Shown: positions 1 through 64,000 of the stretch, one piece after another | How positions within the stretch are numbered: the first letter of the stretch is position 1 | Layout of the letters: each line of letters starts with the position of its first letter | Assembly: GCA_030017955.1 (NCBI GenBank) | Contig: JASEGR010000002.1 | Location: forward strand, 10,485-74,484 | DNA: 64,000 nt | Source: Candidatus Eiseniibacteriota bacterium | GTDB lineage: Bacteria > Eisenbacteria > RBG-16-71-46 > JASEGR01 | Reading direction: 5' to 3' | Notes under the pieces: generated by a model | Seen by the model: only the letters and a program-made list of their open reading frames with translations | What the model was told of the DNA's origin: nothing | The model's database searches: none | Position numbers and translations under genes: made by a program

Positions 1-645
1 AAAACCTCCGAGCCCTTTCATGGCGACGACTTTGCCCTGCCTTATTACTCTGATTGCCTCCTCTATTTCGCCTTCCGTTTTTCCGTTTTCAAAGAAAGAC
101 AGCCGGGGGCCGCATTTTGCGCACGCATTGGGTTCAGCGTGGAATCTCCGGTTGAGAGGGTCCTCATATTCATTCCTGCAATCAGGGCACATCGGAAACG
201 CGTCCATTGTTGTCTTCATTCTGTCGTAGGGGAGGGACTCTATTATCGTGTAACGGGGGCCGCAATTTGTGCAGTTTATGAAGGGATATCTGTATCTTCT
301 GTCAGAGGGGTCGAGCAACTCCCGCAGGCAATCGCTGCAGGTAAAAAGATCGGGCGGCGCAAATACTGTTGCCTCGCCTTCTGATGTCGGGAAGATGGTA
401 AATCCCTTGCAGCCACTCGTCGCGGAGGGAAGTACATCTATGCGGTCAATCTTTGCGTTCGGCGGAGCCTCGGCCTTGAGCCTCTCGACGAATAACTCTG
501 ACTTATCTCCCTCTACATGTATCTCTACGCCTCTTGCGGTGTTTCGTGTGAAGCCATTCAGCCGGAGTTCATTTGCGAGTCTGTACACAAACGGTCTAAA
601 TCCAACGCCCTGCACAGTTCCATGAATGTAGATATCAAGTTCCAC
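1..645 (-). CDS. hypF: [NiFe]-hydrogenase maturation carbamoyltransferase HypF, N-terminal part (gene runs off the left edge of the window)
   Basis: Absent from the ORF track because it stays open to position 1. My reverse translation of 480-645 reads VELDIYIHGTVQGVGFRPFVYRLANELRLNGFTRNTARGVEIHVEGDKSELFVER, the acylphosphatase-like domain of HypF. The start (GTG at 645) is a guess. Confidence 0.8.
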   Translation of the reverse strand, partial: MELDIYIHGTVQGVGFRPFVYRLANELRLNGFTRNTARGVEIHVEGDKSELFVERLKAEAPPNAKIDRIDVLPSATSGCKGFTIFPTSEGEATVFAPPDLFTCSDCLRELLDPSDRRYRYPFINCTNCGPRYTIIESLPYDRMKTTMDAFPMCPDCRNEYEDPLNRRFHAEPNACAKCGPRLSFFENGKTEGEIEEAIRVIRQGKVVAMKGLGGF

Positions 646-662
646 CGCAGCCCTGGTCGGGG

Positions 663-911
663 TTATTTTTCTCCTTCTATTGATTCAACTGTTATTCCTC
701 CCTTTCCTTGTCTCCTTGTCATCGTTATCGGCAGACTTTCGAGGGCCTTGTCCTTGGCCAGTGCCTTAAGACAAAATTCTATCTGCTCACCGGTGTGGTC
801 AGCATCTTCTCCAATAGAAAGAGTGACTTTCTTGATCTTCTTGATCTTGTGTTTCTCAGACTGTGCGATTATTTCTTCGAGAACCGCCTCAGCGATTTTC
901 CACTCATGCAT
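663..911 (-). CDS. hypA: Short HypA-like hydrogenase nickel-insertion protein (82 aa, no zinc-finger motifs)
   Basis: Lies inside track ORF 663..989. The internal ATG at 911 gives MHEWKIAEAVLEEII..., the MHE N-terminus typical of HypA. This ATG overlaps the protease stop (ATGCATGA). No CxxC pairs are present. Confidence 0.65.
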   Translation of the reverse strand: MHEWKIAEAVLEEIIAQSEKHKIKKIKKVTLSIGEDADHTGEQIEFCLKALAKDKALESLPITMTRRQGKGGITVESIEGEK

Positions 912-1404
912 ACTGCTTGCACTCCTCGAGAATCTTCTCACATACGGCAGGAATGGTGCGAAGGAGAGTCTCCGATACGCCCGGCGCAACCGTATCGGGG
1001 ATATTCTCTATCTGGACCGAGATTATCTTCACTTCTATCGAACATAACTCCTTGAGCTCTCTGAGCAAGTTAGAAGTGGGCACCTGGTGCATGGAGAAGT
1101 CATCGATCTTCTTTAGTGGGATATCGGAGACATCCAGCTCGAATATTTCTCCCCGTTTCCTTCCCGCATCCATTGCATCGACTATGATGATCTTCTTGGT
1201 CCATCTCTCTCCAACCGCAATATTGAACAATATATTCCTTGCACCCGTTCCCGCGTCCACGACCGCAACGTGTTCGGGCAGCAAATAATTGTTCTCCAGG
1301 TGTTCTATGACCTTTGGACCGAAACCGTCATCCCCAAAGAGTATGTTGCCGCATCCGAGGACCAGGACCGGTTTTCTGTAGTAGTCTGGTATGGTGTTTT
1401 CCAA
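904..1404 (-). CDS. Hydrogenase maturation endopeptidase (HybD/HycI/FrhD family)
   Basis: 166 aa with VLGCGNILFGDDGFGPKV and an overall protease-like layout. It sits immediately downstream of the large-subunit gene. Confidence 0.85.
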   Translation of the reverse strand: MENTIPDYYRKPVLVLGCGNILFGDDGFGPKVIEHLENNYLLPEHVAVVDAGTGARNILFNIAVGERWTKKIIIVDAMDAGRKRGEIFELDVSDIPLKKIDDFSMHQVPTSNLLRELKELCSIEVKIISVQIENIPDTVAPGVSETLLRTIPAVCEKILEECKQYA

Positions 1405-1431
1405 TCGGGCCTGCCAGGCCGAACAGGGGAT

Positions 1432-2877
1432 CTAGAAATTCCTGAGTGTATCTATCAGATTTCTGTCTCCGTCGACTATGTCTATTTTTACCGGGAGCGT
1501 CCCGTCTATGTCGTGCGTCGCACAGGATAGACACGGGTCGTATGCCCGGATCGTCATCTCCACCTTGTTAAGTATTCCCTGATCATACTTCCCGTCTTTT
1601 ATCAACGCCTTCGCCGCCTGTTTCACTGACATGTTTATGGGGGCGTTGTTGTGGGTTGTTCCGACGATCAGGTTGACATTCGTGACGATCCCGTTCTCAT
1701 CGGTCTCATAGTCATGTATCAGAGTCCCTCTTGGCGCCTCGGTGCAGCCGATTCCTCTGGCCGCCCTCGGTTTGACAGGGATTCTGATATCAGTACTGGT
1801 GATATCAGGATCATTCAGGAGCCGCACAACGTTCTCCGCGTTGTAGAGGAGCTCGATGAGGCGAGCCCAGTGATACAGAAGCGTGAGCTGAGCCGGCCGT
1901 CCGAAATTCTTTCTGAACTCTTCGAATTCTTTCTGCGCAAGTGGCGTGGGAATGTAGTCGCAAACGTTCATTCTGGCGAGTGTATTTGTTCTGTATATTC
2001 CGGATGGATTGGCGAGGTCCATCGAGAACTTCCCGACCTTCTTCATGTATGGGAACTTAAGGTAGGTCCAGGGCTCCACATGCTCCGCTATGTAGTCGGT
2101 GTACTTGTCATACGGAAAGTCCTCATACTTCCCGTCCGGTGTCATCATTCTCAGCATGCCGTCATATACGTCGAAAGCCCCATCCTGCTTGACGGTTCCC
2201 AGGAACCCCGTTTCTATCACTCCAAGCGTTTTGACCGCGTCCAGGAACGGCGTGAATATGTTCTTCTTTGCGTAGTCGATGCTGAATTTTGCGAGCTCGA
2301 GGATCTCCTGTGCCATGGGTTTCAGCTTCTCGACCTCATCCTTGGTCACGGGCTTGCTAACACCTCCAGGCACGGCGGTCACAGGATGAATCGATTTCCC
2401 GGAGATTATGTCCAGCATTTGCGCGCCGAGCCACCTGCACCTGACGACTTTCTTTGCGACATCCGGCAGTTTGCCCGCTATTCCTATCACGTTTCTGACC
2501 GAGTAGTCCGCATCCGGCCCCATCACGAAGTCAGCGCCGCCCAGGAAATAGAAGTGGAGTATGTGCTCCTCCGTGTATGCGACAGAATTGCAGAGCTCTC
2601 TCAGTTTCTTCGCCGCAGGGGGTATGTCCACGCCAAAAACAGCATCACACGCCTTTGCACTAGCAAGGTGATGTGACCACGGACATACGCCGCAGATACT
2701 CGTAACAATCCTTGGCAGTTCCTCTACCGGCTTTCCGATACAGAATCTCTCAAAGCCCCTGAGCTCAATGACATTCACCCAGGAATCCTGGACGTTTCCG
2801 CCGTCGTCCAGCTGAATTGTGATCTTTGCGTGGCCTTCGATTCTTGTGACTGGTTGAATTACTATTGTTTCACCCAT
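1432..2877 (-). CDS. mvhA: [NiFe] hydrogenase large subunit, group 3 (Mvh / F420-non-reducing type)
   Basis: 481 aa with RIEGH near the N-terminus, ICGVCPWSHH, and a C-terminal DPCLSCATHD followed by a cleavable tail. It is flanked by mvhG and mvhD. Confidence 0.9.
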   Translation of the reverse strand: MGETIVIQPVTRIEGHAKITIQLDDGGNVQDSWVNVIELRGFERFCIGKPVEELPRIVTSICGVCPWSHHLASAKACDAVFGVDIPPAAKKLRELCNSVAYTEEHILHFYFLGGADFVMGPDADYSVRNVIGIAGKLPDVAKKVVRCRWLGAQMLDIISGKSIHPVTAVPGGVSKPVTKDEVEKLKPMAQEILELAKFSIDYAKKNIFTPFLDAVKTLGVIETGFLGTVKQDGAFDVYDGMLRMMTPDGKYEDFPYDKYTDYIAEHVEPWTYLKFPYMKKVGKFSMDLANPSGIYRTNTLARMNVCDYIPTPLAQKEFEEFRKNFGRPAQLTLLYHWARLIELLYNAENVVRLLNDPDITSTDIRIPVKPRAARGIGCTEAPRGTLIHDYETDENGIVTNVNLIVGTTHNNAPINMSVKQAAKALIKDGKYDQGILNKVEMTIRAYDPCLSCATHDIDGTLPVKIDIVDGDRNLIDTLRNF

Positions 2878-2891
2878 TTTTGGATCCTTTC

Positions 2892-3818
2892 CTATGGCTT
2901 CGCCGGCAGTGGTCTTAATCTGCCCTGGGCACCAATGTATCTCTGGAAGGTTGCTGGTCTATCTAGTATTACCTTTGCGTCAAGGCCGATACTTGTTATT
3001 GCGCCCATCATCTCGACCATTGGATTTGCACCTTTTCTGATCGGTCCGAAGCATCCCCTGCAGGGCATTAGTCCTTTTACGCATCTCGGGGTCTTTTCAT
3101 GCCCTCCACATCCGGACTTTGTCACAGGTCCGAGACAGAGGAAACCGATCTCCATGAAGCACCTTGACTCTTCAAGTTTTTGCCCAAGCGGGATAATTGA
3201 TTCAAGGGGCCTCTTCAGGGAGATGTCCGCCTTCTTCTCCCTCTTGGTAGGGCAGTCGTCGCATACGCTCCTCTCGGGGAGTGAGAAAGGCTTTCCCTCG
3301 AGCAGTGACGTGAGAGCATCTGCAACGATCTCCGGCGCGGTTGGACACCCGGGAATGTACAGATCTACCTTCACAACCTCATCCACACCGTACACCTTGT
3401 CCGTAAGCGGGGGGATGCCGGCCTGGGGAGTGGGTGAAGGCTCGGTTGTCTTTGATCCTCTGTAAACCTTTTCGTAGAGGTCTTCGAGCTTCTGCTGGTT
3501 TGCGAGCGCCGGGATTCCTCCAAAGCAGGCACAGCTCCCCAGAGCAATGAGGGTTTTGCACTTTGCTCTCATTTCCTTTGCAAGTTCCCTGTTTTCTTCG
3601 TTCCTTATCGAGCCGGCCAGTATTCCTACGTCTGCCTCAGGGATTTCCATCTTCTTCTTTTCGCCCGTCTGACCGTAGAGCTTGTGGTCCATCAGAACAG
3701 GCATGTGGACAAACTGGAGTTTTGGGAGGAGGTCAAGCAAGGCTTCACCGATATCAAGAATCGTGACCTCACAACCGCCACATATTGCAAACCATTCTTC
3801 TGCCACTCTTACGGCCAT
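2892..3818 (-). CDS. mvhG: [NiFe] hydrogenase small subunit (MvhG-like)
   Basis: 308 aa with an N-terminal ICGGCE motif and further Cys clusters (GSCACFGG, IPGCP, CDDCP, GCGG). It is directly upstream of the large subunit. Confidence 0.85.
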   Translation of the reverse strand: MAVRVAEEWFAICGGCEVTILDIGEALLDLLPKLQFVHMPVLMDHKLYGQTGEKKKMEIPEADVGILAGSIRNEENRELAKEMRAKCKTLIALGSCACFGGIPALANQQKLEDLYEKVYRGSKTTEPSPTPQAGIPPLTDKVYGVDEVVKVDLYIPGCPTAPEIVADALTSLLEGKPFSLPERSVCDDCPTKREKKADISLKRPLESIIPLGQKLEESRCFMEIGFLCLGPVTKSGCGGHEKTPRCVKGLMPCRGCFGPIRKGANPMVEMMGAITSIGLDAKVILDRPATFQRYIGAQGRLRPLPAKP

Positions 3819-3839
3819 ACAACACCTCCTGGTGAAATG

Positions 3840-4043
3840 TTAGACCGGGGGCGCACCCTCTACCTTTACGTCTGTCACTATCCTATGGGTAAACAACTGG
3901 AACTTGTCTTCTTCTTTTATGATTCTGGTTTCAAAACCATCTGATTCATACTTAGTCATGGCTTCTTTTGCTTCGCCCTCACCCTTATACTCCACGCCAT
4001 CCCACATGAATTTCTTCCCATCAATCACCTTCGACACGAGCAC
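3840..4043 (-). CDS. Small hypothetical protein between mvhD and mvhG
   Basis: 67-aa ORF that fits tightly in the operon gap. I recognise no motif. Confidence 0.35.
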   Translation of the reverse strand: MLVSKVIDGKKFMWDGVEYKGEGEAKEAMTKYESDGFETRIIKEEDKFQLFTHRIVTDVKVEGAPPV

Positions 4044-4055
4044 TAAGTACCCTCC

Positions 4056-4472
4056 TTAACTCCTGTACGGGCTTGGGCCCAGTTTCCTGATCTGTTCGGT
4101 GAAATCGGTCATGACCTGGGCGAATCTTCCGCCTTCGGCTGCAGATACCCACTCGAGCTTGTATCTCTCCGGTTCTATTCCCAGGTCCTCCAGCATGAGA
4201 GAGATTCCAGCCGCCCTCTTTTCTGCTTTCAGGTTCCCGTCCTGGTAGTGACAATCACCCGGATGACATCCGCACATGATGACGCCGTCTGCGCCCTTTG
4301 TCAACGCGTTGATAACGAAATTCGGATGCACCATGCCGGAACACATCACGCGGATTATTCTGACATTCGGAGGATACTGTATTCTTGACACTCCGGCGAG
4401 GTCAGCACCCGCATAGGAGCACCAATTGCAGCAAAAAGAAATTATCAACGGCTCAAACTGTTCATCAGTCAT
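4056..4472 (-). CDS. mvhD: Methyl-viologen-reducing hydrogenase delta subunit (MvhD/FlpD family)
   Basis: ATG at 4472 gives MTDEQFEPLIISFCCNWCSYAGADLAG..., carrying the MvhD CCNWC motif. The longer track start at 4598 would overlap the hdrA-like gene. Confidence 0.85.
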   Translation of the reverse strand: MTDEQFEPLIISFCCNWCSYAGADLAGVSRIQYPPNVRIIRVMCSGMVHPNFVINALTKGADGVIMCGCHPGDCHYQDGNLKAEKRAAGISLMLEDLGIEPERYKLEWVSAAEGGRFAQVMTDFTEQIRKLGPSPYRS

Positions 4473-4483
4473 CGTATCACTCG

Positions 4484-7400
4484 CTATATTGTTTGTAGTG
4501 CTGCTTCGACCTGTGCGTCGATCTGATCCGTGGTGAATCCTCTGACCAATACGCCTCTCTTCGGACAAGTTGCCATACAGCAGCCACAGCCCTTGCATAG
4601 GCTCTCATTCACGTCAACTGTCTTCTTGATCGAACCCTGCCACATGTACTCAATCAGAGTGATCACCTGGTACGGGCACGGTTCAATGCAGTACGCGCAT
4701 CCGTCACAGTTCTCATCGATCACGCTCGATACGTTTGCCTCCAACTCAATGCTGTCTTTCGACAGTATGGTGCTTGCTCTGGCGGAGCTCGCCTGCGCCT
4801 GGATTATGCTTTCCTCTATTGACTTTGACGAGTGTGCCAGCCCGCAAACAAACACCCCATCGGTTGCAAAGTCAACCGGACGCAGCTTCATGTGCGCTTC
4901 CAAAAAGAACCCGTCTTGATTCAACGGGACTTTCAGGAACTGGGCGATAGTCTTGTTGTCGTCGCTTGGGACTATTCCGGCCGACAAAACCACCAGGTTT
5001 GCAGGGATTTCAATTGGCATCTTCAACGTCTGCTCATTGACCCTCACCGCTAATGGGCCGCCGTTCTTCGAGACGGTTGGTTTCTCGCCGGCGTCATCGC
5101 CATATCTCATGAAGACTACGCCCTTCTGCCGTGCTTTGGTGTAGTATTTCTCCTTGAATCCATATGTGCGGATATCCCTGTACAGAAAGTACACGTTCGT
5201 CTCGGGCGACAGTTCCTTTATTTTCAGAGCATTCTTCACTGCCAGTGAACAGCATATTCTTGAGCAATAGGGTCTTTCCCTGTCCCTGGAGCCAACGCAT
5301 TGGATCATTACCACTGTGTCCGGCTTCTTGCCGTCGATTGAGAGTTCTCCCTTGAGCGCCAAACGCTGTTCGAGCTCGGACTGCGTCATTACCCTGTTGT
5401 CTTCCCCGTAGAGGTACTCCTTCGGCGTGTACTCCTTTGCGCCGGTTGCGACGATAGTTATGCCATGTTCAAACTCCTTCTCATCTCCGTTTGTCGCAAT
5501 CTTTGTCTTGAACTTTCCAATCGAGCCTTCGATGTTCACTATTCTCGCATCAGTGAACAAGTTGATTCTCTTGTTCTGTCTTACCCTTTCGATGATTGAT
5601 TTCAATTCATTCTGCGGTTTTTCTCCGTCGAACAGGTAATGAATATTACGCAGATTCCCGCCGATCTCCTTCTCCTTCTCCACCAGGTGCACGTCGAAGC
5701 CCTGATCTGCCATCTCCAGCGCAGACATCATTCCGGAGAGGCCGCCGCCTATGACGAGGGCTGACTTCTTTATGGGTAGAGTCCTGGCAGGGAGCGGCTC
5801 CAGTAGTCTCGCCTTTGCGACAGCTATTCTCACCAGGTCTTTTGACTTTATTGTCGCCTTTTCGCCTTCAGCCATGTGAACCCAGGAGCACTGGTCTCTT
5901 ATGTTTGCCATTTCAAAGAGATACGGATTGAGTCCAGCCTCCCTTATCGTGTTTCTGAAGAGAAGCTCGTGAGTTCTCGGGGTGCACGAAGCAACAACCA
6001 GACGGTTTAGACTATGTTCTTTTATCTTCTCTTTTATCCTCTCCTGAGTGTCATTCGAACACGTATACAAGTTATCGTCTGCATAAACGACGTTAGGAAG
6101 TGACTTTGCATATTCCAAAACATCCGGCACAGCTACGACGCCGGCAATGTTCGTGCCGCAGTGGCATATGAACACACCGATCCGGGGTTCCTGTCCTATC
6201 ACATCTATCTCCGGCGGGAATTCCCTTTCGACGATCAGGCTCCCCTTTGCATCACTCAGGAGTGCGAGGGTTTTTGAGACGGCACCGTCGGCCTGCATCA
6301 CGGATTCGGGTATGTCTTTGGGTTCTGTGAACGGGCCCGCCACATATACTCCATCCCGCGTGGACTCCACCGGCTTGAAAGCAGCGGTCTTGGCGAAATT
6401 GAACTCGTTCAGCTCAATTCCGAAATCCTCTGCGAGCTTCTTCACATCTTTTGGTGGCTGGATACCGACAGAGAGCACGACCAGATCGTATTCGCGCGAG
6501 ACCTTCCTGTCGTTCTCGTCGAGGTAATTGACTATGAGGTTTCTGGTTTTCGGGACTTCTTCTATGGAAGGGATGCGGCATCTTATGTAGTTCACGCCAT
6601 GCTTTTTTGCCGATTCATAATACTGCTCAAATCCCTTGCTGAATGCGCGGAGGTCCATGAAGAATATGTCACACTGCAAGTCTGCCCCGGCGTGCTCCTT
6701 CGCAATTATTGCCTCCTTTGTGGCATACATGCAGCACACGGAGGAACAGTAGTCCCTGTCATGGTCTCTGGAACCAACACATTGGATGAATGCGATGCGT
6801 TTCGGCTTCATCGTAAGAGGCGTTAGAACCAGGCCCCCGAACGGTCCTGACGGGGAGAGGATCCTTTCGAACTCAAGAGCGGTTATGACATTGGGAAAAC
6901 GTCCATAACCCAATTCTTCCTTGATCTTCGCATCAAACACCTCGTATCCGGGAGAAAGGATGATGGCACCGACATCGAGCTCGATCTTCCGTTCCTTCTG
7001 GTCATAGTCTATTGCTTTTGCTTCGCAAACCACCTCACATATTCCGCACACGTCGTGGCTGAGATGCACACAGTAATTCTTGTCGATGGACGGTTTATTG
7101 GGCACTGCCTGGGGATAAAGGATGCTTACGGCTGGCTTCCCGTCCAGGCCCATATTGTACTCGTTCAGGATAGGTATCAGAGGACGGTCGGTCGTGAGAT
7201 CAGTTACCTTTTTCCCGACCGGACATATGAAATCACATGCGCCGCACGTCCAACAGAACTCGTTATGCCTTCCGAATGCCGGTTCCAGTTTCTTCCTCGG
7301 CCCTCTTCCAGAGAATGAAATGACACTTCGTCCCATCCTTTCCTGGCACATCCGCACGCAAAGCCCGCAATAGATGCAGTCATCGTATCTCTTCTTGATT

Positions 7401-7747
7401 CTCGGTTCATGTACGCCGAGGTCGGCAGCGATTTTCTTAATAACTTCGGAGTCCGGACACCTGGCAAGAAGAAGCTCGGCAACTGTTTTCCTTACTCTCC
7501 TCGATCTTTCCGAGTCTGTGGCTACGATCATCCCGTCCTGGGCAAGACATGCGCATGACGCCTGAAGGCCCGGAGATCTCCCGGGGGTCTGGACCTCCAC
7601 GACACAGAGCCTGCACGCACCGTACGGAGTCAGTGCCTTGTGATTGCACAGGGTCGGGACTTTGATCCCCAGCTTCTCTATTGCTGCGAGGAGATATGTC
7701 CCCTCTTCTACCTCAACCTTCTGATTGTTTATTGTAAGGTCTATCAT
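4484..7747 (-). CDS. 1087-aa fusion of a NuoG/HndD-type N-terminal [2Fe-2S]/[4Fe-4S] domain, the C-terminal half of an HdrA module, and a complete HdrA module
   Basis: The N-terminus reads INNQKVEVEEGTYLLAAIEKLGIKVPTLCNH...GACRLCVVEV. Two CVGSRD...CSxxCC motifs are present. There is one GVFICHCGTNIAG N-domain, one FAD site (VIGGGLSGMMSALEMAD), FLEAHMKLRPVD, and a C-terminal 2x[4Fe-4S] region (CDGCAYCIEPCP, CKGCGCCMATCP). Confidence 0.85.
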   Translation of the reverse strand: MIDLTINNQKVEVEEGTYLLAAIEKLGIKVPTLCNHKALTPYGACRLCVVEVQTPGRSPGLQASCACLAQDGMIVATDSERSRRVRKTVAELLLARCPDSEVIKKIAADLGVHEPRIKKRYDDCIYCGLCVRMCQERMGRSVISFSGRGPRKKLEPAFGRHNEFCWTCGACDFICPVGKKVTDLTTDRPLIPILNEYNMGLDGKPAVSILYPQAVPNKPSIDKNYCVHLSHDVCGICEVVCEAKAIDYDQKERKIELDVGAIILSPGYEVFDAKIKEELGYGRFPNVITALEFERILSPSGPFGGLVLTPLTMKPKRIAFIQCVGSRDHDRDYCSSVCCMYATKEAIIAKEHAGADLQCDIFFMDLRAFSKGFEQYYESAKKHGVNYIRCRIPSIEEVPKTRNLIVNYLDENDRKVSREYDLVVLSVGIQPPKDVKKLAEDFGIELNEFNFAKTAAFKPVESTRDGVYVAGPFTEPKDIPESVMQADGAVSKTLALLSDAKGSLIVEREFPPEIDVIGQEPRIGVFICHCGTNIAGVVAVPDVLEYAKSLPNVVYADDNLYTCSNDTQERIKEKIKEHSLNRLVVASCTPRTHELLFRNTIREAGLNPYLFEMANIRDQCSWVHMAEGEKATIKSKDLVRIAVAKARLLEPLPARTLPIKKSALVIGGGLSGMMSALEMADQGFDVHLVEKEKEIGGNLRNIHYLFDGEKPQNELKSIIERVRQNKRINLFTDARIVNIEGSIGKFKTKIATNGDEKEFEHGITIVATGAKEYTPKEYLYGEDNRVMTQSELEQRLALKGELSIDGKKPDTVVMIQCVGSRDRERPYCSRICCSLAVKNALKIKELSPETNVYFLYRDIRTYGFKEKYYTKARQKGVVFMRYGDDAGEKPTVSKNGGPLAVRVNEQTLKMPIEIPANLVVLSAGIVPSDDNKTIAQFLKVPLNQDGFFLEAHMKLRPVDFATDGVFVCGLAHSSKSIEESIIQAQASSARASTILSKDSIELEANVSSVIDENCDGCAYCIEPCPYQVITLIEYMWQGSIKKTVDVNESLCKGCGCCMATCPKRGVLVRGFTTDQIDAQVEAALQTI

Positions 7748-8220
7748 CTCCCGCCTCTGTTGTTAGCTTTGGCATAGTTGAAGAAGAGATTAATCTCCGG
7801 ATGGGTAACTCTCAGACATTTCATTGTTTCATCGAGCTTTCCCAGCGGCTTTCTGTCTATGTGATTCAGCCCGAACGTTGCCGTCACTTTTGTGCCCTTT
7901 CCTACGCCGCTGTCGATCTTCAGTTTCCCGCCCGACTCCTCGGCAGATTGAGCAAGGAATGACAGGCCGAGTCCTGTCTTTTTCCTCTCCTTTGTCGTGA
8001 AGAAAGGTGACATTGCCTGCTTCCTCGTCTGATCGTCCATTCCTTGTCCGTCATCATTTATCTCCAGGATGAGAAGGTTTTCCTTCTTGTACTCAGTGAG
8101 CTTTATCTCCACGTTCTTTGCGTTGGCCCTGATGGAATTCTCCACTATGTCCAGAATATGCAGCGACAGGTCTTCCACACCTATATCCTGACTTCTCTCC
8201 CGCCTTCCCCCAAGAAACAT
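7744..8220 (-). CDS. GHKL-type (HATPase_c-like) ATP-binding protein
   Basis: Contains ILDIVENSIRANA, INDDGQGM and TGLGLSF motifs. The start is uncertain: ATG 8220 overlaps the PHP gene, and GTG 8178 is an alternative. Confidence 0.6.
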   Translation of the reverse strand: MFLGGRRERSQDIGVEDLSLHILDIVENSIRANAKNVEIKLTEYKKENLLILEINDDGQGMDDQTRKQAMSPFFTTKERKKTGLGLSFLAQSAEESGGKLKIDSGVGKGTKVTATFGLNHIDRKPLGKLDETMKCLRVTHPEINLFFNYAKANNRGGR

Positions 8221-8903
8221 TTCTTCATTTCTGCAGTATTTGCATTTTTCATAAAAAAGCAGGTGTATCTGCCGCCGATCTCGTCAAGCGTGTGTGCGTC
8301 CGAAGACGTAATGAATGGAAGACCATGGTTTCCAGGAATCCTGTCTTTTCCTGATGGATCGGTTATCTCCAGGGCATCCAGGGCCAAACCATCCGGTATG
8401 AAACCGAGTTGGCCTACTATGCTGAAGCCCTCTCTGTCAACATGAGAGGCTATTGCCAGTCCGTTCAACTTGTGCGTAAGGTCAACCACCTTTTCGACCG
8501 GAATCTCTGTTGCTCCGATCAGAAGCTTCTTATTAAACCCGACAACCTCATCTTCCTCGTTGACGACCACCTGTTCTCCGTAGAGCTTTTCGTTGTTTGT
8601 CCCGCGCAGGTTCTCGTAAATTATTTCCTGCAAAGAGAAGAGCCATTCTTCTCTCTCGAACAAAGCGAGAATGTGCACTTCCTCCCTTGATGTAACCTCA
8701 ATTCCCCCTATGACCTTTATTCCTTCCTTCTCTGCGGATCTTCTCACTGCAGGGACGTTTTCGGCTGAGTTGTGATCACATATCCCAATGATATCAAGCC
8801 CCTTCCTTCTCGCCTCCTGAACTATGCTCCGCGGCGACATCTCAAGCTCGGCACACGGCGAAAGACACGAATGTATGTGCAAATCCGCCCGGAATTCCCT
8901 CAC
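8181..8903 (-). CDS. PHP-domain metal-dependent phosphoesterase
   Basis: 240 aa with ADLHIHS and GICDHNS histidine motifs. Confidence 0.75.
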   Translation of the reverse strand: MREFRADLHIHSCLSPCAELEMSPRSIVQEARRKGLDIIGICDHNSAENVPAVRRSAEKEGIKVIGGIEVTSREEVHILALFEREEWLFSLQEIIYENLRGTNNEKLYGEQVVVNEEDEVVGFNKKLLIGATEIPVEKVVDLTHKLNGLAIASHVDREGFSIVGQLGFIPDGLALDALEITDPSGKDRIPGNHGLPFITSSDAHTLDEIGGRYTCFFMKNANTAEMKKCFLGEGGREVRI

Positions 8904-8904
8904 G

Positions 8905-9240
8905 CTACCTCAGCCCCAATTCATACAGCCTGGCTGCCACCTTGAACGTGGCTGAAGAGCTGACCAGAATCGGTATCCGTTCCTCTTCTGCCTTCTTCAG
9001 CGTTTCTTCTTCAGGGATTCTGTTGTTGACGATTATTATTCCGCAAAGGTCCGTTGCGCTGGCCACGGCAACAATATTAAGATGGGTCTGGAGGGTCACC
9101 CATATGTTTCCCTTTTTGGCGTTTGCAAGAACGTCGCTCAGCAAATCGCTTGCATACCCGCCCGTTACTTCCCTGTCCAGAAGATTCTCCCCTGCCTTAA
9201 TCTTCAAATCCAGGGCTTTGGCTATGTCCTTTAGCTTCAT
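8905..9240 (-). CDS. DRTGG-domain protein
   Basis: 111 aa with DREVTGGYASDLLSDVL and a small-regulatory-domain layout. Confidence 0.65.
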   Translation of the reverse strand: MKLKDIAKALDLKIKAGENLLDREVTGGYASDLLSDVLANAKKGNIWVTLQTHLNIVAVASATDLCGIIIVNNRIPEEETLKKAEEERIPILVSSSATFKVAARLYELGLR

Positions 9241-10157
9241 CGTTGGTCGTGAACCACGAACTCCAGCCTTGTTCCCTCGTCCACACTAGATTCCAGCTTC
9301 ATTTCGTCGGAACAATTCTTTATGTTGGGAAGCCCCATCCCTGCGCCGAAACCGAGCTCCCTGACCCAGTCAGGCGCCGTCGAATAGCCGGGCCGCATGG
9401 CAAGTTCAATGTCGGCGATTCCCGGGCCCTTATCAATCGCAGTGACAGTCACTCTGTTGGATTCCACTCTGGCTTTAAGCTCGCCGCCTTGCGTAAAGAT
9501 GACCATATTCATTTCAGCCTCGTAGCAAGCAATCACGATTCTTCTTGTGATATCCGGAGGGACGCCCAATCTCAACAAATCCGTTTTCAGTTTACTGCTC
9601 TGTTCTCCGGCTTTCTTGAAGTTTCCGCCCTCCACCGGGTATCTCAACTCCAGGGTGGAGTATTCAGATATCATGTCCTCAAATATGTGACTTGCTCTGT
9701 ATCTGTGAACTTCTTCCTGGTGGTAGTCAACCTCAAGTTTCCGGAGGAGACAGTCAACAATGTCACCCTTCGTCATGATTCCCGCCAGTTCTCTAGTATC
9801 GCGGTCCAATACCGGAAAACGTCCGAACCCACTAGTCTCAAACCTGCGGATGGCATGGGTGAGCGGCTCGTCGGCGTAGAGGACCTCCACATCTTTCGTC
9901 ATCTTGTCTCCGATCTTGCTGTCAAGCTCTCCCTTCATGATGCAATTCACCAAATCCTCGATGCTTATGATTCCTACCAGTTTCCCGTTTTTGCAGACAG
10001 GCATTCCGGAGATTCTCAGGTCTCTCAGCTTGATCCTCAGGTCATTCAGAGTATCTTCCGGTCCGATCGTGTGCATGTTCGTTGTCATCGCCTGCGCCAC
10101 CTTAAGTTCATAGGCAAGTTCCTGTATCTTCGATGGTCTCTTATCATCTTCTTTCAT
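9237..10157 (-). CDS. CBS-pair plus GHKL kinase-like ATPase (anti-sigma-factor-kinase-like) protein
   Basis: 306 aa with two CBS motifs (ISGMPVCKNGKLVGIISIEDL; FGRFPVLDRDTRELAGIMTKGDI). A C-terminal IDKGPGI...GFGAGMGLPNI region follows. Confidence 0.75.
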   Translation of the reverse strand: MKEDDKRPSKIQELAYELKVAQAMTTNMHTIGPEDTLNDLRIKLRDLRISGMPVCKNGKLVGIISIEDLVNCIMKGELDSKIGDKMTKDVEVLYADEPLTHAIRRFETSGFGRFPVLDRDTRELAGIMTKGDIVDCLLRKLEVDYHQEEVHRYRASHIFEDMISEYSTLELRYPVEGGNFKKAGEQSSKLKTDLLRLGVPPDITRRIVIACYEAEMNMVIFTQGGELKARVESNRVTVTAIDKGPGIADIELAMRPGYSTAPDWVRELGFGAGMGLPNIKNCSDEMKLESSVDEGTRLEFVVHDQR

Positions 10158-10546
10158 TTTCTGGTTTTTGAGACCTTGCGATCTTTTCCACTCACTCTGT
10201 CAGCCTCAGAGCACCCAATGATCCCGGCCCTGAACAGTCTCCCGCAGCTCTCAAACATTGGCAGCTGCGTCGTAAGGAGCGCTATCTCCTTGGTCTTCGC
10301 CAGATTGATCACGTCGCCGCTGGGCACCTTGCCTCTGACAAAGCATATCGCTTCTATATCCGTCATTTCCGCCGTGTAGATCGCTTGAGCGGTCGTCAGT
10401 CCCGTGAGGAGCAGTGTCTGGGGTTTTATGAAAGCCAGCACATCACTCATCAAGTCACATCCGCATCCCATTCTTATGTCCAGATTCTCATCCGGACATA
10501 CCAATGGCTTGGCATCCAGGATCGCCAATATCTCTTTAAGCTTCAT
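10154..10546 (-). CDS. DRTGG-domain protein (second copy)
   Basis: 130 aa with GCGCDLMSDVLAF...LLLTGL, paralogous in layout to 8905..9240. Confidence 0.6.
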   Translation of the reverse strand: MKLKEILAILDAKPLVCPDENLDIRMGCGCDLMSDVLAFIKPQTLLLTGLTTAQAIYTAEMTDIEAICFVRGKVPSGDVINLAKTKEIALLTTQLPMFESCGRLFRAGIIGCSEADRVSGKDRKVSKTRK

Positions 10547-12413
10547 GAGCCCTCCTGAAATCCTTTACAGGCACCGGCTTTTCGAGTGTCTTGAGATTTC
10601 TTGCCTCCTCTCCGGAGACCTTGATAACGGCCGAGACCTTCACCGGGCAAACGTCCAGGCACGTCCCGCATTTAGTGCATTTTGGCTGCTCTATTATGTG
10701 TATCTGCTTTGATGCCCCTATGATGGCTTGAGTGGGACATTCCTTCAGGCATTTCAGGCAACCAACGCACTTTTCCGGGACAATGTAGTATTTCACTAGG
10801 TTCTTACACACCAGGGCAGGACACCGTTTCTCCTTGATATGAGCTTCATATTCTTCCCTGAAATATTTAATTGTAGAAAGAACGGGATTTGGAAGGGTTG
10901 TTCCAAGACCGCACATTGAGCCATCCTTGATTGCTATTCCGAACTCTTCCAAGAAGTCAACATCTCCTTCTTGACCCTCCCCATCTGATATTCTCGTCAA
11001 GACTTCAAGTAATGCTTCGCTACCATCTCTGCAAGTGATGCATTTTCCGCAGGATTCATCGTTTGTAAATTGGACGAAGTACTTTGCCACGTCCACCACA
11101 CAAGTGTCTTCATCCAATACTATCATGCCCCCAGACCCCATCATAGACCCCGCCTCTGTCAGGCTTTCATAGTCAATAGGCAGGTCTATCAGATCATATG
11201 GAATGCATCCACCTGAAGGTCCGCCTGTCTGAACAGCCTTGAATTTCTTGTCACCCGGAATGCCCCCTCCGATTTCATAAATTATCTCACGAAGGGTGAT
11301 TCCCATTGGAACCTCAATCAGCCCTGTATTGTTTATCTTTCCGACAAGAGAGAATATCTTTGTCCCCTTGCTCGTCTCAGTCCCTATGTTTGAGAACCAA
11401 CCAGCGCCTCTATTGATAATAACAGGGACATTTGCCAGGGTTTCAACGTTGTTCAAAACTGTCGGGCATCCCCAGACTCCAACCTGAGCAGGAAAGGGTG
11501 GTCTCTGTCTTGGCTCCGGGCTTTCACCTTCAATTGAATGAATAAGAGAGGTCTCCTCTCCACAGACAAACGCGCCAGATCCCTCTCTTATCTCGATGTC
11601 AAAATCAAAGCTCGAGCCAAGTATGTCCTCACCAAGCAAACCATAATCCCTTGCCTGAGAAATGGCAATCTGCATACGTCTTATGGCCAACGGGTATTCC
11701 GTTCTAACATAGAAATAACCATGGGAAGCACCTATGGCATATGCAGCAATTGTCATACCCTCTATGGCAGAGTGCGGGTCTGACTCAAACAAGCTTCTGT
11801 CCATGTAGGCCCCAGGGTCCCCCTCATCGCAATTGCCAATTATATACTTGGGAGTTTTCTTCTCTCCTCTACAGACCCTCCATTTTATGCCCGAGGGAAA
11901 TCCAGCGCCCCCCCTGCCCCTCAGCCCCGACTCTATGACCTCCTCTATGACCCTCTGCGGCTCCATCGTCCTCAGAGCCTTTTCCAGCGCCGCATAACCA
12001 TCCCTTGCTATGTAATCATCAATCTTTTCCGGGTCAATTATTCCCTTGTTTCTCAAAACAATAAGCAACTGTTTCTTAAAGAATGGGATATCCTGGACCA
12101 GAGGGGTCGGCTCTTTTTTCTCTGGTGGAACAAACATTAGTCTCCTTACCGGTCTTCCCTTGAGAAAGTGTTCCTGAACAAGAAACGGTATATCCTCAGG
12201 TCTTAGAAAGCCATAGAAGATCCCGTCTGGTTCAACCACCAAAAGGGGGCCTTGACCACAAAAACCATTGCATCCTGTTATCACAACGGAGACCTCGTTC
12301 TGGAGCCCCTGTTTTGCAATCTCTCTTTCAAGACATTCCCTTATTCCAAAGGCGCCGCCAGCTACGCAGCCGGTTCCGGTACATAACATCAACTCTATTC
12401 TTCTCGCAGCCAC
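10536..12413 (-). CDS. NuoF/HydB-like NAD(H)- and FMN-binding subunit with N-terminal thioredoxin-like [2Fe-2S] domain and C-terminal ferredoxin domains
   Basis: 625 aa with GRGGAGFPSGIKW, CDEGDPGA, a NuoF [4Fe-4S] motif (ESCGKCITCRDG) and C-terminal CVGCLKCLKECP / CTKCGTCLDVCP. Confidence 0.9.
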   Translation of the reverse strand: MAARRIELMLCTGTGCVAGGAFGIRECLEREIAKQGLQNEVSVVITGCNGFCGQGPLLVVEPDGIFYGFLRPEDIPFLVQEHFLKGRPVRRLMFVPPEKKEPTPLVQDIPFFKKQLLIVLRNKGIIDPEKIDDYIARDGYAALEKALRTMEPQRVIEEVIESGLRGRGGAGFPSGIKWRVCRGEKKTPKYIIGNCDEGDPGAYMDRSLFESDPHSAIEGMTIAAYAIGASHGYFYVRTEYPLAIRRMQIAISQARDYGLLGEDILGSSFDFDIEIREGSGAFVCGEETSLIHSIEGESPEPRQRPPFPAQVGVWGCPTVLNNVETLANVPVIINRGAGWFSNIGTETSKGTKIFSLVGKINNTGLIEVPMGITLREIIYEIGGGIPGDKKFKAVQTGGPSGGCIPYDLIDLPIDYESLTEAGSMMGSGGMIVLDEDTCVVDVAKYFVQFTNDESCGKCITCRDGSEALLEVLTRISDGEGQEGDVDFLEEFGIAIKDGSMCGLGTTLPNPVLSTIKYFREEYEAHIKEKRCPALVCKNLVKYYIVPEKCVGCLKCLKECPTQAIIGASKQIHIIEQPKCTKCGTCLDVCPVKVSAVIKVSGEEARNLKTLEKPVPVKDFRRAHEA

Positions 12414-12417
12414 CGGC

Positions 12418-12801
12418 TCAACCTCCCTTTTCCGAGCCTATACCAATGGCATATTCTGTTACTATGTTCCCGCCCAAAACATGTTCTTTGAATATTCTTG
12501 CTGTCTTATCAGGGGTGAGGTCTCCATACTTAACAGGGGGGGTATTCACCAATTCAACAGTAGCCATCGGTTCCCTTGAGCAAAGTCCTGCGCAGCCCGA
12601 CGTCGTGACCATTATGTCTTTCACCCCGCCCTTTTCCAGTTCACTTAGAAATGTTGAGACAATCTCTCTCGCACCGGCAGCGATCCCACAAGTTCCCATA
12701 TGAACTACTATCCGTCCCCTGAACTCCCCGTCTCTGAGGTAAATGCTCTTCTTTGCCTCTTCTCTTTTTTTCCTTAATTCGTCAATCGTGAGTTTGGTCA
12801 T
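12418..12801 (-). CDS. Thioredoxin-like [2Fe-2S] ferredoxin (HndB-like)
   Basis: 127 aa with HMGTCGIAAGA and SGCAGLCSREP. Confidence 0.75.
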   Translation of the reverse strand: MTKLTIDELRKKREEAKKSIYLRDGEFRGRIVVHMGTCGIAAGAREIVSTFLSELEKGGVKDIMVTTSGCAGLCSREPMATVELVNTPPVKYGDLTPDKTARIFKEHVLGGNIVTEYAIGIGSEKGG

Positions 12802-12802
12802 A

Positions 12803-13675
12803 CTAGGCTTCCTTGTACCTGTTTACTATGTCCGGGACTTGGGCGGTGGTTAACTTACCATACACAACATCGCCCACCGTCGCAGCAGGTGCCAGCCCGC
12901 AGCACCCGATACACCTGACGCCCTTCAGTGTGAATTTCATGTCTTTTGTTGTCTCCTCAGGTTTTATGCCAAGGAGATCCCCAAATCTCTCCATTAATCT
13001 TTCACTCCCTTTGACATAACATGTTGTTCCAGTACAGACGTTTATTATGTGCTTGCCTCTCGGAGTCATGCTGAACGCACTATAGAACGTTGCCATCCTC
13101 AGGATATGAGTTAGAGGGGTATTAGTTTCCTGCGACACATATCTCAACGTATTCTCCGGAAGATAATTGTAGGCCGCATTTATCTCCTGAAGAATGGGCA
13201 TCAACAAACCCTCCCGGCCCTTGTGCTTCTCAACGATTTCCGTCACTTTTTCTTTGAATTGCTGCTCCAACTCTACTTTTGCAATATCCAGGGGCTGGAC
13301 GACCTCCAGTATCGGACAGTTTTCAACACAAGTGCCGCAACCCGTACATTTGATTTCATCTATGTAGCTTGCCTTCCTTTTCAGGACCACCTTGAAATGC
13401 CCGGCTTCTCCTTCCACCTTCTCTATCTCCGACGATGCAATTATCTCTATGTCCTTGTGCCTGCCGATTGCCACGAGTCTTGGCGCCATGGTGCACATTG
13501 CGCAGTCATTCGTGGGGAATGTCTTGTCAAGCTGCGACATCACGCCGCCAATAGAAGCTTCTTTCTCAACGAGGTAAACCTTTATGCCGGATTCGGCAAG
13601 GTCGATTGCTGCCTGCATACCGGCAATTCCACCGCCAACGACCAGAGTCGATCCTATCTTGTTGTTATCCTTCAT
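12803..13675 (-). CDS. Fusion of the HdrA N-terminal FAD-binding half with a NuoE/HydC-like [2Fe-2S] subunit
   Basis: aa 1-125 read VVGGGIAGMQAAIDLAESG...DKTFPTNDCAMC...IDEIKCTGCGTCVENCP, which is HdrA-like. aa ~140-290 read LMPILQEIN...NVCTGTTCYVKG...CIGCCGLAP, which is NuoE-like. Confidence 0.8.
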   Translation of the reverse strand: MKDNNKIGSTLVVGGGIAGMQAAIDLAESGIKVYLVEKEASIGGVMSQLDKTFPTNDCAMCTMAPRLVAIGRHKDIEIIASSEIEKVEGEAGHFKVVLKRKASYIDEIKCTGCGTCVENCPILEVVQPLDIAKVELEQQFKEKVTEIVEKHKGREGLLMPILQEINAAYNYLPENTLRYVSQETNTPLTHILRMATFYSAFSMTPRGKHIINVCTGTTCYVKGSERLMERFGDLLGIKPEETTKDMKFTLKGVRCIGCCGLAPAATVGDVVYGKLTTAQVPDIVNRYKEA

Positions 13676-14838
13676 GCTGCTTTTGCCTCACTGACAGCTT
13701 CCTGCCCAAGAGCGCTTTCTTTGACGGCTTGAAAGTAGAGACCCAGTGGACGATATACTGCGTGTCCTAATTTTCCGAAGGGAATTTCGACAATCAGCAT
13801 CGGAACAACTACCACCATGTGGACAAAATAGGCGTAGTGTGCGGTCATTGCGAATCCCAGATATCTGAATATGTGGACGGCAATTCCGGTCAGCGCCGTA
13901 AGGAATATCAGTGTGGGGAGTGACCAGTCACTGAAGCTCGAAAACCTGTGCACCTGCTCTTTTTTCCTGATGCGCCCTAAAAGACTCTCACCGCTGCCGT
14001 ATAACAAAGCCAAAGTGGCGAGGTAGCCCAGCCATCTTTGCGGATGATAGATGGGGTATATGTTGTCGGTCTGAAACCATTTCAAAAAGAAGAGAACCAG
14101 TATGCTTATGAGAGCAAATCCGCCGAAAAGAATCAGGTGCTTCACCCATCTTGTCTTGTCCGTGCATTCCCTGAAGCGCATCTGAGCGAACCCGTGCAGC
14201 AGCAACGTCTTCATCTCTTTTAGAAACAAGACCGGCGGTATTCTCATTCCTTTGTCTTTGTGGATGGAAAGCCAGTACATACGGAAGGCGTTGGTGATCA
14301 TCAGGACAACCGGTATCAGGAAGACAACATACGTAAAATAGGTGATATTGCCGAACATGTGGCTCAGTCCCAGGGACATTTTGAGGAAGTCGCCGGCCTG
14401 GACGCCCTGCAAGGCTTCGACAAACTTCAAATGGTAGAAGAGCACAAGAAGAAAGACGAGGCCGGCCACGAACAAGCTCGCTATGAACCTCGCTATTCCC
14501 GAGCGGTACAATCTTGAGGACAAGCCGGTCCAGTCGTACTGAGATGAAAGATATCGCCTCAGTGTCATCATCGCCTCTCCAGGCTCTGCCTGGTGAGGAC
14601 AAGTCACAGCACAATCGCCGCAGTAGTAGCAGAGCCATGGTTCAAGGCCTGTTCTGAGTTTGTCCTTGAGCCCATAATGCACGTAGCGAATGGTCCGTCG
14701 CGGGAATGAAGCGGAGTCTTTAGACAGAGGACACGTTATCGTGCAGCTTCCACAATTGAAACAACCGCCTACGTCAAATTTGCCAAATCTGCGGACACAG
14801 GAAAGCAAAGCCGGTTCGATTCTTATTTCTTGGGCCAT
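13672..14838 (-). CDS. QmoC/HdrC-HdrE-like protein: 2x[4Fe-4S] N-terminal domain fused to a multi-helix membrane (cytochrome b-like) domain
   Basis: Contains CFNCGSCTITCP and CYYCGDCAVTCP, then at least five hydrophobic helices with conserved His. The track start is TTG 14853. ATG 14838 (MAQEIRIE) has a GGAG 10 nt upstream, so I prefer it. Confidence 0.7.
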   Translation of the reverse strand: MAQEIRIEPALLSCVRRFGKFDVGGCFNCGSCTITCPLSKDSASFPRRTIRYVHYGLKDKLRTGLEPWLCYYCGDCAVTCPHQAEPGEAMMTLRRYLSSQYDWTGLSSRLYRSGIARFIASLFVAGLVFLLVLFYHLKFVEALQGVQAGDFLKMSLGLSHMFGNITYFTYVVFLIPVVLMITNAFRMYWLSIHKDKGMRIPPVLFLKEMKTLLLHGFAQMRFRECTDKTRWVKHLILFGGFALISILVLFFLKWFQTDNIYPIYHPQRWLGYLATLALLYGSGESLLGRIRKKEQVHRFSSFSDWSLPTLIFLTALTGIAVHIFRYLGFAMTAHYAYFVHMVVVVPMLIVEIPFGKLGHAVYRPLGLYFQAVKESALGQEAVSEAKAA

Positions 14839-15693
14839 TTCAGTTTGCTCCAATTAGCTTTTCCTCTGCTGCCTCATCTGTGTTCTGTGTGATGCCATGC
14901 CCTTGCGAGCGCAGCCGTTCAAGACAAACTAATCCTCGTTTTTTTCACAGCATGAGACGAAGTACTAGAAACTGCCCAACCTTCGAGGAAGGAAATCCTG
15001 AACCGTTCAGAGCTCAATGTTCAGTTTTTCCGATGCAATATAAGCCAACTCATACCCAAAGTCAACCATTTATACACGACACGTTTTTCAAAGGCAAGCA
15101 CATTTTTTGATTCGGGGGACACGCCACCTAGTTCGAGAAAATATGCGCAGTCACGTACCTCCGTGTGCCCAGCCCAGGTTTGGTTCCTCGGCACGGATTC
15201 GACTGGGCTTCCGGTGCTCGTCAGCCAATTGCTCTTCGAGCTGTCCTTTCCCTCCTGCCGAAAATATCGATCCTTCTTGAACTCGCTCACTCGAATTTGC
15301 GAACTTGGGCTTCGCCCTCAGACAGCGCAAATTCGTCCCTTTCGGGTCGCTCCCTCGTCCAAGAAGGGAGTCCAGAGATTTTCAGAAAGTCGGTTCAAGG
15401 ACATCTCCAAGCCTGCCTGCTGCACGGCCGCGTCACCGACCCGGGCCGAGCCCCAATTGAATTGAGTTACGTGTCACCCTGATTAGCAGCAAAACACTGG
15501 TTAGTGAGTATGGCCCCACGTCTCACGTGTAATGCTCCATTGAAAGCTCTCGTCACGCTCGTGACTACTGATTGGAGCGTGGGGGCACTCCCTCTCGGCC
15601 AAAGGTCAAAGCCCAACGACGGCCTCTCCAGAAGAAAGCCCGCGTTTGCTTCCCTGCCACAAAACATGACCCACTGGCACAGGAAGATTGGAC

Positions 15694-15722
15694 TTGACAC
15701 TTGTTCAATATGCATATATGTT
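15694..15722 (+). promoter_or_regulatory. Candidate sigma70 promoter (TTGACA-17 nt-TATGTT)
   Basis: Read directly from the sequence. It lies upstream of ATG 15748. Confidence 0.3.
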
Positions 15723-15747
15723 CAAGCATATTGAACGGGACGCGAGA

Positions 15748-16803
15748 ATGAACACAAGTCAAGAACCTAGAGAAGAAGATGAATCCGGGCAGGAGTTTCT
15801 CTTGGATGCCCTGGATGCATTCCGCCGAGAGACGCACCTGAACGTGGAGAGATGCCAAGGTGACATCGCGGCGGATGGGAGACAAATCGATACAATGATT
15901 CGCTTGAAGGCTCAACAACGTGAGATACGATTCTGTGTCGAGATGAAGACGGGAGTGACCGACACAGTCATAGGCCGCTTGGCCCATCAATTCGAAGAGT
16001 ACTCGGGAAAATGGTTGGTGGTGACGCCTCATGTCCCGCAGCGTCTGGCAAGGAAGTTGAGAGACCTTAATATCCAGTTCATGGATACAGTCGGCAACGC
16101 CTATATCAACGAGCCGCCAATCTTCATTTTCATAAACGGCAACAAGCCTCAGCGACGGCTTCAGCTGACATCGGAAGAAGGCATGCTAGGACGGGCTGGC
16201 TTGCACGTGGTCTTTGCGCTTTTGTGCAAAAGAGAATTGGAAAATGCTCCCTATCGTGACATTGCTGAGGTAGCGGACGTAGCCCTTGGAACCGTAGCCG
16301 CTGTTGTGAAGGATCTGCTTCGCCAGGGGTATATGATTGAGAAACAAGAGGGGGGGCGGAAGCTCACAAGGAAGAAAGAACTTCTCGACAAATGGACGAT
16401 TGCATATGCTGAAAGGGTCCGCCGGAAGACCCTGATTGGACGCTATACTGCGATCCGACCTGAGTTCTGGCAAGACGTTGATCTTGTACCCTACGATGCA
16501 CAATGGGGCGGTGAAGTTGCTGCAGATAGAATGGTACATTACGTGAGGCCGGAGATCGTTACGATCTACGCACGACGTCCGCTGAACGACCTTCTGCTTG
16601 CTCTTAAGCTTCGGAAGAACCAAGAAGGCCACGTAGAATTGCGACAGCGCTTTTGGAAATTCGAGCTGAACGAACTCAGAAGAGATCTCGTACCACCGCT
16701 TCTCGTCTACGCTGACCTCTTAGCCACTGCGGACGTGCGTAATGTTGAAACAGCCAGAATGATCTACAATGAGTATCTTCAAAAACACCTCAAGGAGGAC
16801 TGA
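15748..16803 (+). CDS. AbiEi_2/DUF2186-like winged-helix regulator (type IV TA antitoxin-like); weak call
   Basis: Contains an HTH-like segment, YRDIAEVADVALGTVAAVVKDLLRQGYM. Its size and position next to fic and R-M genes also fit. The track start is TTG 15688; ATG 15748 is preferred because of the promoter-like element. Confidence 0.45.
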   Translation: MNTSQEPREEDESGQEFLLDALDAFRRETHLNVERCQGDIAADGRQIDTMIRLKAQQREIRFCVEMKTGVTDTVIGRLAHQFEEYSGKWLVVTPHVPQRLARKLRDLNIQFMDTVGNAYINEPPIFIFINGNKPQRRLQLTSEEGMLGRAGLHVVFALLCKRELENAPYRDIAEVADVALGTVAAVVKDLLRQGYMIEKQEGGRKLTRKKELLDKWTIAYAERVRRKTLIGRYTAIRPEFWQDVDLVPYDAQWGGEVAADRMVHYVRPEIVTIYARRPLNDLLLALKLRKNQEGHVELRQRFWKFELNELRRDLVPPLLVYADLLATADVRNVETARMIYNEYLQKHLKED

Positions 16804-16811
16804 CTAACGCC

Positions 16812-17018
16812 ATGACGTTCAACCCGCGTGATCCCTACAATGAATTGCCCCTACTGCCACCAAAGGCAGACTTAGAAACAAGGGGTGTCTTAAAGAAATT
16901 GGCATCTGCTCGTGGTGCTCTCGGAGAACCCAAAGGTATCGTCAACCTGATTCCCAACTTCAGGAAAGTGACATGTGTCGCTCAGACACGTATTTGTCAG
17001 AACGTGTGTCGGCAATGA
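16812..17018 (+). pseudogene. Remnant of a Fic-family gene (only the Fic_N segment survives)
   Basis: The first ~50 codons read FNPRDPYNELPLLPPKADLETRGVLKKLASARGALGE.KGIVNLIPN, matching the Fic N-terminal signature. The frame then degenerates and stops. No HxFx(D/E)GNGR core follows. Confidence 0.6.
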
Positions 17019-17210
17019 AACAGACGACACATGTGTGGAATTATGTGTATCCTCATGACACATATGCTGATTTGGTTCCAAATGTGGTCAAGATTCGATT
17101 CTGAATGTCGAGATAGACGTTTTTCTGAACGCGGTGTGAAAAACGTGTCCATGTCGTGAACACATTACTATTTCGTGCAAAGACCGGGATAGATTTCGGC
17201 CAACTTCACT

Positions 17211-19343
17211 ATGCAAAACATCGAAGCGCTTGAAAAACGGCTCTGGGAAGCCGCAGACCAGCTAAGGGCAAACTCAGGTCTGGGCTCCAACGAGTATTTC
17301 ATGCCTGTACTGGGCATTCTCTTTCTGCGTCAGGCGTATAATCGATTCTCTCTCGCTGCGAAGGAAGTTGATAAGTCCTTGCCAGTCCGTGGTGGTGTGA
17401 GACGTCGGGTTACCAAGGAAGACTTCACAAAGAGGAGGTCAATTTATTTGCAAAAAGAGGCGCAGTATGAATATCTCACCGGTCTTCCCGGAGATGCAAA
17501 CATCGGTCGAGCGCTGAACCACGGAATGGAGCTTATCGAACACGATTATGAGAGTCTGCGTGGTATTTTGCCGAGGAACTACGAAGCGTTCAGCAATGAT
17601 TTGTTGCGTTCGCTCATCAGGATTTTCAATGATGAGATTCTGAGAAGGGCGTCGGGTGATGTCTTCGGAAGAATCTACGAATACTTTTTGATGAAGTTTG
17701 CAATGCAAGGAGCCCATGACAACGGCGAGTTTTTCACGCCGCCTTCCATCGTTCAGACGATCGTTAATGTTATCGAACCTGATCACGGTATCGTATTCGA
17801 CCCCGCCAATGGATCGGGGGGGATGTTTGTGCAGACGAGTCACTTCCTCGAAACCCGCGAAAAGGAAGTGCAGAAGATGGTCACCTTCTATGGCCAGGAG
17901 AAGAATGAAACGACAATCAGAATTGCAAAGATGAATCTTACCGTTCACGGCCTTGAAGGAAACATAAAGAGAGGGAATACCTTCTACGAAGATGAACACG
18001 AGATGCTTGCGAAGGCTGACTTTCTGATGGCAAATCCGCCCTTCAATGTTGACGGCGTGGATGCCGAGAAGATCAAGAACGATCCACGGTTACCCTTCGG
18101 CCTGCCGGGCGTGAACAACAAAGGAGCCGTCACAAGCGGCAACTATCTGTGGATCTCGTACTTCTACAGTTACCTCAATCCTGAAGGGCGAGCTGGATTC
18201 GTGATGTCGTCTCAAGCCTCCAGCGCAGGGCACGGGGAAATGACGGTCCGGAAGAAAGTCGTTCAGACGGGACACGTGGACGTAATGATCTCAATCCGCT
18301 CCAATTTCTTCTACACCCGTTCAGTCCCATGCGAGCTGTGGTTTTTCGACAAGGGAAAGCCGAAGGCGATGCAGGACAAGGTCTTGATGATCGACGCGCG
18401 AAACATTCACCGCAAAGTGACACGCAAGATTTACGACTTCTCGCCCGAGCAACTCGGGAATGTCGCTGCTATTGTTTGGCTCTATCGTGGACAAACGGAA
18501 AAGTATCTGAAGCTCGTGCGGGACTACTTTGATGCCATGGTGTCTGAATGCACACAAATTCCTGACGGCCTGAAAGCATTCCACGAAGGCTTGCAAAAGC
18601 TTCGAGCACACTTTGAAACGTTTTCGAAAACTCTTGAGAAGAACAAAAAAGTCGCAGCGGAAAAGAAACAACAGTTCAAGGAACCAGTGAAGGAAATTGA
18701 TGAAACAGTAACGTTGTACGAAAAAGACCGCCGGAAAGTGCTCGGTGAGATCGAGGCCTTTCTGAAATCCTGCGAAAAGACACCGCCGGGGACCAACGGG
18801 AAGCAAGTGAAAGCCCGAGAAGCCTTCGATTCCACGGCGGACAGGCTCAAAGGCCTGATGAAACAGATTGAGCTCTTGGCGAAGCTGGCTGTTCGAGTTG
18901 CGGATCAGGTGAAGAACCTGACGGCAGAGACCCAGTTACTTAATAGCGGTCTGGATCGAAAAGAGGTTGCCAAACTCTCAAAGCAATTTGTGATTCCTAA
19001 GGCAGATTCCGATGAAACCACGCTTTTAAGAAAAGCACTCGACAATCTCAAGCAGGTTGTCTATTTCCATAAGCAGATCCACTGGCTGCAAGCGAAGTTT
19101 CCCGATGCGAAGCTGCGGGATGTGGAAGGATTGGTGAAACTGGTTGCCCGCAAAATCATTGAAAAGAACGATTGGAGCCTAACCCCCGGTCGCTATGTTG
19201 GCGTGGCACCACCGGAAGAGGATGACGACTTTGACTTTGAGGAAACCTTGCGTGACATTCACACCGAGCTGGTGGATCTCAACAAGGAGGCGGCGGAGCT
19301 GGCGGCGAAGATTCAGGAGAACTTTGAGGAGTTGGGGTCATGA
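17211..19343 (+). CDS. hsdM: Type I restriction-modification system methyltransferase subunit
   Basis: 710 aa with DPANGSGGMF (motif I), LMANPPFNV (motif IV) and a long K/E-rich coiled-coil C-terminal region. Its stop overlaps the hsdS start. Confidence 0.9.
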   Translation: MQNIEALEKRLWEAADQLRANSGLGSNEYFMPVLGILFLRQAYNRFSLAAKEVDKSLPVRGGVRRRVTKEDFTKRRSIYLQKEAQYEYLTGLPGDANIGRALNHGMELIEHDYESLRGILPRNYEAFSNDLLRSLIRIFNDEILRRASGDVFGRIYEYFLMKFAMQGAHDNGEFFTPPSIVQTIVNVIEPDHGIVFDPANGSGGMFVQTSHFLETREKEVQKMVTFYGQEKNETTIRIAKMNLTVHGLEGNIKRGNTFYEDEHEMLAKADFLMANPPFNVDGVDAEKIKNDPRLPFGLPGVNNKGAVTSGNYLWISYFYSYLNPEGRAGFVMSSQASSAGHGEMTVRKKVVQTGHVDVMISIRSNFFYTRSVPCELWFFDKGKPKAMQDKVLMIDARNIHRKVTRKIYDFSPEQLGNVAAIVWLYRGQTEKYLKLVRDYFDAMVSECTQIPDGLKAFHEGLQKLRAHFETFSKTLEKNKKVAAEKKQQFKEPVKEIDETVTLYEKDRRKVLGEIEAFLKSCEKTPPGTNGKQVKAREAFDSTADRLKGLMKQIELLAKLAVRVADQVKNLTAETQLLNSGLDRKEVAKLSKQFVIPKADSDETTLLRKALDNLKQVVYFHKQIHWLQAKFPDAKLRDVEGLVKLVARKIIEKNDWSLTPGRYVGVAPPEEDDDFDFEETLRDIHTELVDLNKEAAELAAKIQENFEELGS

Positions 19344-20527
19344 GGGCGCGCAAGCTATCACCTCTTGCCAAGTTCGCAACGTTCAACCCAGAGACCGTTG
19401 GCAAGGATTACCCTTTCGAAGAGATTGAGTACATCGACATATCGAGCATTGGATCAGGCGCCTCGGTGTCACGGCCAGCGGTGATTCCGCTAGGGACAGC
19501 TCCAAGTAGGGCCAAGAGGATTGTGCGTGACGGCGATACCATCATTGCCAACGTGCGACCGAATCTCAGGTCATTTCTCTTCATAAAGAATCCAAAGCCA
19601 AATACAGTAGTCTCGACAGGCTTCACCGTTCTTCGAGCACGAGAGCAAGCTGATCCTCGTTTTGTCTTCTATGCAGTTACTGACCGAAGCTTCACCGAGT
19701 ACTTATCCAACAACGCTAAGGGCACATCGTATCCGGCCGTTGACACTGACACCTTTGAGCGGGGGCTGGTTCCAGACGTGTCGCTTGGAGTTCAAAGGAG
19801 AGTGGGCGACATCCTCTCCGCCTACGACGACCTAATCGAGAACAACCAGCGGCGGATTAAGCTGTTGGAGGAATCCGCGAGACTGCTGTACAAAGAGTGG
19901 TTTGTCCGCCTCCGCTTCCCCGGCTACGAACACACCCGCATCATCAACGGTGTGCCGGAAGGGTGGGAGAAGAAAAAGTTAGGTGATCTCTGTGATGAAA
20001 TTAGGGAGATGGTTTCTCCCCAGGAAGTCGATCCGGATACGCCGTATATCGGACTTGAACATATTCCACGTCGATCCATAACTCTTTCTACATGGGGGAA
20101 AGCTGAAGAAGTTACAAGTTCAAAGCACAGATTCCGCGCAGAAGACATCCTTTTTGGAAAAATCCGGCCATATTTCCACAAGGTGGGTATTACATTTGTT
20201 GATGGTGTTTCCTCGTCAGATGCAATCGTCATCCGGCCACGCCGCTCCACACTCCGCGGCCTCGTGCTGATGACGATGTCGTGCGATCCGTTTGTCGAAG
20301 TAACTGCGCAGACAATGAGGGAAGGATCGAAGATGCCGCGCGCTGATTGGAAACAAATGCAGGCGTACCTGGTACCTCTTCCGCCAGACGGTCTGCTGAG
20401 CAGCTTCGATAGTTTCGTGCACGCCACCGTCGAGCAGCTGAAGACACTCGCCTTCGCCAACCACAAGCTCCGCCAAGCTCGTGATCTCTTGCTACCAAAG
20501 CTGATGAACGGAGAGGTAGAGATTTGA
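19340..20527 (+). CDS. hsdS: Type I R-M specificity subunit
   Basis: 395 aa with two variable target-recognition halves. These are separated by conserved helices (LIENNQRRIKLLEESARLLYKEWFV; LRQARDLLLPKLMNGE). Confidence 0.85.
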   Translation: MRARKLSPLAKFATFNPETVGKDYPFEEIEYIDISSIGSGASVSRPAVIPLGTAPSRAKRIVRDGDTIIANVRPNLRSFLFIKNPKPNTVVSTGFTVLRAREQADPRFVFYAVTDRSFTEYLSNNAKGTSYPAVDTDTFERGLVPDVSLGVQRRVGDILSAYDDLIENNQRRIKLLEESARLLYKEWFVRLRFPGYEHTRIINGVPEGWEKKKLGDLCDEIREMVSPQEVDPDTPYIGLEHIPRRSITLSTWGKAEEVTSSKHRFRAEDILFGKIRPYFHKVGITFVDGVSSSDAIVIRPRRSTLRGLVLMTMSCDPFVEVTAQTMREGSKMPRADWKQMQAYLVPLPPDGLLSSFDSFVHATVEQLKTLAFANHKLRQARDLLLPKLMNGEVEI

Positions 20528-20558
20528 AACAAATTCTATTGTATGAAGTGAATTAAGT

Positions 20559-21965
20559 ATGAGAACAACGATCGAACAATTCGAACAGTGGCTACGAGAG
20601 AAACACGAAGGAAATCTCGAGTTCAAGGAAGCCAAGAATCAGTTTGACACCACCAAACTGATGAAGTATTGCGTCGCTATTGCAAACGAGGGAGGAGGAA
20701 AACTTGTTCTTGGCGTGACCGACAAAAAGCCACGAGAAGTTGTTGGCAGCCAGGCATTTGAAAATCTTGAGGATATTCAAAGGAGAATTTTCGAGAAGTT
20801 GCGCTTTCGGGTAGAAACGGAAAAAATTCCCCACCCAAGCGGCCGTGTTGTAGTTTTTCACATTCCTTCAAGACCGACAGGGACCGCGTATCATATCGAT
20901 GGTGCTTATTTGATGCGATCCACTGAAGAAACTGTTCCAATGTCCGAAGATCGTCTTCGTGCGATTTTCAATGAGGGCAGACCATCCTGGTTGTCCGAGA
21001 TCGCACTCCGGCGAGCTTCTTCTGACGACGTTATTCGGTCATTAGATACTCATAGCTATTTTGACCTGCTCAATCTAGCATACCCGGCAAGTCGAGAGAG
21101 GGTGCTTGAACGATTTGAAAGTGAAAGATTTATCACCTCACATTACGATAGCTACGATGTAACAAATCTTGGTGCAATTCTTTTTGCAAAAGATCTAAAG
21201 CTGTTTGAAAGTCTGCATCGAAAGGCCCCACGTGTGATCGTCTATGAGGGGATAGGCAAAACGAAAACCAAATCGGATAAACCAGGCGTGAAAGGCTATG
21301 CCGTGGGCTTTGAAGGTTTGATCGATTATATCGGAAGCCAGCTTCCGTCAAATGAAGTCATCGGCAAAGCTCTCCGAGAGACTGTTCAAATGTATCCGGA
21401 AATTGTGATTCGAGAACTTGTTGCCAATGCTTTGATTCATCAAGACTTTAATGAGAGCGGAACATCTGTAATGATCGAAATCTACAATGATCGGATTGAG
21501 ATTTCTAATCCCGGCAAACCATTCATACCTCCCGAGCGATTCATTGATGAGTACCAATCTCGAAATGACCGCCTTGCTGACGTGATGCGAAGACTGGGGA
21601 TATGTGAAGAAAAAGGCAGCGGTATTGATAAAGTTGTTGAAAGTGTTGAATTGTTCCAGCTCCCTGCTCCTGATTTCCGTGTAGGTGAAAAACATACTCT
21701 CGTTCTGATCTTTGCACACAAGGAATTTGATGAGATGGAGATGAAAGACAAAGTGCGAGCTTGTTATCAGCATTGCTGCCTTCGTTGTGTTATGAATCAG
21801 AAGATGACGAACCAGTCTCTGCGCGGGAGATTCAAGCTCTCAGCAATCAAAGCGGATGCCGCCTCACGGGTCATAAGGGAAACCCTGGAAGCTGGCCTAA
21901 TCAGGCTTGAAGATCCTGAAAGTAGCTCCAAAAGATATGCGAAATACATTCCATTTTGGGCATAG
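20559..21965 (+). CDS. AlbA_2 (Schlafen-like divergent AAA) plus HATPase_c_4-like putative DNA-binding ATPase
   Basis: 468 aa with LEFKEA...KYCVAIANEGGGKLVLGV at the N-terminus and ELVANALIHQDF...ISNPG in the C-terminal half. It is inserted between hsdS and hsdR. Confidence 0.7.
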   Translation: MRTTIEQFEQWLREKHEGNLEFKEAKNQFDTTKLMKYCVAIANEGGGKLVLGVTDKKPREVVGSQAFENLEDIQRRIFEKLRFRVETEKIPHPSGRVVVFHIPSRPTGTAYHIDGAYLMRSTEETVPMSEDRLRAIFNEGRPSWLSEIALRRASSDDVIRSLDTHSYFDLLNLAYPASRERVLERFESERFITSHYDSYDVTNLGAILFAKDLKLFESLHRKAPRVIVYEGIGKTKTKSDKPGVKGYAVGFEGLIDYIGSQLPSNEVIGKALRETVQMYPEIVIRELVANALIHQDFNESGTSVMIEIYNDRIEISNPGKPFIPPERFIDEYQSRNDRLADVMRRLGICEEKGSGIDKVVESVELFQLPAPDFRVGEKHTLVLIFAHKEFDEMEMKDKVRACYQHCCLRCVMNQKMTNQSLRGRFKLSAIKADAASRVIRETLEAGLIRLEDPESSSKRYAKYIPFWA

Positions 21966-22123
21966 TCTATTTGCAAACAACGTCTATGGAAATGTGGAAA
22001 ACCCGCCAACTCATTATGAATCAATAGATTATCCATTTGTAGGCAAATGGGACTGGGTGGGCTTGTCTCTGTTTTCTCAACGATTTGCCCAATGAGATGG
22101 AAGCGTGAAAACTGAATAAGACC

Positions 22124-25100
22124 ATGACGCACAATTACTCCGAAGACAAACTCGTTCAAGAAACCACGGCAAACTATTTCCGTGACAAGCTAGGCTGGGA
22201 ATCCGTATACGCCTACAACGACGAGATTCTCGGTCCGGATGGTACGCTGGGCAGAACAACCGAGCGGGAAGTCGTTCTTGTCCGTTATCTTCGTCAAGCG
22301 CTGGAAAAGCTCAATCCGGGACTTTCCTCTGACGCCTACGAATCCGCTATAAGGCAAATCGTGGAAACGAGTGTTGCCAAATCCACATTGCAAACAAATA
22401 GAGAGAAGTACGAACTTTACAAGAATGGCGTGCTCGTTTCGTTTCGCAACAGCGGTGGTGTGGTGGAAAAGCAAAAACTGAGAGTGTTCGATTTTTCTGA
22501 TCCCACGAACAATCATTTTATGGTCGTTCGTGAGCTATGGACGCAGGGGCCCTTGTATCGCCGCCGTCCGGATATTCTTGGCTTTGTCAATGGGATCCCA
22601 CTCCTCTTCTTTGAACTCAAGAACATCCACAAAGATATCCGCCGCGCCTATAGCGAAAACCTGAGTGACTACAAAGACACCGTCCCCAACATTCTCTATC
22701 ACAATGCTATCGTTGTGTTGAGCAACGGCAGCGAAGCGAAGGTAGGGTCGTTCTCTGCCAAGTACGAGCACTTCCACGAGTGGAAACGACTCGTTGAAGA
22801 AGACCCGGGCGTCGTGGATATGGAAACACTACTTAAGGGAATATGTACGAAAGAGAATGTCATGGACATCTTTGAGAATTTCATCGTTTTCGATGACAGC
22901 TCAGGTAAGCTTATGAAGGTTCTTGCTCGCAATCATCAGTTCTTAGGTGTCCACAGGGCAATCCAGGCTGTGCGTGAACGGAAGGAGCGGAAGGGAAGGT
23001 TGGGTGTCTTCTGGCACACGCAGGGAGCCGGCAAGTCGTACTCGATGGTCTTCTTTGCGAAAATAATCCACCGCAAAATGCAGGGGAGCTTCACGTTTCT
23101 CATCCTGACGGATCGAGAAGACTTGGATAATCAGATTTATAGAACCTTTGCCGGCTGCGGTATTGTTGATAACGACAAAACAAAGTGCCGCGCAGGATCA
23201 GGAGATAACCTCGAGCAACTTCTCAGGCAAGATCTGCCCTACGTCTTTTCGATGATCCACAAGTTCAACAAAGACGTTAACCCTGACCAGCCGTACACGA
23301 CCCGGGATGACATCATTGTCATCACCGATGAAGCGCACCGCACGCAATATGGAAGATTAGCATTGAACATGCGGAATGCTCTGCCCAATGCGAGCTACAT
23401 CGGATTTACTGGTACTCCCCTCTTCAAAGATGACGAAATCACAATGCGGATCTTTGGCGACTATGTATCAACCTATGATTTCCAGCGGGCGGTTGACGAC
23501 AAAGCCACGGTGCCGCTCTATTACGATAACCGAGGTGAGAAGCTGCAAATTACGATGACCGACATCAATGAACGAATTGCACAGAAATTAGAAGAATTGG
23601 AATTCGATCCCGACCAACAAGCAGCGTTGGAACGAGACCTTGCCAGAGACTACCACGTCTTCACAGCGGGAAAGCGGCTTGATGCTATTGCCCGTGACTT
23701 TGTCTCGCACTACACGCAGCGCTGGGAGACTGGCAAGGCGATGATGGTTTGTATCGATAAGATAACAACCGTGCGGATGTATAATCTGATCCGAGGATTT
23801 TGGCAGCAAAGGATACAAGAGATTGAAGCCAACATGTCGAAGGCTGGCGACGAACAAGAAGAAATTCACCTGCGTCGGCAGCTTCAGTGGCTCATGGAAA
23901 CCGAAATCGCTGCCGTAATCAGCGAAGAACAGGGCGAGGTTGAGCAATTTCGCAGGTGGGGACTGGATATCCTGCAACATCGTAGAAAGATCAAGAACGG
24001 CTATGAGACCCCGGACGGGAAACGGATCGATATTGATCTGGCATTCAAGAATCCTGACCACCGATTTCGCGTTGCGATAGTGTGTGCAATGTGGATGACC
24101 GGCTTTGACGTGCCGTCGCTCTCGACGCTCTATCTCGATAAACCGCTTAAAGCTCACACGCTAATGCAAGCCATAGCCCGAGCAAATCGTGTCTACGAAG
24201 GAAAGACCAATGGTTTGATTGTCGACTATTGCGGCATTTTGAAGAACCTCCGGGAGGCGTTAGCCACGTTCGCAACCCGGTCCATTGTTGGAGGAGGAGA
24301 GCATGTCGTTGATCCTCTCAAACCCGAAGAGGAGTTGTTGGAGGAACTAGAAGAAGTAGTTGAGGAGACGAAAGCATTCCTAAGAGAACGCGGGTTTGAT
24401 CTTAATCGGATCATTTGGAACACGGGGTTTGAGCGAATTCAGACGATCATCGCCGCCAAAGAGGTCATCAACCTCAATGAGGAAACCCGCAAACGGTTTG
24501 AAATATTGGCGCGAGAAGTGTTCAACAAGGTCAAGGCTTGCATTACGATCAAAGGCGTCAACAAGTACCGAGACGAATATGGTGCGATCGATATCATCTA
24601 TAGGAAACTGCAAGACGACAGGGATCGTGCTGACATCACTGGCATTATGAAGGAACTGCAAACGATCGTTGATGAAGCAATCGTGCCCAGAGATCTTGCG
24701 GAATCACAGGACAGAGTCTACGACATTAGCAAGATTGATTTCGAACGGCTGAAAAAGGAATTCACGAAGTCTCCCACAAGGAACACCATGACTTTTTGCC
24801 TAAAAGAGCAAGTGGAGAAGCGTCTCAAAGCAATGATTGCACGGAATCCACTTCGGACCGATCTCTACCGACGTTATCAAGAAATCATTGCTGACTATAA
24901 TCTGGAAAAGGATCGAGTTACGATTGAAGAGACATTCGCAGCACTCCTGAGATTTGTCGAGCAGCTCGACAGGGAAGAAAAGCGTGCCATCCGCGAGGGA
25001 TTAGACGAAGAGACGTTGGCGCTATTTGATCTCTTGGAGAAGCCGAAGCTTAGGCCGAGAGAAAGAAACAAGCTCAAGATGGTCGCAAAAGAGCTGCTAG

Positions 25101-25327
25101 AACGGCTGAAAGCTGAGCAACTGAGAGTGCACGGTTGGAGGGAGAAAGAAGCCACGCGTGCTGCGGTGAAGACGTTTATTCATGATTTCCTCTGGAATGA
25201 ACAAACAGGCTTGCCGGCGGAAAGTTACAGTCCCCCAGAGGTTGAAGACAAGGTGGAGCTTATCTTCAATCATGTCCTCCGGCAGTATGTCGATGCCTCG
25301 GATCACGCATATGCAAGCGCGGCATAG
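22124..25327 (+). CDS. hsdR: Type I restriction endonuclease subunit R
   Basis: 1067 aa with SF2 helicase motifs WHTQGAGKS, ITDEAHRTQYG and QAIARANR. Confidence 0.9.
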   Translation: MTHNYSEDKLVQETTANYFRDKLGWESVYAYNDEILGPDGTLGRTTEREVVLVRYLRQALEKLNPGLSSDAYESAIRQIVETSVAKSTLQTNREKYELYKNGVLVSFRNSGGVVEKQKLRVFDFSDPTNNHFMVVRELWTQGPLYRRRPDILGFVNGIPLLFFELKNIHKDIRRAYSENLSDYKDTVPNILYHNAIVVLSNGSEAKVGSFSAKYEHFHEWKRLVEEDPGVVDMETLLKGICTKENVMDIFENFIVFDDSSGKLMKVLARNHQFLGVHRAIQAVRERKERKGRLGVFWHTQGAGKSYSMVFFAKIIHRKMQGSFTFLILTDREDLDNQIYRTFAGCGIVDNDKTKCRAGSGDNLEQLLRQDLPYVFSMIHKFNKDVNPDQPYTTRDDIIVITDEAHRTQYGRLALNMRNALPNASYIGFTGTPLFKDDEITMRIFGDYVSTYDFQRAVDDKATVPLYYDNRGEKLQITMTDINERIAQKLEELEFDPDQQAALERDLARDYHVFTAGKRLDAIARDFVSHYTQRWETGKAMMVCIDKITTVRMYNLIRGFWQQRIQEIEANMSKAGDEQEEIHLRRQLQWLMETEIAAVISEEQGEVEQFRRWGLDILQHRRKIKNGYETPDGKRIDIDLAFKNPDHRFRVAIVCAMWMTGFDVPSLSTLYLDKPLKAHTLMQAIARANRVYEGKTNGLIVDYCGILKNLREALATFATRSIVGGGEHVVDPLKPEEELLEELEEVVEETKAFLRERGFDLNRIIWNTGFERIQTIIAAKEVINLNEETRKRFEILAREVFNKVKACITIKGVNKYRDEYGAIDIIYRKLQDDRDRADITGIMKELQTIVDEAIVPRDLAESQDRVYDISKIDFERLKKEFTKSPTRNTMTFCLKEQVEKRLKAMIARNPLRTDLYRRYQEIIADYNLEKDRVTIEETFAALLRFVEQLDREEKRAIREGLDEETLALFDLLEKPKLRPRERNKLKMVAKELLERLKAEQLRVHGWREKEATRAAVKTFIHDFLWNEQTGLPAESYSPPEVEDKVELIFNHVLRQYVDASDHAYASAA

Positions 25328-25478
25328 CAGAAAGTTTGTTAATCAAACCGCGACCATGGAATCTCAAGAGGAATTCTACAAGATCCCTGCCTGGATGACT
25401 CTCGTCCCATAACGTGAATCCTGGGTGTTGATGCCAAGTCAGATATCACGCCTGAAGCTCCCGCGTGACCGTGAGAAG

Positions 25479-25506
25479 TTGACAGTCGTGCGCTGTGTGA
25501 TAACAT
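25479..25506 (+). promoter_or_regulatory. Candidate sigma70 promoter (TTGACA-16 nt-TAACAT)
   Basis: Read directly from the sequence, upstream of the beta-propeller gene. Confidence 0.3.
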
Positions 25507-25559
25507 TTGGCCTTCAGGTCTACGTGTTGGTTCTCAAGTGGCGTTGGAAGGAGGCTAAG

Positions 25560-27275
25560 ATGAGGTTCTATTTTCTTCTCCCCTTGATTCTCATCCCGTC
25601 TTTATTGTTTGCGCAATCGTCAGACATGGAGCCGGTGACTGTCGGATTCGTGCCTAACGGCAACCAGGTCTCCATGATTGATCTTTCCTGGGGGAAGGTC
25701 ATCTATAAACTCTACACAGGACAGGCTCCTGCACGGGCGGTGGTTTCGCCAGACAAGAAGTACGTTTGGGTCTTGAACACCGGCTCAGGCAAGACTACGG
25801 TCATAGATCTTACAAAACGGGGCGGGTTTGCGAAAGTAGAAATCTCGAATATGATGGAGCCCATCTGGCCGGTCGCCTTCGAACCGGCTGGCAAGAGCGC
25901 CTACGGAATTTCTCTGAAAGATTCCGCTCTTCTTGAAATCGACTGCACCAGCTTTGAGGTCAAGTCCAGAACCAGGCTTCCTGCCCCTGATGGAGTGAGA
26001 GGCCTGGCAATAACACCTGACAGGAAGAAGCTATATGTCATCTGGGGAAATGCGCTTTCGACTGCCGGTTTGAGGGACTACATAACCGTCTTCGATCCTT
26101 CCGGCGGCAAGGAGATCGGGAAGATTCCCGGAGGAAAAGGGATCACCGCCTTGAAACTCTCGAGTGACGGCAAGATTCTACTCGCCCTGGATGCGGGCTC
26201 ATCAGAGGTGCTCATCATTGACACAGGGAACGATCGCGTGGTCAAGAGATTCGGAGTCGGGCCGGGCCCGCTTTACATGTTTTCGTCTCCGGACTGGTCG
26301 AAGCTCGTGGTGACATGCGGCAGTGAGATTCAGCTTTACGGACTCGACCTCAAGAAGAAGTCGTCCAAGCTGATTGCGAAGGCAAAGTTCGACGGATTTG
26401 GTGAATTCGGCTGCTTTGATCCAACCGGAAACAATCTCTGTGTCGTTGATAAGAACGGCAAGAGGGTGGTCGTCTTCTCTCCGGCCGACCTTTCCGTAAA
26501 ATCGACGATCCCGCTTCCCGGAACTCCGGCCAATGTTGACCTTGTTGAGATGCTCGCGATGGACAGAAATGCCATAGCACGCTGGAGCTCTAGCACGAGG
26601 CAGGATGCGAAGATTGTTGTGAACCAGTTGAGAAACAGAGGACTGAAATTCAAAGATGCAGAGATTACAGGCACGCTCTATGAGTCCAGAGAAGATACGG
26701 CAGGTACTGTCGAGAGGAAAAAGGTGACACTCTACTTCCTTCCGCCGTTCCAGAGCCGCATCGATGTCGCGGGAGCGGAAACGGTCATCGGAAAAGAGTT
26801 TGTTGAGAAGGTTATGAAGGATGGAACCAGTACAAAGCGCCCTAGGAGGGGACTATGGTTCATTCCATTCGGAATGGTGAATGTCCAGGAAGCGACATTC
26901 ATCAATCGTCTTACCGCGGAAGCCGGAGAACCAGGTGCGATAAGCATTGCGCTTGACATCATGCATGAAGAAACCTTTGCAGGCGCGAATTTTGTTGTGC
27001 TCGGCGCTGTCCAGGGAGACAGCCTCTCAAGTCAATTCTGGGTGAACAAGGATTCATGGCTCCCGGCAAAGGTTATTGAGAATGACCCAGAGACCGGCAC
27101 GATCACGGAAACGCAATTCCTGGATTACCGCTCTGTGCCGCCGATGACTGGAGTGGGGGGCTACTGGCTTCCCATGAAACTTGACACCTACATAAACGGG
27201 CGATTGGTGCGGACTCTCATGCTGAGAGAAGTAAGCATAGATCAGGGGGTTGACCCTTCATTGTTCGAGTTCTAG
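25560..27275 (+). CDS. Secreted YVTN/beta-propeller repeat protein with a LolA-like C-terminal region (weak)
   Basis: ATG 25560 follows GGAAGGAGG and gives the signal peptide MRFYFLLPLILIPSLLFAQS. Repeated blades are visible (KYVWVLNTGSGKTTVIDL; KILLALDAGSSEVLIIDT; NLCVVDKNGKRVVVF). Confidence 0.65.
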   Translation: MRFYFLLPLILIPSLLFAQSSDMEPVTVGFVPNGNQVSMIDLSWGKVIYKLYTGQAPARAVVSPDKKYVWVLNTGSGKTTVIDLTKRGGFAKVEISNMMEPIWPVAFEPAGKSAYGISLKDSALLEIDCTSFEVKSRTRLPAPDGVRGLAITPDRKKLYVIWGNALSTAGLRDYITVFDPSGGKEIGKIPGGKGITALKLSSDGKILLALDAGSSEVLIIDTGNDRVVKRFGVGPGPLYMFSSPDWSKLVVTCGSEIQLYGLDLKKKSSKLIAKAKFDGFGEFGCFDPTGNNLCVVDKNGKRVVVFSPADLSVKSTIPLPGTPANVDLVEMLAMDRNAIARWSSSTRQDAKIVVNQLRNRGLKFKDAEITGTLYESREDTAGTVERKKVTLYFLPPFQSRIDVAGAETVIGKEFVEKVMKDGTSTKRPRRGLWFIPFGMVNVQEATFINRLTAEAGEPGAISIALDIMHEETFAGANFVVLGAVQGDSLSSQFWVNKDSWLPAKVIENDPETGTITETQFLDYRSVPPMTGVGGYWLPMKLDTYINGRLVRTLMLREVSIDQGVDPSLFEF

Positions 27276-27519
27276 CCCCTGCCTGGAGATGAGTATGCGC
27301 ACGCCGGGTAAGAGTCTTACCGGTCGCCGGAAACGACTCTGCCCTCTCCTATTCTCTTCTCTCCCCGGAATTACCGGACTCATAAGAGGCGGCGCAGCAA
27401 CCATTCACGACATGGGAACAACCGGACACACTGCCTGCATCAGCAAGGCAATTCGCAGATCGGCATAAGAGGGTTTTTGGAAAAGCGATGATGGACTACT
27501 CTGAAGAAGAGGGGGACCA

Positions 27520-29790
27520 TTGAAAGACCTCAGTGTAGTCGGAAAGAGGGTTAGGCGAGTTGATGGCCTGTCCAAGGTGACGGGGAAGGCGACCTACGTA
27601 GATGACCTTGTCACGCCCGGCTGTCTCATCGCCAAGGTGGTCGGAAGTCCCTATGCACATGCCAGGATACTCGGCTTTGATGTGTCGGCTGCGAAGAAGG
27701 TTCCTGGAGTCCTCTCTGTTCTTACCGCCAGGGACATTCCCGGTGAGAATCAGATTGGTGTCATTGTCTCCGACCAGCCGCTAATCGCAGAAGAGAAAGT
27801 CCGGTATGCCGGTGAGTGCGTGGCTCTGATAGCCGCAGAGAGCGAGGGGGCTCTTCTTGAGGCCGAGAAGAAGGTGAAAATCAAGTTTGAAAAGCTGAAA
27901 GGAGTCTTCAGCGCAGAGGAAGGCTTGAAGCCGAAGGCGCCCAAAGTGCACGCTTCCGGGAATCTCTTCACTCATCTCAAGGTGAGAAAAGGAAATCCGG
28001 ACGATGCATTCGGCGAATGCAAATTCGTTATTGAAAGGACATACAGAACACCTCACCAGGAGCACATGTACCTCGAACCGTTGGGAGCTCTTGCAGTACC
28101 CGAGAAGGACGGATCCATCCTCGTGATCGCATCGATGCAATGTCCGTACTACGTGCAGAAAGCGGTTTCAACCGTGCTCGGTATCCCGATGAACCGCGTA
28201 AGGGCTGTCCAGGCGGTTACCGGAGGAGCGTTCGGCGGAAAAGAGGATGTCCCGTCGGAGGTGTGCGGACACGCTGCGCTCCTGGCGTGGATGACCAAAA
28301 GGCCTGTCAAACTCATCTACCGCAGGGAAGAGGATGTCCTGAGATCGAGCAAGAGGCATCCCGCTGAGATACGGTACAAGATGGGGCTGACCGGGGATGG
28401 AAAAATTCGGGCTGCGGACATAACCGTTACTGCCGACATCGGGGCCTACGCGACCCTGAGTCCCGCCGTCCTATTCAGAACTACCGTTCATGTCCCGGGC
28501 CCGTACAAGATTCCGAATGTGAAGGTTGACACTTTTGGCGTGCTTACAAATAACCCGCAGTGCGGGGCGTTCCGGGGATTCGGCGGACCGCAAGCAACAT
28601 TCGCACATGAGTCTATGATGGATGAGGCAGCATTTGCCCTCGGCATGGACCCGATTGAACTGAGAATGAAAAACGCGTTGGGCGATTCCTCAGAAACTCC
28701 GACGGGCCAAATTCTCAATGGCAGCGTCGGCCTCCTTGAGACTATGGAAAAGGCCCGTGATGCTTCCATGTGGAAGAAGAAAAGGAAGACCTCGGGAGGC
28801 GGCGTCAGATTCGTGAAGGGGATCGGGGTCGCTTGTTTCCACTATGGCGTGAGTCTGGGTGCCAAGGGAAAGTATCTGGACGCCTCATCTGCATACGTTC
28901 AGGTGAACCCAGACGGATCTGTCGGAGCTGCGATAGGCGGAACTGAGTTGGGTCAGGGTGCATTCACGGTAGTTTCCCAGATAGTCGCAGAGGAGCTCGG
29001 AGTCGATGTTGAAAACGTCAGGGTGCTTCTGGTTGATACATCAATAGTGCCGGATAGCGGACCCACGGTAGCTTCACGGACCACGGTCTTCAGCGGAAAT
29101 GCAGCTCTGCGGGCAGCGTCGGAAGTCAGGGGCAGGATGATTGCAGTTGCGGGGGAGATGTTAGGGGGGCAGGGGCCGGTATCTGTGAGGTCCGGATTCT
29201 TCACAAGGGGCGGCAAATCAATTCCTTTCAGGGAAGTCTCCGGAGAGTGCTACAGAAGACGAATCGGACTCAGCGCGGCCGGACATTATGCGTCGAGACC
29301 GACATCTTTCAGCGAAGAGGACGGCTCCGGCGATGCCTACTACGTTTACTCGTGGGGAACACAGGTGGCAGAGGTGATTGTTGATACGAAGACAGGAAAG
29401 GTTGAGGTGACCAAAGTGACCGCCGCCCAGGACGTCGGCAAAGCCATAAACCCAGGCAGCGTTGAAGGACAGATTGAGGGCGGTGTGGTTCAGGGGATAG
29501 GGTATGCCCTCTATGAGAACTTCATCCTGGATGAAGGCCGGCCAATCACTCAGAATCTTTCAACCTACATAATTCCGACTGCCCTTGATGCCCCGGAGAT
29601 TGCTTCAATAATAGTGGAAGCGCCATCGGAAGACGGACCATTTGGTGCAAAAGGAGTCGGAGAGCCTCCCATAATTCCGACTGCTCCGGCAGTGGCAAAT
29701 GCAGTCTTTAATGCTACCGGCGTGAGGATAAGAGAAATCCCCATGACAGGAGAGGTTGTCCTCGGAGAGCTCAGGAAAATAAAGAAGTGA
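27520..29790 (+). CDS. Molybdenum hydroxylase large (molybdopterin-binding) subunit, xanthine dehydrogenase/aldehyde oxidoreductase family, copy 1
   Basis: 756 aa with a TTG start. Motifs are VDGLSKVTGKATYVDD, TGGAFGGKED, FRGFGGPQ and GVGEPP. Confidence 0.9.
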   Translation: MKDLSVVGKRVRRVDGLSKVTGKATYVDDLVTPGCLIAKVVGSPYAHARILGFDVSAAKKVPGVLSVLTARDIPGENQIGVIVSDQPLIAEEKVRYAGECVALIAAESEGALLEAEKKVKIKFEKLKGVFSAEEGLKPKAPKVHASGNLFTHLKVRKGNPDDAFGECKFVIERTYRTPHQEHMYLEPLGALAVPEKDGSILVIASMQCPYYVQKAVSTVLGIPMNRVRAVQAVTGGAFGGKEDVPSEVCGHAALLAWMTKRPVKLIYRREEDVLRSSKRHPAEIRYKMGLTGDGKIRAADITVTADIGAYATLSPAVLFRTTVHVPGPYKIPNVKVDTFGVLTNNPQCGAFRGFGGPQATFAHESMMDEAAFALGMDPIELRMKNALGDSSETPTGQILNGSVGLLETMEKARDASMWKKKRKTSGGGVRFVKGIGVACFHYGVSLGAKGKYLDASSAYVQVNPDGSVGAAIGGTELGQGAFTVVSQIVAEELGVDVENVRVLLVDTSIVPDSGPTVASRTTVFSGNAALRAASEVRGRMIAVAGEMLGGQGPVSVRSGFFTRGGKSIPFREVSGECYRRRIGLSAAGHYASRPTSFSEEDGSGDAYYVYSWGTQVAEVIVDTKTGKVEVTKVTAAQDVGKAINPGSVEGQIEGGVVQGIGYALYENFILDEGRPITQNLSTYIIPTALDAPEIASIIVEAPSEDGPFGAKGVGEPPIIPTAPAVANAVFNATGVRIREIPMTGEVVLGELRKIKK

Positions 29791-29851
29791 ATATGAACAG
29801 ACGCCCGACACCGCCGTGCGGAGAGTCCGGAACAGGTAGAAAGGGCCTGCC

Positions 29852-32227
29852 TTGGCAGAGTGCATAGGGAAATCAATCAGAAGGGTTGACGCAGAAGAGA
29901 AGGTCACCGGAAAGGCGAAGTATGCAGGTGACCTTTTTTTCGAGGGAATGCTCTATGCCAAAGCATTGCGGAGCTCCTTCCCTCACGCAAGAATTTTGAA
30001 GATTGAAAAAGCAGAAGCAGGGGCGGTTCCGGGCGTGAAGGCTGTTCTCACGAGCAGCGACATTCCGGGCCGGAAGCTGTACGGATTTCCGAAGCGGGAT
30101 CATCCTGTTATCGCATCGGAGAAGGTCAGGTATCTCGGCGAAGCAATAGCGATAATCGGAGCGGCGTCGAGGGCCGCCTGTGAAGAAGCGGTCCGGAAGG
30201 TGAAGGTCAGTTATGAAGAACTTCCCGCCGTATTCACCATGGCGGAAGCGCTCAAGGAAGATGCTCCGAAAGTCCATGAAGACGGGAACATAATCCAGAA
30301 ACAGAAGGTGATAAGAGGCGATGTAGAGAAGGGATTCTCTGAATCCGACATCGTTGTCGAAAAGAGATTCTCAACGCCTTTTGTCGAGCATGCCTACATC
30401 GAACCTGAAAGCGTTGTCTGCGTTCCCCAGGTAGACGGCTCGCTCACCATCTATGGCTCCATGCAGAGTCCGTTCAATGTGAGGAGAACCGTGTGCGAGA
30501 CTCTCGGAGTCAGTGAGGAAAAAGTGAGGGTCGTGCAGGCAGTTACCGGGGGCTGCTTCGGAGGTAAGGACGACATTATCTATGAGATGGCTGCGCAGGC
30601 CGCTCTTGTCTCCCGGAAGACAGGCCTTCCATGTAAGTTTGTACTTTCGAGAGAAGAATCCTTCGTCGCCAGCTACAAGAGACACCCGATGGAGATGAGA
30701 TACAAGGTTGGGGCAAAAAGGGATGGGACTGTCATCGCGTTGGAAGCGGAGATTCTCGGAGATGGCGGCGCCTACGCAGCGATGAGTCCTTTCATAATCT
30801 GGCGTGCCTGCGTTCACGCGTCAGGCCCATACGACATATCCAATGTCAGGATTTCGGGGACAGTGGTCTATACCAACAATACATACACTGGCCCGATGAG
30901 GGGATTTGGCTCGCCGCAGGTCACATTTGCCGCTGAATCGATGATGGACATAGTCAGCGGCGAGCTCGGCATCGACCCGATGGACCTGAGAATGAAGAAC
31001 GCCCTTGACTGTGGGAGGACTACTTCAACGGGACAGCTTCTTACTGAAAGTGTCGGACTCAGAGAAACCATATTCAGAGTGCGCGAGAAATCGGGATGGG
31101 ATGAGAAGAGGCGGACCGGGAAAATAGACGGCGAAAAGGCATACGGCATAGGGATGGCGTGTGGTTATCACGGGGTCAGCCTTGGCGCAGAAGGGAAAGA
31201 CTTCTCGAGCGCCCTGTGCAAGATGGATGAAGACGGAAACATTCTTATTGCATCGGGAATAACGGACTACGGAACCGGCTCAAAAACCGTGTTTGCCCAG
31301 ATCGCATCAGAGGTTCTGGGGATACCTGTCGAAAAGATAAAAGTCCTTGCCTCGGACACGGCACTTGTCCGCGATGCCGGTCCTACTGTTGCATCGAGGG
31401 GCACTACGCTTGGCGGAAACGCAATGATAGGCGCTGCCCTGGGCTTGAAAGAGAGAATTTTCTCAGTTGCGGCGGATTTGCTCAGAGTGGGCCCGGAGAG
31501 ACTCGCCATCAAGAACGACAGGATCGTTGAGAAGGACAAAGAGAATTTTCCCGGTGCGGAGCCTTCCGGCAGCTTGCCGGAGAAAATGGAGCCGCGGAGC
31601 GCCGGAGCTTCTGCTCGTGGGATCTCGCTTGGGGAAGTTGCCAGGGAGTGCCTGAGGAAAGGGATCAGCCTTGATGTGCACCACTACTACGAAGGCCCAC
31701 CCGTATCCTGGAGCGATGAGGAAGGTAAAGGAGATGCATATTTTTCATACAGCTTCGGGACCCAGGTTGCTGAGGTTGAGGTTGACCTCGGCACGGGGGA
31801 AGTCAAAGTACTGAACATCTTCGCTGCTCACGACGTTGGAAAGGCGATAAATCCTCAGGGTGTTGAAGGCCAAATCAGAGGCGGTGCCGTAATGGGGATG
31901 GGGTACGCATTGTACGAAGAGGTGAAAATCGAGAACGGAATCACAAGAACGAGAAATTTTGACGAGTATGTAATTCCGACATCGCTCGACAGCCCTGATG
32001 TTTTTCCGATAATCGTTGAGGCCTTTGAGCCGCAGGGCCCCTTTGGTGCAAAAGCGGTCGGCGAGCCGCCGATTCTGCCGACGGCACCTGCCATAGCGAA
32101 TGCAGTCTGTGCTGCAACGGGCAGGAGAATCCATGATCTCCCTATGAGTCTTGAGAGAGTTCTTCTTGGCAAGGCTCTCAGGAAGCCGTTAGCGAGTTTC
32201 ATTGTGAATGGAGCCGGGGGATATTGA
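29852..32227 (+). CDS. Molybdenum hydroxylase large subunit, copy 2 (paralog)
   Basis: 791 aa with VDAEEKVTGKAKYAGD, TGGCFGGKDD, MRGFGSPQ and AVGEPP. Confidence 0.9.
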   Translation: MAECIGKSIRRVDAEEKVTGKAKYAGDLFFEGMLYAKALRSSFPHARILKIEKAEAGAVPGVKAVLTSSDIPGRKLYGFPKRDHPVIASEKVRYLGEAIAIIGAASRAACEEAVRKVKVSYEELPAVFTMAEALKEDAPKVHEDGNIIQKQKVIRGDVEKGFSESDIVVEKRFSTPFVEHAYIEPESVVCVPQVDGSLTIYGSMQSPFNVRRTVCETLGVSEEKVRVVQAVTGGCFGGKDDIIYEMAAQAALVSRKTGLPCKFVLSREESFVASYKRHPMEMRYKVGAKRDGTVIALEAEILGDGGAYAAMSPFIIWRACVHASGPYDISNVRISGTVVYTNNTYTGPMRGFGSPQVTFAAESMMDIVSGELGIDPMDLRMKNALDCGRTTSTGQLLTESVGLRETIFRVREKSGWDEKRRTGKIDGEKAYGIGMACGYHGVSLGAEGKDFSSALCKMDEDGNILIASGITDYGTGSKTVFAQIASEVLGIPVEKIKVLASDTALVRDAGPTVASRGTTLGGNAMIGAALGLKERIFSVAADLLRVGPERLAIKNDRIVEKDKENFPGAEPSGSLPEKMEPRSAGASARGISLGEVARECLRKGISLDVHHYYEGPPVSWSDEEGKGDAYFSYSFGTQVAEVEVDLGTGEVKVLNIFAAHDVGKAINPQGVEGQIRGGAVMGMGYALYEEVKIENGITRTRNFDEYVIPTSLDSPDVFPIIVEAFEPQGPFGAKAVGEPPILPTAPAIANAVCAATGRRIHDLPMSLERVLLGKALRKPLASFIVNGAGGY

Positions 32228-33108
32228 AAGTGATGTACGGAAGTTTCTATCGGGCTGCTTCGCTGAAAGAGGCAGTCTTTCTTCTCGCGGAGAAGACCGT
32301 CTCGACAAAGATTCTGTCCGGCGGGACAGACCTAATGGTGAGAATGAAGAAAGGAGAAATCTGTCCGGACAGGCTTCTCAGCATTACCCGCATTCCCGAA
32401 CTCGCGGCTGTTCGCAGGGAGAACGGGAAAATCGTGTTTGGTTCTGCCCTCACTTTTTCCGCTATTCAGAGTTCCATTCTTATGAATGAGGAAGCTCCTT
32501 TCATGATTGAAGCTGCCTCTCAAGTCGGCTCGCCGCAAATCAGGGCAGTGGGAACCATAGGCGGCAACGTTGTCAATGCGGCGCCACACGCAGATACTGT
32601 TCCTGTCCTTGTTGCGCTTGACGGAAAGGCAAAAGTAGTAAGCACGCGCGGAGAAAAGCTGATCCCGGTCTCAGAACTGGTTCTTGGACCTCACCGGACG
32701 GCGCTCCTGGCTGATGAGATTCTCACCGAGTTCTCGTTTGAGGTTCTGCAGCCCGGAACGGGCACGGCGTTTCTGAAGCTTGGGAGAAGGTCTGTCATGG
32801 TAAGAGCCAGGATATCTGCTGCGTGCGCAGTCTGCCTCGACGACAAGGACATTGTCACTGACGTGAGAATTGCCGCAGGTGCGGTCACGCCTAAATGCGA
32901 GAGATTCCGCCCGGCAGAGGAAATCCTACTCGGCAGGAGGATGACTGAGAAGGGGATTAAGGAAGCATCGGGCGAAGTATCCAGGGAGATGGTAAATCGT
33001 GGCGGAGTAAGATGGTCAACAGAATACAAGGCCCCGGTTGTTAGCGTTCTCGTTGAGAGGGCGCTCAGGATTGCTTCTTCGAGGGCACATAAGGAATTCA
33101 TGAGATGA
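32224..33108 (+). CDS. Molybdenum hydroxylase FAD-binding subunit (CoxM/XdhB-like), copy 1
   Basis: 294 aa with LSGGTDLMV and [10 protein letters not shown]. Confidence 0.85.
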
Positions 33109-33121
33109 GGGGAGTTCTCTC

Positions 33122-33580
33122 TTGACTGGCAAGTCCTGCATTATCGTGGTGAATGGAGACCGGTTCAGCGTACCGGGCGGGATGTCACTCCTTGAGACTC
33201 TGCGAGAAGTGCTCAAGCTGACAGGAACAAAGGAGGGCTGCGGCATAGGAGAATGCGGCGCATGCACAGTGCTGGTAGATGGCGAAGCAGTAGACTCGTG
33301 CCTCATGCCTGTTGAGGAAGTTGAAGGAAAAGAAATCCTTACAGTTGAAGGGTTGTCTGAAAATGGAGAGCTGACATTTCTTCAGGAATCTCTCATCTCC
33401 GAAGGTGCAGTTCAGTGTGGATACTGCACTCCGGGGATTCTTATTTCGGCAAAAGCCCTTCTCTTGAAGAATCCAAGACCTTCCAGGCAGGAGATAAGAG
33501 TTGCGATCTCCGGAAATCTGTGCCGGTGCACCGGCTACCAGCAGATTGTTGAAGGAATCTACAAAGCCTCCAGAATGTAG
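33122..33580 (+). CDS. Molybdenum hydroxylase [2Fe-2S] subunit (CoxS-like), copy 1
   Basis: 152 aa with [18 protein letters not shown] and NLCRCTGY. Confidence 0.9.
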
Positions 33581-33618
33581 CGGTTGTGCTCACAGGGCGG
33601 GAAGGACCCCCTCACCAG

Positions 33619-33639
33619 CCTCTCCCCCGGGGGGAGAGG
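33619..33639 (+). terminator. GC-rich hairpin between the two [2Fe-2S] subunit genes (no U-tract)
   Basis: CCTCTCCCCC/GGGGGAGAGG palindrome read directly from the sequence. Confidence 0.3.
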
Positions 33640-33737
33640 GCCAAGGCAGCGGAGGCCATCAGTAGAGTTCGTGTCTGTACGGCGATTGTTTGGATCTCAT
33701 AGCGGAGATTCCATTGAGGAGGGGAAAGGGGTGAAAC

Positions 33738-34205
33738 TTGAAAACGTTTGAGCTCTCATTCTCCGTGAATGAAAAGGTCCGGAAGCTCAGTGTTCCCTAC
33801 GGAAAGACTCTTCTCGAAATTCTCAGATATGACCTTGGGCTCACCGGAACAAAAGAAGGGTGCGGGAAGGGTGACTGCGGCGCCTGCACTGTGATGATTG
33901 ATGACGAGCCTGTGAACTCATGTCTTGTTCTTGCCCCGCAAGTAGAGGGGAGGACCGTGATCACAGTCGAGGGACTTGGAGACGAAAAGGCACTGCATCC
34001 CATTCAAGAGGCTTTTCTACGGGAGGGAGCGGTTCAGTGCGGGTTCTGCACTCCGGGGATTCTCATGGCGGCAAAGGCTCTTCTGGACAAGAAGCCCAGG
34101 CCGCGTGAATTGGACGTGCGGAAGGCGATCTCCGGAAATCTCTGCAGATGCACGGGCTATGCAAAAATCGTGAAAGCGATTCTGTCAGCATCGGGCACAG
34201 ATTGA
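33738..34205 (+). CDS. Molybdenum hydroxylase [2Fe-2S] subunit, copy 2
   Basis: 155 aa with CGKGDCGACTV, CGFCTPG and NLCRCTGY. Confidence 0.9.
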   Translation: MKTFELSFSVNEKVRKLSVPYGKTLLEILRYDLGLTGTKEGCGKGDCGACTVMIDDEPVNSCLVLAPQVEGRTVITVEGLGDEKALHPIQEAFLREGAVQCGFCTPGILMAAKALLDKKPRPRELDVRKAISGNLCRCTGYAKIVKAILSASGTD

Positions 34206-34206
34206 C

Positions 34207-34779
34207 ATGCAATTCTCATCAGCGATTCTGCTTGCAGCCGGGAAGTCCGAAAGATTCGGCGGGCTCAAGCAGGGCATGGTCATTTCAGGAATGCCGCTGG
34301 TCAGAAAGTGTGCCGCAGCACTCATTGACGGTGGTGTCGATGAGCTCATCGTTGTTGTCGGCCACATGGCGGAAGAGGTGACTGCACTTCTCGGTCAAGG
34401 CCGATGGAAGATTGTGATTAACAAAGAATACGAAGAAGGTATGGGGAGCTCAATAAGAACGGGTGCGCGGTATGTCTCGGAATCATCACTTGCGATTCTT
34501 GTCGCGCTTTCTGACCTGCCCTATCTCACCGGCGAGACCGTCAGGAATATTGTTGTTGGTTTCGGGAAATGTGGAAAAGGAATCCTCGCTCCGGCTCATT
34601 TGGGAAGAAGAGGCCATCCTGTTTGCTTCAGCCGGAAATATCTCGGCGAGCTGAGGCGCCTGGGTGGTGACTCCGGTGCAAGGGAGCTTCTGGACGAGCA
34701 CCCGGAAGACCTTTTCCTTCTCGAAGTCGGTACGGATTCGATCTATTCCGACATTGACACGGAGGCTCCGGACAAATGA
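34207..34779 (+). CDS. MobA-like nucleotidyltransferase (MocA/YgfJ-type molybdenum cofactor cytidylyltransferase)
   Basis: 190 aa with AILLAAGKSERFG. Confidence 0.8.
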   Translation: MQFSSAILLAAGKSERFGGLKQGMVISGMPLVRKCAAALIDGGVDELIVVVGHMAEEVTALLGQGRWKIVINKEYEEGMGSSIRTGARYVSESSLAILVALSDLPYLTGETVRNIVVGFGKCGKGILAPAHLGRRGHPVCFSRKYLGELRRLGGDSGARELLDEHPEDLFLLEVGTDSIYSDIDTEAPDK

Positions 34780-35585
34780 TGGATGCTATCTTTCGGAACG
34801 TTCTGGCTCTTCAGGAAAATGGTGAGGACTGTGCTGTGGCCACGTTGATTTCCGTGAAAGGCTCTACTCCAAGAGGGACTGGTGCAAGAATGATTGTGAA
34901 GCAGTCCGGGGAGGTCATAGGGTCAATCGGGGGAGGGCGGCTCGAAAACCTTGTAATCCGGGAGGCAAAAAGAGCAATTGAGGAAAGGTCTCCACGAAAG
35001 GTCGTCTTCAAGCTCACCGAGAAAGAGTCGCATGGAATAGGCTCGATCTGCGGCGGGACGGCCGAAGTTTACATCGAGCCTGTGATCAGTGAGCCGACAC
35101 TCCTCGTAGTCGGCGCCGGCCACATCGGGCTTGCTCTTTCAAGATTGGCAAAAATTGCCGGCTTAAGAGTGGTTGTCACCGATGACAGACGGGCTTTTGC
35201 ATCGAGAAAGAGATTTCCTGACGCAGATGAAGTCATCGTTGTGAAGCCGGAGAAACTTCTCGAGAAAATCAAGATCGGCAGGAACACATTCATCGCCCTT
35301 GTTCCGAGGGGGCACGAGCTTGACCTTGCGTACCTGGTAAGGCTTCTTCGGGAGGATGCGGCATATATCGGCATGATCGGAAGCAGAAGAAAGACAGCCA
35401 TTATCAAGAAGAAGCTGAAGGAAAAAGGTTTCAGCAAGAAAAGAATCGACAGAATCTTCACGCCCATTGGACTCGCCATAGGCGCGGAGACTCCTGAGGA
35501 GATCGCCGTCAGCATACTTGCGGAAATCGTTGCGGTGAGGCGCGGACTGGACAGTCCGCTTGGTTCGCTGAGCAGGAGAGCTTGA
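34776..35585 (+). CDS. xdhC: XdhC/CoxI-family molybdenum hydroxylase accessory protein
   Basis: 269 aa with an XdhC N-terminal region and the Rossmann motif LLVVGAGHIGLAL. Confidence 0.85.
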   Translation: MMDAIFRNVLALQENGEDCAVATLISVKGSTPRGTGARMIVKQSGEVIGSIGGGRLENLVIREAKRAIEERSPRKVVFKLTEKESHGIGSICGGTAEVYIEPVISEPTLLVVGAGHIGLALSRLAKIAGLRVVVTDDRRAFASRKRFPDADEVIVVKPEKLLEKIKIGRNTFIALVPRGHELDLAYLVRLLREDAAYIGMIGSRRKTAIIKKKLKEKGFSKKRIDRIFTPIGLAIGAETPEEIAVSILAEIVAVRRGLDSPLGSLSRRA

Positions 35586-35588
35586 GAA

Positions 35589-36476
35589 ATGAAGTTCCCT
35601 GTGGTTGTCATCAAGGGGGCAGGAGACCTTGCCTCCGGAGTCGCGCACCGGCTTTTCATGGCCGGATTTCCGGTCTGCATGACTGAGCTTGAAAACCCTC
35701 TGGCAGTGCGGAGGCTTGTATCATTTGCCGAGGCCGTCCACAGAGGAACGATGGAAATTGAGGGCGTCAGAGCATTCTCTGCTGCGACCTTGAGTGAGGC
35801 AAAGCGAATCCTGAAGGAGAGGAGCTGCATACCCGTTCTTGTCGATCCGCGGGGTGTCACTGCCGGCAAGCTCAAGCCGCGCATTGTGATCGACGGACGG
35901 ATGGCGAAGACAAATCTTGGAACGACGATCGATGAGGCACAACTGGTGATCGGACTTGGTCCCGGATTCGCTGCCGGGACGGACGTTGACTTTGTGATTG
36001 AGACCAAAAGAGGCCATAACCTGGGCAAGGTCATTCATGAAGGAGAAGCTCAGGCGGACGACGGAATTCCGGAGCCAATCCTGGGTCACGGTGAAGAAAG
36101 GGTCCTGAGGGCGCCGTGTGACGGAGTGCTCACGAGCTTCGCAGATATTGGACGAAAGGTAAGAAAGGGAGAGGAGATATGCGCCGTCGACGGAAGATAC
36201 ATCTCCGCAACGATTAACGGAGTATTGAGAGGAATGCTGACATCGGGAAGCCAGGTTAAGAAGGGAATGAAACTCGGCGACATCGACCCGCGCGGCGAGA
36301 AATCTCTATGCTTCACCATTTCGGACAAGGCAAGGGCAATCGGAGGCGGAGTTCTGGAGGCGATTCTGATTCATCTCGGAAGAACGAGGGCCAGCTTCGG
36401 GGTCCGGAGAAAGAGTCATACCGTGGAAGAAGAGCCGGATTCGAACAAGTTGGCATCAGCCGGAGAAGAGAGATGA
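35589..36476 (+). CDS. YqeB/EF2563-family selenium-dependent molybdenum hydroxylase system protein
   Basis: The N-terminus VVVIKGAGDLASGVAHRLFMAGFPVCMTELENPLAVRRLVSFAEAV matches my memory of the EF2563/YqeB family (TIGR03309). The genomic context also fits. Confidence 0.65.
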   Translation: MKFPVVVIKGAGDLASGVAHRLFMAGFPVCMTELENPLAVRRLVSFAEAVHRGTMEIEGVRAFSAATLSEAKRILKERSCIPVLVDPRGVTAGKLKPRIVIDGRMAKTNLGTTIDEAQLVIGLGPGFAAGTDVDFVIETKRGHNLGKVIHEGEAQADDGIPEPILGHGEERVLRAPCDGVLTSFADIGRKVRKGEEICAVDGRYISATINGVLRGMLTSGSQVKKGMKLGDIDPRGEKSLCFTISDKARAIGGGVLEAILIHLGRTRASFGVRRKSHTVEEEPDSNKLASAGEER

Positions 36477-37327
36477 TTGAAATCCTTGAGTATCATGCAC
36501 CCGCGGGCATTCAAGAGGCGCTCAAGATTCTTTCGAAAACGCGGGGGATAACGATCATTGCAGGCGGCACCGATGAGATTGGACGTTTGAAAGAGGAGAG
36601 AAAACCGCTCTCCGTTCTTGATATTTCCGGAATAAAGTCGTTGAGAGGAGTGAAGATAACGAAGACCCAGATAATCCTCGGTGCTCTCACGACTCACAAA
36701 ACTATCGAAGAGAGCCGGCAGCTGGCGAAGCTCTGCCCATCACTGGTAGAAGCAGCGTCTATGATTGGCTCTCCTCAGATAAGGTCAAGGGGGACGGTGG
36801 GAGGGAACATAGCGAACGCATCACCCGCAGGCGATCTCATACCCCCACTGATTACTTTCGACGCGAAGGTCGTCCTTGCATCAAGAAGCGGAAGGAGGGA
36901 AGTGCCACTGGAAAAGCTCCTCAAGGGTCCCGGCAAGACGGCAATCTCTTCGAAGGAGATACTTTCTTCGGTCGTTATTGATAGGCGTGGACTTCCCCCG
37001 CTTCAGAGTTTCAGGAAAGCGGGACAGAGAAACTCCCTGGCGATATCACTCGTAAACGTCGCGGTCGGAGCGCACGTTGAGGGGGGGAAGATAGTGAAGG
37101 TAAGGATAGCGCTTGGCTCCGTTGCGCCGACTGCAATAAGGGCTGTGGCGGCAGAAAAGGTTCTGCTGGGCCGGATTCCGACCAGAGAGCTTGTCGCCAA
37201 AACCTCGAAAGTTGCCGCCGGGGAATCGAAGCCGATAGATGATGTTCGGGGCCACGCCTGGTACAGAAAAGAGCTTATACAGGTTCTGGTGGAAGACGCA
37301 TTTGAGCGGATACTGGACTTGTCCTAG
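36473..37327 (+). CDS. Molybdenum hydroxylase FAD-binding subunit, copy 2
   Basis: ATG 36473 (ATGA overlap with the upstream stop) gives MIEILEYHAPAGIQEAL. IAGGTDE and GTVGGNIANA are present. The track start at 36308 is an upstream out-of-context extension. Confidence 0.85.
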   Translation: MIEILEYHAPAGIQEALKILSKTRGITIIAGGTDEIGRLKEERKPLSVLDISGIKSLRGVKITKTQIILGALTTHKTIEESRQLAKLCPSLVEAASMIGSPQIRSRGTVGGNIANASPAGDLIPPLITFDAKVVLASRSGRREVPLEKLLKGPGKTAISSKEILSSVVIDRRGLPPLQSFRKAGQRNSLAISLVNVAVGAHVEGGKIVKVRIALGSVAPTAIRAVAAEKVLLGRIPTRELVAKTSKVAAGESKPIDDVRGHAWYRKELIQVLVEDAFERILDLS

Positions 37328-38145
37328 ACGGTCAAAACCTCAAAACTCCTGGTTCCACTGAAGTTCATCGCATACTGCCTTTCTGCAATGTATCCGAGAT
37401 CAGAAAGGAGCCGGAGAGTATCTTCGATTTCCTCAACAGTCCAGTTGACCTCCTGAGCCAGGGTTGACAGCGCTAGAACTCTCATTTTCTTTCTTGCGAT
37501 GAGCCTTGCGAGGCCGATCGAGCGTGAGTACAAGCTGTAGTTTGCGCCTGGCTCCGGAAGCTCAGGCACGATAAGTAGGGCAAGAGATGAAGCGAAATTC
37601 CCAAGTCTCTCATTCGGACATTCAACGAATAAGTCGAACCTGTGCTCAGGCTCCTTGTGACCGCATGTGATACCGCTGCACCTCCTCACGCCGCTCAAAG
37701 ATGAGATCGTGTCTATGAGAACATGCTCGAACACATGGGCCACATCAGCGGCGGCTCCTCTGTCAGGGGCACCGCATTGGGATTGGCCCTCGAGGGAAAG
37801 GAGCGTCTCAATAAGGGTTGAACTGCCGCAGCACTTGTGATTGGGGAGAGCAGGGAAGAGAACAGCCAATCTTCCGATGACCTGGGGAAGGCGCTTTCTG
37901 AATTCCAAAGAAAGCTCTTGTCCGATTTCAATGGTCAGCTTGAGCCTCCACAGCTCCTCACTGAAACCAGGATTAAGCGGAGTAGCTTCTTCGTGTGGTC
38001 CGTAGTCTCTTGCGATGAGTCTCATGCTGGTGCCGTTAGTGTCGTGTCCCGGAAATTCCTTGTATATGTCTTTGCCCAGGGACACGACACTTTCATAGGG
38101 GTTTGTTACCCCTCTGACGCTTCTGGATGCTCCTCTTTGTCGCAT
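37324..38145 (-). CDS. Hypothetical protein with a C-terminal winged-helix-like segment; the N-terminal part faintly resembles the cyanophycin-synthetase N-domain
   Basis: The only similarity I can point to is LPNHKCCGS...VAHVFEHVLID against the CphA N-domain motif (EHxCSxG...H[IV]VEHVALE). The C-terminus reads LSTLAQEVNWTVEEIEDTLRLLSDLGYI. The start is uncertain (ATG 38145 or ATG 38025). Confidence 0.4.
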   Translation of the reverse strand: MRQRGASRSVRGVTNPYESVVSLGKDIYKEFPGHDTNGTSMRLIARDYGPHEEATPLNPGFSEELWRLKLTIEIGQELSLEFRKRLPQVIGRLAVLFPALPNHKCCGSSTLIETLLSLEGQSQCGAPDRGAAADVAHVFEHVLIDTISSLSGVRRCSGITCGHKEPEHRFDLFVECPNERLGNFASSLALLIVPELPEPGANYSLYSRSIGLARLIARKKMRVLALSTLAQEVNWTVEEIEDTLRLLSDLGYIAERQYAMNFSGTRSFEVLTV

Positions 38146-38162
38146 CCCTACGCTGTCACCCT

Positions 38163-38186
38163 GAGGGGGTCGGCCACGACCCCCTC
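38163..38186 (-). other. Perfect 10-bp stem / 4-nt loop hairpin (GAGGGGGTCG-GCCA-CGACCCCCTC)
   Basis: Read directly from the sequence. It lies between the palindrome at 38275 and the start of the 273-aa gene. Confidence 0.5.
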
Positions 38187-38273
38187 ATACCCCCTGGCAG
38201 TGTGCCTTATGAAACGCCCCGCATTTCGTAAAGTCATCTCTGGGAGGGCACACTGGCTCTGCGCTGGCTGCAA

Positions 38274-38307
38274 AGAAGAAGGGGAAGAATATTCTTCCCC
38301 TTCTTCT
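38274..38307 (-). terminator. Perfect 32-34 nt palindrome (GAAGAAGGGGAAGAAT|ATTCTTCCCCTTCTTC), probable intra-cluster terminator or attenuator
   Basis: It starts 13 nt after the stop of the small gene at 38320. The stem is up to 17 bp and is followed on the minus strand by TTGCAG, a weak U-tract. Confidence 0.6.
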
Positions 38308-38319
38308 CGAGTGACCGGC

Positions 38320-38532
38320 CTACCAACTCCAGTCGTCGAACTTGGACTCGTCCTTGTCAAGAGTGCCATGAAGAACAACTCTGTATTCGCCGGTCTCCGG
38401 ATTGACCAACTCCACTTTTGCCCTTGCGTTGGTCGAACAGACCAGCATCTCGGAGAGCTTGTTTCTGAGCGATGCAGGGGCGGTCGGCGACTTCTCAAGA
38501 TAATCAAAATCCTGAATCTTGAATCTTGGCAT
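38320..38532 (-). CDS. Small conserved hypothetical protein, paralog 1 (70 aa)
   Basis: MPRFKIQDFDYLEKSPTAPASLRNKLSEMLV...TGEYRVVLHGTLDKDESKFDDWSW. About 60% identical to the adjacent ORF over its full length. Confidence 0.6.
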   Translation of the reverse strand: MPRFKIQDFDYLEKSPTAPASLRNKLSEMLVCSTNARAKVELVNPETGEYRVVLHGTLDKDESKFDDWSW

Positions 38533-38554
38533 GATAAAAATCCTCCTTCAGAGT

Positions 38555-38761
38555 TTAGGGCGTATCCCACCTGCTCTCGTCTTTGTCGAGTGTTCCCTGG
38601 AGAACAATCCTGTACTCCCCGGTCGTCCTGTTGACGGCCTCCACCTTGCAGTTGGCATTGTGAGAATTAAGTAGCATCTGGCTCACTTTGTTTCTCAGAT
38701 TTCCCGGAGAAGTCGGCCATCTTTCGAGGCACTCGAAATCCTGGAGATTGAACTTCGGCAT
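38555..38761 (-). CDS. Small conserved hypothetical protein, paralog 2 (68 aa)
   Basis: MPKFNLQDFECLERWPTSPGNLRNKVSQMLL...TGEYRIVLQGTLDKDESRWDTP, preceded by the strong RBS GGGAGGAGGTGA. Confidence 0.6.
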   Translation of the reverse strand: MPKFNLQDFECLERWPTSPGNLRNKVSQMLLNSHNANCKVEAVNRTTGEYRIVLQGTLDKDESRWDTP

Positions 38762-38812
38762 TGCTCATCACCTCCTCCCTATTAGGGTCTGGAATTCTCT
38801 TCCTCGTGAAGC

Positions 38813-39187
38813 TCAGTCCTTTTCAGACTCGTACGGCTTTTCGCATGCGATGACGAACCTGTACGGAGCCGTTATTGCAGGCAGATCCCTGGTGCAGAAC
38901 ATGCACTTTTCTCTTTCTGGTTCCACCCTGTTTTGTTGCCTGGACATCTGTTTCACCCACTCCTTTACAAGCTCAAGTCTCAGAACTTGGTCGATCTCCC
39001 CGGTCTCATTCCATGAACTCATGGCTTTCTTCATGAGGAGCGGATTTGTCGTCAGAACCTCTCTGAAACCGAGAAGCGCTTGTTCCTTTGAAAGCGGTTT
39101 TTCGCGGATAATAGGGGTTTCGTTTATGACTGGAAGAAGACCTGAATCTTCTAGAAGACGTTCGAGCAGCAGCCGTTGATCTGACAA
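38813..39187 (-). CDS. Hypothetical protein (124 aa)
   Basis: TTG start preceded by GGAGGGTG. No motif recognised. It is the first gene after a 315-nt gap. Confidence 0.45.
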   Translation of the reverse strand: MSDQRLLLERLLEDSGLLPVINETPIIREKPLSKEQALLGFREVLTTNPLLMKKAMSSWNETGEIDQVLRLELVKEWVKQMSRQQNRVEPEREKCMFCTRDLPAITAPYRFVIACEKPYESEKD

Positions 39188-39502
39188 GACACCCTCCGAT
39201 TTATTCCCGCGCTTCGCCTGTTCTCTGGAAGGGCAGGATGGGAAGCATGCTGTTTATCTAATCGTCAGGCTGGGCTTTACACTTGAGGGAAATCTTCTAC
39301 TGGCAGGAAAACGAATGGGGTCATGAGCGACTGGGATGGCTGACAGTGATGAACCCTGAGCTGGCTTCTGTGGGAGGGATGGGGACACATCTTGGCGAGC
39401 AAGGTGGGGATACCCAGCCCTTCAGACGCTGGGAGGGGCAAGGATTCCCCGCCTAGCGGGCCATAGATGGGTCATCCCGGAGCGGAGCCGGCGAAGGGCT
39501 CA

Positions 39503-40300
39503 TCACTGTGGTAGTTCCTGGGGGAGCGTCTCAATGACCGACAGGATGCGCGAGAACAGGTCTTCGAGAACCTTCGAGATTGAGCCGGTCCCGGAAGGTC
39601 TTCTGAGGAGCTGGAGGTCGAAAGGGAGAAATCCGAGCCCGACCGGAGTGAAATTGAGAAAACGGTCTGAGACTCCAGCAAGTATTTGAGAAGCACTTCG
39701 CCCCTCGTTAGGCGTGGTACACCTGTTAACCACAACACCGACTCTGGAAGTCGTTTTGCCCAGGACAATGTTTTTGAGAAGGGCATAATTGGAAGTCAGC
39801 GATAGAGGGTCAGGTGTTGCTACGATCACCGCAAACGTTGAGATTTCACGAAGCTCCGCGCCAGGACCTCCCAGACCCGATGGAATGTCAAGAATAATGC
39901 AGTCGAATTCTCTTGATATGGGTTCAAGGTCGCCGCGGACTGAGAGATGCTCCTCGTGTGAGAGCCCCGAGAGACTGCCGAGTCCGGGACACCCGGCAAG
40001 AACGCTGACTCCGGTCTTGGTTTCCTTCACGCACGACCTGAGTGTCCTTTTCCCTTCGAGATACTGAGCAAAGTGATCATCCGGCTCGATGCCAAAGAAA
40101 AAGTGGCTTGAACCAAGACTCCAGTTAGCGTCAACGAGTAGAGTTTTCTTTCCGAGCCTGGAAAGCCACAAGGAGAACTGAGTCGCCAGGTAGGATACTC
40201 CGGTCCCCCCGTTGCCCGAGGAAAAACTGATGAGTACGCCCTGGAGCGATCCGAAATCTTGCGCAAGACCGGGCCTTCCTTCAGACGCCTCATCGTTCAT
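39503..40300 (-). CDS. MinD/ParA/FlhG-like P-loop protein with a degenerate Walker A motif
   Basis: 265 aa with LISFSSGNGGTGVSYLA where MinD has SGKGGVGKT. LLVDANWSLGS (Switch-I-like), CIILDIPSG (Walker B-like) and VVVNR are also present. Confidence 0.7.
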   Translation of the reverse strand: MNDEASEGRPGLAQDFGSLQGVLISFSSGNGGTGVSYLATQFSLWLSRLGKKTLLVDANWSLGSSHFFFGIEPDDHFAQYLEGKRTLRSCVKETKTGVSVLAGCPGLGSLSGLSHEEHLSVRGDLEPISREFDCIILDIPSGLGGPGAELREISTFAVIVATPDPLSLTSNYALLKNIVLGKTTSRVGVVVNRCTTPNEGRSASQILAGVSDRFLNFTPVGLGFLPFDLQLLRRPSGTGSISKVLEDLFSRILSVIETLPQELPQ

Positions 40301-41180
40301 TGTCTTTTTGTCCGGATTCCCCCGGAGAAGAACCTCCGAGGGACATTATCTCGGCAATGGTCAGGAGCCCCGCCTTTGGCTTCTCGTCCGGCACTGCGAA
40401 CTTTTCCCTGAGCTTCCTCAAGGCTTCCTCAATGTCCTCGGCCTCTTGAATCTGCATGGGACCGGCGCCCCCTCCGTCAAGTGAGAACTCGAGAAAACCT
40501 CGTCCTGCCTGGATGGTTGCTACCGGCTTCTGGAATGCCTCCACAAAGATTCTTCCACGCTCGCACTTCAGAGAGACTCCGGGAAAGAGCTTCTGGATTC
40601 TCCCCGCCGCCCGCATCGCAAGATTTCGCAATTTGTCCGGCTCTATTTGGGAGAAAAATGCGGGCAGAGATTCCGCATCCACCCGCTTGATGCGGGACAG
40701 GTTCACTGCGTTGAAGACGGGGTACTTCTCATCCTTGCCGAGAAGGACTACTCTGAGTTCGAAAAGCTCAATTGCATAGCTGGAGAAGGAGGCCATCCGT
40801 TCAAGAAAGATATCTGGAAAAGAGGGAGCAGCAACTACTATCCTGCAAGCTTCAGCGTTGACCGCTTCACTCCCTGGAAAAAGAATCGAGAAAAACCAGG
40901 GGTTTTTCTTCTCCCACAGGTAAATATCCAGCAGTTCCAAGAAGAGCCCGTCTGAAGGTTCGAGTGATATGCAGAGGGACACAGGCTTCCGATTGCAGTC
41001 GATCCCGACAAGATAGCTTCTTTCTTTCTGAGAAGCTTTTATCAAGCCGGGCGGAAGCTTCTTCTCACCACCCTTGAGGATTACCGAATATCCATTCTCG
41101 AAAGAGTGCGGCCACCGGATGATGAGCTCAGCGAGTTCGTCGAGGTCGTGAATATCAGTGAAAGAGATTCTGGCGTGCAT
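40290..41180 (-). CDS. Hypothetical protein (296 aa)
   Basis: First gene of the minus-strand cluster; its end overlaps the ParA-like gene by 11 nt. No confident motif; the segment LVGID...LLDIYLWEKK is only vaguely nuclease-like. Confidence 0.45.
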   Translation of the reverse strand: MHARISFTDIHDLDELAELIIRWPHSFENGYSVILKGGEKKLPPGLIKASQKERSYLVGIDCNRKPVSLCISLEPSDGLFLELLDIYLWEKKNPWFFSILFPGSEAVNAEACRIVVAAPSFPDIFLERMASFSSYAIELFELRVVLLGKDEKYPVFNAVNLSRIKRVDAESLPAFFSQIEPDKLRNLAMRAAGRIQKLFPGVSLKCERGRIFVEAFQKPVATIQAGRGFLEFSLDGGGAGPMQIQEAEDIEEALRKLREKFAVPDEKPKAGLLTIAEIMSLGGSSPGESGQKDNER

Positions 41181-41234
41181 TTCTGCCTCTGGATGTCTGG
41201 AATTCCAGGACTGGGTGCCTATCGATGCAATCTC

Positions 41235-41263
41235 AGGCTATCATTGGACAAGAGACCTGTCAA
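41235..41263 (-). promoter_or_regulatory. Candidate sigma70 promoter for the minus-strand cluster (TTGACA-17 nt-TAGCCT)
   Basis: Read directly from the reverse complement. Confidence 0.3.
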
Positions 41264-41306
41264 GGCAGTCGCGGCAGCGGAGATGCTTCTCCCAAGAGGC
41301 GCGTTC

Positions 41307-41336
41307 TTGACAGTTCACCGCCAGAGCCACTATTGT
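41307..41336 (+). promoter_or_regulatory. Candidate sigma70 promoter (TTGACA-18 nt-TATTGT), divergent from the one above
   Basis: Read directly from the sequence, upstream of 41411. Confidence 0.3.
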
Positions 41337-41410
41337 CAAACATAATGTAGGGTTCTGTTGTCTGTGCTGGACGATGATGTTTCAGGGAATTGCACTGCTC
41401 TGGAGGTGCC

Positions 41411-41893
41411 ATGAAGACAGAGGTAATTGACATTGATCTTCCCAAAGACACGAATGTGATCATTGGGCAAGCCCACTTCATAAAGACGGTTGAAGACCTC
41501 TATGAGGCATTCGTGACTTCTGTGCCGGCTGCGAAGTTTGGCGTAGCATTCTCCGAAGCTTCGGGGCCCTGCCTTGTCCGTTCTGAAGGGAACGATGCTG
41601 AACTCAAGGAATCTGCAGAGAGGGCAGCTCTTTCAATAGGAGCCGGGCATGTGTTTGTTGCCTTCATGAAGGATGCCTTTCCAATAAACGTCCTTGGGGC
41701 AATCAAATCGTGCGATGAGGTGTGTTCCATCTTCTGTGCCACAGCCAATCCTCTCCAGGTCGTTGTTGCGGAAACTGAAAAAGGAAGAGGAATCATGGGT
41801 GTCATAGACGGATCGCCGCCAAGGACCGTTGAAGGCAGCGAGGATGTGAAGAACAGGAAATCCTTCTTGAGACGGATAGGATACAAGCTGTAG
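41411..41893 (+). CDS. Adenosine-specific kinase family protein (PF04008/DUF355-like)
   Basis: ATG 41411 follows GGAGG. The sequence TNVIIGQAHFIKTVEDLYEAFV...FSEASGPCLVRSEGND...IFCATANPLQVVVAET matches my memory of this family. Confidence 0.7.
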   Translation: MKTEVIDIDLPKDTNVIIGQAHFIKTVEDLYEAFVTSVPAAKFGVAFSEASGPCLVRSEGNDAELKESAERAALSIGAGHVFVAFMKDAFPINVLGAIKSCDEVCSIFCATANPLQVVVAETEKGRGIMGVIDGSPPRTVEGSEDVKNRKSFLRRIGYKL

Positions 41894-41919
41894 TCACTCG
41901 TCAGGAGAAACCGCAGACG

Positions 41920-44900
41920 ATGTCCGATATCGATATTGGAAAAATCCTAGCCGGAAGGTACAAGGTCCTTGCTCGTCTCGGCACCGGGGGCATGGGCTCG
42001 GTTTACAAAATCGAGGATTTGAAACAGGGCGGTATCAAGGCTCTAAAGCTGCTCTCCAGAGAACTGAACACTCGAAAAGATAGAGAGCGGTTTGTGAGGG
42101 AGTTCCTGCGGCTCTCGAAACTTGAGCATCCAAACATCGTTCGTGTTCACGAACAGGATTGGGCAGATGATGTCAGTCCCTTCTACACGATGGAATTCAT
42201 CGAAGGGAAGAATCTTCTGGATGCATGGGCATTGATGGAATCAGAACGAGCTTGCTCGGTAGTAGCGGATATTCTTCAGGGCCTCATGTTCATCCATTCA
42301 AGAGGGATAGTCCACCTGGACGTGAAGCCATCAAACATCTTTGTAATAGATGCTGGTCCCCGCCCCACTGCGAAGCTCGCGGACTTCGGTCTCGCGAGGT
42401 TGTTTCGTGAAAAGGGATCGGGCAAAGTCTCCGGCACACCGGGATTCGTTGCTCCTGAGCTGCTCGAAGGGAAGGGAGCTGACGGAAGGTGCGATCTCTA
42501 TTCTTTCGGCGTGACGATTTGCCATGCAGCGAGCGGCGGCAAGATTGAGTTCGATGAGAACAGGGAAGTCGTCTTTCGCGCCGGCCTTTTTTCCAGAATG
42601 CCCCAAGGGTTTGAGAAAGTGATATCGAGATTGCTGGAGCGGGACCCACGAAAAAGGTACCAGTTCGCCGATGAGGTGCTGAGGGACTTTTCCCAATTTC
42701 TGGGAAGAACATATGTTGCTACCGGGAAGGGGACAGTATTCCTGCCGGCTTTCACAGGAAGACAGAAATTGATTCGGGAGTTCGACTCTCTCCTTCTGGA
42801 TCAAACTCAGAACAACAGGGCCGTCCTCCTCGTGCGTGGAGAATCCGGGACCGGCAAGACGCGGCTCCTTGAAGAATTTGCTGCAACTGCGTCCATGAAG
42901 GGATTCTTCCCGATAATGATTGACTATCCGGGAAAGAATCGTGGACTGGAGATCTTCCACCAATTTTGCGAGAAGTCGTTTGAGAGGACCGGCGATGAGT
43001 TTTTCCTCGAAGCCCGTTCAAGGTTCTCAGCGTGGGCCGGGAGCTCAGAAAGAGAATTCTTCCTTCAAGTCGACGAATTTCTCTGCAAAGCAGCAGAGAT
43101 ACTTTTCCGGAAACCCGGCACGAAGCCCCACCTTGTTGTTCTTGTTGACTCAGCTCATCTAATCGATGAGTTGAGTTTCGCATATATCAGCATGTTCTCG
43201 AATAATTCATCGCTTGCTGGCGGCCTCTTTGTCCTCACCTGCCTTGATCCGCCTCCTGTTCATTCCTTCCTCGAAGAGGATGAACTTTCGAAAGCCTCCG
43301 GGTTCCAGAGGCGTGAACTTGATCCTCTTTCCAGGGACGAGATCGAGCTTGTAGTCGCATCGATGCTCGGGACCGCTACTCCTCCGTCCGGCCTGGCTCA
43401 AAGGGTCTTTGAAATATCTCAGGGTAATCCTCTCTATGCCGTCCAGTTTGTGAAGATGGCTGTCGAGGGGAAAATTCTCTCACGAGCGGGCGGAGCCTGG
43501 AAATATGATGAAGAGGGGAAAGAGCTGCCTCTACCGGGGTCTCTGGAGGCTGCGTTTGAGAATATTCTTTCAGGCCTTGGCACTGAGACTCTTTCAGTTC
43601 TCAAAGCTGCGAGCGTTTTTGAGATCTCAATACTGGGCGATTTCCTTGAAGAGCTTGTCTCTCTCAAGCCGGAAGGTTTTCTTGACTCTTTGGGTGAGCT
43701 TCTAGGTAAGGGACTTCTTTCAGAACAGGGAGATGGCCTCTTCTTTTTTTCAAACTCATCTTTGCAGCAATACGTGGAGAGGAGGTTAGAGCCAGGGAGG
43801 AAGAAGGAGCTACATGAGCATCTTGCCGGCATCCTTGAAGAGAAATCGGACGCGGATGAGACAGTCTGGGAGATTGCCGATCACTACCTGAAAAGCAATC
43901 GCCTCGATAAGGCAAAGGAGTACGCAAGAAAAGCTGCCGGCCTTGCACTGAGAAGAAGATGCCCGAGAAAAGGCGCTCATTTCCTGAAGACCCTCCTTGA
44001 GCTGCATCCTGAAGTCTCTGAAGAAGAGAAGAATGAACTCATGATTCAGCTTGCAGATCTTCTCGAGGAAGCCGGGATGCTTGACCAGGCACTCGGTGCT
44101 TTGAAATCTCTGGAAGCAAAAGAAGGCGATGCCTCTCCGTTCGCGCTGAAAGCAATCTTCAGAGAGGGTGTCATTCTTAGAAAGAAGGGAGAGCTCAGGC
44201 AGGCGAGGGAAAAACTCGATGCGTGTCATATCCGGGCTGTCGAACAGGGGCAGGAATCTGTATGCGGGGAGATCCTGCTTGAGCTTGGCTGGCTCGAACA
44301 TCTCGAGGGAAGAGGCGGTGAGGCAGTCAGCACCTTTGAGACAGCCCGGGAAATCTTTGACGGTCTTCAGGATTCCAAGAATGTCGCTCTCGCGCTTATG
44401 AGAAAAGGAATAGTGGAAATCTACTCCGGAATGTTTGATGGGGCAGAGGCCTCATTCTCCGAGGCCCTCTCTATCGGCAGGAAAGAGGATGATATCCTGA
44501 CCATCCAGAAGTGTCTTTTGAACATCGGTTTCGTCCTGGACAATAAGGGTGAGCTGGAAAAGGGCCTCGCAACCTACAAGGATGCGCTCTCGCTGTCGGA
44601 GGGGCGAGAGGATAGTTTTTCTGCGGCGCTCATACTCAACAATGTCGCCTCTGTCGAGGAGAAACTCGGGAGATTCGAGGAAGCGGAGAAGTGTTATCTG
44701 CAGGTAATCGACTTGAGAAACAGGATTGGCAACAAGAGCGGCGAGGCGTGGTCCAGAGTCTCGCTTAGTTGGGTCCTCATGCTCAGGGGTGAGTGGCTGA
44801 AGGCTGAGGAATATATCACCCAGGGGCTTGAGATGTCATGCCGGTTGGGAGACAGGTCCACTCTCTCCGCGGCCAAAGAGAATCTGGCTCTTCTTTCCCT

Positions 44901-47070
44901 TAGGAAAGGCGACATCGGTCAGGCCGAGAAGCTACTTCTTGAAAGCAGGGAACTCAAAGACGCGTTGGGACTGAAAGCCAGGTCTCTTGTTACCAGCGCG
45001 AATCTGGCCTTTCTTGCCATCGAGAAAGAGGAAGCTGCAAAGGCAGAAGCTCTTCTGAGGTCTGTTCTTGATGAAAAGAAGGAATTCGTTGAACCGTCGT
45101 TTCGGGTAAGATTGCTTTCCTGCTTGGCGTACACCTTATGTCTCAGGAATGAGTCCAAAGATGCGGCGGGTTACGTGAGCAAGAGTCTTGATTTGCTTCC
45201 ACGGTATGAGAACAAAGTCGATGTTTCAAGCTCAAAGAGGATTCTGGGTCAGAGCCTATGCATCTTGGGGGATGGGGAGAAGGGACTTTCACTTATTGAG
45301 CAGGCAATTGCTGAATTCCGGGAGATGGGAGCCCCCTATGAAGAGGCGGAGTCTCTGCTTGCGAAGGGGGGAATCCTCGCGGATGATGCAGGGAAACAAG
45401 GTGAGCGGGCGGAGCCGCTCAAATCGTTAAAGGGTGCGATCAAGATCTTCAGAAGATTGGGGGCAAAGAGGAAGCTTGAAGAAACGCTCGGCCTTTATGC
45501 GGCAGTTCTGGAATCTGCTCTCAGCAGAACCGGGAAAGAAGCGAGAAGGGAAGCCGACACCCTGGCTCTGCGCGAAATGCTGGAGCTTGCCAACTCAATT
45601 GAGAAGACAGAGAAACTTCTGGGCAAGGTCATGGAGCTCGCATTGAGGAAGACGGGTGGCGAGAGGGGATTGATCGCACTCTTCTCAAAGAGGACCGGGA
45701 GATTGGAAGTGGTTGTGAACTCGGGTGTCGAGATGGGACTCGTCAGGGACGCGCTCAGGATCTCCAGGTCAGTGCTTGAAGATGTCGCCGAGAAAGGAAT
45801 ACCCCTGATATCAAGAAACGCAGCAGAGGACGAGAGACTCAGAGAAAGAAAGAGCGTTGTCGATTACCAGATTCATTCGCTCATGTGCATTCCCCTTGTC
45901 ATAAAGAGTGAGAAGGTTGGAGCAATATATATTGACAAGAGAGAGGACCTGAGTCCCTTTGCGGAGGACGATCTCTCTTTCCTGCAGGCGTTCGGCCACC
46001 TGGCCGGAGTAATTATTGAGACCTCAAGGCTGAGATCTGACCTCGAAGAGGCGAGAGATTCTCTTTCCAGGGAAAACGAGTCGTTGAGAATAGAAGTTGT
46101 CTCGCGGTACCGGTACGAGAACCTCGTCGGCCAGAGTGAGGCAATAAGAAAGGTGTTTTCTTTCATTGAGAAAGTCGCCGGTTCGACGGCTCCGGTCCTG
46201 ATCACGGGAGAGAGTGGGACTGGTAAGGAGCTTATTGCAAAAACAATTCATTTCACCGGCCCGAGAGCAGGCAAACCGTTCAGGGGCGTAAACTGCGCAG
46301 CCATCCCTAGAGAACTGATCGAGAGCGAGCTCCTTGGAATCGAAGAGAAGGTTGCGACCGGCGTGAGCATGAGAAAAGGACTTTTTGAAGAAACCGAGGG
46401 CGGAACGGTGCTTCTGGACGAGATAGGAGATATGGACCCTTCAGTCCAGGCAAAAGTCCTTCGCGTTCTCCAGGATGGAGAAGTTAGAAGGGTCGGCGGA
46501 AGGAAAGACATAAAGGTCGATGTCAGGACAATCGTGGCCACAAATAAGGACCTCAGGAATGAAATCAAGGAGGGAAGATTCAGGGAAGATCTATATTTCA
46601 GAATTTCGACACTTCCCATCGAAGTGCCGCCCCTGAGAGAGAGAACGGAGGATATCCCGCTGCTCGCTGATTTCTTCGTAAAGAACTACTATAAGAGTCT
46701 CGGAATGAGACCAAAACCGCTTCCTCAGGAATTCATTCAGGCTCTGGTGAAAGGAAGGTGGTCCGGGAATGTCCGGCAGCTCTTCAACTGCCTTGAAAGG
46801 ACTCTTGTCATGTCAGAGGGCTCGGAGATCTCTTTTGACTACTTGCCTGACGAAGTCCGGGAGGGATCTGGCCCGGCTCTGGCGGCCTTCGCTCCAGGCG
46901 AGGAGACCCTCATGGAGGTAATCTCAAAAGTCGAGCTTGAAATGCTGAAGAGAGCCCTTGAAGAATCATCCTGGAACAGAACCAAAGCCGCCAAAATCCT
47001 CGGAATTCCTGAACCGACAATACGATACAAAATGAAGAAGTACGGTCTCACGCCTCCTCGCAAAAATTAG
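41920..47070 (+). CDS. 1716-aa fusion: Ser/Thr protein kinase, STAND/AAA ATPase, TPR array, GAF, sigma54-interaction AAA+ domain and Fis-type HTH
   Basis: Kinase motifs are GTGGMGSVYK, IKALK, HLDVKPSNI and LADFGLAR. The P-loop reads RGESGTGKTRLLEEF. Long TPR-like repeats and a GAF region follow. The EBP core carries LITGESGTGKELIAK, VLLDEIGDM and FREDLYFRI. The C-terminal HTH reads WNRTKAAKILGIPEPTIRYKMKK. Confidence 0.9.
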   Translation: MSDIDIGKILAGRYKVLARLGTGGMGSVYKIEDLKQGGIKALKLLSRELNTRKDRERFVREFLRLSKLEHPNIVRVHEQDWADDVSPFYTMEFIEGKNLLDAWALMESERACSVVADILQGLMFIHSRGIVHLDVKPSNIFVIDAGPRPTAKLADFGLARLFREKGSGKVSGTPGFVAPELLEGKGADGRCDLYSFGVTICHAASGGKIEFDENREVVFRAGLFSRMPQGFEKVISRLLERDPRKRYQFADEVLRDFSQFLGRTYVATGKGTVFLPAFTGRQKLIREFDSLLLDQTQNNRAVLLVRGESGTGKTRLLEEFAATASMKGFFPIMIDYPGKNRGLEIFHQFCEKSFERTGDEFFLEARSRFSAWAGSSEREFFLQVDEFLCKAAEILFRKPGTKPHLVVLVDSAHLIDELSFAYISMFSNNSSLAGGLFVLTCLDPPPVHSFLEEDELSKASGFQRRELDPLSRDEIELVVASMLGTATPPSGLAQRVFEISQGNPLYAVQFVKMAVEGKILSRAGGAWKYDEEGKELPLPGSLEAAFENILSGLGTETLSVLKAASVFEISILGDFLEELVSLKPEGFLDSLGELLGKGLLSEQGDGLFFFSNSSLQQYVERRLEPGRKKELHEHLAGILEEKSDADETVWEIADHYLKSNRLDKAKEYARKAAGLALRRRCPRKGAHFLKTLLELHPEVSEEEKNELMIQLADLLEEAGMLDQALGALKSLEAKEGDASPFALKAIFREGVILRKKGELRQAREKLDACHIRAVEQGQESVCGEILLELGWLEHLEGRGGEAVSTFETAREIFDGLQDSKNVALALMRKGIVEIYSGMFDGAEASFSEALSIGRKEDDILTIQKCLLNIGFVLDNKGELEKGLATYKDALSLSEGREDSFSAALILNNVASVEEKLGRFEEAEKCYLQVIDLRNRIGNKSGEAWSRVSLSWVLMLRGEWLKAEEYITQGLEMSCRLGDRSTLSAAKENLALLSLRKGDIGQAEKLLLESRELKDALGLKARSLVTSANLAFLAIEKEEAAKAEALLRSVLDEKKEFVEPSFRVRLLSCLAYTLCLRNESKDAAGYVSKSLDLLPRYENKVDVSSSKRILGQSLCILGDGEKGLSLIEQAIAEFREMGAPYEEAESLLAKGGILADDAGKQGERAEPLKSLKGAIKIFRRLGAKRKLEETLGLYAAVLESALSRTGKEARREADTLALREMLELANSIEKTEKLLGKVMELALRKTGGERGLIALFSKRTGRLEVVVNSGVEMGLVRDALRISRSVLEDVAEKGIPLISRNAAEDERLRERKSVVDYQIHSLMCIPLVIKSEKVGAIYIDKREDLSPFAEDDLSFLQAFGHLAGVIIETSRLRSDLEEARDSLSRENESLRIEVVSRYRYENLVGQSEAIRKVFSFIEKVAGSTAPVLITGESGTGKELIAKTIHFTGPRAGKPFRGVNCAAIPRELIESELLGIEEKVATGVSMRKGLFEETEGGTVLLDEIGDMDPSVQAKVLRVLQDGEVRRVGGRKDIKVDVRTIVATNKDLRNEIKEGRFREDLYFRISTLPIEVPPLRERTEDIPLLADFFVKNYYKSLGMRPKPLPQEFIQALVKGRWSGNVRQLFNCLERTLVMSEGSEISFDYLPDEVREGSGPALAAFAPGEETLMEVISKVELEMLKRALEESSWNRTKAAKILGIPEPTIRYKMKKYGLTPPRKN

Positions 47071-47147
47071 CGCCCGCTCGTAGATTTTTCCCAATAAGAA
47101 TCCGCTTAATTGCCAATGAGTTAGGAGTATATATGCGTCCATCTCGC

Positions 47148-47195
47148 AAATTATTGCGATTGGACCGTCGTTGTGGGGCTCATACGCAATAATTT
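47148..47195 (+). promoter_or_regulatory. Perfect 11-nt inverted repeat AAATTATTGCG-26 nt-CGCAATAATTT (possible activator-binding UAS)
   Basis: Read directly from the sequence. It lies 75-125 nt upstream of the sigma54-like element at 47270. Confidence 0.35.
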
Positions 47196-47269
47196 TCCAT
47201 GGCTCGCTAGGTACCCTAACTCACGAATTTCCAAGACGATAACAGAAAGTCTCCTTCGGTTCTGTTGTC

Positions 47270-47285
47270 GGGCATGCTAGTTGCG
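47270..47285 (+). promoter_or_regulatory. Sigma54-like -24/-12 element (GGGCAT-GCTAG-TTGCG)
   Basis: The GG-to-GC spacing equals the consensus TGGCAC-N5-TTGCW. The first base is G rather than T. Confidence 0.45.
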
Positions 47286-47373
47286 AGCGGTTTGAATGTT
47301 GAGGTGGCGCCACCTTCTTCGGGCAGTAAACAACATGCTCGGGACTTCTTGACCTCGAAGGGAGGTGGACTGA

Positions 47374-47568
47374 TTGAGTTCAACGTGGATTGTGTTGCTG
47401 CTATTTGCTCTTCTTCTGGTGCTGCCTTCACTTGCAGTTATGGCGGAAGCAGACGGTGGGAGTGAACCGTACCCCAGTGATCCGCCGCCTCCAGATGGAG
47501 GTGGTACTTCGACCGGATCGTTTGGAGAGATCCTGCTGTGGTTCCTGGTGGCTATGGTCGTTGATTAG
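47374..47568 (+). CDS. Small putative secreted or membrane peptide (64 aa)
   Basis: TTG start 6 nt after GGAGGTG. It has an N-terminal signal-like helix (WIVLLLFALLLVLPSLAVMA), a Pro/Gly-rich middle and a C-terminal hydrophobic tail (ILLWFLVAMVV). Confidence 0.4.
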   Translation: MSSTWIVLLLFALLLVLPSLAVMAEADGGSEPYPSDPPPPDGGGTSTGSFGEILLWFLVAMVVD

Positions 47569-47736
47569 GGGCTGCAGTCTCACTCATCGGGCGGTCTTGA
47601 GACAGCCTTGGCCGCCCGTGCCCCGCAGTGTTTGATCCATCGTTTTGAAGAAGGGTCCACTGCGCGAGAACTTGATAAGAACACTGATGGCTAAGTACAT
47701 TCCGGTAGGAAGCACGGATAATATCGGCACAGAGGG

Positions 47737-48285
47737 ATGGATGATATGAGAACACAAATAGAGCCGGCACTCGGCGCACGGCTGGATGAAGTTGAGTTCT
47801 TGTTGCAGAGATCAAGCAAGTCACTTTCCAATGTTCTCATCATGGGCGAGAACAAAGCTGTACGGCTTGTTATCGCCTTTTCATTTCACAGCCGGGGAAG
47901 GACATCCCGTCTCCCATTCCTTGCTACAGACTGTAAGAATTTTCTTGGCGAGCTAAAGGAAAAACTGATAGATGGGCTGGACGGAAAAGACCGCAATGCA
48001 GGACATGTATCGCCGGTCACATGGGGAGTGTCCGGGACGACGTTTCTTGATGAGGCCGATGAAATCAGCGTGAGCGAGCAGAAGCTCTTCCTCGAGTTTG
48101 TGAAAGAAAGGGAGAGACAGAAATTTCTGTCGGTGCATTCGCCGATCGGAAGACTCGTGATTGGATCGGGGAAGAACCTCGAGGATTTATGCAGGTGGGG
48201 GAAATTTCTTCCCGAGCTATATGACTGCCTGAACAAAGTCAAGGTGAACCTCGCAAGCACTCCCACGCTGAGACTCGTGGAATAA
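47737..48285 (+). CDS. Degenerate stand-alone sigma54-activator AAA+ core (no Walker A lysine, no GAFTGA, no HTH)
   Basis: VLIMGENKAVRL replaces VLITGESGTGKE. GTTFLDEADEIS (Walker B region), KLFLEFV, RLVIGSGKNLEDL and LYDCLNKVKVNL are retained. Confidence 0.6.
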   Translation: MDDMRTQIEPALGARLDEVEFLLQRSSKSLSNVLIMGENKAVRLVIAFSFHSRGRTSRLPFLATDCKNFLGELKEKLIDGLDGKDRNAGHVSPVTWGVSGTTFLDEADEISVSEQKLFLEFVKERERQKFLSVHSPIGRLVIGSGKNLEDLCRWGKFLPELYDCLNKVKVNLASTPTLRLVE

Positions 48286-48295
48286 ACAGAGGAAA

Positions 48296-48706
48296 ATGAC
48301 CATTCAGGATCCTGTTGCTTCGAGGAAAAAGACCGTGCTCCTTTTCCTCCCCGGAGGAACGGAACGCTGGCCACTTGAAGAGGAACTTACGACGAGGGGT
48401 CACAGAGTCACATCTGCATTCTCTGCAGAGGACGTTCTCCTCATGACGTCCTACATCAAATACGATCTGATTGTGACAGAGATTGATGTCAGGGATGAAC
48501 TCGGCCTCTCATTACCCAGAACCATCAAGAAGAAAAGCCCCGGGACCGTAATTCTTGGACTGATTTCTCCCGGTTCGACTCTTAACATCGAGAAACTTCA
48601 ATCCTTGGGCATAGAGGAAGTTTTTCTAGGACCTGAGGACCTTCTCAAAAGCCCACTGCTCACCCCCATAATCGACGAAGAAGGTCAGACCTCACAGGCA
48701 GAGTAA
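48296..48706 (+). CDS. Pseudo-receiver domain protein
   Basis: It has a REC-like beta/alpha pattern. LLFLPGG replaces the DD pair, DLIVTEIDV has E at the phospho-Asp position, and FLGPED lacks the conserved Lys. Confidence 0.5.
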   Translation: MTIQDPVASRKKTVLLFLPGGTERWPLEEELTTRGHRVTSAFSAEDVLLMTSYIKYDLIVTEIDVRDELGLSLPRTIKKKSPGTVILGLISPGSTLNIEKLQSLGIEEVFLGPEDLLKSPLLTPIIDEEGQTSQAE

Positions 48707-48812
48707 GAGCTCTAAAGGAGCCTTCGGGCTACTTTCGCGCTGGGAACCTGCACCGTTGCTGAATGGATGGATCGGGTCGTCGTCTCCTTTTTGACAGGAA
48801 AGTCTCTTCTGT

Positions 48813-48828
48813 TGGCATGGTAGTTGCT
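48813..48828 (+). promoter_or_regulatory. Sigma54 promoter (TGGCAT-GGTAG-TTGCT)
   Basis: Exact consensus spacing. It lies 55 nt upstream of ATG 48883 and is nearly identical to the element upstream of gvpA. Confidence 0.65.
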
Positions 48829-48882
48829 CTCGGTAATGATGAGATAAGGTGAGGCCTTTCTGAGTCGGGCCGAGCGAGGTCA

Positions 48883-49359
48883 ATGCTCATGCTTGGAAAT
48901 ACACAGAGGATGCGAAAGAAAAAAGATGTAGCCGCGGATAGGCTACTTAAGAAAACTCGGGCACAATCAAAGCCTATGAAAAGCAGTCAAAAGAAGAAGC
49001 GTGTTTTGGTTGTCGATGACGAAGTGCAGATATGCAACATCGTTCAAAAGGTGTTGTCGCGAGAAGGCTACCACATCGTTACTGCACTTAGTGGTGATGA
49101 GGCCTTGAAGCAGTTGGAAAAAACAGCAGTCGACTTAATCCTGGTGGATTTGAAAATGCCCGGCATGGATGGATTGGAGATGTTAAGACAGGCGCGCGAC
49201 ATTCAGGGGAGTCTGCGAGCGGTCCTCATGACCGCCTATGGAACGGCCTCCTCGGCCCGAAATGCCATGGCTCTTGGCGTTTGCGATTTTGTGGCGAAAC
49301 CATTCGATAACCGACTTCTCAAGAAGGTCGTAAAGGAGGTCCTGGGTGCCGACCGATAA
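48883..49359 (+). CDS. Single-domain response regulator (CheY-like receiver)
   Basis: Contains RVLVVDDE, DLILVDLKMPGMDG, VLMTAYG and FVAKPF. The basic N-terminal tail makes the start uncertain. Confidence 0.85.
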   Translation: MLMLGNTQRMRKKKDVAADRLLKKTRAQSKPMKSSQKKKRVLVVDDEVQICNIVQKVLSREGYHIVTALSGDEALKQLEKTAVDLILVDLKMPGMDGLEMLRQARDIQGSLRAVLMTAYGTASSARNAMALGVCDFVAKPFDNRLLKKVVKEVLGADR

Positions 49360-50041
49360 ACTGCTCGGCTCGTCTCCCGGGCCCAGTCGAGACAGAAGCG
49401 TCGGCCATGCACAGGGGAGGCGAGTAATTTATATTCCAATTATTCACACTCAACATGACATGGGAAGCTTGGCTGCTGCGGCCAAGACGGCCTACATTGA
49501 AAAACTGGGCAAGAGGTTTTGGCAAAACCATGTAGAGGCGATCGACGAAATGTGGTATGGCATCAAGCAGCGCATTTCACGGCTGAGGCTGCCCTTCAAC
49601 AGAGTCCGTATCTATCAAGATGGGTTACCGGTGTGTGGGAGGGAGGAGTGCATCATCGATGCCTTGGCAGGCCAAGGCAGTCCGAACCACTTGATCGTGG
49701 AATGGTTGGTGAAGCGAGGTGCCACGCTCGTTGGAACTGAAGACCCAGAGCTGTTGATTCAGGAGTACGACTACGTGAAGCGAATTATTGCAACCCCGAG
49801 CGGTCCCCAAAGAGAAAATGCGGTGAGGGAATATGAGAAGGTAGCCCCGGAGTTGCTAAAGAAGCGAGACCACTTTATTCAGAACCGGATCGATAGGACC
49901 CTGCCGCAGGGAGGGATAGGTCTGCTTTTCGTGGGGCTGCTGCATCGGGTGGATGAACTCCTGCCGGCAGACATTCGAGTCAGTTACCTCATATATCGTC
50001 TTCCCTTTCAACGTAGCTTTGAAATGGAGTTGCTGAAATAG
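49346..50041 (+). CDS. Conserved hypothetical protein within the regulatory operon
   Basis: GTG start 6 nt after AAGGAGG. 231 aa with no recognised motif. Confidence 0.45.
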   Translation: MPTDKLLGSSPGPSRDRSVGHAQGRRVIYIPIIHTQHDMGSLAAAAKTAYIEKLGKRFWQNHVEAIDEMWYGIKQRISRLRLPFNRVRIYQDGLPVCGREECIIDALAGQGSPNHLIVEWLVKRGATLVGTEDPELLIQEYDYVKRIIATPSGPQRENAVREYEKVAPELLKKRDHFIQNRIDRTLPQGGIGLLFVGLLHRVDELLPADIRVSYLIYRLPFQRSFEMELLK

Positions 50042-50069
50042 TACGTACGGTTGTGGGGCCGAGTGAAAC

Positions 50070-51190
50070 ATGTTGAACGAATTGCTTAACGTTCAAGATA
50101 TCATTCAAAGCCGCCATGAATTGTTACAACTGTTCGACGGTCTCAGTGACCCTATCATCATGATTGACAGACAGTTTGTCATTCAACGTGTGAATTCGGC
50201 AACTCTCTTGGCCTTGGGCAAGAAATCATTCGATGAATTCATTGAGAAGCCCTGCTACGAAATGCTGCACGGTTTGAGACAGCGCTGTCCTCAGTGTACT
50301 GCACCCTTAACCTTTTCTTCGGACTCTCCTGGACAGAAGACCGTACGCACCGGCTTCATGGAAGCCAAAGAGAACCCGTTGAAAACAACCTATAATATCA
50401 CGTGCTATCCGCTCATCAATGATGAAGGAGAGATAACCTCGATTGCGGAATATTATCGGGACAGCTCCGATATCGTGAATCTGAGCCGGGAACTGTATGA
50501 ATCCGAGCGGGCACGGATCATGGAATCACTGGCAGTGGGACTGGCTCACCAAATCCGGCAGCCGCTGACTATCATACGCTCCGCCGCCCAGTACGGGCTC
50601 GACACATTTACAGCTAAAGACAACTCCGCGAAAAAGGATCTTCGGGAAACCATGGAGAGTATCGTTCAGAATGTGGACACGGTGAACGATGTCCTCAATG
50701 ATTTGTTGCTATTTTCAAAACCTACCCAGTACAAGATGAAGAAGGGGTCTGTTGTTAAGTTGTTACAACAGGGGCTTCGGCTCGTCCGGCAGCTGACTAA
50801 AGAACAGCAGATTTCGGTGGCTACAGATTGGTCCCAAGACCTGCCGGAAATCCTGATCGACGAAAGACTCCTGCTCCAGGCATGTCTGAATTTATTGATG
50901 AACTCGATAGAGTCTATGACGAAGGGAGGACAGTTGACCGTCAAGGCGTTTTGTCAAGAGAATACGACACCTCCCAAAGTCTGCATCGCCATCGAAGACA
51001 CCGGCGTGGGGATCCCCAAGGAACTCATCTCGAAATTGTGTCAGCCTTTCTTTACCACGAAAGAGGGGGGGTCGGCTTGGGCCTGCCTGTTGCTGAAGGA
51101 ATCATTAGGTCGCACAGCGGCCGACTGCACTTTGAAAGTCGGGAAACTGGTGGAACGACAACTGTGATTGAGCTGCCCGTGGTCGTGTGA
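50070..51190 (+). pseudogene. PAS-sensor histidine kinase interrupted by a -1 frameshift in a G7 run
   Basis: The H-box reads LAHQIRQPLT, the N-box LLMNSIESM, and the G1 box EDTGVGIP. After FFTTKEGG (G-run 51065-51071) the G2 box and C-terminus (GVGLGLPVAEGIIRSHSGRLHFESRETGGTTTVIELPVVV) continue in the other frame to 51190. Confidence 0.75.
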
Positions 51191-51206
51191 TTCGGAGTGT
51201 TGTGGT

Positions 51207-52634
51207 ATGGGAATTAGGTACCCAGACGCTCTGATGGGCGATACGATTTACGTCATCGATGATGAAAAAGAGCTCTGCCTGACCCTCAAGAAGGTGTTGG
51301 AAGCCGAAGGATATCAAGTTCATTGGACGACCGACCCAGAGGAATTCCTTCCTAGGCTGCATGATAGCCGGCTCAGTTGCATCCTGCTCGATCTAAAATT
51401 GGGGGGCAAGGACGGCCTCGTTTGTTTGCGAAAGATTCATGAAACCGATCCGCATCTTCCGGTTGTCATGATCACCGCCTACGAAACGGTGAAGACGGCC
51501 GTCGAAGCGATGAAAGCCGGGGCGTTTCACTATTTGTCAAAACCCTTTGACAATGAAGAACTCAAAACGCTAGTAGGCAAGGCGGTTGAACTCCGCCACC
51601 TCTGCTGGGAACTCGAGGACTTCAGAAACAGGGCAGCCAATGCGTCGGACCTGGAATTTACGATGGGACATTCTAATGCTGTTCAGGGGTTGATCAGGCA
51701 ATGTGCTGCCGTGGCACGAACCGATGTCAATGTGCTGCTCACGGGCGAGAGCGGGACGGGCAAGGAGTTGATCGCCAACAGCATCCATCAACTGAGCGCA
51801 AGGAAGGATGGGCCTTGGGTACCAGTAGATTGTGCTTCTATCCCGGAATCTCTTATTGAGAGCGAACTCTTTGGCCATGAGAAGGGAGCTTTTACCGGGG
51901 CCCATGCTGCGCAGAAGGGAAAACTAGAGAAGGCGGATGGCGGGACTCTTTTTTTGGACGAAGTTTCCAACATTCCTTTCAACGTTCAAGCGAAGCTGTT
52001 GCGCTTCCTGGAAACGCATACCTTTGAACGGTTGGGCGGAAGACAGACTGTTGCGATTTCTATGCGAGTTGTCGCGGCTACCAACCGTGAACTTCCTCAG
52101 CTCATCAAGGAGGAAAGGTTCAGGCAAGATCTCTTTCATCGGTTCAACGAGTTTCCATTACGACTGCCGCCTCTGAGGGAACGCGTAGAAGACATCCCTT
52201 ATCTAAGCCTGAAATTCTTGAATGACTTTCAGGAACAGGTTGGCAAAACGTTTTCTGGTTTCAGTAGGCAGGCTTTGGAGGCGCTCCAATCGTATCCCTG
52301 GCCTGGCAATGTGCGAGAACTGCGAAACGTGGTCAAGCGGGCAATGGTTGTGGGTAGTGGCACGATCGAGAAGGCCGATTTGCCTGACGAGATTCGGAAT
52401 CCTTCGGCCTCAGGGACCCACCAAGGAGTGATCGTTTCGATCAAACCGGGTCTTCCGCTTTTCCAGGCCACCAGGGAAGCTGTGAGCATGGTTGAAAAAG
52501 AATTGATCCGGGGCGCTCTACAGCGGGCCGAAGGCCGCAGAGGCAAAGCGGCTGACTTGTTGGGCATTGATGAAAAAACATTGTATAACAAACTCAAGGA
52601 ATACAAGATCTATTTGTGGCAGTTGACAGGATAA
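51207..52634 (+). CDS. NtrC-family sigma54-dependent response regulator (REC, AAA+, Fis HTH)
   Basis: Contains IYVIDDE, CILLDLKLGGKDG, LLTGESGTGKELIA, a canonical EKGAFTGA, and a C-terminal HTH (GKAADLLGIDEKTLYNKLK). The start is ATG 51207 or 51234; the track start at 51168 overlaps the kinase. Confidence 0.9.
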   Translation: MGIRYPDALMGDTIYVIDDEKELCLTLKKVLEAEGYQVHWTTDPEEFLPRLHDSRLSCILLDLKLGGKDGLVCLRKIHETDPHLPVVMITAYETVKTAVEAMKAGAFHYLSKPFDNEELKTLVGKAVELRHLCWELEDFRNRAANASDLEFTMGHSNAVQGLIRQCAAVARTDVNVLLTGESGTGKELIANSIHQLSARKDGPWVPVDCASIPESLIESELFGHEKGAFTGAHAAQKGKLEKADGGTLFLDEVSNIPFNVQAKLLRFLETHTFERLGGRQTVAISMRVVAATNRELPQLIKEERFRQDLFHRFNEFPLRLPPLRERVEDIPYLSLKFLNDFQEQVGKTFSGFSRQALEALQSYPWPGNVRELRNVVKRAMVVGSGTIEKADLPDEIRNPSASGTHQGVIVSIKPGLPLFQATREAVSMVEKELIRGALQRAEGRRGKAADLLGIDEKTLYNKLKEYKIYLWQLTG

Positions 52635-52741
52635 GGCAGCACTTATGACCAGCATCGAGTTGAAGGACTCAAGAGGCGAGGGGAGTTTCACTAGATCTTC
52701 GCCTGATTTTGTGACATTGGTGCTGGTGTCATGCTTTATCA

Positions 52742-52780
52742 GGAATCGCCTCCCGTATTCGGGAATCTAGTCCCGATTCC
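52742..52780 (+). promoter_or_regulatory. Cluster of GGAATC half-sites (GGAATC, GGGAATC, inverted GATTCC), possible NtrC-type UAS
   Basis: Read directly from the sequence. It is centred about 100-140 nt upstream of the sigma54 promoter at 52883. Confidence 0.35.
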
Positions 52781-52882
52781 TCCCATCTTCCACCAAAACT
52801 ATCACTCCTGCATTCGGCGAATAACCTTCATAACCTCCCAATTCTAACCATGCGGATGTGTGGCTGTGCGTGGTTCGTGAGA

Positions 52883-52898
52883 TGGCATGAGTTTTGCT
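52883..52898 (+). promoter_or_regulatory. Sigma54 promoter of the gas-vesicle operon (TGGCAT-GAGTT-TTGCT)
   Basis: Exact -24/-12 consensus spacing. It lies 33 nt upstream of the gvpA ATG, with the RBS AAGGGAGGTGA in between. Confidence 0.7.
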
Positions 52899-52930
52899 TC
52901 TGACAAATTGTAAGAAGGGAGGTGAGTTAG

Positions 52931-53146
52931 ATGCCAGTCCAAAAAGCAATGGCGAGTTCTTCACTCGCAGAGGTTATCGATCGCATTCTCGATAAGGGAA
53001 TCGTGATCGATGCATGGGCCCGCCTTTCCCTGGTGGGAATCGAGTTCTTAAGTCTGGAAGCCCGGGTAGTTGTCGCGGGTGTCGAGACGTACCTGAAGTA
53101 TGCGGAAGCCATCGGGCTTACGCAGTCAGCGGCCAGTCCAGCTTAA
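52931..53146 (+). CDS. gvpA: Major gas vesicle structural protein GvpA
   Basis: 71 aa: [54 protein letters not shown]. Confidence 0.95.
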
Positions 53147-53261
53147 ATGAGAACGGGCAGATTTGTCGGGATAACCTCATTCCTTGAGTTTATGTCGCCA
53201 AATCAAGCCGCCCCTTTCGGGGTGTTATGAGTTTCCTATTTGCAAGGAGGGATCAGGCATC

Positions 53262-53831
53262 ATGGGGGGATTCGAACAGGTCAAAGACATGACAGCGGCG
53301 GTAGTGTCGAGTTATGACGAGCGGATCTGCGCCGTGGGAGAGATCGTCGAAAAGGGCCTCGCAATGCTTGATCAGTGTCGTCTTGTGGAGCAGGCTGTGC
53401 AATACGAGCTAAGAGAAAGACTAGCGAGGGTAGAGTCTCTGCGCAAGAAAGATTTTGATCAACTCATGGCCCCCATTTTGATCTACCAAAGTACAAGGGA
53501 ACAAGAGATTAGGCAGTTCATGAACTTTTTTCTGAAAACACAAAGGGAACTGGCAAGCCAGCTGAAAAGGATGATTGAAGCGGAGATTTTCTCAAGAGTC
53601 CCTGACCTGGAGAAAATCATCCAGACAAACATCGAGGCGGCGAGAGAACACGTAATCGGTTTCCAGAAAGAACAGGCAGTAATCGGGCGGAGAATGCGGC
53701 ACCTGTTTCTCAAACAGGAAGATCTCACTTTGAAGGAATTTAGAAAGACCGTGGACATTCTCTGTGGAGAACTGGGCTTGGAGAAGGAAGAAAAACTCGC
53801 AATGCCGGCAGCAGTATTGTCGCATTGCTAA
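53262..53831 (+). CDS. Coiled-coil protein in the gvpC position, paralog 1 (189 aa)
   Basis: ATG 53262 follows AAGGAGGG. It shares the N-terminal motif SSYDERICAVGEIVEKG with the next ORF (ASYNERVNFLGKNIVDT). The sequence is helical and charged. Confidence 0.5.
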   Translation: MGGFEQVKDMTAAVVSSYDERICAVGEIVEKGLAMLDQCRLVEQAVQYELRERLARVESLRKKDFDQLMAPILIYQSTREQEIRQFMNFFLKTQRELASQLKRMIEAEIFSRVPDLEKIIQTNIEAAREHVIGFQKEQAVIGRRMRHLFLKQEDLTLKEFRKTVDILCGELGLEKEEKLAMPAAVLSHC

Positions 53832-53847
53832 AAAGGAGGTGACTACC

Positions 53848-54186
53848 ATGGGATTGGCACAGCAGTTTACAAACCTCGGGGAAGATATGATCGCCTCCTA
53901 CAATGAGAGGGTGAATTTCCTCGGGAAGAATATCGTGGATACCCACAGGCTCCTTGGCGGCTTCAGAAAAGACCACAAAGCAATGGGCAGAAAGCTCAGG
54001 AGCGATCTGGCCGTCTTTCCGATTGCCCTGACGGAGACGGTTGATCAGATGCTGTCCAAGTTCCGAAAGGAACACCGGGAGGCCCATCGCGCGTGGCAAC
54101 AAGTGGCCAGGACGATGGCAAGCAAGCGCCATAACTTCAATGCAGCGCTGACGAAGGCCAAGCAAAGCGCTGCCCGGACGCGCTGA
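53848..54186 (+). CDS. Coiled-coil protein, paralog 2 (112 aa)
   Basis: ATG 53848 follows AAAGGAGGTG and gives MGLAQQFTNLGEDMIASYNERVNFLGKNIVD. Confidence 0.5.
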   Translation: MGLAQQFTNLGEDMIASYNERVNFLGKNIVDTHRLLGGFRKDHKAMGRKLRSDLAVFPIALTETVDQMLSKFRKEHREAHRAWQQVARTMASKRHNFNAALTKAKQSAARTR

Positions 54187-54216
54187 AACACGGCTTTTTC
54201 ACGGAAGATCACGTCC

Positions 54217-54234
54217 CTCCGCCTCAGGGCGGAG
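54217..54234 (+). other. GC-rich hairpin (CTCCGCC-TCAG-GGCGGAG), possible intra-operon attenuator
   Basis: Read directly from the sequence. It follows the three promoter-proximal genes and has no U-tract. Confidence 0.3.
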
Positions 54235-54261
54235 CGGACCTGATCCTCCCTGGAGGAAAAG

Positions 54262-54621
54262 ATGTCCAACCTAGTTCAGAAAACGACCCACCTATCCCAC
54301 ACCAAGAAGATACCATGTGCCTTTTGCAGAGGGACAGGAAAAGATCCATTCGGACAACTCTATCCGGGATCGACCTGCCAGGTCTGCCATGGAAGGAGAG
54401 AGGTCTATCTCCTTACCCCTTATAAAGCCTGTGCCTATTGTCATGGAACCGGAGTCGCCTTCAGCACGCAAAATACCTGCACTTCCTGCAAGGGGCGGGG
54501 TGTCATCAGCCTGGGGAATCAAGGCTTAAAAGGAATAATTTGTAGTGCCTGTGGCGGGACAGGAATGAATGCTGAGATGAACCTTCCCTGTGCCACCTGC
54601 AATGGGCTTGGCTCCATTTAG
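54262..54621 (+). CDS. Stand-alone DnaJ-type cysteine-rich zinc-finger protein with six CxxCxGxG-like repeats
   Basis: The repeats are CAFCRGTG, CQVCHGRR, CAYCHGTG, CTSCKGRG, CSACGGTG and CATCNGLG within 119 aa. Confidence 0.7.
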   Translation: MSNLVQKTTHLSHTKKIPCAFCRGTGKDPFGQLYPGSTCQVCHGRREVYLLTPYKACAYCHGTGVAFSTQNTCTSCKGRGVISLGNQGLKGIICSACGGTGMNAEMNLPCATCNGLGSI

Positions 54622-54636
54622 GAAGGAGATGCAAAG

Positions 54637-55575
54637 ATGGAAACGCAGGAAATGACTCTCTTACAACCGCAAGCAGGTAAAGAGTTTGTAGAGACTCCAT
54701 TTGTCAGAACGACCGTGGCGCGGGCTATGCATTATCTTAGGGCCGGCTTTCCAGTTCATTTTCGGGGAATCTCGGGCACAGGAAAGACGACACTCGCCCT
54801 CAGGATTGCAGAACTGCTCGAAAGACCAGTCGTGATGATCCACGGGGATGAGGATCTCAACACAGCCGACTTGGTCGGCGCGGAGACCGGCTATCATGTG
54901 AGGAAACTCCGGGACAACTTTATTTCTTCCGTTCTGAAGATCGAAGAGGAGATGTCCAAGCGGTGGGTCGACAGCCGACTGACCGTGGCGGTCGAGAACG
55001 GCTACACCCTGATTTATGATGAATTCACCCGTTCGCGGCCGGAGGCAAACAATATCCTCCTCTCCGTCCTCCAGGAAGGAATACTGGATCTCCCTCTGAG
55101 CCGGGATGGAGGACAGGCCAGCCATCTCAAAGTCCATCCAGAGTTCCGTGCAGTCTTCACCTCGAATCCGGAAGAGTACGCTGGGGTCCACCGCTCCCAG
55201 GACGCTTTGCGAGACCGCATGGTCACCCTTGATTTGGAGTCATTCGATGAGATCACAGAGTGCGCCATCACCAAGGCCAAGTCGGGACTCTCCCTGGAAG
55301 GGGTGAAAAAGATAGTGAAGATCGTGCGCTACCTGAGAGAACACGGGCAATATGAGTTCTCCCCCACGATCCGGGGCTGCATCATGATCGCAAGGACCGT
55401 CAGGGAGTATGGAAAGGAAGTTCAAGTTTGTGCCTCCGATTCCCTTTTCTCTTCCATCTGTCTGGATATCCTCACGTCCGAGACTTCTCGGATCGGGAGC
55501 AAGACGACCTCTGCCAAGGTGAGGGAGGTAGTAAGAAAAGCGATCGAAGAATACTGCGGTAACGGAAACCGATGA
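54637..55575 (+). CDS. gvpN: Gas vesicle AAA+ ATPase GvpN
   Basis: 312 aa with FRGISGTGKTTLALRIA and LIYDEFTRS. Confidence 0.9.
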   Translation: METQEMTLLQPQAGKEFVETPFVRTTVARAMHYLRAGFPVHFRGISGTGKTTLALRIAELLERPVVMIHGDEDLNTADLVGAETGYHVRKLRDNFISSVLKIEEEMSKRWVDSRLTVAVENGYTLIYDEFTRSRPEANNILLSVLQEGILDLPLSRDGGQASHLKVHPEFRAVFTSNPEEYAGVHRSQDALRDRMVTLDLESFDEITECAITKAKSGLSLEGVKKIVKIVRYLREHGQYEFSPTIRGCIMIARTVREYGKEVQVCASDSLFSSICLDILTSETSRIGSKTTSAKVREVVRKAIEEYCGNGNR

Positions 55576-55591
55576 ATCAAGGAGGAACGAT

Positions 55592-55933
55592 ATGCCAATC
55601 CCGGTAAATTTACCCAAAGGTTGCTCTTCAAGTCGCGGGGCCTCGGACATCCGCCACATGAGTTCGAGAAGAGCCAGTTTGGTCCAAGAGACCAATCGGC
55701 TCTATATGCTTAGTGTCAGGCACGAAAGCCTGATGAACAAGAGGTCTGCCATGGCGCTCAGACTCAAGGAGATCAATGAGCAACTCAAGGGGATAGAGAC
55801 GGACATTGGTGCAACTGACAAACAGTACAGGAAGTTGCAAGGGAACAGCTCGCACAAAAGGAACAGCAAACGTGCGCAAATGAGCGGAAGAAACAATGGC
55901 CGCTCCGTAAGGGCAGTTCCCTTCAAATTCTGA
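55592..55933 (+). CDS. Basic coiled-coil hypothetical protein downstream of gvpN
   Basis: ATG follows AAGGAGGA; 113 aa. This is the position occupied by small accessory gvp genes in other clusters. No motif recognised. Confidence 0.45.
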   Translation: MPIPVNLPKGCSSSRGASDIRHMSSRRASLVQETNRLYMLSVRHESLMNKRSAMALRLKEINEQLKGIETDIGATDKQYRKLQGNSSHKRNSKRAQMSGRNNGRSVRAVPFKF

Positions 55934-55990
55934 CAAAAATGCGCAAATACTTGAGCTTGCTCCAACCTGCCAGCAGAGGAGGAGAATATT

Positions 55991-56524
55991 ATGAAAGAAG
56001 AGAAAAAGAAGAAAGCTGCATCCGTAGCGGAAGCCGGAGGATTTCTCGGGGGTCTTTTTAAAGGATTGGGAGATCTTATCGACCTTGCGGACAAAGTTAG
56101 TCAAGAAGGAGGAACCATCCAGAAGCAAGGTGAATTTCGCATCCCCGGACAAAAGGATGCGAAAGGAGTTTTTGGATTTACCGTCCGAAGCATGGCGGGG
56201 CCCGGTGGCGAAAGGCGCCCCATCGTCGAGCCTTTCGGGAATATCAAGAGGACCCAAGAAGGGCCTGTGGTTGAGGAGACCAGGGAGCCCATTGTTGATG
56301 TTTTCGAAGAGAAAGATGCTGTCCAGATCGTTGCAGAGCTCCCCGGTGTGACCGAACAAGAAATCCACTGCGAGGTTCACGGAGATGTGGTCGCTCTGTC
56401 TACCAGCGGAAAGCGGAAATACAACAAGGAGATTCTACTGAAAGACCCTGTGGAAGAAAAACCTACCAAGGTTAGCTACAGAAACGGCATGTTTGAGCTG
56501 AAGCTGAAAAAGAGGCAAAACTGA
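55991..56524 (+). CDS. Hsp20/alpha-crystallin-domain protein (GvpH-like)
   Basis: The C-terminal half reads VDVFEEKDAVQIVAELPGV...VSYRNGMFELKLKK, which is alpha-crystallin-like. The N-terminus is Gly-rich. Confidence 0.8.
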   Translation: MKEEKKKKAASVAEAGGFLGGLFKGLGDLIDLADKVSQEGGTIQKQGEFRIPGQKDAKGVFGFTVRSMAGPGGERRPIVEPFGNIKRTQEGPVVEETREPIVDVFEEKDAVQIVAELPGVTEQEIHCEVHGDVVALSTSGKRKYNKEILLKDPVEEKPTKVSYRNGMFELKLKKRQN

Positions 56525-56589
56525 AAGTGAACTTTTCCAAACCTTTGCCACGGGTTCCAGTGACCCGGGTTTTAGAAACGTGAGACTCT

Positions 56590-58773
56590 ATGAGTAGCCC
56601 GCCAAAACAATTATCTCCTCATCCCAAACTAGATACGCTAACCCTCCGAGTTAGTGAAGCATTAACCAAAGATGTCGGCCACGGCATTGCCCGTCTCGAT
56701 CCAGCGGATATGGAAAAACTGGCATGTCAGGTTGGCGATACAATCTACATTGAAGGAAAACGGACCACAATTGCCAAAGTCGCGCCAACCTATCAAGAAA
56801 ATCGTGGGGAAAAGTGCATCCAAATGGATGGAATCTTGCGCGAAAATGCCAAAGTCGGGCTGGATGAAAAGGTTCACATTCGCACGACCACAGTTGTACC
56901 AGCCAGGTCCTTGCGCCTGAAGACAACGCTGGGGGCTCTCAGACAGAGTTCCCTTCCGAGCGCAGACCGTTACATGGGGCGTCTGCTGGAGGGTTTGCCG
57001 GTAATCAAGGGAGACAAAATCCGGGCTCTCTTGTTTGGTTCCCGCACCCGTGATTTTGAGGTGGTCGATACTCTGCCCGAAGGGGCCGTGCTCATTGCAT
57101 CGACTACCCAAATCAACATTGAGGGAGAAGAGCACAAGGGGGGAGAAAAACAGCCTACTGCCGTTTCATACGAGGATGTTGGAGGCCTTGGCAAAGAGAT
57201 TCAGCGTATCCGGGAGATGGTGGAGCTTCCCCTCAAATACCCTGAAGTGTTTGACCGCTTAGGAATCGATCCTCCCAAGGGAGTCCTGCTCTACGGGCCA
57301 CCAGGGACCGGCAAGACCTTGATTGCACGTGCGGTTGCTCACGAATCGGAAGCCAATTTCTTCTCCGTGAATGGTCCGGAAATTGTGCATAAGTTTTATG
57401 GTGAGAGTGAAGCTCATCTCCGCAGTATTTTTGAACGGGCGAGCCAGTCTCCGGCCTCGATTCTGTTTATCGATGAAATTGATGCCATTGCGCCAAAACG
57501 GGCAAACGTTCAGGGGGAGGTGGAAAAGCGGATCGTTGCCACACTGCTTTCGCTCATGGACGGTCTCAAATCGCGGGGGCAGCTCATCGTGATCGGGGCA
57601 ACCAACATGCCCGATCTTCTGGATCCCGCCTTGAGACGCCCGGGTCGGTTCGACCGCGAGATCCAGATCGGGATCCCGGACCGGAATGGACGCCTGAACA
57701 TCCTGGAGATTCATACACGCGGCATGCCGCTCGCCAAGGATGTGAGTATCGCTAAATTGGCTGAGATCACGCATGGCTATGTAGGGGCGGATCTCGAAGC
57801 ACTGGCCAGAGAAGCTGCCATGAGTTGCCTCCGTTCACTGTTTCAAGAAAAGGACATCTCCCTGGAAGAAATTCCTGACGAGGTGATTCAGAGCCTCGAA
57901 GTCCGCATGGATCACTTCTTGGAGGCCTTACGCGAAGTAGAGCCTTCAGCCATCCGGGAGGTGAGCATTGAGATTCCCGATGTTCGATGGGAAGATGTTG
58001 GAGGACTCGATGCGGTGAAGGAGACATTAAGAGAAACGATAGAGTGGCCTCTCAAGTATGATAGGTTATTTGAAATTGCTAGGTTGCGACCCATCAAGGG
58101 GATCTTGCTTCATGGCCCGCCTGGGACCGGTAAGACCCTGCTCGCCAGAGCCCTGGCCACGGAAAGTGGCGTCAATTTTGTTTCGGTTAAAGGACCCGCC
58201 TTGCTGTCAAAATGGGTGGGCGAGTCTGAGAAGGCATTGAGGGAAATCTTCAAGAAGGCCAAAGCGGCCGCTCCTTGTATCTTGTTTTTTGATGAGATCG
58301 ACAGCTTGGCCCCGCATCGTCATGGCGGAGGGAGCGACTCTGGAGTGATGGAACGATTGATGAGCCAATTCCTAGCAGAGTTCGACGGAATCGAGGAGCT
58401 CAAGGGGGTTCTTGTTCTGGCTGCCACGAATCGGAAGGATCTGATCGATCCTGCCTTACTTCGCCCAGGGAGATTCGACCTTCTGATTGAACTTCCTCTG
58501 CCGGATCTCAAAGCCCGGCAGGCTATCTTCGAGATTCATACGAAGGGAAAACCGCTGGACAAGGGTGTGGACTTAGAGGCCTTAGCTCAAGTCACACAGG
58601 GCTGGAATGGATCCGAAATCGAAGGGATTTGCCGCCAGGCTGCCGTGAACGCTCTGAGAAGTTTCATCGTGGGTGATGAGAAAGAAGGGATGGGGAAGGT
58701 GGCAGGATTCAAGATTAGTATGAAGGATTTCCAAAACGCAGTGGCAGCTTCAAAGGAGGGCCCCGGGAAATGA
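56590..58773 (+). CDS. CDC48/VCP-like double-ring AAA+ ATPase
   Basis: 727 aa with a CDC48-N-like start ([20 protein letters not shown]...[10 protein letters not shown]). Both AAA modules carry GPPGTGKT and a FIDEIDA/FFDEIDS Walker B motif. Confidence 0.9.
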
Positions 58774-59834
58774 GTTGCTATCTCTATGGTGTCATTGAAT
58801 CAGAACGGGCGATAAGTTTCGGCCCTATTGGTTTCGAAATAGGAGACAGGAGGAGAGGGTTGGTTGTAGCAATGCCAGACCCTTCGGCCAAGCTTCCCAC
58901 AGCTCAGACTCTTGCAGCAGTCATTGGTCCGGTGCGGCAAGTGAATTTCGATTGTCTCAACAAGGAACGATTGGTCAGGACTTTGTTAGCCCATCAGGAA
59001 ACCATGGAGACAATCATGAGAGACCAGTTCATCCTTCCCTGTAAATTCGGCACGGTATTAAGGGACCAGCAAGAGGCCAGGGAGCTCCTTTCCCAGAACG
59101 GAACACTCTTGGCTGAATGGCTTGACAGAATGCAAGACAGCTACGAGATGGGTGTCGTTGCAAGCTGGGATATCCATCCGATTTTGAAAGAAATTGCGGC
59201 TAGCGATTCTGAGGTCATGGAACTGAAGGCGCGTTTAGAATTGTTGTCTTTGGAGGAACAGGAAAGGGGGAAACTGCCTTTGGGGATGCTCCTATCGGCA
59301 AAATTGAAGGAACGAGCTCAGCGTTATGCCGAAGATATCGTTGCAGGATTAGAGGAAGTAAGTGAGTCCCACGCCACCCATGACTTGATAAATGACGAGA
59401 TGGTTCTCAACGCCTCTTTCTTACTTTCTCGCGCTGGCGATGACGCCTTTTTCAGGGCCCTGGAGGGTTTGGACAATCGGTGGGCCGGAAAATTGAATCT
59501 TAAGTGTATCGGTCCCCTGCCTCCTTACAGTTTTGCCACAGTTACCATCAAACGGTTTGATCTGGAAAGGATCCATCGGGCCTATGACACGTTGGGACTA
59601 AAGCGTCATGCGGATGTGGATCAGGTGAAGCGCGCCTACAGAAACATGGCACGTCAATGTCATCCCGACACCCATCGTGGATTGGACAAGGGAGAATTTC
59701 TGGGCGTCCATCAGGCGTATGAACTCCTGGTTGAATATTATGAAGGAGGCTGCAAGCCGACGAAGGTGGCCTTGTCTAGAGTGGAAGAAGGAAATGTGGA
59801 AGAACACACGTCGAGTCAACCGGTCTTGGTATGA
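58770..59834 (+). CDS. GvpF/L-family protein fused to a C-terminal J-domain
   Basis: The N-terminus [21 protein letters not shown] and IGPLPPYSF are GvpF/L hallmarks. The C-terminus [32 protein letters not shown] carries an HPD tripeptide. Confidence 0.8.
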
Positions 59835-60577
59835 AGCACGAGGGAAAATACGTTTACGGAATTATCGCTGCTGAAGATGCTCCCAATTTTGGTCCTATTG
59901 GGATTGGCGGCCATGATGATGAGGTGACGACCATCGGGACCAGAGGGATTGCCGCGGTGGTCAGTAGGGCTTCAACGGATCACTTTGTTGTTTCCATGGA
60001 AAATCTGACCGCCCACATCAAGGTGGTTGAGAGAATCATGGAATCTTACACGGTGCTTCCTATGCGCTTTTGTACGGTGGCTGAGACGGCGGACGAGATT
60101 ATTGCGTTTTTGGAAAAAAACTCTAGAGAGTTGAAAGGCAAGTTAAAAGATCTCGATGGTAAAGTAGAGATTGACATAAAAATAGTCTGGACGGACATGA
60201 AAAAGGTCTACGAGGAGATTGTCAAAGAAAATAGAAGAATTCGGGCACTGAAGACAAAGGAGACAACGGGAACCCGGCAAGACCTGATCCGCGCCGGCGA
60301 ACTCGTTGCCACAGCTTTGGAAGAAAAGAAGGCAGTTGAAGGAGATAGATATCTAAGGCTTTTCAAGAAGGCCGCGGCCGACTGCAAAGAAGATGAGCCA
60401 GGCGCAGACGAAATGGTAGCCCACGCTGCATTCTTGATCGACAAGGGTTGGCTGAAGGAATTTAACAACACGGTTGAAGGGGTGGGGGAGGAGTTCAAGG
60501 AAAGAATTCAGATTCACTGTGTGGGCCCCCTGGCGCCCTTTAGTTTTGTGAACTTGCAGCTGCACTGGGTAGAGTAA
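59831..60577 (+). CDS. Gas vesicle protein GvpF/L family
   Basis: KYVYGIIAAEDAPNFGPIGIGG...VGPLAPFSF. Confidence 0.85.
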   Translation: MKHEGKYVYGIIAAEDAPNFGPIGIGGHDDEVTTIGTRGIAAVVSRASTDHFVVSMENLTAHIKVVERIMESYTVLPMRFCTVAETADEIIAFLEKNSRELKGKLKDLDGKVEIDIKIVWTDMKKVYEEIVKENRRIRALKTKETTGTRQDLIRAGELVATALEEKKAVEGDRYLRLFKKAAADCKEDEPGADEMVAHAAFLIDKGWLKEFNNTVEGVGEEFKERIQIHCVGPLAPFSFVNLQLHWVE

Positions 60578-61393
60578 ATGCAGGAATTGAAAGAGGAGAA
60601 CGTTGCTGTGATCGAACCAACCGGACTGTGGGTCTACTGTGTGATCCACAATAGGGGGATTCTAAACCTGGAGACTCAGGGTATTCATGGGACCAGCCCC
60701 GTTCATACGGTGGCCCATGGGGATTTTGCAATGGTTGTTTCCGCGGAACCGATGAAAAAATATCGCTTGGCCCGTGATTTTCTCATCGCGCATCAACTGG
60801 TCAATGAGAAGGTCATGCAGACCCAACCAGTGCTGCCGGTCAAGTTTTGCACGATGGCCAAAAATGCGGAGCAAATCGTCGAACAGGTCCTAAAGCAGAA
60901 AGAGAAGACGGAGGAATTCCGCAAGACATTTGCCGAAATTGACGGGAAGAATGAGTACGGTTTGCGAGCCCGATGGAAAAACATGGACCAGGTTTTTGCA
61001 GACTTGACCCAAGAAAATGAAAAAGTCAAAACGGCAAAAGAGAGGGCCCTGAGACTGTCGAACTCCGAACGCCATGTTGCTCTGATTGATATTGGCCATG
61101 TCGTGAAGGAGGCCCTTGAGGAGAAAAATGCCAGGACAGCCGAGTTGTTGATCCGTGAACTCGCCCCTCACGCTGTCCAGTACAAAAGGCAAAATGTCCT
61201 TGGAGACATGAACATTCTCAATACCGCTTTCCTGGTTGATGCGGAGAGGCAAGTCCGGTTTGATCTGGCCGTGAATACCTTGGTGGAGAGGTATGAGTCC
61301 CTGATGCAGTTCAAGTATGTAGGGCCCGCGCCGCCCTTTAATTTTGTTGAGATTGTCATTCACTGGGATGGGACCGGTAACACGACAGGTTAA
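60578..61393 (+). CDS. Gas vesicle protein GvpF/L family
   Basis: LWVYCVIHNRG...VLPVKFCT...VGPAPPFNF. Confidence 0.85.
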   Translation: MQELKEENVAVIEPTGLWVYCVIHNRGILNLETQGIHGTSPVHTVAHGDFAMVVSAEPMKKYRLARDFLIAHQLVNEKVMQTQPVLPVKFCTMAKNAEQIVEQVLKQKEKTEEFRKTFAEIDGKNEYGLRARWKNMDQVFADLTQENEKVKTAKERALRLSNSERHVALIDIGHVVKEALEEKNARTAELLIRELAPHAVQYKRQNVLGDMNILNTAFLVDAERQVRFDLAVNTLVERYESLMQFKYVGPAPPFNFVEIVIHWDGTGNTTG

Positions 61394-61395
61394 CC

Positions 61396-61623
61396 ATGGC
61401 ATTCTTATTCGATGATTTAGTTTTCTGGATTGGCAAAAGAGTCAAAGAAATAGCTGATGAGGAGTTGTATGGGGATTCGAAGAAGATTCACGAGCAACTG
61501 CTTTCCCTTCAGACCAGACTGGATATGGGAGAGATCCAAGAGGAAGAGTATAAGGTCAGAGAGATGGAGATCTTGGATCGATTGCAGGAGGCCCAAGAGC
61601 ATGAAGAACAAAACGAGACATAG
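61396..61623 (+). CDS. gvpG: Gas vesicle protein GvpG
   Basis: 75 aa: FLFDDLVFWIGKRVKEIADEELYGD...EEEYKVREMEILDRL. Confidence 0.8.
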   Translation: MAFLFDDLVFWIGKRVKEIADEELYGDSKKIHEQLLSLQTRLDMGEIQEEEYKVREMEILDRLQEAQEHEEQNET

Positions 61624-61677
61624 GAATGTCGAAGAGCAAATCAAGAAGGAGTTGAACACTTTGGAAAGGAGGTGTTT

Positions 61678-61935
61678 GTGTTGGGCATTCACGAAGTAAA
61701 GGTCAGGGTTGCAGAGTTTCTTCAAAATGAGTTAGGGCAAGAGCCCGAGGCTTTTAGATTTCTCAAACTGGCCAAGTCGGATGGTGGTTGGGAAGGAACA
61801 GTGGAGGTGACCGAGCTAAATGAGTATTTGAAGAAGCTCGGTTACCCTCCTATTTTCGACAAGAACCGCTATGCGGTTGCGTTGGATGAAAATCTGAATG
61901 TCATCCGGTACGGACGCGAAGAGGAGGAGGAATAA
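61678..61935 (+). CDS. gvpO: Gas vesicle protein GvpO-like
   Basis: DGGWEGTVEVTELNEY...YAVALDENLNVIRYGR fits the GvpO pattern. The start codon is uncertain (GTG 61672, GTG 61678 or TTG 61681) and follows GGAAAGGAGG. Confidence 0.6.
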   Translation: MLGIHEVKVRVAEFLQNELGQEPEAFRFLKLAKSDGGWEGTVEVTELNEYLKKLGYPPIFDKNRYAVALDENLNVIRYGREEEEE

Positions 61936-62160
61936 GTGCCGCTCATCCATTCTACAAGGGGAGATACTTTGGCCGATGTGGTGGAGCGGATTCTTGACAA
62001 GGGGTTGGTGATCAATGCCGATATCGCGATCTCTCTGGCCGGTACCGAGCTCCTGAGCATCAAGATCCGCGCCGCGTTGGCGTCCTTCGAGACGGCGGCA
62101 AAATGGGGGTTGGCATTTCCTTCGGAAGTGAGAATCGCTCAGCCAGTTCCGAAAGCGTAG
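61936..62160 (+). CDS. GvpA-family minor protein (GvpJ/M/S-like)
   Basis: GTG start follows GAGGAGGAGG. The sequence reads LADVVERILDKGLVINADIAISLAGTELLSIKIRAALASFETA. Confidence 0.85.
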   Translation: MPLIHSTRGDTLADVVERILDKGLVINADIAISLAGTELLSIKIRAALASFETAAKWGLAFPSEVRIAQPVPKA

Positions 62161-62213
62161 GAATACATGATGATGTCTCTGCCAAGGCTTAGACACTTAT
62201 GAAAGGAGATAAT

Positions 62214-62393
62214 ATGGCCAGCAACGAGAAAGAAAAGAAAGAGGAAATCGCAGATGATATTTTTGAGACCGTGGATAAAATCATTCCCGGCTTCGGCTCC
62301 TTCTTCAAGAAGGGAGAGAAAAGCGAGAAGTTCGGTGACCGCATGAGAAAAATCCGTGAGGAGATCAACAAGCGTTTTGGGGGGATGAGATAA
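62214..62393 (+). CDS. Small charged hypothetical protein (59 aa)
   Basis: ATG 62214 follows AAAGGAG. PGFGSFFKKG loosely echoes GGFLGGLFKGLG in the N-terminus of the Hsp20 ORF. Confidence 0.4.
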   Translation: MASNEKEKKEEIADDIFETVDKIIPGFGSFFKKGEKSEKFGDRMRKIREEINKRFGGMR

Positions 62394-62444
62394 TTGTAAG
62401 GATGCCTGAGTGGTGGGCCTCAAGGAGTCAAGCGGTTCCTAACC

Positions 62445-62768
62445 ATGAAGATCGAAGTCGATGATAAGGATCTAAAACATGGCCTGTTGGGATTGGTTTT
62501 GGCCATCATTGAGGTAATCCGAGATACCTTGAGGATTCAATCCCTCAAGAGAATGGAAGGCGGCCATCTGACCGAGGAACAAATTGACCGGTTGGGGGTC
62601 GCCCTGCTGGAGTTGGACAAGGCGATAGAGAAAATCAAAGAGGAACAGGGAATTTCGGAAGCGGTGCGGTCTGTGCGCGATGGGCTTGACGATTTGGTGG
62701 ATGGGATGGTCCAGAAATTGGCTGATCCCAGCCCAGTTACTGACAAGGAAGTGACGCTGGTGGGTTAG
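62445..62768 (+). CDS. gvpK: Gas vesicle protein GvpK
   Basis: LKHGLLGLVLAIIEVIRDTLRIQSLKRMEGGHLTEEQIDRLG. Confidence 0.85.
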   Translation: MKIEVDDKDLKHGLLGLVLAIIEVIRDTLRIQSLKRMEGGHLTEEQIDRLGVALLELDKAIEKIKEEQGISEAVRSVRDGLDDLVDGMVQKLADPSPVTDKEVTLVG

Positions 62769-62782
62769 AAGGAGTTTGGTCT

Positions 62783-63556
62783 ATGACTGCCGACGGGATT
62801 TATGTCTACTGCGTTACGAAGGGAGATCGGGAAGAATCATTGGATGTGCGGGGTATCGAAGGAGCACGAGTGCGGGTCATGACTCACCAGGGATTGGCAG
62901 CGATCGGGCAAGACTGTGAGCCCAAGCTGTTTGCCTCTCAAGGCCAGAGTGTTTTGACGGATTGGCTCCTGATCCATCAAAGTATCGTGGATCTTTCATG
63001 GGAGCGATACGAAACTATCGTTCCGTTTGCGTTTGGCATGATCGTTGTGCCCACGAACGGGAAACCCGCCCGGCAAAACCTCGATGAGTGGCTGGAAAAG
63101 CAATCGGCGGAACTCAACCGCAAATTGGAAAATCTCAAAAACAAGGCGGAATATGGCGTCCAGGTTTTGTGGGATCTAGCCACGATTGTTTCGCGTATTA
63201 GGGAACAAGATAACGAGATCCTGAATCTGGAGAAGGAGATCTGCTCCAAACCGACAGGGGTCGCTTATCTGCTGCAACAAAAACTGGAGGAACTGATCCG
63301 ACAGCGTTTGGAGACGGCTGCCAATACGCATTTCAAGGCCTTCTATCAACAAATCCGTGAATCTGTTGAGGACATCCGCGTGGAAAGGATAAGGAAAGAA
63401 GAGCTCCCAAGACAAATGATCCTGAACGTCTCTTGCCTGCAAAACAGGGATGAAACGGCAACCCTGGGGGCAGTGTTGGAAAGAATCGGCCAGATTCCTG
63501 GTTTCGATGTCCAATTCACCGGTCCCTGGCCGCCGTACTCCTTCGTCAGTGTTTGA
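62783..63556 (+). CDS. Gas vesicle protein GvpF/L family (fourth copy)
   Basis: GIYVYCVTKGD...IVPFAFG...TGPWPPYSF. Confidence 0.8.
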   Translation: MTADGIYVYCVTKGDREESLDVRGIEGARVRVMTHQGLAAIGQDCEPKLFASQGQSVLTDWLLIHQSIVDLSWERYETIVPFAFGMIVVPTNGKPARQNLDEWLEKQSAELNRKLENLKNKAEYGVQVLWDLATIVSRIREQDNEILNLEKEICSKPTGVAYLLQQKLEELIRQRLETAANTHFKAFYQQIRESVEDIRVERIRKEELPRQMILNVSCLQNRDETATLGAVLERIGQIPGFDVQFTGPWPPYSFVSV

Positions 63557-63577
63557 CTGTTAATAGTTACCACTCTT

Positions 63578-63832
63578 ATGGAACCAACTCGACAGGGCAG
63601 AGCAACTCTCGCGGACCTATTGGATCGGGTTCTAGATAAAGGTCTGGTTCTCAACGCAGACGTAATTATTACGCTAGCTGGTGTTCCTCTAATTGCCGTG
63701 AGCCTCTCTGCAGCAATCGCCGGTGTGGAGACCATGCTTGAGTATGGTCTCATGAAAGATTCTATTCTATCCCAGACTCTTCAAGAAAAGAGATTTGCGG
63801 ACCCCGTGCCAGAACAAGTTGAACTAGGGTAG
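63578..63832 (+). CDS. GvpA-family minor protein (GvpJ/M-like)
   Basis: LADLLDRVLDKGLVLNADVIITLAGVPLIAVSLSAAIAGVETMLEYG. Confidence 0.85.
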   Translation: MEPTRQGRATLADLLDRVLDKGLVLNADVIITLAGVPLIAVSLSAAIAGVETMLEYGLMKDSILSQTLQEKRFADPVPEQVELG

Positions 63833-63922
63833 ACGCTGCCGGTGAAGAGAGGCGGAATGAAGTCCAAGAAACCACTCAGTTATCAAGAACAAAGACAAGC
63901 TAACTAGAGAAAAGACGATTCC

Positions 63923-64000
63923 ATGAAAACCCTTAAGAAGGTTCTGAGCATCATTGCCCTCATCTCAGTTTCGATCTTTACACTCCACGCGCTCTCTCTG
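63923..64000 (+). CDS. Start of an ORF with a signal-peptide-like N-terminus (truncated by the window edge)
   Basis: My translation is MKTLKKVLSIIALISVSIFTLHALSL... Only 26 codons are visible. Confidence 0.3.
   Translation, partial: MKTLKKVLSIIALISVSIFTLHALSL

Follow-up and report, generated by a model that had tools for sequence, protein, structure and literature searches.

Which common role, if any, do the six minus-strand genes at positions 37324-41180 of the window (the whole 64,000-nt stretch of DNA analysed here) fulfil? The original prediction assigned a function to none of them and speculated about a cargo-positioning or small structural system. All six open reading frames were found with the coordinates and order then given, from g1 (family A) through g2 (family B'), g3 (family E) and the small genes g4 (S1) and g5 (S2) to g6 (F). 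Our results reveal that the cluster is one local, reduced copy of a conserved, undescribed gene module. No described system matches this module. Leaving all six genes without assignment was too pessimistic in the case of g6, g1 and g2.

A conserved E-S1-S2-F core

The core of the module consists of E-S1-S2-F (g3-g4-g5-g6), whose conservation is seen in gene neighbourhoods. Relatives of S are present in 97 species-level genomes, all of them MAGs, from Zixibacteria, Eisenbacteria, Acidobacteriota, Latescibacterota and KSB1. S occurs as a tandem pair in 70 of 84 sources and is adjoined by F in 75 of 84, in two gene orders of the core (S-S-F or F-S-S) that are found across several phyla. Of 37 loci flanked on each side by 5 kb or more, 33 contain F and just 13 any ParA/MinD gene. 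A few S loci are devoid of F (L001, L059, L065 and L087), and S is missing from the 10 kb of sequence available for at least one F homologue. The neighbour clusters examined around S and F contained no further conserved enzyme.

One could suspect that unrelated or in part spurious genes have come together by chance, as the proteins of the window taken singly give no or sub-threshold matches and 315 nt separate g1-g2 from g3-g6. Such a chance grouping is contradicted by the conservation data and is extremely improbable. Indeed, the neighbourhood is kept in about 80 loci, one close relative retains the order B'-E-S1-S2, and another carries S2-F beside the same convergent neighbour as in the window. 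Besides, the four genes comparable with close relatives are under purifying selection, with pN/pS values of 0.08 (S1), 0.04 (S2), 0.22 (g3) and 0.20 (g6). None of the genes belongs to an unrelated housekeeping family.

Intergenic regions and the level of the small proteins

The genes of S1 (38555-38761, 68 aa) and S2 (38320-38532, 70 aa) are both preceded by strong Shine-Dalgarno sequences. Directly 3' of S2, a perfect palindrome of 34 nt (17+17 nt, 38274-38307, minus strand) forms a terminator-like or attenuator hairpin that is as strong as announced (RNA fold of -33 kcal/mol, z = -6.5). Its arms are identical in the close relative L092; in L091, both arms differ from the window, with complementarity kept at the positions read by eye. 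More generally, 34 of 84 sources have a strong hairpin (z < -3) after their last S gene, and the sole Rfam match of the palindrome is a sub-threshold one to the terminator end of CsrC. The palindrome is a conserved terminator hairpin after S2. The strong Shine-Dalgarno sequences and this conserved hairpin suggest a higher abundance of S relative to F.

The hairpin is separated from the true g6 start by a highly structured insertion of 216 nt (38040-38255, minus strand; MFE of -95.5 kcal/mol, z = -6.6). This insertion is present as a single copy in the window, matches no Rfam family and is absent from the close relatives L091 and L092. It is lineage-specific and probably does not belong to the module.

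Upstream of g3, the gap of 315 nt that separates it from g2 (39188-39502, minus strand) is G-rich as described before, with 34% G on the plus strand (top 2% of equal-size windows). In an alignment with L091, about 120 nt beside g3 are conserved and the remainder is not. The gap contains no Rfam family, no consensus promoter on the minus strand and no remnant of a helix-hairpin-helix (D) gene; it is likely the promoter and 5' UTR of g3-g4-g5.

At the other end of the cluster, the divergent intergenic region (41181-41389) is common to g1 and an adenosine-kinase-like gene, and two TTGACA candidates had been proposed there. Both hexamers exist, but a consensus scan supports only one sigma-70-like site, on the plus strand (TTGACA-18-TATTGT, 41307-41336), and reported no promoter on the minus strand, where the second TTGACA can be read from the sequence. 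The adenosine-kinase-like gene belongs to PF04008 (E = 2e-73) and is followed by a gene for a 1716-aa kinase/STAND/TPR/GAF/sigma-54 activator. The presumed link between the cluster and this kinase-activator operon does not hold, as the pairing is not conserved at other loci.

F combines a peptidase-type domain with a winged helix

The open reading frame of g6 extends to 38145 and was therefore announced as a protein of 273 aa. However, homologues with 80-84% identity begin at M41 (38025), and the 40 extra codons fall in the insertion missing from two close relatives. The real product (37324-38025, minus strand) is almost certainly a protein of 233 aa. Its residues 1-160 form a metallopeptidase-type domain like the N domain of cyanophycin synthetase 1 (CphA1), followed by a winged helix (residues 164-230). 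Against PF18921, F from the window alone scores weakly (E = 3e-3, 17.9 bits versus a Pfam gathering threshold of 27); the domain is carried by 19 of the 26 listed F homologues. The F family profile matches the CphA1 structures 7wac (E = 6e-7) and 7lg5 (E = 2.6e-4), and its alignment places H-x-C and H-x-x-E-H onto CphA1 residues H57, C59, H79, E82 and H83. The structure model is confident (pLDDT of 89.8), and its best five Foldseek matches are all CphA1, with a probability of 1.0.

In CphA1, these five residues make an active endopeptidase, whose substrate is bound by backbone atoms of C59, A96, G97 and T101 (PMC9262961). All 75 of 75 F homologues contain the H-x-C…H-x-x-E-H motif, and 71 of them also the S-G-x-T-[CG] strand further downstream. 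Since about 17% of CphA1 enzymes have lost the motif, its invariance in F points to selection on the site itself. F is a stand-alone homologue of the CphA1 N domain with an intact catalytic motif, and would be active as a peptidase.

The winged-helix C-terminus had been correctly anticipated, and the confident model matches MarR, SarA and CodY in this part (Foldseek). Such a fold might suggest that F binds DNA and works as a peptidase-regulator like ImmA/ImmR or IrrE/DdrO, with S1, S2 and E as signal-dependent modulators or targets controlling transcription of the locus or a regulon. A peptidase fused to a winged helix would be a plausible one-protein version of this switch, and an inverted repeat of 13 nt (38038-38091) lies just upstream of the F start. 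However, this repeat sits in the insertion that close relatives do not have, and no conserved operator emerged. Within the winged helix, helix 3 is acidic in the window (net -4) and neutral on average in the family, where it is neither conserved nor basic. In addition, the conservation of S by far exceeds that of F, contrary to what one would expect from the accessory peptide of a regulator. Hence, we regard a DNA-bound protease switch as very unlikely. The features of the winged helix do not resemble those of a DNA reader and fit protein recognition; the protein formerly called DNA-binding-like consists mainly of a metallopeptidase-type domain.

S1, S2 and E are linked by a common strand motif

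As predicted, g4 and g5 are tandem small paralogues, with 62% mutual identity. S1 and S2 define an undescribed, very conserved small-protein family. No match to S1 was obtained in Pfam, NCBIfam, PADLOC or PHROG, and the 40 clusters of the family are all unnamed or labelled 'hypothetical protein'. Among 1.84 billion proteins, 146 representatives were found, nearly all of 63-75 aa. Conservation extends over the whole length, with an identity of about 55-60% across phyla. T-G-E-Y-R, G56 and S33 are invariant in 156 S sequences, and many invariant residues are polar (D8, E13, S18, S33, N44, T47, E49, R51 and D59). The predicted fold comprises two helices and a β-hairpin, the monomer model being poor (pLDDT of 65) with no fold match.

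The E protein (g3, 38813-39187, minus strand, 124 aa) is translated from a TTG start preceded by a GGAGGG Shine-Dalgarno sequence, and shares 73% identity with its L091 orthologue. It is made of a variable N-terminal part, a C-x-x-C, a C-terminal motif Y-R-[IVF]-V-[ILF]-x-C and an acidic tail. This C-terminal motif is the strand motif of S (E-Y-R-I-V-L-Q-G, of which E shares Y-R-I-V-L) but ends in Cys. It recurs in small open reading frames at 23 loci that represent at least four lineages. These frames adjoin S genes in every case, lying between S1 and either D or F, or closing the A-B-C-D block.

g1 and g2 are the remnant of an accessory module

The two remaining genes, both on the minus strand, overlap by 11 nt. 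Family A, to which g1 belongs (40290-41180, 296 aa), was found in 16 sources, its gene being always directly upstream of a MinD-like gene. Its members display an N-terminal PD-(D/E)xK domain, a variable middle and a short conserved C-terminal L-T-x-E-E motif. While g1 alone has no Pfam match, three family members match NucS_C, and the profile of the 16 members matches NucS (2vld, E = 3.7e-5) and EndoMS (5gke, E = 2.3e-4). In this alignment, the first catalytic Asp is aligned with NucS but the E-x-K positions are replaced. The NucS-like fold is thereby established, and g1 is a nuclease-dead NucS-like protein.

The degenerate MinD/ParA-like nature of g2 (39503-40300, 265 aa) could be confirmed by profile matches, all below curated cut-offs (TIGR01969 minD_arch, E = 2e-17; Pfam AAA_31/CbiA), and by an altered Walker A. 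The latter reads SGNGGTGVS instead of the SGKGGTGKS present in 18 of 18 homologues, both lysines being lost, and DADLGL is changed to DANWSL. Identity with the B proteins of L001 and L005 is 26-27%. Moreover, the N-terminal peptide LGRG[LM]xxL of 15 of the 18 B homologues is absent from g2. Accordingly, g2 is a P-loop protein of the MinD type whose deviant Walker A is destroyed, and probably a pseudo-ATPase.

In Acidobacteriota relatives, S-S-F is found beside a full A-B-C-D set, in both relative orders. This set is composed of the NucS-like protein, the MinD-like ATPase, a canonical ParA whose gene adjoins the B gene, and a helix-hairpin-helix protein (D) with an (HhH)2 domain, a disordered linker and a C-terminal aromatic motif SFW[RS]FG. 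The ParA and D genes are absent from the window, where g1-g2 is the remnant of this accessory module, complete only in Acidobacteriota.

The A-B-C-D set does look like a ParA-type positioning apparatus, which brings us back to the structural or cargo system first proposed. In such a system, S1/S2 would form an abundant homo- or hetero-oligomeric body or filament that MinD/ParA-type ATPases and HhH/NucS-like DNA binders position on the nucleoid, F being a maturation or turnover factor, or an anchor. The extreme whole-length conservation of S, its recurrent tandem paralogues (2-4 copies), its seemingly high expression and natural S-S fusions (P0074 and P0103) are consistent with this proposal. 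So are the juxtaposition with A-B-C-D, the B peptide, which presumably resembles the ParA-stimulating peptide of ParB, and the architecture of D, reminiscent of ParA adaptor proteins. However, positioning cannot be the core function because F is so much more frequent in complete loci than ParA/MinD (33 versus 13 of 37). In the window itself, the MinD homologue is present but dead as an ATPase, and its ParA and D partners are missing. Polymerisation of S is only postulated, its model being poor, and the invariant peptidase motif of F is left unexplained. On balance, the positioning idea finds only partial support, and we consider a structural or cargo system rather unlikely.

A proposed zinc peptidase dedicated to the small proteins

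The best explanation, which we favour with somewhat less than even confidence, is that F acts as a dedicated zinc peptidase for the small proteins encoded alongside it. F would be a free-standing zinc metallopeptidase of the CphA1 N-domain type, with a Cys-His-His metal site and a Glu as general base, and S1, S2 and E would be its dedicated protein partners. The strand common to S and E may dock as a β-strand on the S-G-x-T-C edge strand of the substrate groove of F. Cleavage or trimming of S would take place close to its invariant G-T-L-D and its variable tail, and E, via its invariant Cys, might act as a competitor or zinc-capping regulator. The hairpin after S2 would keep S expression far above F expression. 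Finally, g1-g2 would be left over from the MinD/ParA positioning module, with g2, unable to bind ATP normally, serving as a scaffold at most.

This reading is supported by the S-F linkage across phyla, the homology of F with CphA1 in sequence and fold, the invariant F motif, the strand shared by S and E, the seemingly higher abundance of S, a winged helix that fits protein recognition, and purifying selection on all four core genes. It is also in line with the lack of another conserved enzyme in the neighbour clusters examined. We infer from these data that S and E are substrates or regulators of F. As S has a poor model without fold match, the docking mode is an idea drawn from sequence motifs. 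On the other side, conservation over the whole length of S is uncommon in a mere protease substrate and more in line with a self-assembling or machine-binding protein. The loci where S or F occurs without the other and a Cys-to-first-His spacing of 20-36 residues in F versus 19 in CphA1 also argue against a dedicated peptidase.

These unpaired loci might rather indicate that F acts on other material, such as cyanophycin-like polymers, other isopeptides or poly-amino acids, or general peptides, and that S and E are independent of it, e.g. by binding a conserved cellular machine or a metal. Indeed, the sole characterised relative of F cleaves cyanophycin (PMC9262961), and a role of S in binding a ligand or metal would agree with its invariant polar residues. 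However, S and F are tightly adjacent in two gene orders and several phyla, and neither cyanophycin synthetase nor cyanophycinase genes were found among the conserved neighbour clusters examined. Separate roles for F and the small proteins thus appear unlikely.

Comparison with known systems

Compared with ParABS, MinCDE and McdAB-type positioning systems, the window has a homologue of MinD (g2), and relatives from Acidobacteriota additionally encode a canonical ParA as well as adaptor-like proteins that contain disordered linkers. However, g2 has no Walker A lysines, the window contains neither ParA nor an adaptor, centromere-like repeats were not observed there, and most carriers of the S-F core are devoid of such an ATPase. 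The family A profile matches the C-terminal PD-(D/E)xK domain of NucS/EndoMS across some 58 residues, among them the first catalytic Asp. It differs by the replaced E-x-K, the absence of the NucS N-terminal DNA-binding domain and a different C-terminal part.

Small conserved multi-copy proteins matched to one specific protease are found in spore SASPs with the GPR protease, and in ImmA/IrrE with their repressors. S-F can be likened to these pairs by functional analogy, without sequence or fold relationship. S has no basic character and gives no hint of DNA binding, and the S-F locus has neither a sporulation nor a prophage context.

The CphA1 N domain is described as distantly related to M16 (PMC9262961). 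As in M16 inverzincins (pitrilysin, insulin-degrading enzyme), the H-x-x-E-H of F lies on the active-site helix. However, the F domain counts about 160 residues versus up to 1000 in M16 and has no clamshell, and its third metal ligand would be an upstream Cys instead of a downstream Glu; no M16 match of F was obtained in Pfam, profile or Foldseek searches. The closest relative of F is the CphA1 N domain itself (PF18921; PDB 7lg5, 7wac and 7txv; PMC9262961), a cryptic Cys-His-His metallopeptidase of the same fold, with which the F motif aligns residue for residue. In our reading of the alignment, the S-G-x-T-C strand of F may correspond by position to the substrate-binding A96-G97…T101. In contrast to CphA1, F is free-standing, without the ATP-grasp (G) and Mur-ligase-like (M) domains, and carries a C-terminal winged helix instead. 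Whereas the CphA1 N domain is embedded in a polymer synthetase, F is encoded beside small proteins in most sources.

The S-F neighbourhood is conserved across several phyla

All six open reading frames of the minus-strand cluster (37324-41180) lie where the original prediction placed them. The first two (g1, of family A, and g2, a MinD-like member of family B) overlap by 11 nt, g3 (family E) starts with a TTG codon preceded by a GGAGGG Shine-Dalgarno sequence, and g4 and g5 (the small proteins S1 and S2), which are 62% identical, are each preceded by a strong Shine-Dalgarno sequence. The neighbours of the cluster are a convergent CoxM-like gene and, at the opposite end, a divergent adenosine-kinase-like gene. 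A CO/xanthine-dehydrogenase-type operon (33738-37327, plus strand; CoxS-like, MobA-like, XdhC-like and FAD subunit) has its convergent end at the stop codon of g6 (family F), and the FAD-subunit neighbour is kept in the close relative L092 (864-1289). The close relatives found, L091 and L092, are only 1.3-1.8 kb long, and a metagenome scan with g1 for longer relatives of the window lineage gave no match. The gene order in L091 (g2 homologue, gap, E, S1, S2) is that of the window. Comparison with these two short contigs yielded pN/pS values of 0.08 for g4, 0.04 for g5, 0.22 for g3 and 0.20 for g6, which shows that all four are genuine genes subject to selection.

In a scan limited to one genome per species, 97 S relatives were recovered, all from metagenome-assembled genomes of Zixibacteria, Eisenbacteria, Acidobacteriota/Polarisedimenticolia, Latescibacterota, KSB1 and bins labelled Ignavibacteria. 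For 83 loci and the window (84 sources), open reading frames were called and family profiles built. S occurs as a tandem pair in 70 of the 84 sources, with one to four copies overall, and F adjoins S in 75 of them; among the 37 loci that extend 5 kb or more on each side, it does so in 33. Conservation of the neighbourhood of the small proteins, which had been put forward as a check on the cluster, is thus borne out, and a chance grouping of these genes is next to negligible as an explanation. F follows the S pair in Acidobacteriota, Eisenbacteria and the window (S-S-F) and precedes it in Zixibacteria (F-S-S). E-S1-S2-F is the core of this conserved module. Exceptions to the S-F link were observed: L001-L004, from one acidobacterial lineage, carry the S pair and an accessory block in the order S-S-A-B-C-D-E without F, and L090 carries an F homologue with no S gene within 10 kb of sequence.

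Among the neighbours of S, no conserved enzyme other than F was found. This, together with the conservation of S over its whole length and not in a leader only, led us to reject a RiPP biosynthetic cluster. An anti-phage or phage origin was likewise discarded, as PADLOC and PHROG gave no significant match save a ParA-like PHROG for g2, and so was a plasmid origin, as neither S1 nor F matched anything in a plasmid collection. Besides, a DEAD/Helicase_C/WHD_HRQ1/MZB (DUF1998) helicase of ∼990 aa is encoded in L001 (6691-9663), L005 (6529-9516), L089 (4540-7470) and about eight more Acidobacteriota loci; in the three named loci it ends ∼70-210 nt before S1 on the same strand. It could reflect lineage synteny or be a further component.

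S and E share a strand motif

For S, a search of 5.8 billion proteins returned 40 clusters, all of 64-69 aa and without any informative name, and a filter-free profile search of 1.84 billion representatives returned only 146 proteins, nearly all stand-alone and of 63-75 aa. In an alignment of 156 sequences, S33, the stretch T-G-E-Y-R and G56 are invariant, and D8, E13, P16, S18, P19, L22, N44, V53, L54, T57 and D59 are nearly so. Confidence in the monomer model is low (pLDDT 65); the model comprises two helices, the first of them short, and a beta-hairpin. Its Foldseek matches and the PDB profile matches were insignificant or artefactual (e.g. a designed Kelch repeat), and no Pfam, NCBIfam, PADLOC or PHROG entry matched S. 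Domain fusions were of no use as a functional clue, the longer matches being upstream extensions, S-S tandem fusions and chimeric or frameshifted calls. Within Zixibacteria, S1 and S2 sequences fall into distinct clades, as they do within Eisenbacteria; in Acidobacteriota and in the window the two are less diverged. Two further proteins recall parts of S. P0166 (219 aa), which came from the search of representatives, starts with a hydrophobic, signal-peptide-like stretch and contains H-G-D-Y-R-I-V-F-K-G-T in each of its four repeats; the S strand motif stands here in a very different setting. The other, a conserved protein of 67 aa (MK[VI]GNW…DGTREVFIIK…; L001 4494-4697, L005 5925-6128 and six more loci), is encoded next to a Poly_export gene within a few kb of the S genes, and its hairpin region is loosely S-like.

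In the E family, the C-terminus alone is conserved, as Y-R-[IVF]-V-[ILF]-x-C with an acidic tail after it, and the family is easily missed for this reason. The motif is present in small open reading frames of 23 loci. In Eisenbacteria and three further loci (L033, L038 and L007), these lie between the gene for a helix-hairpin-helix protein and S1, in Zixibacteria they separate F from S1, and in Acidobacteria they close the accessory block. The motif corresponds to the invariant strand of S (E-Y-R-I-V-L-Q-G) with a cysteine replacing the glycine.

F resembles the N domain of cyanophycin synthetase

The length of 273 aa initially given for g6 does not hold, since homologues with 80-84% identity begin at the equivalent of M41. 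The extra 40 codons are supplied by a 216-nt insertion (38040-38255, minus strand) located between the hairpin that follows S2 and the true start of g6. L091 and L092 lack this insertion, and their start codon lies ∼35 nt after the hairpin. On these grounds, the true product is almost certainly 233 aa long. With an MFE of -95.5 kcal/mol (z = -6.6), the insertion is strongly folded into four or five stable hairpins. It is present in a single copy in the window, has no counterpart in Rfam and might be a small mobile or structured RNA element.

Across all homologues, F measures 203-306 aa and carries no further enzymatic domain. The window protein matches PF18921 below the Pfam gathering threshold (E = 3e-3, 17.9 bits against 27), and a precomputed match to this family exists for 19 of the 26 F homologues listed. 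A 32-member F profile retrieved the N domains of CphA1, the cyanophycin synthetase, from the PDB (7wac, E = 6e-7; 7lg5, E = 2.6e-4), aligning P-s-L-x-r-H-k-C with P-S-L-V-E-H-L-C and a-H-L-x-E-H with G-H-V-I-E-H. The AlphaFold model of F (pLDDT 89.8, pTM 0.88) has CphA1 as its five best Foldseek matches (probability 1.0, TM-score 0.5-0.54 over the query), and the fold is accordingly that of the CphA1 N domain. In Synechocystis CphA1, H57, C59, H79, E82 and H83 form a cryptic Cys-His-His zinc endopeptidase, distantly related to the M16 inverzincins, which holds its substrate by backbone atoms of C59, A96, G97 and T101 (PMC9262961). Their counterparts in the 233-aa F are H63, C65, H97, E100 and H101, which are invariant in our alignments, as are S117, G118, T120 and D131. 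Indeed, H-x-C and H-x-x-E-H are found in 75 of 75 F homologues, so that F bears a catalytic-looking site of the CphA1-N type under strict selection. Unlike cyanophycin synthetase, F has neither the G nor the M domain. Action of F on a non-protein substrate seems quite improbable to us. No literature on stand-alone PF18921 proteins was found.

Residues 164-230 of F are modelled as helix-strand-helix-helix-strand-strand, a winged-helix fold for which Foldseek returned HsmR (MarR type), SarA and the C-terminal domain of CodY, with local probabilities up to 1.0. This fold would suit a regulatory switch built on the winged helix. However, its third helix has a net charge of -4 in the window and of -0.16 on average in the family, and its sequence is not conserved. 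Since this helix is acidic here, nearly neutral on average and unconserved, we doubt that the domain reads DNA, and the switch is a very unlikely explanation.

The ATPase block is accessory and reduced in the window

The homology of g2 to MinD/ParA proteins is clear (TIGR01969, E = 2e-17; phrog_164, ParA-like, E = 9e-12), although all matches fall below curated cut-offs. Its Walker A motif reads N-G-G-T-G-V-S, against K-G-G-T-G-K-[ST] in 18 of 18 homologues, and thus lacks both the signature lysine of the deviant Walker A and the P-loop lysine. As for g1, a 16-member profile of family A matches the nuclease domain of NucS (2vld, E = 3.7e-5) and EndoMS; of the PD-(D/E)xK catalytic residues, only the first aspartate is kept, E and K being replaced by residues with no catalytic role.

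In Acidobacteriota, the block begins with A and B, continues with a canonical ParA (family C) and ends with D; it is placed before or after S-S-F. D combines a RadA-N-like (HhH)2 domain with a disordered linker and has a conserved S-F-W-[RS]-F-G at its C-terminus. In Eisenbacteria, L033 and L038, D is also found immediately before E-S-S-F, and no ATPase accompanies it. Genes for D proteins, whose linkers vary greatly in length, were found in 22 loci (e.g. L033 5909-6169, L038 9521-9745 and L037 13956-14468); they either follow the ParA gene or shortly precede the S genes. The N-terminus L-G-R-G-[LM]-x-x-L, present in 15 of 18 B proteins and absent from g2, seems to resemble the ParA-activating N-terminal peptide of ParB. 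In L005 (12043-13098), L037 (12192-13142) and 13 other Acidobacteriota loci it is followed by a disordered linker, and a canonical ParA gene comes immediately after these B genes. A literature search on the LGRGL motif returned nothing relevant.

A ParA-type positioning system combines an active ParA-type ATPase with a partner or adaptor, whereas the window has neither the ParA nor the helix-hairpin-helix adaptor found in its Acidobacteriota relatives. Judging from its sequence, the accessory ParA/MinD block of the window is reduced and non-catalytic. These data bear on the main rival explanation, by which S would self-assemble as a structural or cargo protein, the ATPases, where present, would position it, and F would be an accessory factor. 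The whole-length conservation of S speaks for it. However, ParA/MinD ATPases occur in only 13 of the 37 complete loci and are decayed in the window, so that positioning, as proposed for the cluster at the outset, is not supported as its core function. We consider this structural explanation unlikely.

Non-coding features and the neighbouring activator

Both non-coding features proposed from the sequence are genuine. The 315-nt gap between g2 and g3 has 34% G on the plus strand (top 2% of windows of that size), and the palindrome after S2 (38274-38307) is a perfect 17+17 nt repeat with a fold of -33 kcal/mol (z = -6.5). L092 has the same hairpin arms; both are changed in L091, where they are still complementary in the positions read by eye. 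As for an intrinsic terminator, which combines a G+C-rich hairpin with a U tract, the hairpin is very stable, the U tract is weak (CUUCUUCUUUGC), and a consensus scan did not report the site. A strong hairpin (z < -3) follows the last S gene in 34 of the 84 sources, with a median z of -2.4. The hairpin after S and the strong ribosome-binding sites suggest that S is made in excess over F. In comparison with L091, the gap is conserved only in the ∼120 nt adjoining g3, which are likely to be the promoter region of g3-g4-g5. The gap was also considered as a decayed D gene and rejected: no profile signal was seen in any frame, and no FW-x-FG motif exists anywhere in the window. Neither the gap nor the palindrome corresponds to a known RNA, the sole match being a sub-threshold one to the terminator end of CsrC.

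The neighbouring activator (41920-47070, plus strand) is a 1716-aa protein with Ser/Thr kinase, STAND-type AAA, TPR, GAF, sigma-54 activator and HTH domains, whose link to the cluster, suggested earlier, finds no support. Indeed, the sigma-54 activators or kinases near S in 14 sources (13 other loci and the window) are heterogeneous, and none of the lineages has a well-scoring GG-N10-GC promoter upstream of S, which led us to reject sigma-54 control by this activator. TPR-GAF-sigma-54 proteins of ∼975 aa are encoded ∼3.5 kb from the S genes in L050 (6789-9713) and L057 (13793-16723), two loci labelled Ignavibacteria that have the F-S-S order typical of Zixibacteria.

A candidate peptidase with putative dedicated small partners

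On present evidence, the cluster contains a well-defined conserved module in which F is a predicted peptidase. As a tentative reading, to which we give somewhat less than even chances, F would be a zinc peptidase whose dedicated partners are the small proteins encoded beside it. It would recognize S and E via their common Y-R-I-V-L strand, S being its substrate and E a cysteine-bearing competitor or regulator. A more elaborate version is improbable: a new cytoplasmic system made up of S1, S2, E and F, in which F, a minimal inverzincin-like zinc peptidase, would mature S or gate its assembly. The ultra-conserved 68-residue hairpin S proteins would then form an abundant complex, which a two-ATPase relay of Acidobacteriota would place on the nucleoid. 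This relay would pair ParA with a MinD-like protein bearing its own ParB-type activating peptide, aided by the helix-hairpin-helix adaptor and a nuclease-dead NucS-like DNA binder, and its counterpart in the window would be decaying.

If the peptidase reading is true, the site discovered in CphA1 in 2022 is not a curiosity of that enzyme, as it would define a free-standing family with its own protein partners. It would also provide the first functional handle on the S family, which has near-invariant residues and is conserved in phyla with few or no cultured members (Zixibacteria, Eisenbacteria, Acidobacteriota, Latescibacterota and KSB1), while the acidobacterial version would add to ParA/MinD biology an unusual architecture in which a MinD-like ATPase with a ParB-like peptide stands beside a ParA. 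As the module comprises only four small genes, it is testable with recombinant proteins. Finally, no described system has the S family, the E family or a free-standing peptidase of the CphA1-N type, and the module's only ties to known biology are the domain-level homologies of F to the CphA1 N domain, of g1 to NucS and of g2 to MinD/ParA proteins.

Follow-up and report, generated by a model that had tools for sequence, protein, structure and literature searches.

A giant protein joining a Hanks-type kinase, a MalT-like STAND switch and a NifA-like activator, with a putative sigma54 promoter just downstream of its gene

In a 64,000-nt stretch of DNA (hereafter, the window), one gene encodes a giant protein of 1716 aa in which a protein kinase, a MalT-like switch and a NifA-like sigma54 activator, as far as the sequence tells, are genuinely joined in one polypeptide. 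The first 1200 residues make up a STAND module of the PknK/MalT type, in which a kinase is followed by the NOD, the arm and the TPR sensor; the last 510 residues read as a complete NifA-type activator (GAF, AAA+ and HTH_8). Our leading reading, which we hold to be reasonably probable, is that the giant is a one-component, multi-input sigma54 EBP made of PknK/MalT-like and NifA-like modules and that it controls the adjacent peptide operon. The parts of the gene are the following.

41920..47070, + strand: giant gene, kinase / STAND NTPase / TPR / GAF / sigma54-type AAA+ / HTH_8, 1716 aa (ORF translation, Pfam, collinear homologues)
41959..42669, + strand: predicted Hanks-type Ser/Thr kinase, residues 14–250 (Pfam Pkinase, E 2.5e-40)
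42751..43779, + strand: predicted STAND NOD (NBD-HD-WHD), about residues 278–620 (AAA_16, AlphaFold2 fold, Walker A)
43792..45519, + strand: arm and TPR-like sensor solenoid, about residues 625–1200 (Pfam TPR_MalT, TPR_12, TPR_2)
45610..46017, + strand: GAF domain, residues 1231–1366 (Pfam GAF, E 1e-9; GAF_2, GAF_3)
46123..46869, + strand: sigma54-interaction AAA+ core and lid, residues 1402–1650 (Pfam Sigma54_activat, AAA_lid_14)
46336..46365, + strand: L1 loop variant G-I-E-E-K-V-A-T-G-V, canonical G-H-E-K-G-A-F-T-G-A (translation)
46927..47043, + strand: Fis-type HTH_8 DNA-binding domain, residues 1670–1708 (Pfam, E 9e-14)

Domain architecture and integrity of the giant

The reading frame runs on the + strand from the ATG at 41920 to the TAG at 47068–47070, 5151 nt without interruption, and its G+C content is even (0.51–0.52 throughout). 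An earlier note had described a single 1716-aa ORF with six domains at this place. ORF translation and a Pfam scan, in which Pkinase, AAA_16, TPR, GAF, Sigma54_activat and HTH_8 were all matched, bear this out, and the motifs that it quoted were located at residues 132–140 (HLDVKPSNI) and 155–157 (DFG). The note had also called such a fusion unusual. It is not rare: the homologue search returned at least 119 other protein clusters of the giant's length class (1362–2045 aa), with Pkinase and Sigma54_activat present in 119/119 listed homologues and AAA_16, TPR, GAF and HTH_8 in nearly all of them. The same collinear architecture was found in many phyla, under at least seven phylum-level labels that include Acidobacteriota, Gemmatimonadota, Zixibacteria, Myxococcota and Planctomycetota; the nearest full-length relative among the matches listed is 32% identical. 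As to the taxonomy of the window, a GTDB scan was dominated by generic kinase matches and gave no close relative, and the HndC/NuoF-like protein had its best matches at 76–82% identity, under the labels Bacteroidota, Acidobacteriota or Marinimicrobia. No NCBIfam model passed its cut-off for the giant, for the 64-aa peptide encoded downstream of it or for a 231-aa ORF.

If the ORF were an artefact of assembly or annotation, it would combine what are really separate genes for the kinase, the STAND part and the EBP. We found nothing in favour of this view; the sole independent contig from a close relative (L092) spans just the last 140 codons of the giant. The frame is unbroken and uniform in G+C, and the identical domain order recurs in >100 independently assembled proteins of 1362–2045 aa. 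We rejected a chimeric assembly because collinear homologues exist, 13 independently assembled ones aligning end to end at 96–100% query coverage, and regard its probability as negligible.

The Pkinase match scored 139 bits against the Pfam cut-off of 31.7, and the top PDB sequence matches of the domain were StkP and PknB (about 1e-28). Hanks-type kinases have a Pkinase fold with a Gly-rich loop, the VAIK Lys, the alpha-C Glu, HxDxKxxN, DFG and APE; the giant fits this description, with K43, E61, H132, D134, K136, N139, D155-F-G157 and P179-E180. These catalytic residues are invariant in 13 giants that carry the variant L1 loop described below (variant-loop giants) and ≥90% conserved in 39 diverse giants. 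RD-type kinases have an Arg before the catalytic Asp, which implies control via activation-loop phosphorylation. Such a loop is absent from the giant, which has HLD and is non-RD; relatives have HGD (L001, L002 and L006) or HRD (L004), and the family appears to be mostly non-RD.

In the STAND region, AAA_16 matched residues 278–438 (E 2.3e-14; 54.7 bits against the Pfam cut-off of 32.6). Its Walker A motif, GESGTGKT (G310, G312, K313), is intact and is invariant in the 13 variant-loop giants; the Walker B region reads VLVDS in the window protein and has DD in relatives. TPR_MalT matched residues 831–1129 (E 5.7e-14), and TPR_12 and TPR_2 also matched in Pfam. An AlphaFold2 model of residues 258–1200 (pLDDT 86.8, pTM 0.73) placed the sensor as helix pairs in an uninterrupted series, and its best PDB fold match was 6MFV_A (E 2.8e-16, 752 columns), which is the TPR-sensor STAND protein PH0952. 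The modelled order of an NBD-HD-WHD core, then an arm and a repeat sensor, is that of the STAND class. Both by sequence and by fold, the sensor TPRs are closest to those of the LGN/Pins/KLC type. The giant thus resembles the STAND factors MalT and PH0952 in its predicted NOD-arm-TPR structure and its AAA_16 and TPR_MalT matches, and shares with MalT a DNA-binding output C-terminal to the sensor. What sets it apart is the kinase added at its N-terminus and an output that consists of an entire ATP-driven sigma54 activator in place of a LuxR or ArsR HTH.

The C-terminal module matched Sigma54_activat at residues 1402–1568 (E 2.2e-61; 206.9 bits, Pfam cut-off 20.2), followed by AAA_lid_14 at residues 1573–1650 (75.8 bits). 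Walker A (GESGTGKE) and Walker B (LLDE; D1500, E1501) are intact, invariant in the 13 variant-loop giants and ≥90% conserved in the 39 diverse ones. In the PDB sequence search residues 1205–1707 matched NifA chain 9qq6_C with an E of 2.6e-90. Like NifA-type EBPs, the giant has GAF, sigma54 AAA+ and Fis-type HTH in identical order, and TIGR01817 aligned over its full length. The giant is nevertheless not NifA, since its score of 377.5 bits lies below the TIGR01817 equivalog cut-off of 528.85; it further differs in its KVATGV loop (not GAFTGA), in ~1200 extra N-terminal residues and in having no nif genes near it.

The variant L1 loop and the putative downstream promoter

The sigma54-contact (L1) loop of the giant reads KVATGV at residues 1477–1482 instead of GAFTGA. 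Thr and Gly are retained, and three of the six positions differ from the canonical motif, Phe among them. In PspF mutagenesis, the Phe of GAFTGA was reportedly important for open-complex formation; therefore, Ala at this position could impair sigma54 activation, which counts against our main explanation. The same deviation would be expected if the EBP module were uncoupled from sigma54 and the giant activated transcription with sigma70, repressed it or bound DNA in the way of a nucleoid-type protein. TyrR is one EBP homologue that works without sigma54 coupling. Other motif-less EBP homologues that function without sigma54 have been described, such as VpsR, which has no GAFTGA motif (PMC6158489), and Caulobacter NtrC (bioRxiv 10.1101/2023.06.06.543975).

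Several observations stand against uncoupling. A loop census covered 120 giants. In the alignment of variant-loop giants that are 26–32% identical to the window protein, G-I-x-x-x-x-A-T-G-V was invariant, with Thr, Gly, Walker A and Walker B intact. The AAA+ cores of variant-loop giants and of small EBPs form one near-exclusive clade, and the variant loop also occurs in ≥120 ordinary GAF-AAA+-HTH EBPs from metagenomes, whose flanks are ~6-fold enriched in sigma54 sites (13% vs 2%). A precedent is Desulfovibrio vulgaris DVUA0100, with a reported GVATGV loop that was judged, by prediction, to be compatible with sigma54 promoters (PMC4641369). Members of this xATGV lineage share the non-canonical loop of the giant; DVUA0100 and the 120 metagenomic EBPs differ from it in being single-component proteins of about 300–730 aa without a kinase or STAND part. 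We rejected the idea of a decayed, non-functional loop, because the variant is invariant in its subclade and marks a large EBP lineage. Given these data, and the sigma54 sites that follow every variant-loop giant compared (below), uncoupling from sigma54 seems to us quite unlikely.

The features downstream of the giant are as follows.

47058..47199, no strand: three UAS-like sites, TCGCAAAAATTAGCGC (47058–47073), TCGCAAATTATTGCGA (47144–47159) and ACGCAATAATTT (47184–47199) (pattern search and repeat finder)
47270..47285, + strand: putative sigma54-type −24/−12 promoter GGGCATGCTAGTTGCG (PSSM 12.2; in silico)
47374..47568, + strand: gene for a predicted exported or membrane peptide of 64 aa (ORF)
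47737..48285, + strand: stand-alone degenerate Sigma54_activat protein, 182 aa (Pfam E 2.3e-9, alignment)
48296..48706, + strand: pseudo-receiver (weak Response_reg match; alignment with two normal receivers)
48883..49359: normal receiver, downstream of the giant

The first UAS-like site overlaps the giant's own stop codon, and the second is a perfect dyad. The earlier note had proposed 47148–47285 as a target of the giant, and this region proved to carry that dyad together with the sigma54-type promoter, a site with P 0.024 when compared with the top-scoring sites of random windows of 500 nt. A co-directional sigma54 site is located 70–290 nt after the stop codon in 7/7 variant-loop giants (each P ≤ 0.024). 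Four of the seven, namely the window, L002, L004 and L089, carry three dyad repeats in the interval from stop codon to promoter. The canonical-loop giants are mixed: L091 also has a co-directional sigma54 site after the stop, preceded by three dyad repeats, L214 and L215 have weak sites only, and L090 and L012 have no downstream sigma54 site. In the close relative L092/L093, the dyad arms are kept while the spacer DNA drifts, and in L092 the GG-N10-GC of the promoter is kept; the C-terminal coding DNA of the giant differs there at about 1 base in 10. A sigma54-type −24/−12 promoter with upstream sites, expected near the gene of an EBP, is found here in the form of putative sites. Against our main explanation count the missing or weak sites of these four canonical-loop giants and two further details: the window promoter reaches 12.2 bits only, having a G at −26 where the motif has T, and that of the close relative has ATGC at −12.

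Use of sigma54 by the source organism has indirect support, because two 17.7-bit sigma54 promoters and an NtrC-type EBP with canonical GAFTGA occur within 6 kb; the absence of rpoN from the 64-kb window counts against our main explanation. Several EBPs are encoded at the locus, the giant being a candidate user of the promoter at 47270. The idea that the conserved 5′ UTR (47293–47380) contains an RNA element was rejected (fold z-score −0.45, no Rfam match).

Neighbouring genes and other possible roles

In 7/7 variant-loop giants, the product of the first gene past the promoter is a signal-peptide protein. In the window this is the 64-aa peptide, with a signal-peptide-like N-terminus, a Pro-rich middle and a hydrophobic C-terminus. 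It has no Pfam or NCBIfam match; in L092/L093 it is 83–84% identical, equal in length and starts with ATG. Homologous small ORFs come after the giants of L001 and L002.

The next gene product, the 182-aa AAA+ protein (gene callers take a 179-aa start), has lost the Walker A Lys (GENKAVRL) and keeps the Walker B FLDE; the L1 loop, the lid and the HTH are all missing. P0122, the one close orthologue found, is 89% identical, and other matches were weak ones to EBPs of about 311 aa. A degenerate AAA+ gene comes after the signal-peptide gene in the window and in the two nearest relatives (L001 and L002), where the counterparts were found by synteny, being beyond the reach of word-based search. We rejected the notion that this 'degenerate EBP' is debris, given its 89% conservation in the close relative and its synteny at about 30% identity. 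The pseudo-receiver has its acidic pocket DD changed to PGG, the acceptor Asp to Glu and the conserved Lys to Gly; it is 82% conserved in L092 and not conserved beside more distant giants.

The surroundings are otherwise those of the earlier note, which had placed the giant between a minus-strand cluster upstream and degenerate EBP and receiver genes downstream; Pfam agreed on the degenerate Sigma54_activat ORF and receiver, and among the minus-strand ORFs at 37324–41180 gave no match beyond a weak ParA/MinD-like one. Regulators and gas-vesicle genes are the immediate neighbours of the giant, and a defence-type island (AbiEi, type I R-M, Schlafen-like) is situated 17–26 kb upstream. We assigned no gas-vesicle control to the giant, because a PAS kinase, an NtrC-type EBP and a promoter already belong to that cluster, which is absent beside homologous giants.

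The giant could instead be mainly a PknK-like kinase that phosphorylates other proteins, with the EBP part giving local feedback on a small accessory operon. By description, Mycobacterium tuberculosis PknK likewise has an N-terminal Hanks kinase followed by a MalT-like NTPase and repeats; it is not known to carry the GAF-AAA+-HTH extension. PknK is cited as the archetype of STAND kinases (PMC4381067, PMC1262709), a recognised group (PMC4381067), and several homologues of the giant carry the JGI label PknK. The strong constraint on the catalytic kinase residues fits this role, as does the variation of the neighbouring genes between giants, save for the first downstream signal-peptide gene (9/11 giants examined). 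On the other hand, the EBP module is conserved as much as the kinase, and no FHA domain, PP2C phosphatase or substrate candidate is conserved near the giants, in the window and the compared giant neighbourhoods. We judge a mainly PknK-like role unlikely; it is also compatible with our main explanation.

The combination of an N-terminal enzymatic domain, a STAND NTPase and a TPR sensor would also suit an antiviral, Avs-like defence protein, in which the kinase would be the effector. The upstream island and the kinase matches to the PADLOC models PD-T4-6 and mad6 point the same way. However, PADLOC matched only the kinase domain and the EBP core and returned no Avs or STAND model; the giant includes a complete EBP that has a DNA-binding domain and a conserved promoter that looks cognate, and the genes adjoining the giant are not defence genes. 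With PADLOC matches confined to individual domains, a defence STAND identity was rejected and appears very improbable.

Proposed mechanism and significance of the family

In our main explanation, the NifA-like module would bind the three dyad sites starting at the giant's stop codon, assemble into a ring and, powered by ATP, open the putative sigma54 promoter (47270–47285). Expression of the 64-aa exported peptide and of the degenerate AAA+ protein would follow, probably together with that of the pseudo-receiver. We infer this DNA binding and sigma54 dependence, the oligomerisation logic, and the existence of a ligand and a kinase substrate. By analogy with MalT and PH0952, a ligand on the TPR sensor may lift autoinhibition, so that ADP/ATP exchange can occur and the NOD can multimerise. 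Multimerisation could bring the non-RD kinase domains together, yielding active kinases, and could raise the local concentration of AAA+ modules, yielding an active ring, with the GAF domain as a second gate. That NOD multimerisation might be coupled to AAA+ ring assembly, and that the kinase might have any role in this coupling, is pure analogy.

A more speculative extension, to which we give a rather small chance, is that peptide and giant together make up a peptide signalling loop of their own, in bacteria of the Gram-negative type. The sigma54 promoter would drive the peptide, and the TPR-STAND part would sense the processed peptide or an envelope state that it reports, leading to NOD multimerisation, kinase activation, an AAA+ ring and positive feedback; the co-transcribed Walker-A-dead AAA+ protein might join the ring or cap it and so supply a delayed negative feedback. 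The RRNPP receptors of Firmicutes (NprR, PlcR, Rap) similarly have the gene of a TPR protein beside a small exported-peptide gene, and the peptide gene adjoins the giant in the window, L001, L002 and L089; the match of the sensor to NprR is weak (E 0.004). The differences lie in phyla, output domain and the STAND NTPase; for the giant, re-import of the peptide and its binding to the TPR are hypothetical, and in some relatives the downstream product is a secreted protein of 340–360 aa. If true, the loop would place RRNPP-like autoinduction logic on a STAND switch and sigma54.

The giants are a widespread but unstudied family. Our full-text literature search found no experimental or descriptive account of this architecture; kinase-sigma54 fusions may have been mentioned for Sorangium cellulosum. 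Members are numerous in Acidobacteriota, Gemmatimonadota, Zixibacteria and Myxococcota, and show how, outside the model phyla, enhancer-dependent sigma54 transcription can be linked in one chain to a eukaryote-like kinase and to a STAND switch of the NLR/MalT style. The likely cognate promoter, the binding sites and the first target gene are all <500 bp from the stop codon, and therefore the system should be rebuildable with one DNA fragment. At the level of sequence, the data further support the GVATGV-type L1 loop as a working natural alternative to GAFTGA, which would bear on the scoring of EBPs as functional or degenerate in genome annotation.

Architecture and family of the giant fusion protein

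The open reading frame on the + strand runs from an ATG at 41920 to a TAG stop at 47068-47070, encodes 1716 residues and has even G+C along its whole length. The domains that the earlier note had named were all found by Pfam scan, in the claimed order:

Pfam domains of the giant (residues, domain, E-value)
14-250, Pkinase, 2.5e-40
278-438, AAA_16, 2.3e-14
831-1129, TPR_MalT (plus TPR_12/TPR_2), 5.7e-14
1231-1366, GAF, 1e-9
1402-1568, Sigma54_activat, 2.2e-61
1573-1650, AAA_lid_14, 2.4e-21
1670-1708, HTH_8, 9e-14

All NCBIfam models scored below their own cut-offs on the giant, the best being NifA (377 bits; cut-off 529).

A search of about 5.8 billion proteins gave 2255 matches. The best 119 non-self matches are 1362-2045 aa long; every one has both Pkinase and Sigma54_activat, and nearly all have AAA_16, TPR, GAF and HTH_8 as well. 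The fusion, described earlier as unusual, is therefore not rare. Homologues are collinear, many of these 119 with 96-100% query coverage, and on these grounds an assembly or annotation chimera was rejected; we give it virtually no credence. Among the source labels are Thermoanaerobaculia/Acidobacteriota, Gemmatimonadota, Zixibacteria, Poribacteria, Planctomycetota and Deltaproteobacteria; Bacteroidota, Rhodothermales, Myxococcota and Polyangia joined them when species-representative genomes were scanned. Family members are named 'sigma 54-interacting transcriptional regulator', 'protein kinase', 'Nif-specific regulatory protein' or 'PknK' in the databases. No description of the kinase-STAND-EBP (enhancer-binding protein) fusion was found in a literature search, and a 2005 survey of bacterial kinase architectures has the kinase plus MalT-like form (PknK) and lacks the sigma54 fusion (PMC1262709). 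The closest homologue among the matches listed is only 32% identical. We conclude, therefore, that the window giant is a new, divergent representative of a family that is widespread and catalogued yet uncharacterised.

In an alignment of a 13-member subclade (26-32% identical to the window giant), the invariant positions comprise the kinase residues (Lys43, Glu61, His132-x-Asp134-x-Lys136-Pro-x-Asn139, Asp155-(Phe)-Gly157, Pro179-Glu180 and Arg246), the STAND Walker A (Gly310, Gly312, Lys313), and Walker A (Gly1433, Gly1435, Lys1436) and Walker B (Asp1500, Glu1501) of the EBP. Across 39 diverse giants, conservation of these kinase and EBP positions, and of the Gly and Lys of the STAND Walker A, is at least 90%. 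The kinase is non-RD: its catalytic loop reads HLD, where relatives have HGD or HRD. In the AlphaFold2 model of residues 258-1200 (pLDDT 86.8, pTM 0.73), an alpha/beta NBD and helical and winged-helix parts are accompanied by an arm and a long solenoid of helical repeats; the model's top PDB match is 6MFV_A (PH0952, a STAND protein with a TPR sensor; 752 columns, E 2.8e-16). For the C-terminal 500 residues, a match to a solved NifA chain was obtained at E 2.6e-90. Because the motifs are kept and both matches were obtained, the giant is a PknK/MalT-like STAND module (kinase, NOD, arm and TPR) fused to a complete NifA-type EBP. An Avs-like defence protein is very improbable, as PADLOC matches were at domain level only.

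A variant sigma54-contact loop

The loop that contacts sigma54 reads ELLGIEEKVATGV in the window giant, as against the ELFGHEKGAFTGA usual in EBPs. In a census of 120 giants (the window's and the best 119 of the 2255 matches; the search pattern missed 7), 15 carried G-I-E-x-x-[VAT]-A-T-G-V, one of these, P0090, having G-I-A-D-R-V-A-T-N-V. Nearly all the others had GAFTGA or a near form (GSFTGA, GAYTGA, GAFTSA, GAFSGA). Gly1473, Ile1474, Ala1479, Thr1480 and Val1482 of the loop are invariant in the 13-member subclade. The variant-loop set comprises 20 sequences, 15 from giants and 5 from ordinary EBPs, and a neighbour-joining tree of AAA+ cores puts all of them in a single clade whose sole extra member is the NtrC-type EBP of the window.

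At least 120 metagenome loci (L094-L213) matched a degenerate DNA pattern for ELFGIE-x3-ATGV. Among the matches listed, these are mostly on JGI (Ga-prefixed) contigs, and all encode EBPs of about 300-730 aa, none of them a giant. Ten variant-loop EBPs of ordinary size were scanned for domains, eight taken from this pattern scan and two from the MAG loci L010 and L017; seven have the GAF-AAA+-HTH_8 layout. Decay of the loop is ruled out by the subclade-invariant residues, the near-exclusive clade and the same loop in at least 120 ordinary EBPs; the variant is a lineage-specific alternative. DVUA0100 of D. vulgaris has the same GVATGV loop, and regulon reconstruction suggested that sigma54 promoters are still served (PMC4641369).

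DNA and genes downstream of the giants

The region directly past the giant's stop codon holds three sites related in sequence, followed by a predicted promoter and a short gene set:

Features 3' of the giant in the window
47058, candidate UAS-like site 1, TCGCAAAAATTAGCGC
47144, candidate UAS-like site 2, a perfect dyad, TCGCAAATTATTGCGA
47184, candidate UAS-like site 3, ACGCAATAATTT
47270-47285, predicted sigma54 -24/-12 element, GGGCATGCTAGTTGCG
47374-47568, 64-codon peptide gene with a good Shine-Dalgarno
47737-48285, short degenerate Sigma54_activat protein
48296-48706, pseudo-receiver

We scanned the downstream DNA of every giant with obtainable flanks, using a matrix that is our own approximation of published sigma54 frequencies; for P values, each site was compared with the top-scoring site in random windows of 500 nt from the same loci. 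Each of the seven variant-loop giants (window, L001, L002, L004, L006, L088 and L089) is followed, 70-290 nt beyond its stop codon, by a co-directional site (12.2-17.4 bits, each P ≤ 0.024). The canonical-loop giant of L091 also has one (18.0 bits); sites are only weak at L214 and L215, and none was found by the matrix downstream of the L090 and L012 giants. At L002, L004, L089 and L091 a dyad particular to the locus is repeated three times between stop and promoter: TTCGTCA-N4-TGA in L002, TGCAC-N8-GTGCA in L004 and, in L089, CGCCAATATTAGCG, which is similar to the motif of the window. In L092/L093, a close relative of the window, the dyad arms and GG/GC dinucleotides are kept, whereas the spacer DNA has diverged. 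For ordinary variant-loop EBPs, 13% of the downstream regions and likewise 13% of the divergent upstream ones contain a site of at least 12 bits, compared to 2% of random windows.

Judged from sequence, dyads and a promoter beside the giant are the usual signature of an EBP encoded next to its own target, which argues that the variant loop works with sigma54. The changes in the L1 loop leave room for an EBP that has lost sigma54 coupling, like VpsR, TyrR and Caulobacter NtrC; however, the loop is conserved lineage-wide, and sigma54 sites follow the variant-loop giants and are enriched by ordinary EBPs, so we regard such a loss as improbable.

For each of the seven variant-loop giants, the first gene after the promoter encodes a product with a signal-peptide-like N-terminus. 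The window, L001 and L002 have homologous peptides of 64-75 aa (hydrophobic N-terminus, Gly/Asp-Glu-Pro-rich middle, hydrophobic tail); L089 has a 49-aa product with a predicted signal peptide and poly-Pro tail, L004 a predicted signal peptide plus GIAQGPRDIPVG repeats, and L006 and L088 predicted secreted Pro/Thr-rich proteins of 344-359 aa. At L214 and L215 the next gene likewise starts with a predicted signal peptide. L091 departs from this: in that Gemmatimonadota-labelled locus (9989-13049), the GAFTGA giant is followed by three 20-bp repeats, the 18-bit promoter, a 59-aa peptide that lacks a signal peptide, a radical-SAM enzyme and a short, 333-aa AAA+-HTH EBP, a layout resembling a RiPP cluster. 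A reverse-transcriptase (RVT_1) gene, perhaps from an inserted group II intron, directly follows the peptide gene in L089 (10480-12342). In L004, a run of N (11706-11845) within the secreted repeat-peptide gene marks an assembly gap inside the repeats.

The L092/L093 peptide ORF equals the window's in length and starts with ATG. The presumed 5' UTR (47295-47373), containing a 12-bp palindrome (GGTGGCGCCACC), is near-invariant between the window and L092/L093, whereas upstream DNA has strongly diverged; its folding prediction does not beat those of shuffled sequences (z -0.45), and Rfam gave no match. A GC-rich hairpin (CGGGCGG...CCGCCCG) 3' of the ORF (47569-47736) is conserved in L092/L093, and the window has about 66 additional bases between it and the next gene; the region could be an attenuator or partial terminator separating the peptide from downstream genes.

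A stand-alone degenerate Sigma54_activat protein comes next in the window, L001 and L002. The window's has lost the Walker A lysine (GENKAVRL) and lacks L1 loop, lid and HTH, with FLDE kept; that of L092/L093 is 89% identical. In the pseudo-receiver, 82% conserved in L092, the DD pocket is PGG, the conserved Lys is Gly and the acceptor Asp is Glu, possibly a phosphomimetic.

Gene neighbourhood and proposed mode of action

Genes and promoters flanking the giant and peptide operon
41390-41893, adenosine-specific-kinase-family gene, preceded by sigma70-like TTGACA-18-TATTGT; the giant starts 26 nt after
48813-48828, second predicted sigma54 promoter, TGGCATGGTAGTTGCT, 17.7 bits, upstream of the next gene
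48883-49359, normal single-domain receiver
49346-50041, 231-aa ORF, zero Pfam/NCBIfam matches
50070-51167, PAS histidine kinase, stop codon overlapping the next gene
51168-52634, NtrC-type REC-AAA+-HTH EBP, canonical GAFTGA
52883-52898, third predicted sigma54 promoter, TGGCATGAGTTTTGCT, 17.7 bits, ending 33 nt before the gvpA ATG
52931-53146, gvpA
54637-55575, GvpN-like AAA_5 protein
56590-58773, CDC48-like double AAA protein
58770-63556, four GvpL/GvpF paralogues, one fused to a DnaJ domain

The PAS kinase/EBP pair (50070-52634) lies directly upstream of the predicted sigma54-driven gvpA, an arrangement that resembles the gvrA/gvrB regulators of Serratia gas vesicles. The gas-vesicle region, promoter included (52883-63556), is downstream of the peptide operon. 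Since homologous giants at the loci examined are not beside gas-vesicle genes, the adjacency is taken as local, and the giant was not assigned as a gas-vesicle regulator.

Elsewhere in the window, a minus-strand hydrogenase/electron-bifurcation-like cluster (1432-14853) encodes a NiFeSe hydrogenase large subunit, a 1087-aa Fer2/Fer4/pyridine-nucleotide oxidoreductase and an HndC/NuoF-like subunit (best outside homologues 76-82% identical; MAG labels Bacteroidota, Acidobacteriota and Marinimicrobia). A defence-type island (15688-25327) comprises an AbiEi-family antitoxin-like regulator (15688-16803), type I restriction-modification hsdM/hsdS/hsdR (17211-20527 and 22124-25327) and a Schlafen/AlbA_2 plus HATPase_c_4 protein (20559-21965). 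The stretch 27520-34779 encodes a tandem pair of molybdoenzyme large subunits of the xanthine-dehydrogenase family, together with FAD and 2Fe-2S subunits and a MobA-like product; a further FAD-binding subunit is at 36308-37327.

Our favoured reading, with moderate confidence, is that the giant activates the neighbouring peptide operon in a sigma54-dependent way and that its STAND/TPR/GAF/kinase input module gates this activity. By analogy with MalT and PH0952 (PMC4381067, PMC6468293), a ligand would bind the TPR sensor and relieve autoinhibition, upon which the NOD would swap ADP for ATP and multimerise. Multimerisation would cluster the non-RD kinase domains and concentrate the GAF-gated AAA+ modules at the three dyads, favouring a ring that remodels E-sigma54 at 47270; the Walker-A-dead short AAA+ product is a candidate feedback modulator of this ring. 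A kinase-centred PknK-like hub with local feedback fits the data and does not exclude the sigma54-activator model; we consider it unlikely as the main account. It is also doubtful that the peptide is sensed through the TPR-STAND module in an autoinduction loop.

The useful new content lies in the conserved cis-module of dyads, sigma54 promoter, exported peptide and degenerate AAA+ partner, and in the placing of the KVATGV loop within a large natural EBP lineage; its occurrence in at least 120 ordinary EBPs points to a GAF-type subfamily that is large, has gone unremarked and carries an L1 loop other than GAFTGA.

What the first reader, a model, noticed from the sequence alone, without database searches (positions are those of the whole stretch)
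52883..63832. Gas-vesicle cluster with an embedded, apparently dedicated chaperone set
A single + strand run follows a sigma54 promoter. In order it encodes gvpA, two coiled-coil paralogs, a DnaJ-type Zn-finger ORF, gvpN, a basic ORF, Hsp20, a CDC48-like double AAA+ protein, three gvpF/L genes (the first fused to a J-domain), gvpG, gvpO, a gvpA-family gene, a small ORF, gvpK, a fourth gvpF/L and another gvpA-family gene. The characterised gvp clusters I know (Halobacterium, Anabaena, B. megaterium, Serratia) have GvpN and sometimes an Hsp20-like GvpH. To my knowledge none combines a J-domain, a DnaJ cysteine-rich module and a CDC48-type unfoldase. This suggests a self-contained assembly or quality-control pathway for the very hydrophobic GvpA-family shell proteins.
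Basis: partly seen in the sequence, partly recalled or inferred. Interest (0 to 1): 0.8.

Follow-up and report, generated by a model that had tools for sequence, protein, structure and literature searches.

The report
Gas-vesicle operon with built-in chaperones
This is a complete gene cluster for gas-filled flotation vesicles that also carries its own protein-handling machines (a small heat-shock protein, a Cdc48-type unfolding motor, an Hsp70-recruiting J-domain fused to an assembly protein, and a zinc-finger chaperone); the same combination recurs in gas-vesicle clusters of many bacterial phyla, and I found no paper describing it.

Summary
Window 52883-63832 is one tightly packed + strand operon of 18 genes behind a sigma54-type promoter and an NtrC-type activator. 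All named families were recovered: GvpA, GvpN, four GvpF/L, GvpG, GvpO, GvpK, two GvpJ/M-type genes, an alpha-crystallin sHsp, a full VAT/Cdc48 AAA+ ATPase, a GvpF with a C-terminal J-domain, and a six-repeat DnaJ-type zinc-finger ORF.

The chaperone set is not peculiar to this genome. The GvpF-J fusion occurs in at least 81 fetched loci from more than 20 phyla. Its HPD motif is invariant in a 20-sequence alignment reaching 28% identity. A Cdc48 gene lies directly upstream in 47 of 86 loci, often with a 4-nt overlap. All five Cdc48 homologues sampled without knowledge of context (61-64% identity) sit in gvp clusters. Relatives also carry a cluster-encoded Hsp70, once as an apparent Hsp70-GvpF-J fusion, and ArsA/Get3-like ATPases.

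The window encodes no Hsp70, so the set is dedicated but not self-contained. The most likely role is a client-specific sHsp / J-Hsp70 / AAA+ system for the aggregation-prone shell proteins, either for assembly quality control or for recycling. No paper in the searchable library describes it. It is a new variant of a known system, and it bears on why most gvp clusters fail in E. coli.

The parts
50070..51190 (+). PAS histidine kinase, apparently frameshifted at a G7 run (51065-51071)
   Evidence: PAS_4, HisKA and a truncated HATPase_c. Homologous kinases continue in another frame to 51187.
51168..52634 (+). NtrC-type sigma54 activator (receiver, AAA+ and HTH_8 domains). The true start is probably ATG 51234.
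   Evidence: Sigma54_activat 3e-67, Response_reg 1.5e-27, HTH_8 3.8e-13.
52883..52898 (+). Sigma54-type -24/-12 promoter element TGGCATGAGTTTTGCT
   Evidence: It scores 10 of 11, as do the sites before gvpA in L005 and L006. Background is 0.35% per 250 nt.
52931..53146 (+). gvpA, the major shell protein (71 aa, GRAVY +0.62)
   Evidence: PF00741 1.6e-15; NF006874 129 bits, above cutoff; GRAVY.
53262..53831 (+). Helical protein cc1, tentatively a GvpC-like surface protein
   Evidence: No Pfam hit. The family has 71 members in 39 loci, placed right after gvpA. One of 10 members hits the GvpC repeat at 1.1e-5, and the profile gives weak apolipoprotein matches.
53848..54186 (+). Helical basic protein cc2, an N-terminal paralogue of cc1 (pI 11.0)
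   Evidence: 27% identity over 55 aa, E 5e-5; pI.
54262..54621 (+). Stand-alone DnaJ-type zinc-finger protein with six CxxCxGxx repeats (three predicted Zn centres)
   Evidence: PF00684 1.3e-10 and BSD2_CRD 0.0022; DnaJ cysteine-rich domain 1exk at 3e-4; repeats listed. It recurs in 15-16 of 26-27 full loci.
54637..55575 (+). gvpN, a MoxR-type AAA+ ATPase
   Evidence: TIGR02640 6.5e-98, above cutoff; AAA_5.
55592..55933 (+). Basic 113-aa ORF (pI 11.3), function unknown, conserved position after gvpN
   Evidence: No family hit. Homologues in 23 loci after three HMM rounds.
55991..56524 (+). Small heat-shock protein (alpha-crystallin domain; GvpH/Hsp20-like)
   Evidence: NF041800 8.2e-36. Pfam GvpH 4e-4 and HSP20 5.5e-4, both just under cutoff. 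Present in 23-24 of 26-27 full loci.
56590..58773 (+). VAT/Cdc48-type double-ring AAA+ unfoldase with no C-terminal HbYX motif
   Evidence: TIGR01243 910 bits. Best solved structure is VAT 5g4f at 724 bits. Walker A/B motifs and aromatic pore loops (KFYGE, KWVGE) are conserved in 35 cluster-linked homologues.
58770..59834 (+). GvpF/L paralogue fused to a C-terminal J-domain (HPD at residues 298-300); overlaps the cdc48 stop by 4 nt
   Evidence: Pfam. HPD invariant in 20 sequences. AF2 model pLDDT 86.8. The model matches GvpF 6l5d at 2e-14 and J-domains such as 5nro_B.
59831..60577 (+). GvpF/L paralogue 2
   Evidence: PF06386 3.1e-55.
60578..61393 (+). GvpF/L paralogue 3
   Evidence: PF06386 9.1e-56.
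61396..61623 (+). gvpG
   Evidence: PF05120 2.7e-16.
61672..61935 (+). Divergent gvpO
   Evidence: Direct E 0.0077. All 16 family members hit PF05800, best 5.1e-26.
61936..62160 (+). GvpA-family minor protein (GvpJ/M type)
   Evidence: PF00741 3.9e-17.
62199..62393 (+). 64-aa charged ORF of unknown function, syntenic in relatives
   Evidence: No family hit. Homologues in 18 loci.
62445..62768 (+). gvpK
   Evidence: PF05121 7e-18.
62783..63556 (+). GvpF/L paralogue 4
   Evidence: PF06386 5.4e-55.
63578..63832 (+). GvpA-family minor protein (GvpJ/S type); last gene of the operon
   Evidence: PF00741 5.7e-16. The next ORF starts at 63923 with a signal-peptide-like N-terminus and is not an Hsp70.

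Best explanation
The region is a sigma54/NtrC-controlled gas-vesicle operon of a widespread but unstudied architectural type. The standard shell and assembly genes (gvpA, N, F/L x4, G, O, J/M x2, K) are interleaved with a conserved, client-dedicated proteostasis module.

Proposed mechanism:
1. The GvpF domain of the GvpF-J protein binds newly made, aggregation-prone GvpA-family subunits.
2. Its J-domain recruits an Hsp70 onto that client and switches on its ATPase. Here the Hsp70 would be the housekeeping DnaK; in many relatives it is cluster-encoded.
3. The sHsp and the DnaJ-type zinc-finger protein act as ATP-independent holdases that keep subunits recoverable.
4. The Cdc48/VAT-type hexamer, translationally coupled to GvpF-J, threads and releases mis-assembled or aggregated subunits so that they can enter the growing shell.

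This reproduces the logic of the general sHsp / DnaJ-DnaK / ClpB disaggregation triad, with Cdc48 in the place of ClpB and GvpF as the client-specific adaptor.

Shown here: gene content, intact catalytic and interaction motifs, operon structure, and conserved linkage across phyla. Inferred: the substrates, the physical contacts, and whether the net effect is assembly or quality control rather than disassembly.
For: Domain integrity:
- The J-domain HPD is invariant in 20 homologues down to 28% identity.
- The AF2 model shows a helix II - HPD - helix III hairpin that superposes on the DnaK-bound DnaJ J-domain 5nro_B (rmsd 1.5). The N-terminal part matches GvpF crystal structures.
- The Cdc48 has N-domains, two Walker A/B sets and aromatic pore loops in both rings, all conserved in 35 cluster-linked homologues.

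Linkage:
- The GvpF-J fusion occurs in 81 of 85 loci analysed, spanning more than 20 phyla.
- Cdc48 lies directly upstream of GvpF-J in 47 of 86 loci. Eleven of these share the 4-nt ATGA overlap seen in the window.
- In 27 loci with at least 7 kb on both sides: Cdc48 22, Hsp70 11, Hsp20 24, ArsA 20, Zn-finger 15. All five loci without Cdc48 carry Hsp70 (Fisher one-sided p 0.006).
- Cdc48 and GvpF-J distances correlate, Mantel r 0.88, with 0 of 2000 permutations reaching it.
- All five Cdc48 homologues chosen only for contig length lie in gvp clusters.

Hsp70 link:
- A full Hsp70 sits directly upstream of GvpF-J in eight loci and in L090.
- In L023, Hsp70, GvpF and the J-domain share one stop-free frame.

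Literature:
- GvpF binds monomeric GvpA and is proposed to keep it soluble. GvpA, J and M form inclusion bodies without chaperones (PMC9501494).
- Gas-vesicle expression in E. coli causes proteotoxic stress (PMC12848028).
- Only 5 of 15 clusters assembled in E. coli, and clusters with few non-gvp genes were deliberately chosen (PMC10344784).
Against: - There is no experimental evidence for any step.
- The window has no Hsp70, so the J-domain depends on an unseen partner.
- Cdc48 lacks the ClpB M-domain through which DnaK normally hands over substrates, and no Cdc48-Hsp70 cooperation is established in bacteria.
- Cdc48 also occurs in gvp clusters whose GvpF genes lack a J-domain (L086 and L088). 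The O. arcticus cluster has the J-fusion without Cdc48. The parts are therefore separable.
- The well-studied clusters make vesicles without this module, so it is not universally required.
- The Mantel correlation may reflect shared inheritance rather than interaction.
- The loci were collected through the GvpF-J fusion, so the frequencies are not those of gvp clusters in general.
- The same gene content fits a disassembly role equally well.
Confidence: 0.55

Rival explanations
1. The module takes vesicles apart rather than building them. Cdc48, helped by GvpF-J/Hsp70 and the sHsp, would extract GvpA from collapsed or unwanted shells. This would recycle subunits or lower buoyancy on demand, in the way ClpV (or ClpB in Francisella) unfolds contracted type VI secretion sheaths.
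For: - The Cdc48 has aromatic pore loops in both rings and no HbYX tail. That fits a stand-alone segregase acting on a very stable polymer.
- An AAA+ unfoldase embedded in a structural gene cluster has precedent in T6SS disassembly (abstract of PMC7182274, listed; the role of ClpV is from my own knowledge).
- Characterised clusters assemble vesicles without Cdc48, so it may not be an assembly factor.
- All linkage data fit this reading as well as the assembly reading.
Against: - The module is co-transcribed from the same promoter as gvpA, with no internal terminators, so it is made during vesicle synthesis.
- The J-domain is fused to GvpF, which in haloarchaea binds monomeric GvpA. That suggests action on unassembled subunits.
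- The holdase-type partners (sHsp, Zn-finger) fit nascent or aggregated clients better than an ordered shell.
Confidence: 0.22
2. Cdc48 is a regulator. It would unfold or hand over for degradation a transcription factor or signalling protein of the gvp regulon, comparable to the haloarchaeal P-loop protein GvpD, which represses by eliminating the activator GvpE.
For: - In L088 and L089 the cdc48 gene lies next to response-regulator, unknown-protein and kinase genes.
- The window has an unusually rich regulatory block upstream.
- GvpD is an NTP-binding repressor (PMC9501494).
Against: - The dominant and conserved neighbours of cdc48 are hsp20 upstream and gvpF-J downstream, often with overlapping stop and start codons.
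- Complementarity with Hsp70 points to protein handling rather than gene control.
- There is no HbYX motif for docking to a protease.
Confidence: 0.08
3. The chaperone genes are general stress genes that happen to lie in the cluster, or the cluster is a decaying or non-functional locus.
For: - The adjacent histidine kinase is frameshifted.
- The source organism is uncultured and no vesicles have been observed.
- Hsp20 next to gvp genes has been read as a heat-shock link (PMC7325909).
Against: - Synteny is conserved across more than 20 phyla.
- Cdc48 homologues are 51-100% identical while GvpF-J identity falls to 22%.
- The HPD is invariant.
- All five context-blind Cdc48 samples lie in gvp clusters.
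- All 18 operon ORFs are intact, with tight spacing.
Confidence: 0.05

Closest known systems
Characterised gas-vesicle clusters (Halobacterium p-vac/c-vac, Anabaena/Microcystis, Bacillus megaterium, Serratia sp. ATCC 39006)
   Same: - Core gene set: gvpA, N, F/L, G, K, J/M-type paralogues and O.
- A helical-protein gene after gvpA, in the position of gvpC.
- An Hsp20-like member, comparable to haloarchaeal GvpH.
- NtrC-type regulators, as in Serratia GvrA/GvrC (from my own knowledge).
   Different: None of these is reported with a Cdc48-type ATPase, a J-domain, an Hsp70 or a DnaJ-type zinc-finger protein (review PMC9501494; searches). The window has four GvpF/L paralogues.
ArsA/Get3- and Hsp20-containing gvp clusters (Castillo & Saier 2010, PMC2963123)
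   Same: Earlier comparative genomics already noted extra ATPases and Hsp20 in gvp clusters of Chlorobi, Bacteroidetes, Geobacter, cyanobacteria and Acidobacteria. ArsA co-occurs with the module in 19-20 of 26-27 full loci.
   Different: The window has no ArsA. That paper does not mention Cdc48, a J-domain, Hsp70 or zinc-finger proteins.
Bacterial bichaperone disaggregation system (IbpA/B sHsps, DnaJ-DnaK-GrpE, ClpB)
   Same: The functional classes are the same: an sHsp holdase, a J-domain that targets Hsp70 to the client, and a two-ring AAA+ threading motor.
   Different: - The AAA+ partner is a Cdc48/VAT homologue, not ClpB, and has no M-domain.
- The J-domain is fused to a client-specific GvpF domain instead of DnaJ's own substrate-binding domains.
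- The DnaJ zinc-finger module is a separate protein.
- Everything is encoded in the client's operon.
VAT / Cdc48 / p97 and actinobacterial Cpa
   Same: The full architecture is present: double-psi barrel N-domain plus D1 and D2. It scores 724 bits to Thermoplasma VAT and exceeds the TIGR01243 cutoff. Both rings have aromatic pore loops, as in VAT.
   Different: It is a bacterial gene embedded in an organelle gene cluster. It has no C-terminal HbYX motif, so proteasome docking is unlikely.
ClpV in type VI secretion
   Same: An AAA+ unfoldase is encoded inside the gene cluster of the protein polymer it acts on.
   Different: It belongs to a different AAA+ family. A role in disassembling gas vesicles is hypothetical.
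DnaJ-like zinc-finger assembly chaperones (for example BSD2 for Rubisco; anti-TRAP)
   Same: A small stand-alone protein made of CxxCxGxG zinc-finger repeats without a J-domain. It gives weak hits to BSD2_CRD (0.0022) and Anti-TRAP (2.3e-4).
   Different: It has six repeats (three predicted Zn centres) and is linked to gvp genes. Its function is untested.

Membership tests
Gas-vesicle (gvp) gene cluster | GvpA shell protein with the Gas_vesicle domain | tested here: met
   PF00741 1.6e-15; NF006874 129 bits against a cutoff of 100.
Gas-vesicle (gvp) gene cluster | Conserved accessory set GvpN, GvpF/L, GvpG, GvpK and GvpJ/M-type paralogues | tested here: met
   TIGR02640 327 bits; four PF06386 hits (1e-48 to 9e-56); PF05120 2.7e-16; PF05121 7e-18; two further PF00741 hits.
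Gas-vesicle (gvp) gene cluster | Gas vesicles actually formed by the organism | not testable with these tools
   The source is an uncultured organism. A related J-fusion cluster lies on a plasmid of cultured Octadecabacter arcticus 238; that the species is gas-vacuolate is from memory.
J-domain protein (Hsp40 co-chaperone) | HPD tripeptide in the loop between helices II and III | tested here: met
   H298-P299-D300 is invariant in 20 homologues. The model has helices at 283-297 and 307-325.
J-domain protein (Hsp40 co-chaperone) | J-domain fold | tested here: met
   Pfam DnaJ 44.9 bits against a cutoff of 27.8. Foldseek matches many J-domains, including 5nro_B at rmsd 1.5.
J-domain protein (Hsp40 co-chaperone) | A partner Hsp70 whose ATPase it stimulates | tested here: inconclusive
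   No Hsp70 is encoded in the window. An Hsp70 is cluster-encoded in 23 related loci and apparently fused in L023. The biochemistry cannot be tested here.
Canonical DnaJ (type I Hsp40) | J-domain, G/F region, zinc-finger domain and C-terminal substrate-binding domains in one chain | tested here: not met
   The J-domain (on GvpF) and the zinc-finger module (119-aa ORF) are on separate proteins. Scores to the DnaJ equivalogs are 35-37 bits against cutoffs of 338-377.
CDC48/VAT/p97 AAA+ ATPases | N-domain (CDC48_N plus CDC48_2) followed by two AAA domains | tested here: met
   PF02359 1e-25; PF02933 3.7e-10; PF00004 in two stretches; TIGR01243 910 bits against a cutoff of 803; VAT 5g4f at 724 bits.
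CDC48/VAT/p97 AAA+ ATPases | Intact Walker A/B motifs and pore-loop aromatics, as needed for threading | tested here: met
   GPPGTGKT twice; FIDEID and FFDEID; KFYGE and KWVGE. All are conserved in 35 homologues.
CDC48/VAT/p97 AAA+ ATPases | C-terminal HbYX motif for docking to the 20S proteasome (archaeal Cdc48, PAN) | tested here: not met
   The C-terminus is ...SKEGPGK. None of the 35 cluster-linked homologues ends in Hb-Y-X.
Small heat-shock proteins (alpha-crystallin domain) / GvpH | Alpha-crystallin domain | tested here: inconclusive
   NF041800 gives E 8.2e-36 but 123 bits against a cutoff of 140. Pfam HSP20 gives 20.4 against 20.8 and GvpH 20.9 against 22. The domain is clearly related but falls below the curated thresholds.
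Sigma54-dependent promoter | GG-N10-GC elements (TGGCAC-N5-TTGCW) upstream of the gene, with a cognate activator | tested here: met
   TGGCATGAGTTTTGCT lies 48 nt before gvpA, next to an NtrC-type activator. Equivalent sites occur in L005 and L006. Activity cannot be tested here.
GvpO | Match to the GvpO family model | tested here: met
   The direct hit is only 16.7 bits. All 16 aligned family members hit PF05800, best 5.1e-26.
GvpC | 33-residue GvpC repeats | tested here: inconclusive
   The window's two helical ORFs have no hit. One of 10 family members hits PF01304 at 1.1e-5. The position after gvpA matches that of gvpC.

The most novel reading that the evidence does not exclude
In a large, mostly uncultured share of bacteria, building or recycling the gas-vesicle shell is an ATP-driven, chaperone-catalysed process. 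GvpF would be a client adaptor that hands GvpA-family subunits to Hsp70 through its fused J-domain and to a dedicated Cdc48 unfoldase. That would be the first defined cellular role for a bacterial Cdc48 clade. It would also be a previously unrecognised sHsp / J-Hsp70 / Cdc48 machine that could be transplanted to make recalcitrant gvp clusters assemble in heterologous hosts.
Probability: 0.3. Interest if true: 0.85.

Novelty: new variant of a known kind. Interest (0 to 1): 0.68.

Why it matters
How the extremely hydrophobic GvpA is kept soluble and inserted into a growing gas-filled shell is still unresolved. The roles of most accessory Gvp proteins are also unknown.

Gas vesicles are now used as acoustic reporter genes, but most natural clusters fail to assemble in E. 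coli and cause proteotoxic stress. Screens have deliberately avoided clusters with 'non-gvp' genes.

A conserved, cluster-encoded sHsp, J-domain, (Hsp70,) Cdc48 and zinc-finger module gives concrete, testable candidates for the missing assembly or quality-control activities. It assigns a likely client to a bacterial Cdc48 clade. It also offers an apparent 'Rosetta-stone' fusion (Hsp70-GvpF-J) that links GvpF directly to the Hsp70 cycle.

Tried and rejected
- Looking up the window's own GvpF-J in the contig index found nothing. The source organism remains unidentified. The neighbouring genes suggest an anaerobe: NiFe hydrogenase, NuoF-like and Hdr-like proteins, and molybdoenzymes.
- Window-wide enrichment of the sigma54 motif is not significant. 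Good sites upstream of gvpA occur only in the closest relatives, not across all loci.
- Pfam and NCBIfam gave nothing for the two helical ORFs, the basic 113-aa ORF or the 64-aa ORF. A profile search of solved structures with the helical family gave only weak apolipoprotein-type matches.
- The first adjacency count, from ORF coordinates, undercounted Cdc48 directly upstream of GvpF-J because ORFs were defined stop to stop. It was redone with predicted starts and gene order.
None found Cdc48, a J-domain, Hsp70 or 'transitional endoplasmic reticulum ATPase' discussed as part of a gvp cluster. Subscription-only papers were not searched.
- The plasmid collection yielded only one J-fusion cluster, in Octadecabacter, and it has no Cdc48.
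- I considered filing the Zn-finger ORF and the J-domain together as a split DnaJ. I rejected membership in canonical DnaJ because the scores are far below the equivalog cutoffs and the other DnaJ domains are absent.

Full report
**1. What is in the sequence**

Window 52883-63832 holds 18 consecutive + strand ORFs. Intergenic gaps are at most about 115 nt. Two junctions overlap by 4 nt (cdc48/gvpF-J and gvpF-J/gvpF2). Terminator-like sites are not in excess: 12 found against 13.2 expected.

- GvpA; GvpN (TIGR02640, above cutoff); four GvpL/GvpF proteins; GvpG; GvpK; two further GvpA-family proteins.
- A CDC48-family ATPase (TIGR01243, 910 bits, above cutoff; CDC48_N, CDC48_2 and two AAA domains).
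- A DnaJ_CXXCXGXG protein of 119 aa with six CxxCxGxx repeats.
- A GvpF whose C-terminus is a J-domain (DnaJ 44.9 bits against a cutoff of 27.8).

Three labels needed extra work.
- The 87-aa 'GvpO' reaches only E 0.0077 directly. All 16 members of its positional family hit Pfam GvpO, best 5e-26.
- The Hsp20 lies just below the Pfam cutoffs but gives E 8e-36 to NCBIfam archaeal Hsp20.
- The two 'coiled-coil paralogs' share only an N-terminal 55 aa at 27% identity. They belong to a family of 71 members in 39 loci, usually two copies right after gvpA. One of ten members hits the GvpC repeat model. They are therefore tentatively GvpC-like surface proteins.

The sigma54-type element TGGCATGAGTTTTGCT lies 48 nt before gvpA and directly downstream of a PAS kinase and an NtrC-type activator. 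The motif is not enriched in the window. Equally strong sites precede gvpA in the close relatives L005 and L006, and a weaker one in L001, against a background of 0.35% per 250 nt.

**2. The chaperone set is a conserved part of a widespread cluster type**

A protein search with GvpF-J found about 95 clusters (at 90% identity) carrying both PF06386 and PF00226. All come from metagenomes or MAGs and are annotated only as 'GvpL/GvpF family' or hypothetical.

A scan of species-representative genomes with an alignment of these proteins matched 458 stretches. The 80 loci kept span more than 20 phyla. They include cultured Ktedonobacter robiniae, Ktedonobacter sp. SOSP1-85 and Dictyobacter vulcani.

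I annotated 85-87 loci with the window's proteins as queries.
- A Cdc48 gene lies directly upstream of gvpF-J in 47 of 86 loci. Eleven share the 4-nt overlap seen in the window.
- Among 27 loci with at least 7 kb on both sides, the counts are Cdc48 22, Hsp20 24, ArsA/Get3-like 20, Zn-finger proteins 15 and GvpN 24.
- The Nitrospirae MAG locus L001 and the MAG locus L005 (binned as Chlamydiae) repeat the window's gene order almost gene for gene.

**3. The Cdc48 is gvp-specific**

The Cdc48 genes in these clusters are 51-100% identical to each other (median 60%). The neighbouring GvpF-J proteins fall to 22% identity. The two distance matrices correlate: Mantel r 0.88, with 0 of 2000 permutations reaching it.

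I then took five Cdc48 homologues at 61-64% identity from the general protein search, chosen only because they lie on long contigs. All five sit inside gvp clusters. One is from Desulfofundulus sp. TPOSR, whose downstream GvpF has no J-domain. Cdc48 is thus tied to gvp genes, not merely to the fusion.

Walker A/B motifs and aromatic pore loops of both rings are conserved. No member ends in an HbYX motif. The closest solved structure is the archaeal unfoldase VAT. This describes an active, stand-alone threading motor rather than a proteasome cap.

**4. The J-domain points to Hsp70, and relatives encode one**

H298-P299-D300 is invariant in 20 homologues down to 28% identity. An AlphaFold model (pLDDT 86.8) has a GvpF fold that matches the crystal structures 6l5d and 4qsg. 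This is followed by a helix II - HPD - helix III hairpin that matches many J-domains, including the DnaK-bound DnaJ J-domain.

The window encodes no Hsp70. The ORF after the operon starts with a signal-peptide-like sequence.

In contrast, 23 related loci carry a full-length Hsp70 on the cluster strand.
- In eight loci, mostly Anaerolineales MAGs, it lies directly upstream of gvpF-J. L090 has the order hsp20 - hsp70 - gvpF-J.
- In L023, Hsp70, GvpF and the J-domain lie in one stop-free frame of 1002 codons.
- Every one of the five well-flanked loci without Cdc48 has Hsp70 (Fisher one-sided p 0.006).

The module is therefore best described as sHsp + J-domain adaptor + at least one ATP-driven unfoldase (Cdc48 and/or Hsp70) ± ArsA ± Zn-finger proteins. 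The window is the Cdc48 + sHsp + Zn-finger + J variant.

**5. Mechanism**

Published work on haloarchaea shows that GvpF binds monomeric GvpA and may keep it soluble. It also shows that GvpA, J and M aggregate without chaperones (PMC9501494). Expression in E. coli causes proteotoxic stress (PMC12848028).

Combined with the gene content, the best-supported model is a client-dedicated version of the sHsp / J-Hsp70 / AAA+ disaggregation triad.
- GvpF-J delivers shell subunits to Hsp70.
- The sHsp and the Zn-finger protein hold them.
- Cdc48 extracts mis-assembled subunits.

All steps beyond domain integrity and linkage are inferred. Confidence is 0.55.

The main rival (0.22) is the reverse direction: dismantling collapsed or unwanted vesicles, by analogy with ClpV and type VI sheaths. 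It is disfavoured only by co-transcription with gvpA and by the fusion to a protein that binds monomers. A regulatory role like that of GvpD (0.08) is suggested by cdc48 lying next to signalling genes in L088 and L089, but it does not explain the dominant neighbours. Chance neighbourhood or a decaying locus (0.05) is contradicted by the conservation.

**6. Comparison with what is known**

This is a member of the gvp cluster kind; all defining genes are present.
- Hsp20 and ArsA in gvp clusters were described in 2010 (PMC2963123). Hsp20 was also noted in a candidate actinobacterium (PMC7325909).
- The 2022 review of characterised systems lists no Cdc48, J-domain, Hsp70 or zinc-finger protein.
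- Ten full-text searches found no paper that places them in a gvp cluster. Subscription-only literature was not covered.
- In RefSeq the fusion is annotated only generically, for example WP_015497776.1 on a plasmid of cultured Octadecabacter arcticus 238. That protein has GvpL_GvpF plus DnaJ (28.0 bits) beside an Hsp20 and has no Cdc48. That the species is gas-vacuolate is from memory.
- The acoustic-reporter screen deliberately chose clusters with few non-gvp genes, and only 5 of 15 assembled (PMC10344784).

**7. Verdict**

The set is dedicated and conserved, but it is not self-contained and not unique to this genome, and the direction of action is unproven.

It is a new variant of a known kind, and appears undescribed in the searched literature. 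It is of real interest to gas-vesicle biology and engineering and to the question of what bacterial Cdc48 homologues do. Interest 0.68.

Noticed in passing
window 50070-51190 (G7 run at 51065-51071): The PAS histidine kinase upstream of the NtrC activator is frameshifted at a run of seven G. Homologous kinases align in one frame up to about 51071 and continue in another frame to 51187. This could be a sequencing error, a pseudogene or a slippage-prone tract. It also implies that the NtrC gene starts at a downstream ATG (about 51234), not at TTG 51168.
   Followed up: partly
window 48813-50041: A second sigma54-like site (TGGCATGGTAGTTGC, 48813-48827) precedes a single-domain response regulator (48883-49359) and an overlapping 231-aa ORF with no family hit (49346-50041). 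The same pair, a receiver protein plus an unknown protein of 204-246 aa, lies next to gvp clusters in L001, L005, L088 and L089. It may be an uncharacterised regulatory module of these clusters.
   Followed up: partly
window 41920-48285: A 1716-aa fusion of Ser/Thr kinase, STAND ATPase, TPR, GAF, sigma54-activator and HTH domains (41920-47070) is followed by a lone, truncated Sigma54_activat fragment (47737-48285). Together with the NtrC gene, this makes three sigma54-activator-type genes within 11 kb upstream of the gas-vesicle operon.
   Followed up: no
L023:1-3006 (Anaerolineales MAG contig CAZPMV010000274.1): One stop-free frame encodes Hsp70 (residues 4-598), GvpF (640-879) and a J-domain (896-954). 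This is an apparent natural triple fusion linking GvpF to the Hsp70 cycle. A sequencing error that removed a stop codon is not excluded.
   Followed up: partly
L091 13794-14876 (Octadecabacter arcticus 238 plasmid pOA238_160, NC_020910.1): A cultured Octadecabacter strain (gas-vacuolate, from memory) carries a GvpF-J fusion (WP_015497776.1, annotated only as GvpL/GvpF family) and an Hsp20 in a plasmid-borne gvp cluster flanked by many transposases. No Cdc48 is present there.
   Followed up: partly
L086 (Desulfofundulus sp. TPOSR, GCA_011393055.1): This gvp cluster has three tandem gvpA copies and the order ArsA - Cdc48 - GvpF, but the GvpF has no J-domain. Cdc48 and the J-domain are therefore separable parts of the module.
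   Followed up: no
L089 6549-7088: A 179-aa product combines a GvpA-family domain and a GvpK domain in one protein.
   Followed up: no
L038 (contig binned as Candidatus Methanoperedens): A Cdc48 - GvpF-J - GvpF - GvpF segment lies on a short contig assigned to an archaeal MAG. This could be horizontal transfer or a binning error.
   Followed up: no
window 17211-27275: A type I restriction-modification system (hsdM 17211-19343, hsdS 19340-20527, hsdR 22124-25327) has a Schlafen/AlbA-type gene (20559-21965) inserted between hsdS and hsdR. It is followed by a 616-aa ORF (25425-27275) with no Pfam hit.
   Followed up: no
window 63923-64000: A new + strand ORF starts 91 nt after the last gvp gene with a signal-peptide-like N-terminus (MKTLKKVLSIIALISVSIF...) and runs off the window. 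Whether it belongs to the operon is unknown.
   Followed up: no
window 55592-55933 and 62199-62393: Two small ORFs have no family hit: a basic 113-aa ORF after gvpN and a charged 64-aa ORF before gvpK. They are nevertheless syntenic in relatives, with homologues in 23 and 18 loci after iterative searches. They are probably undescribed Gvp accessory proteins.
   Followed up: partly
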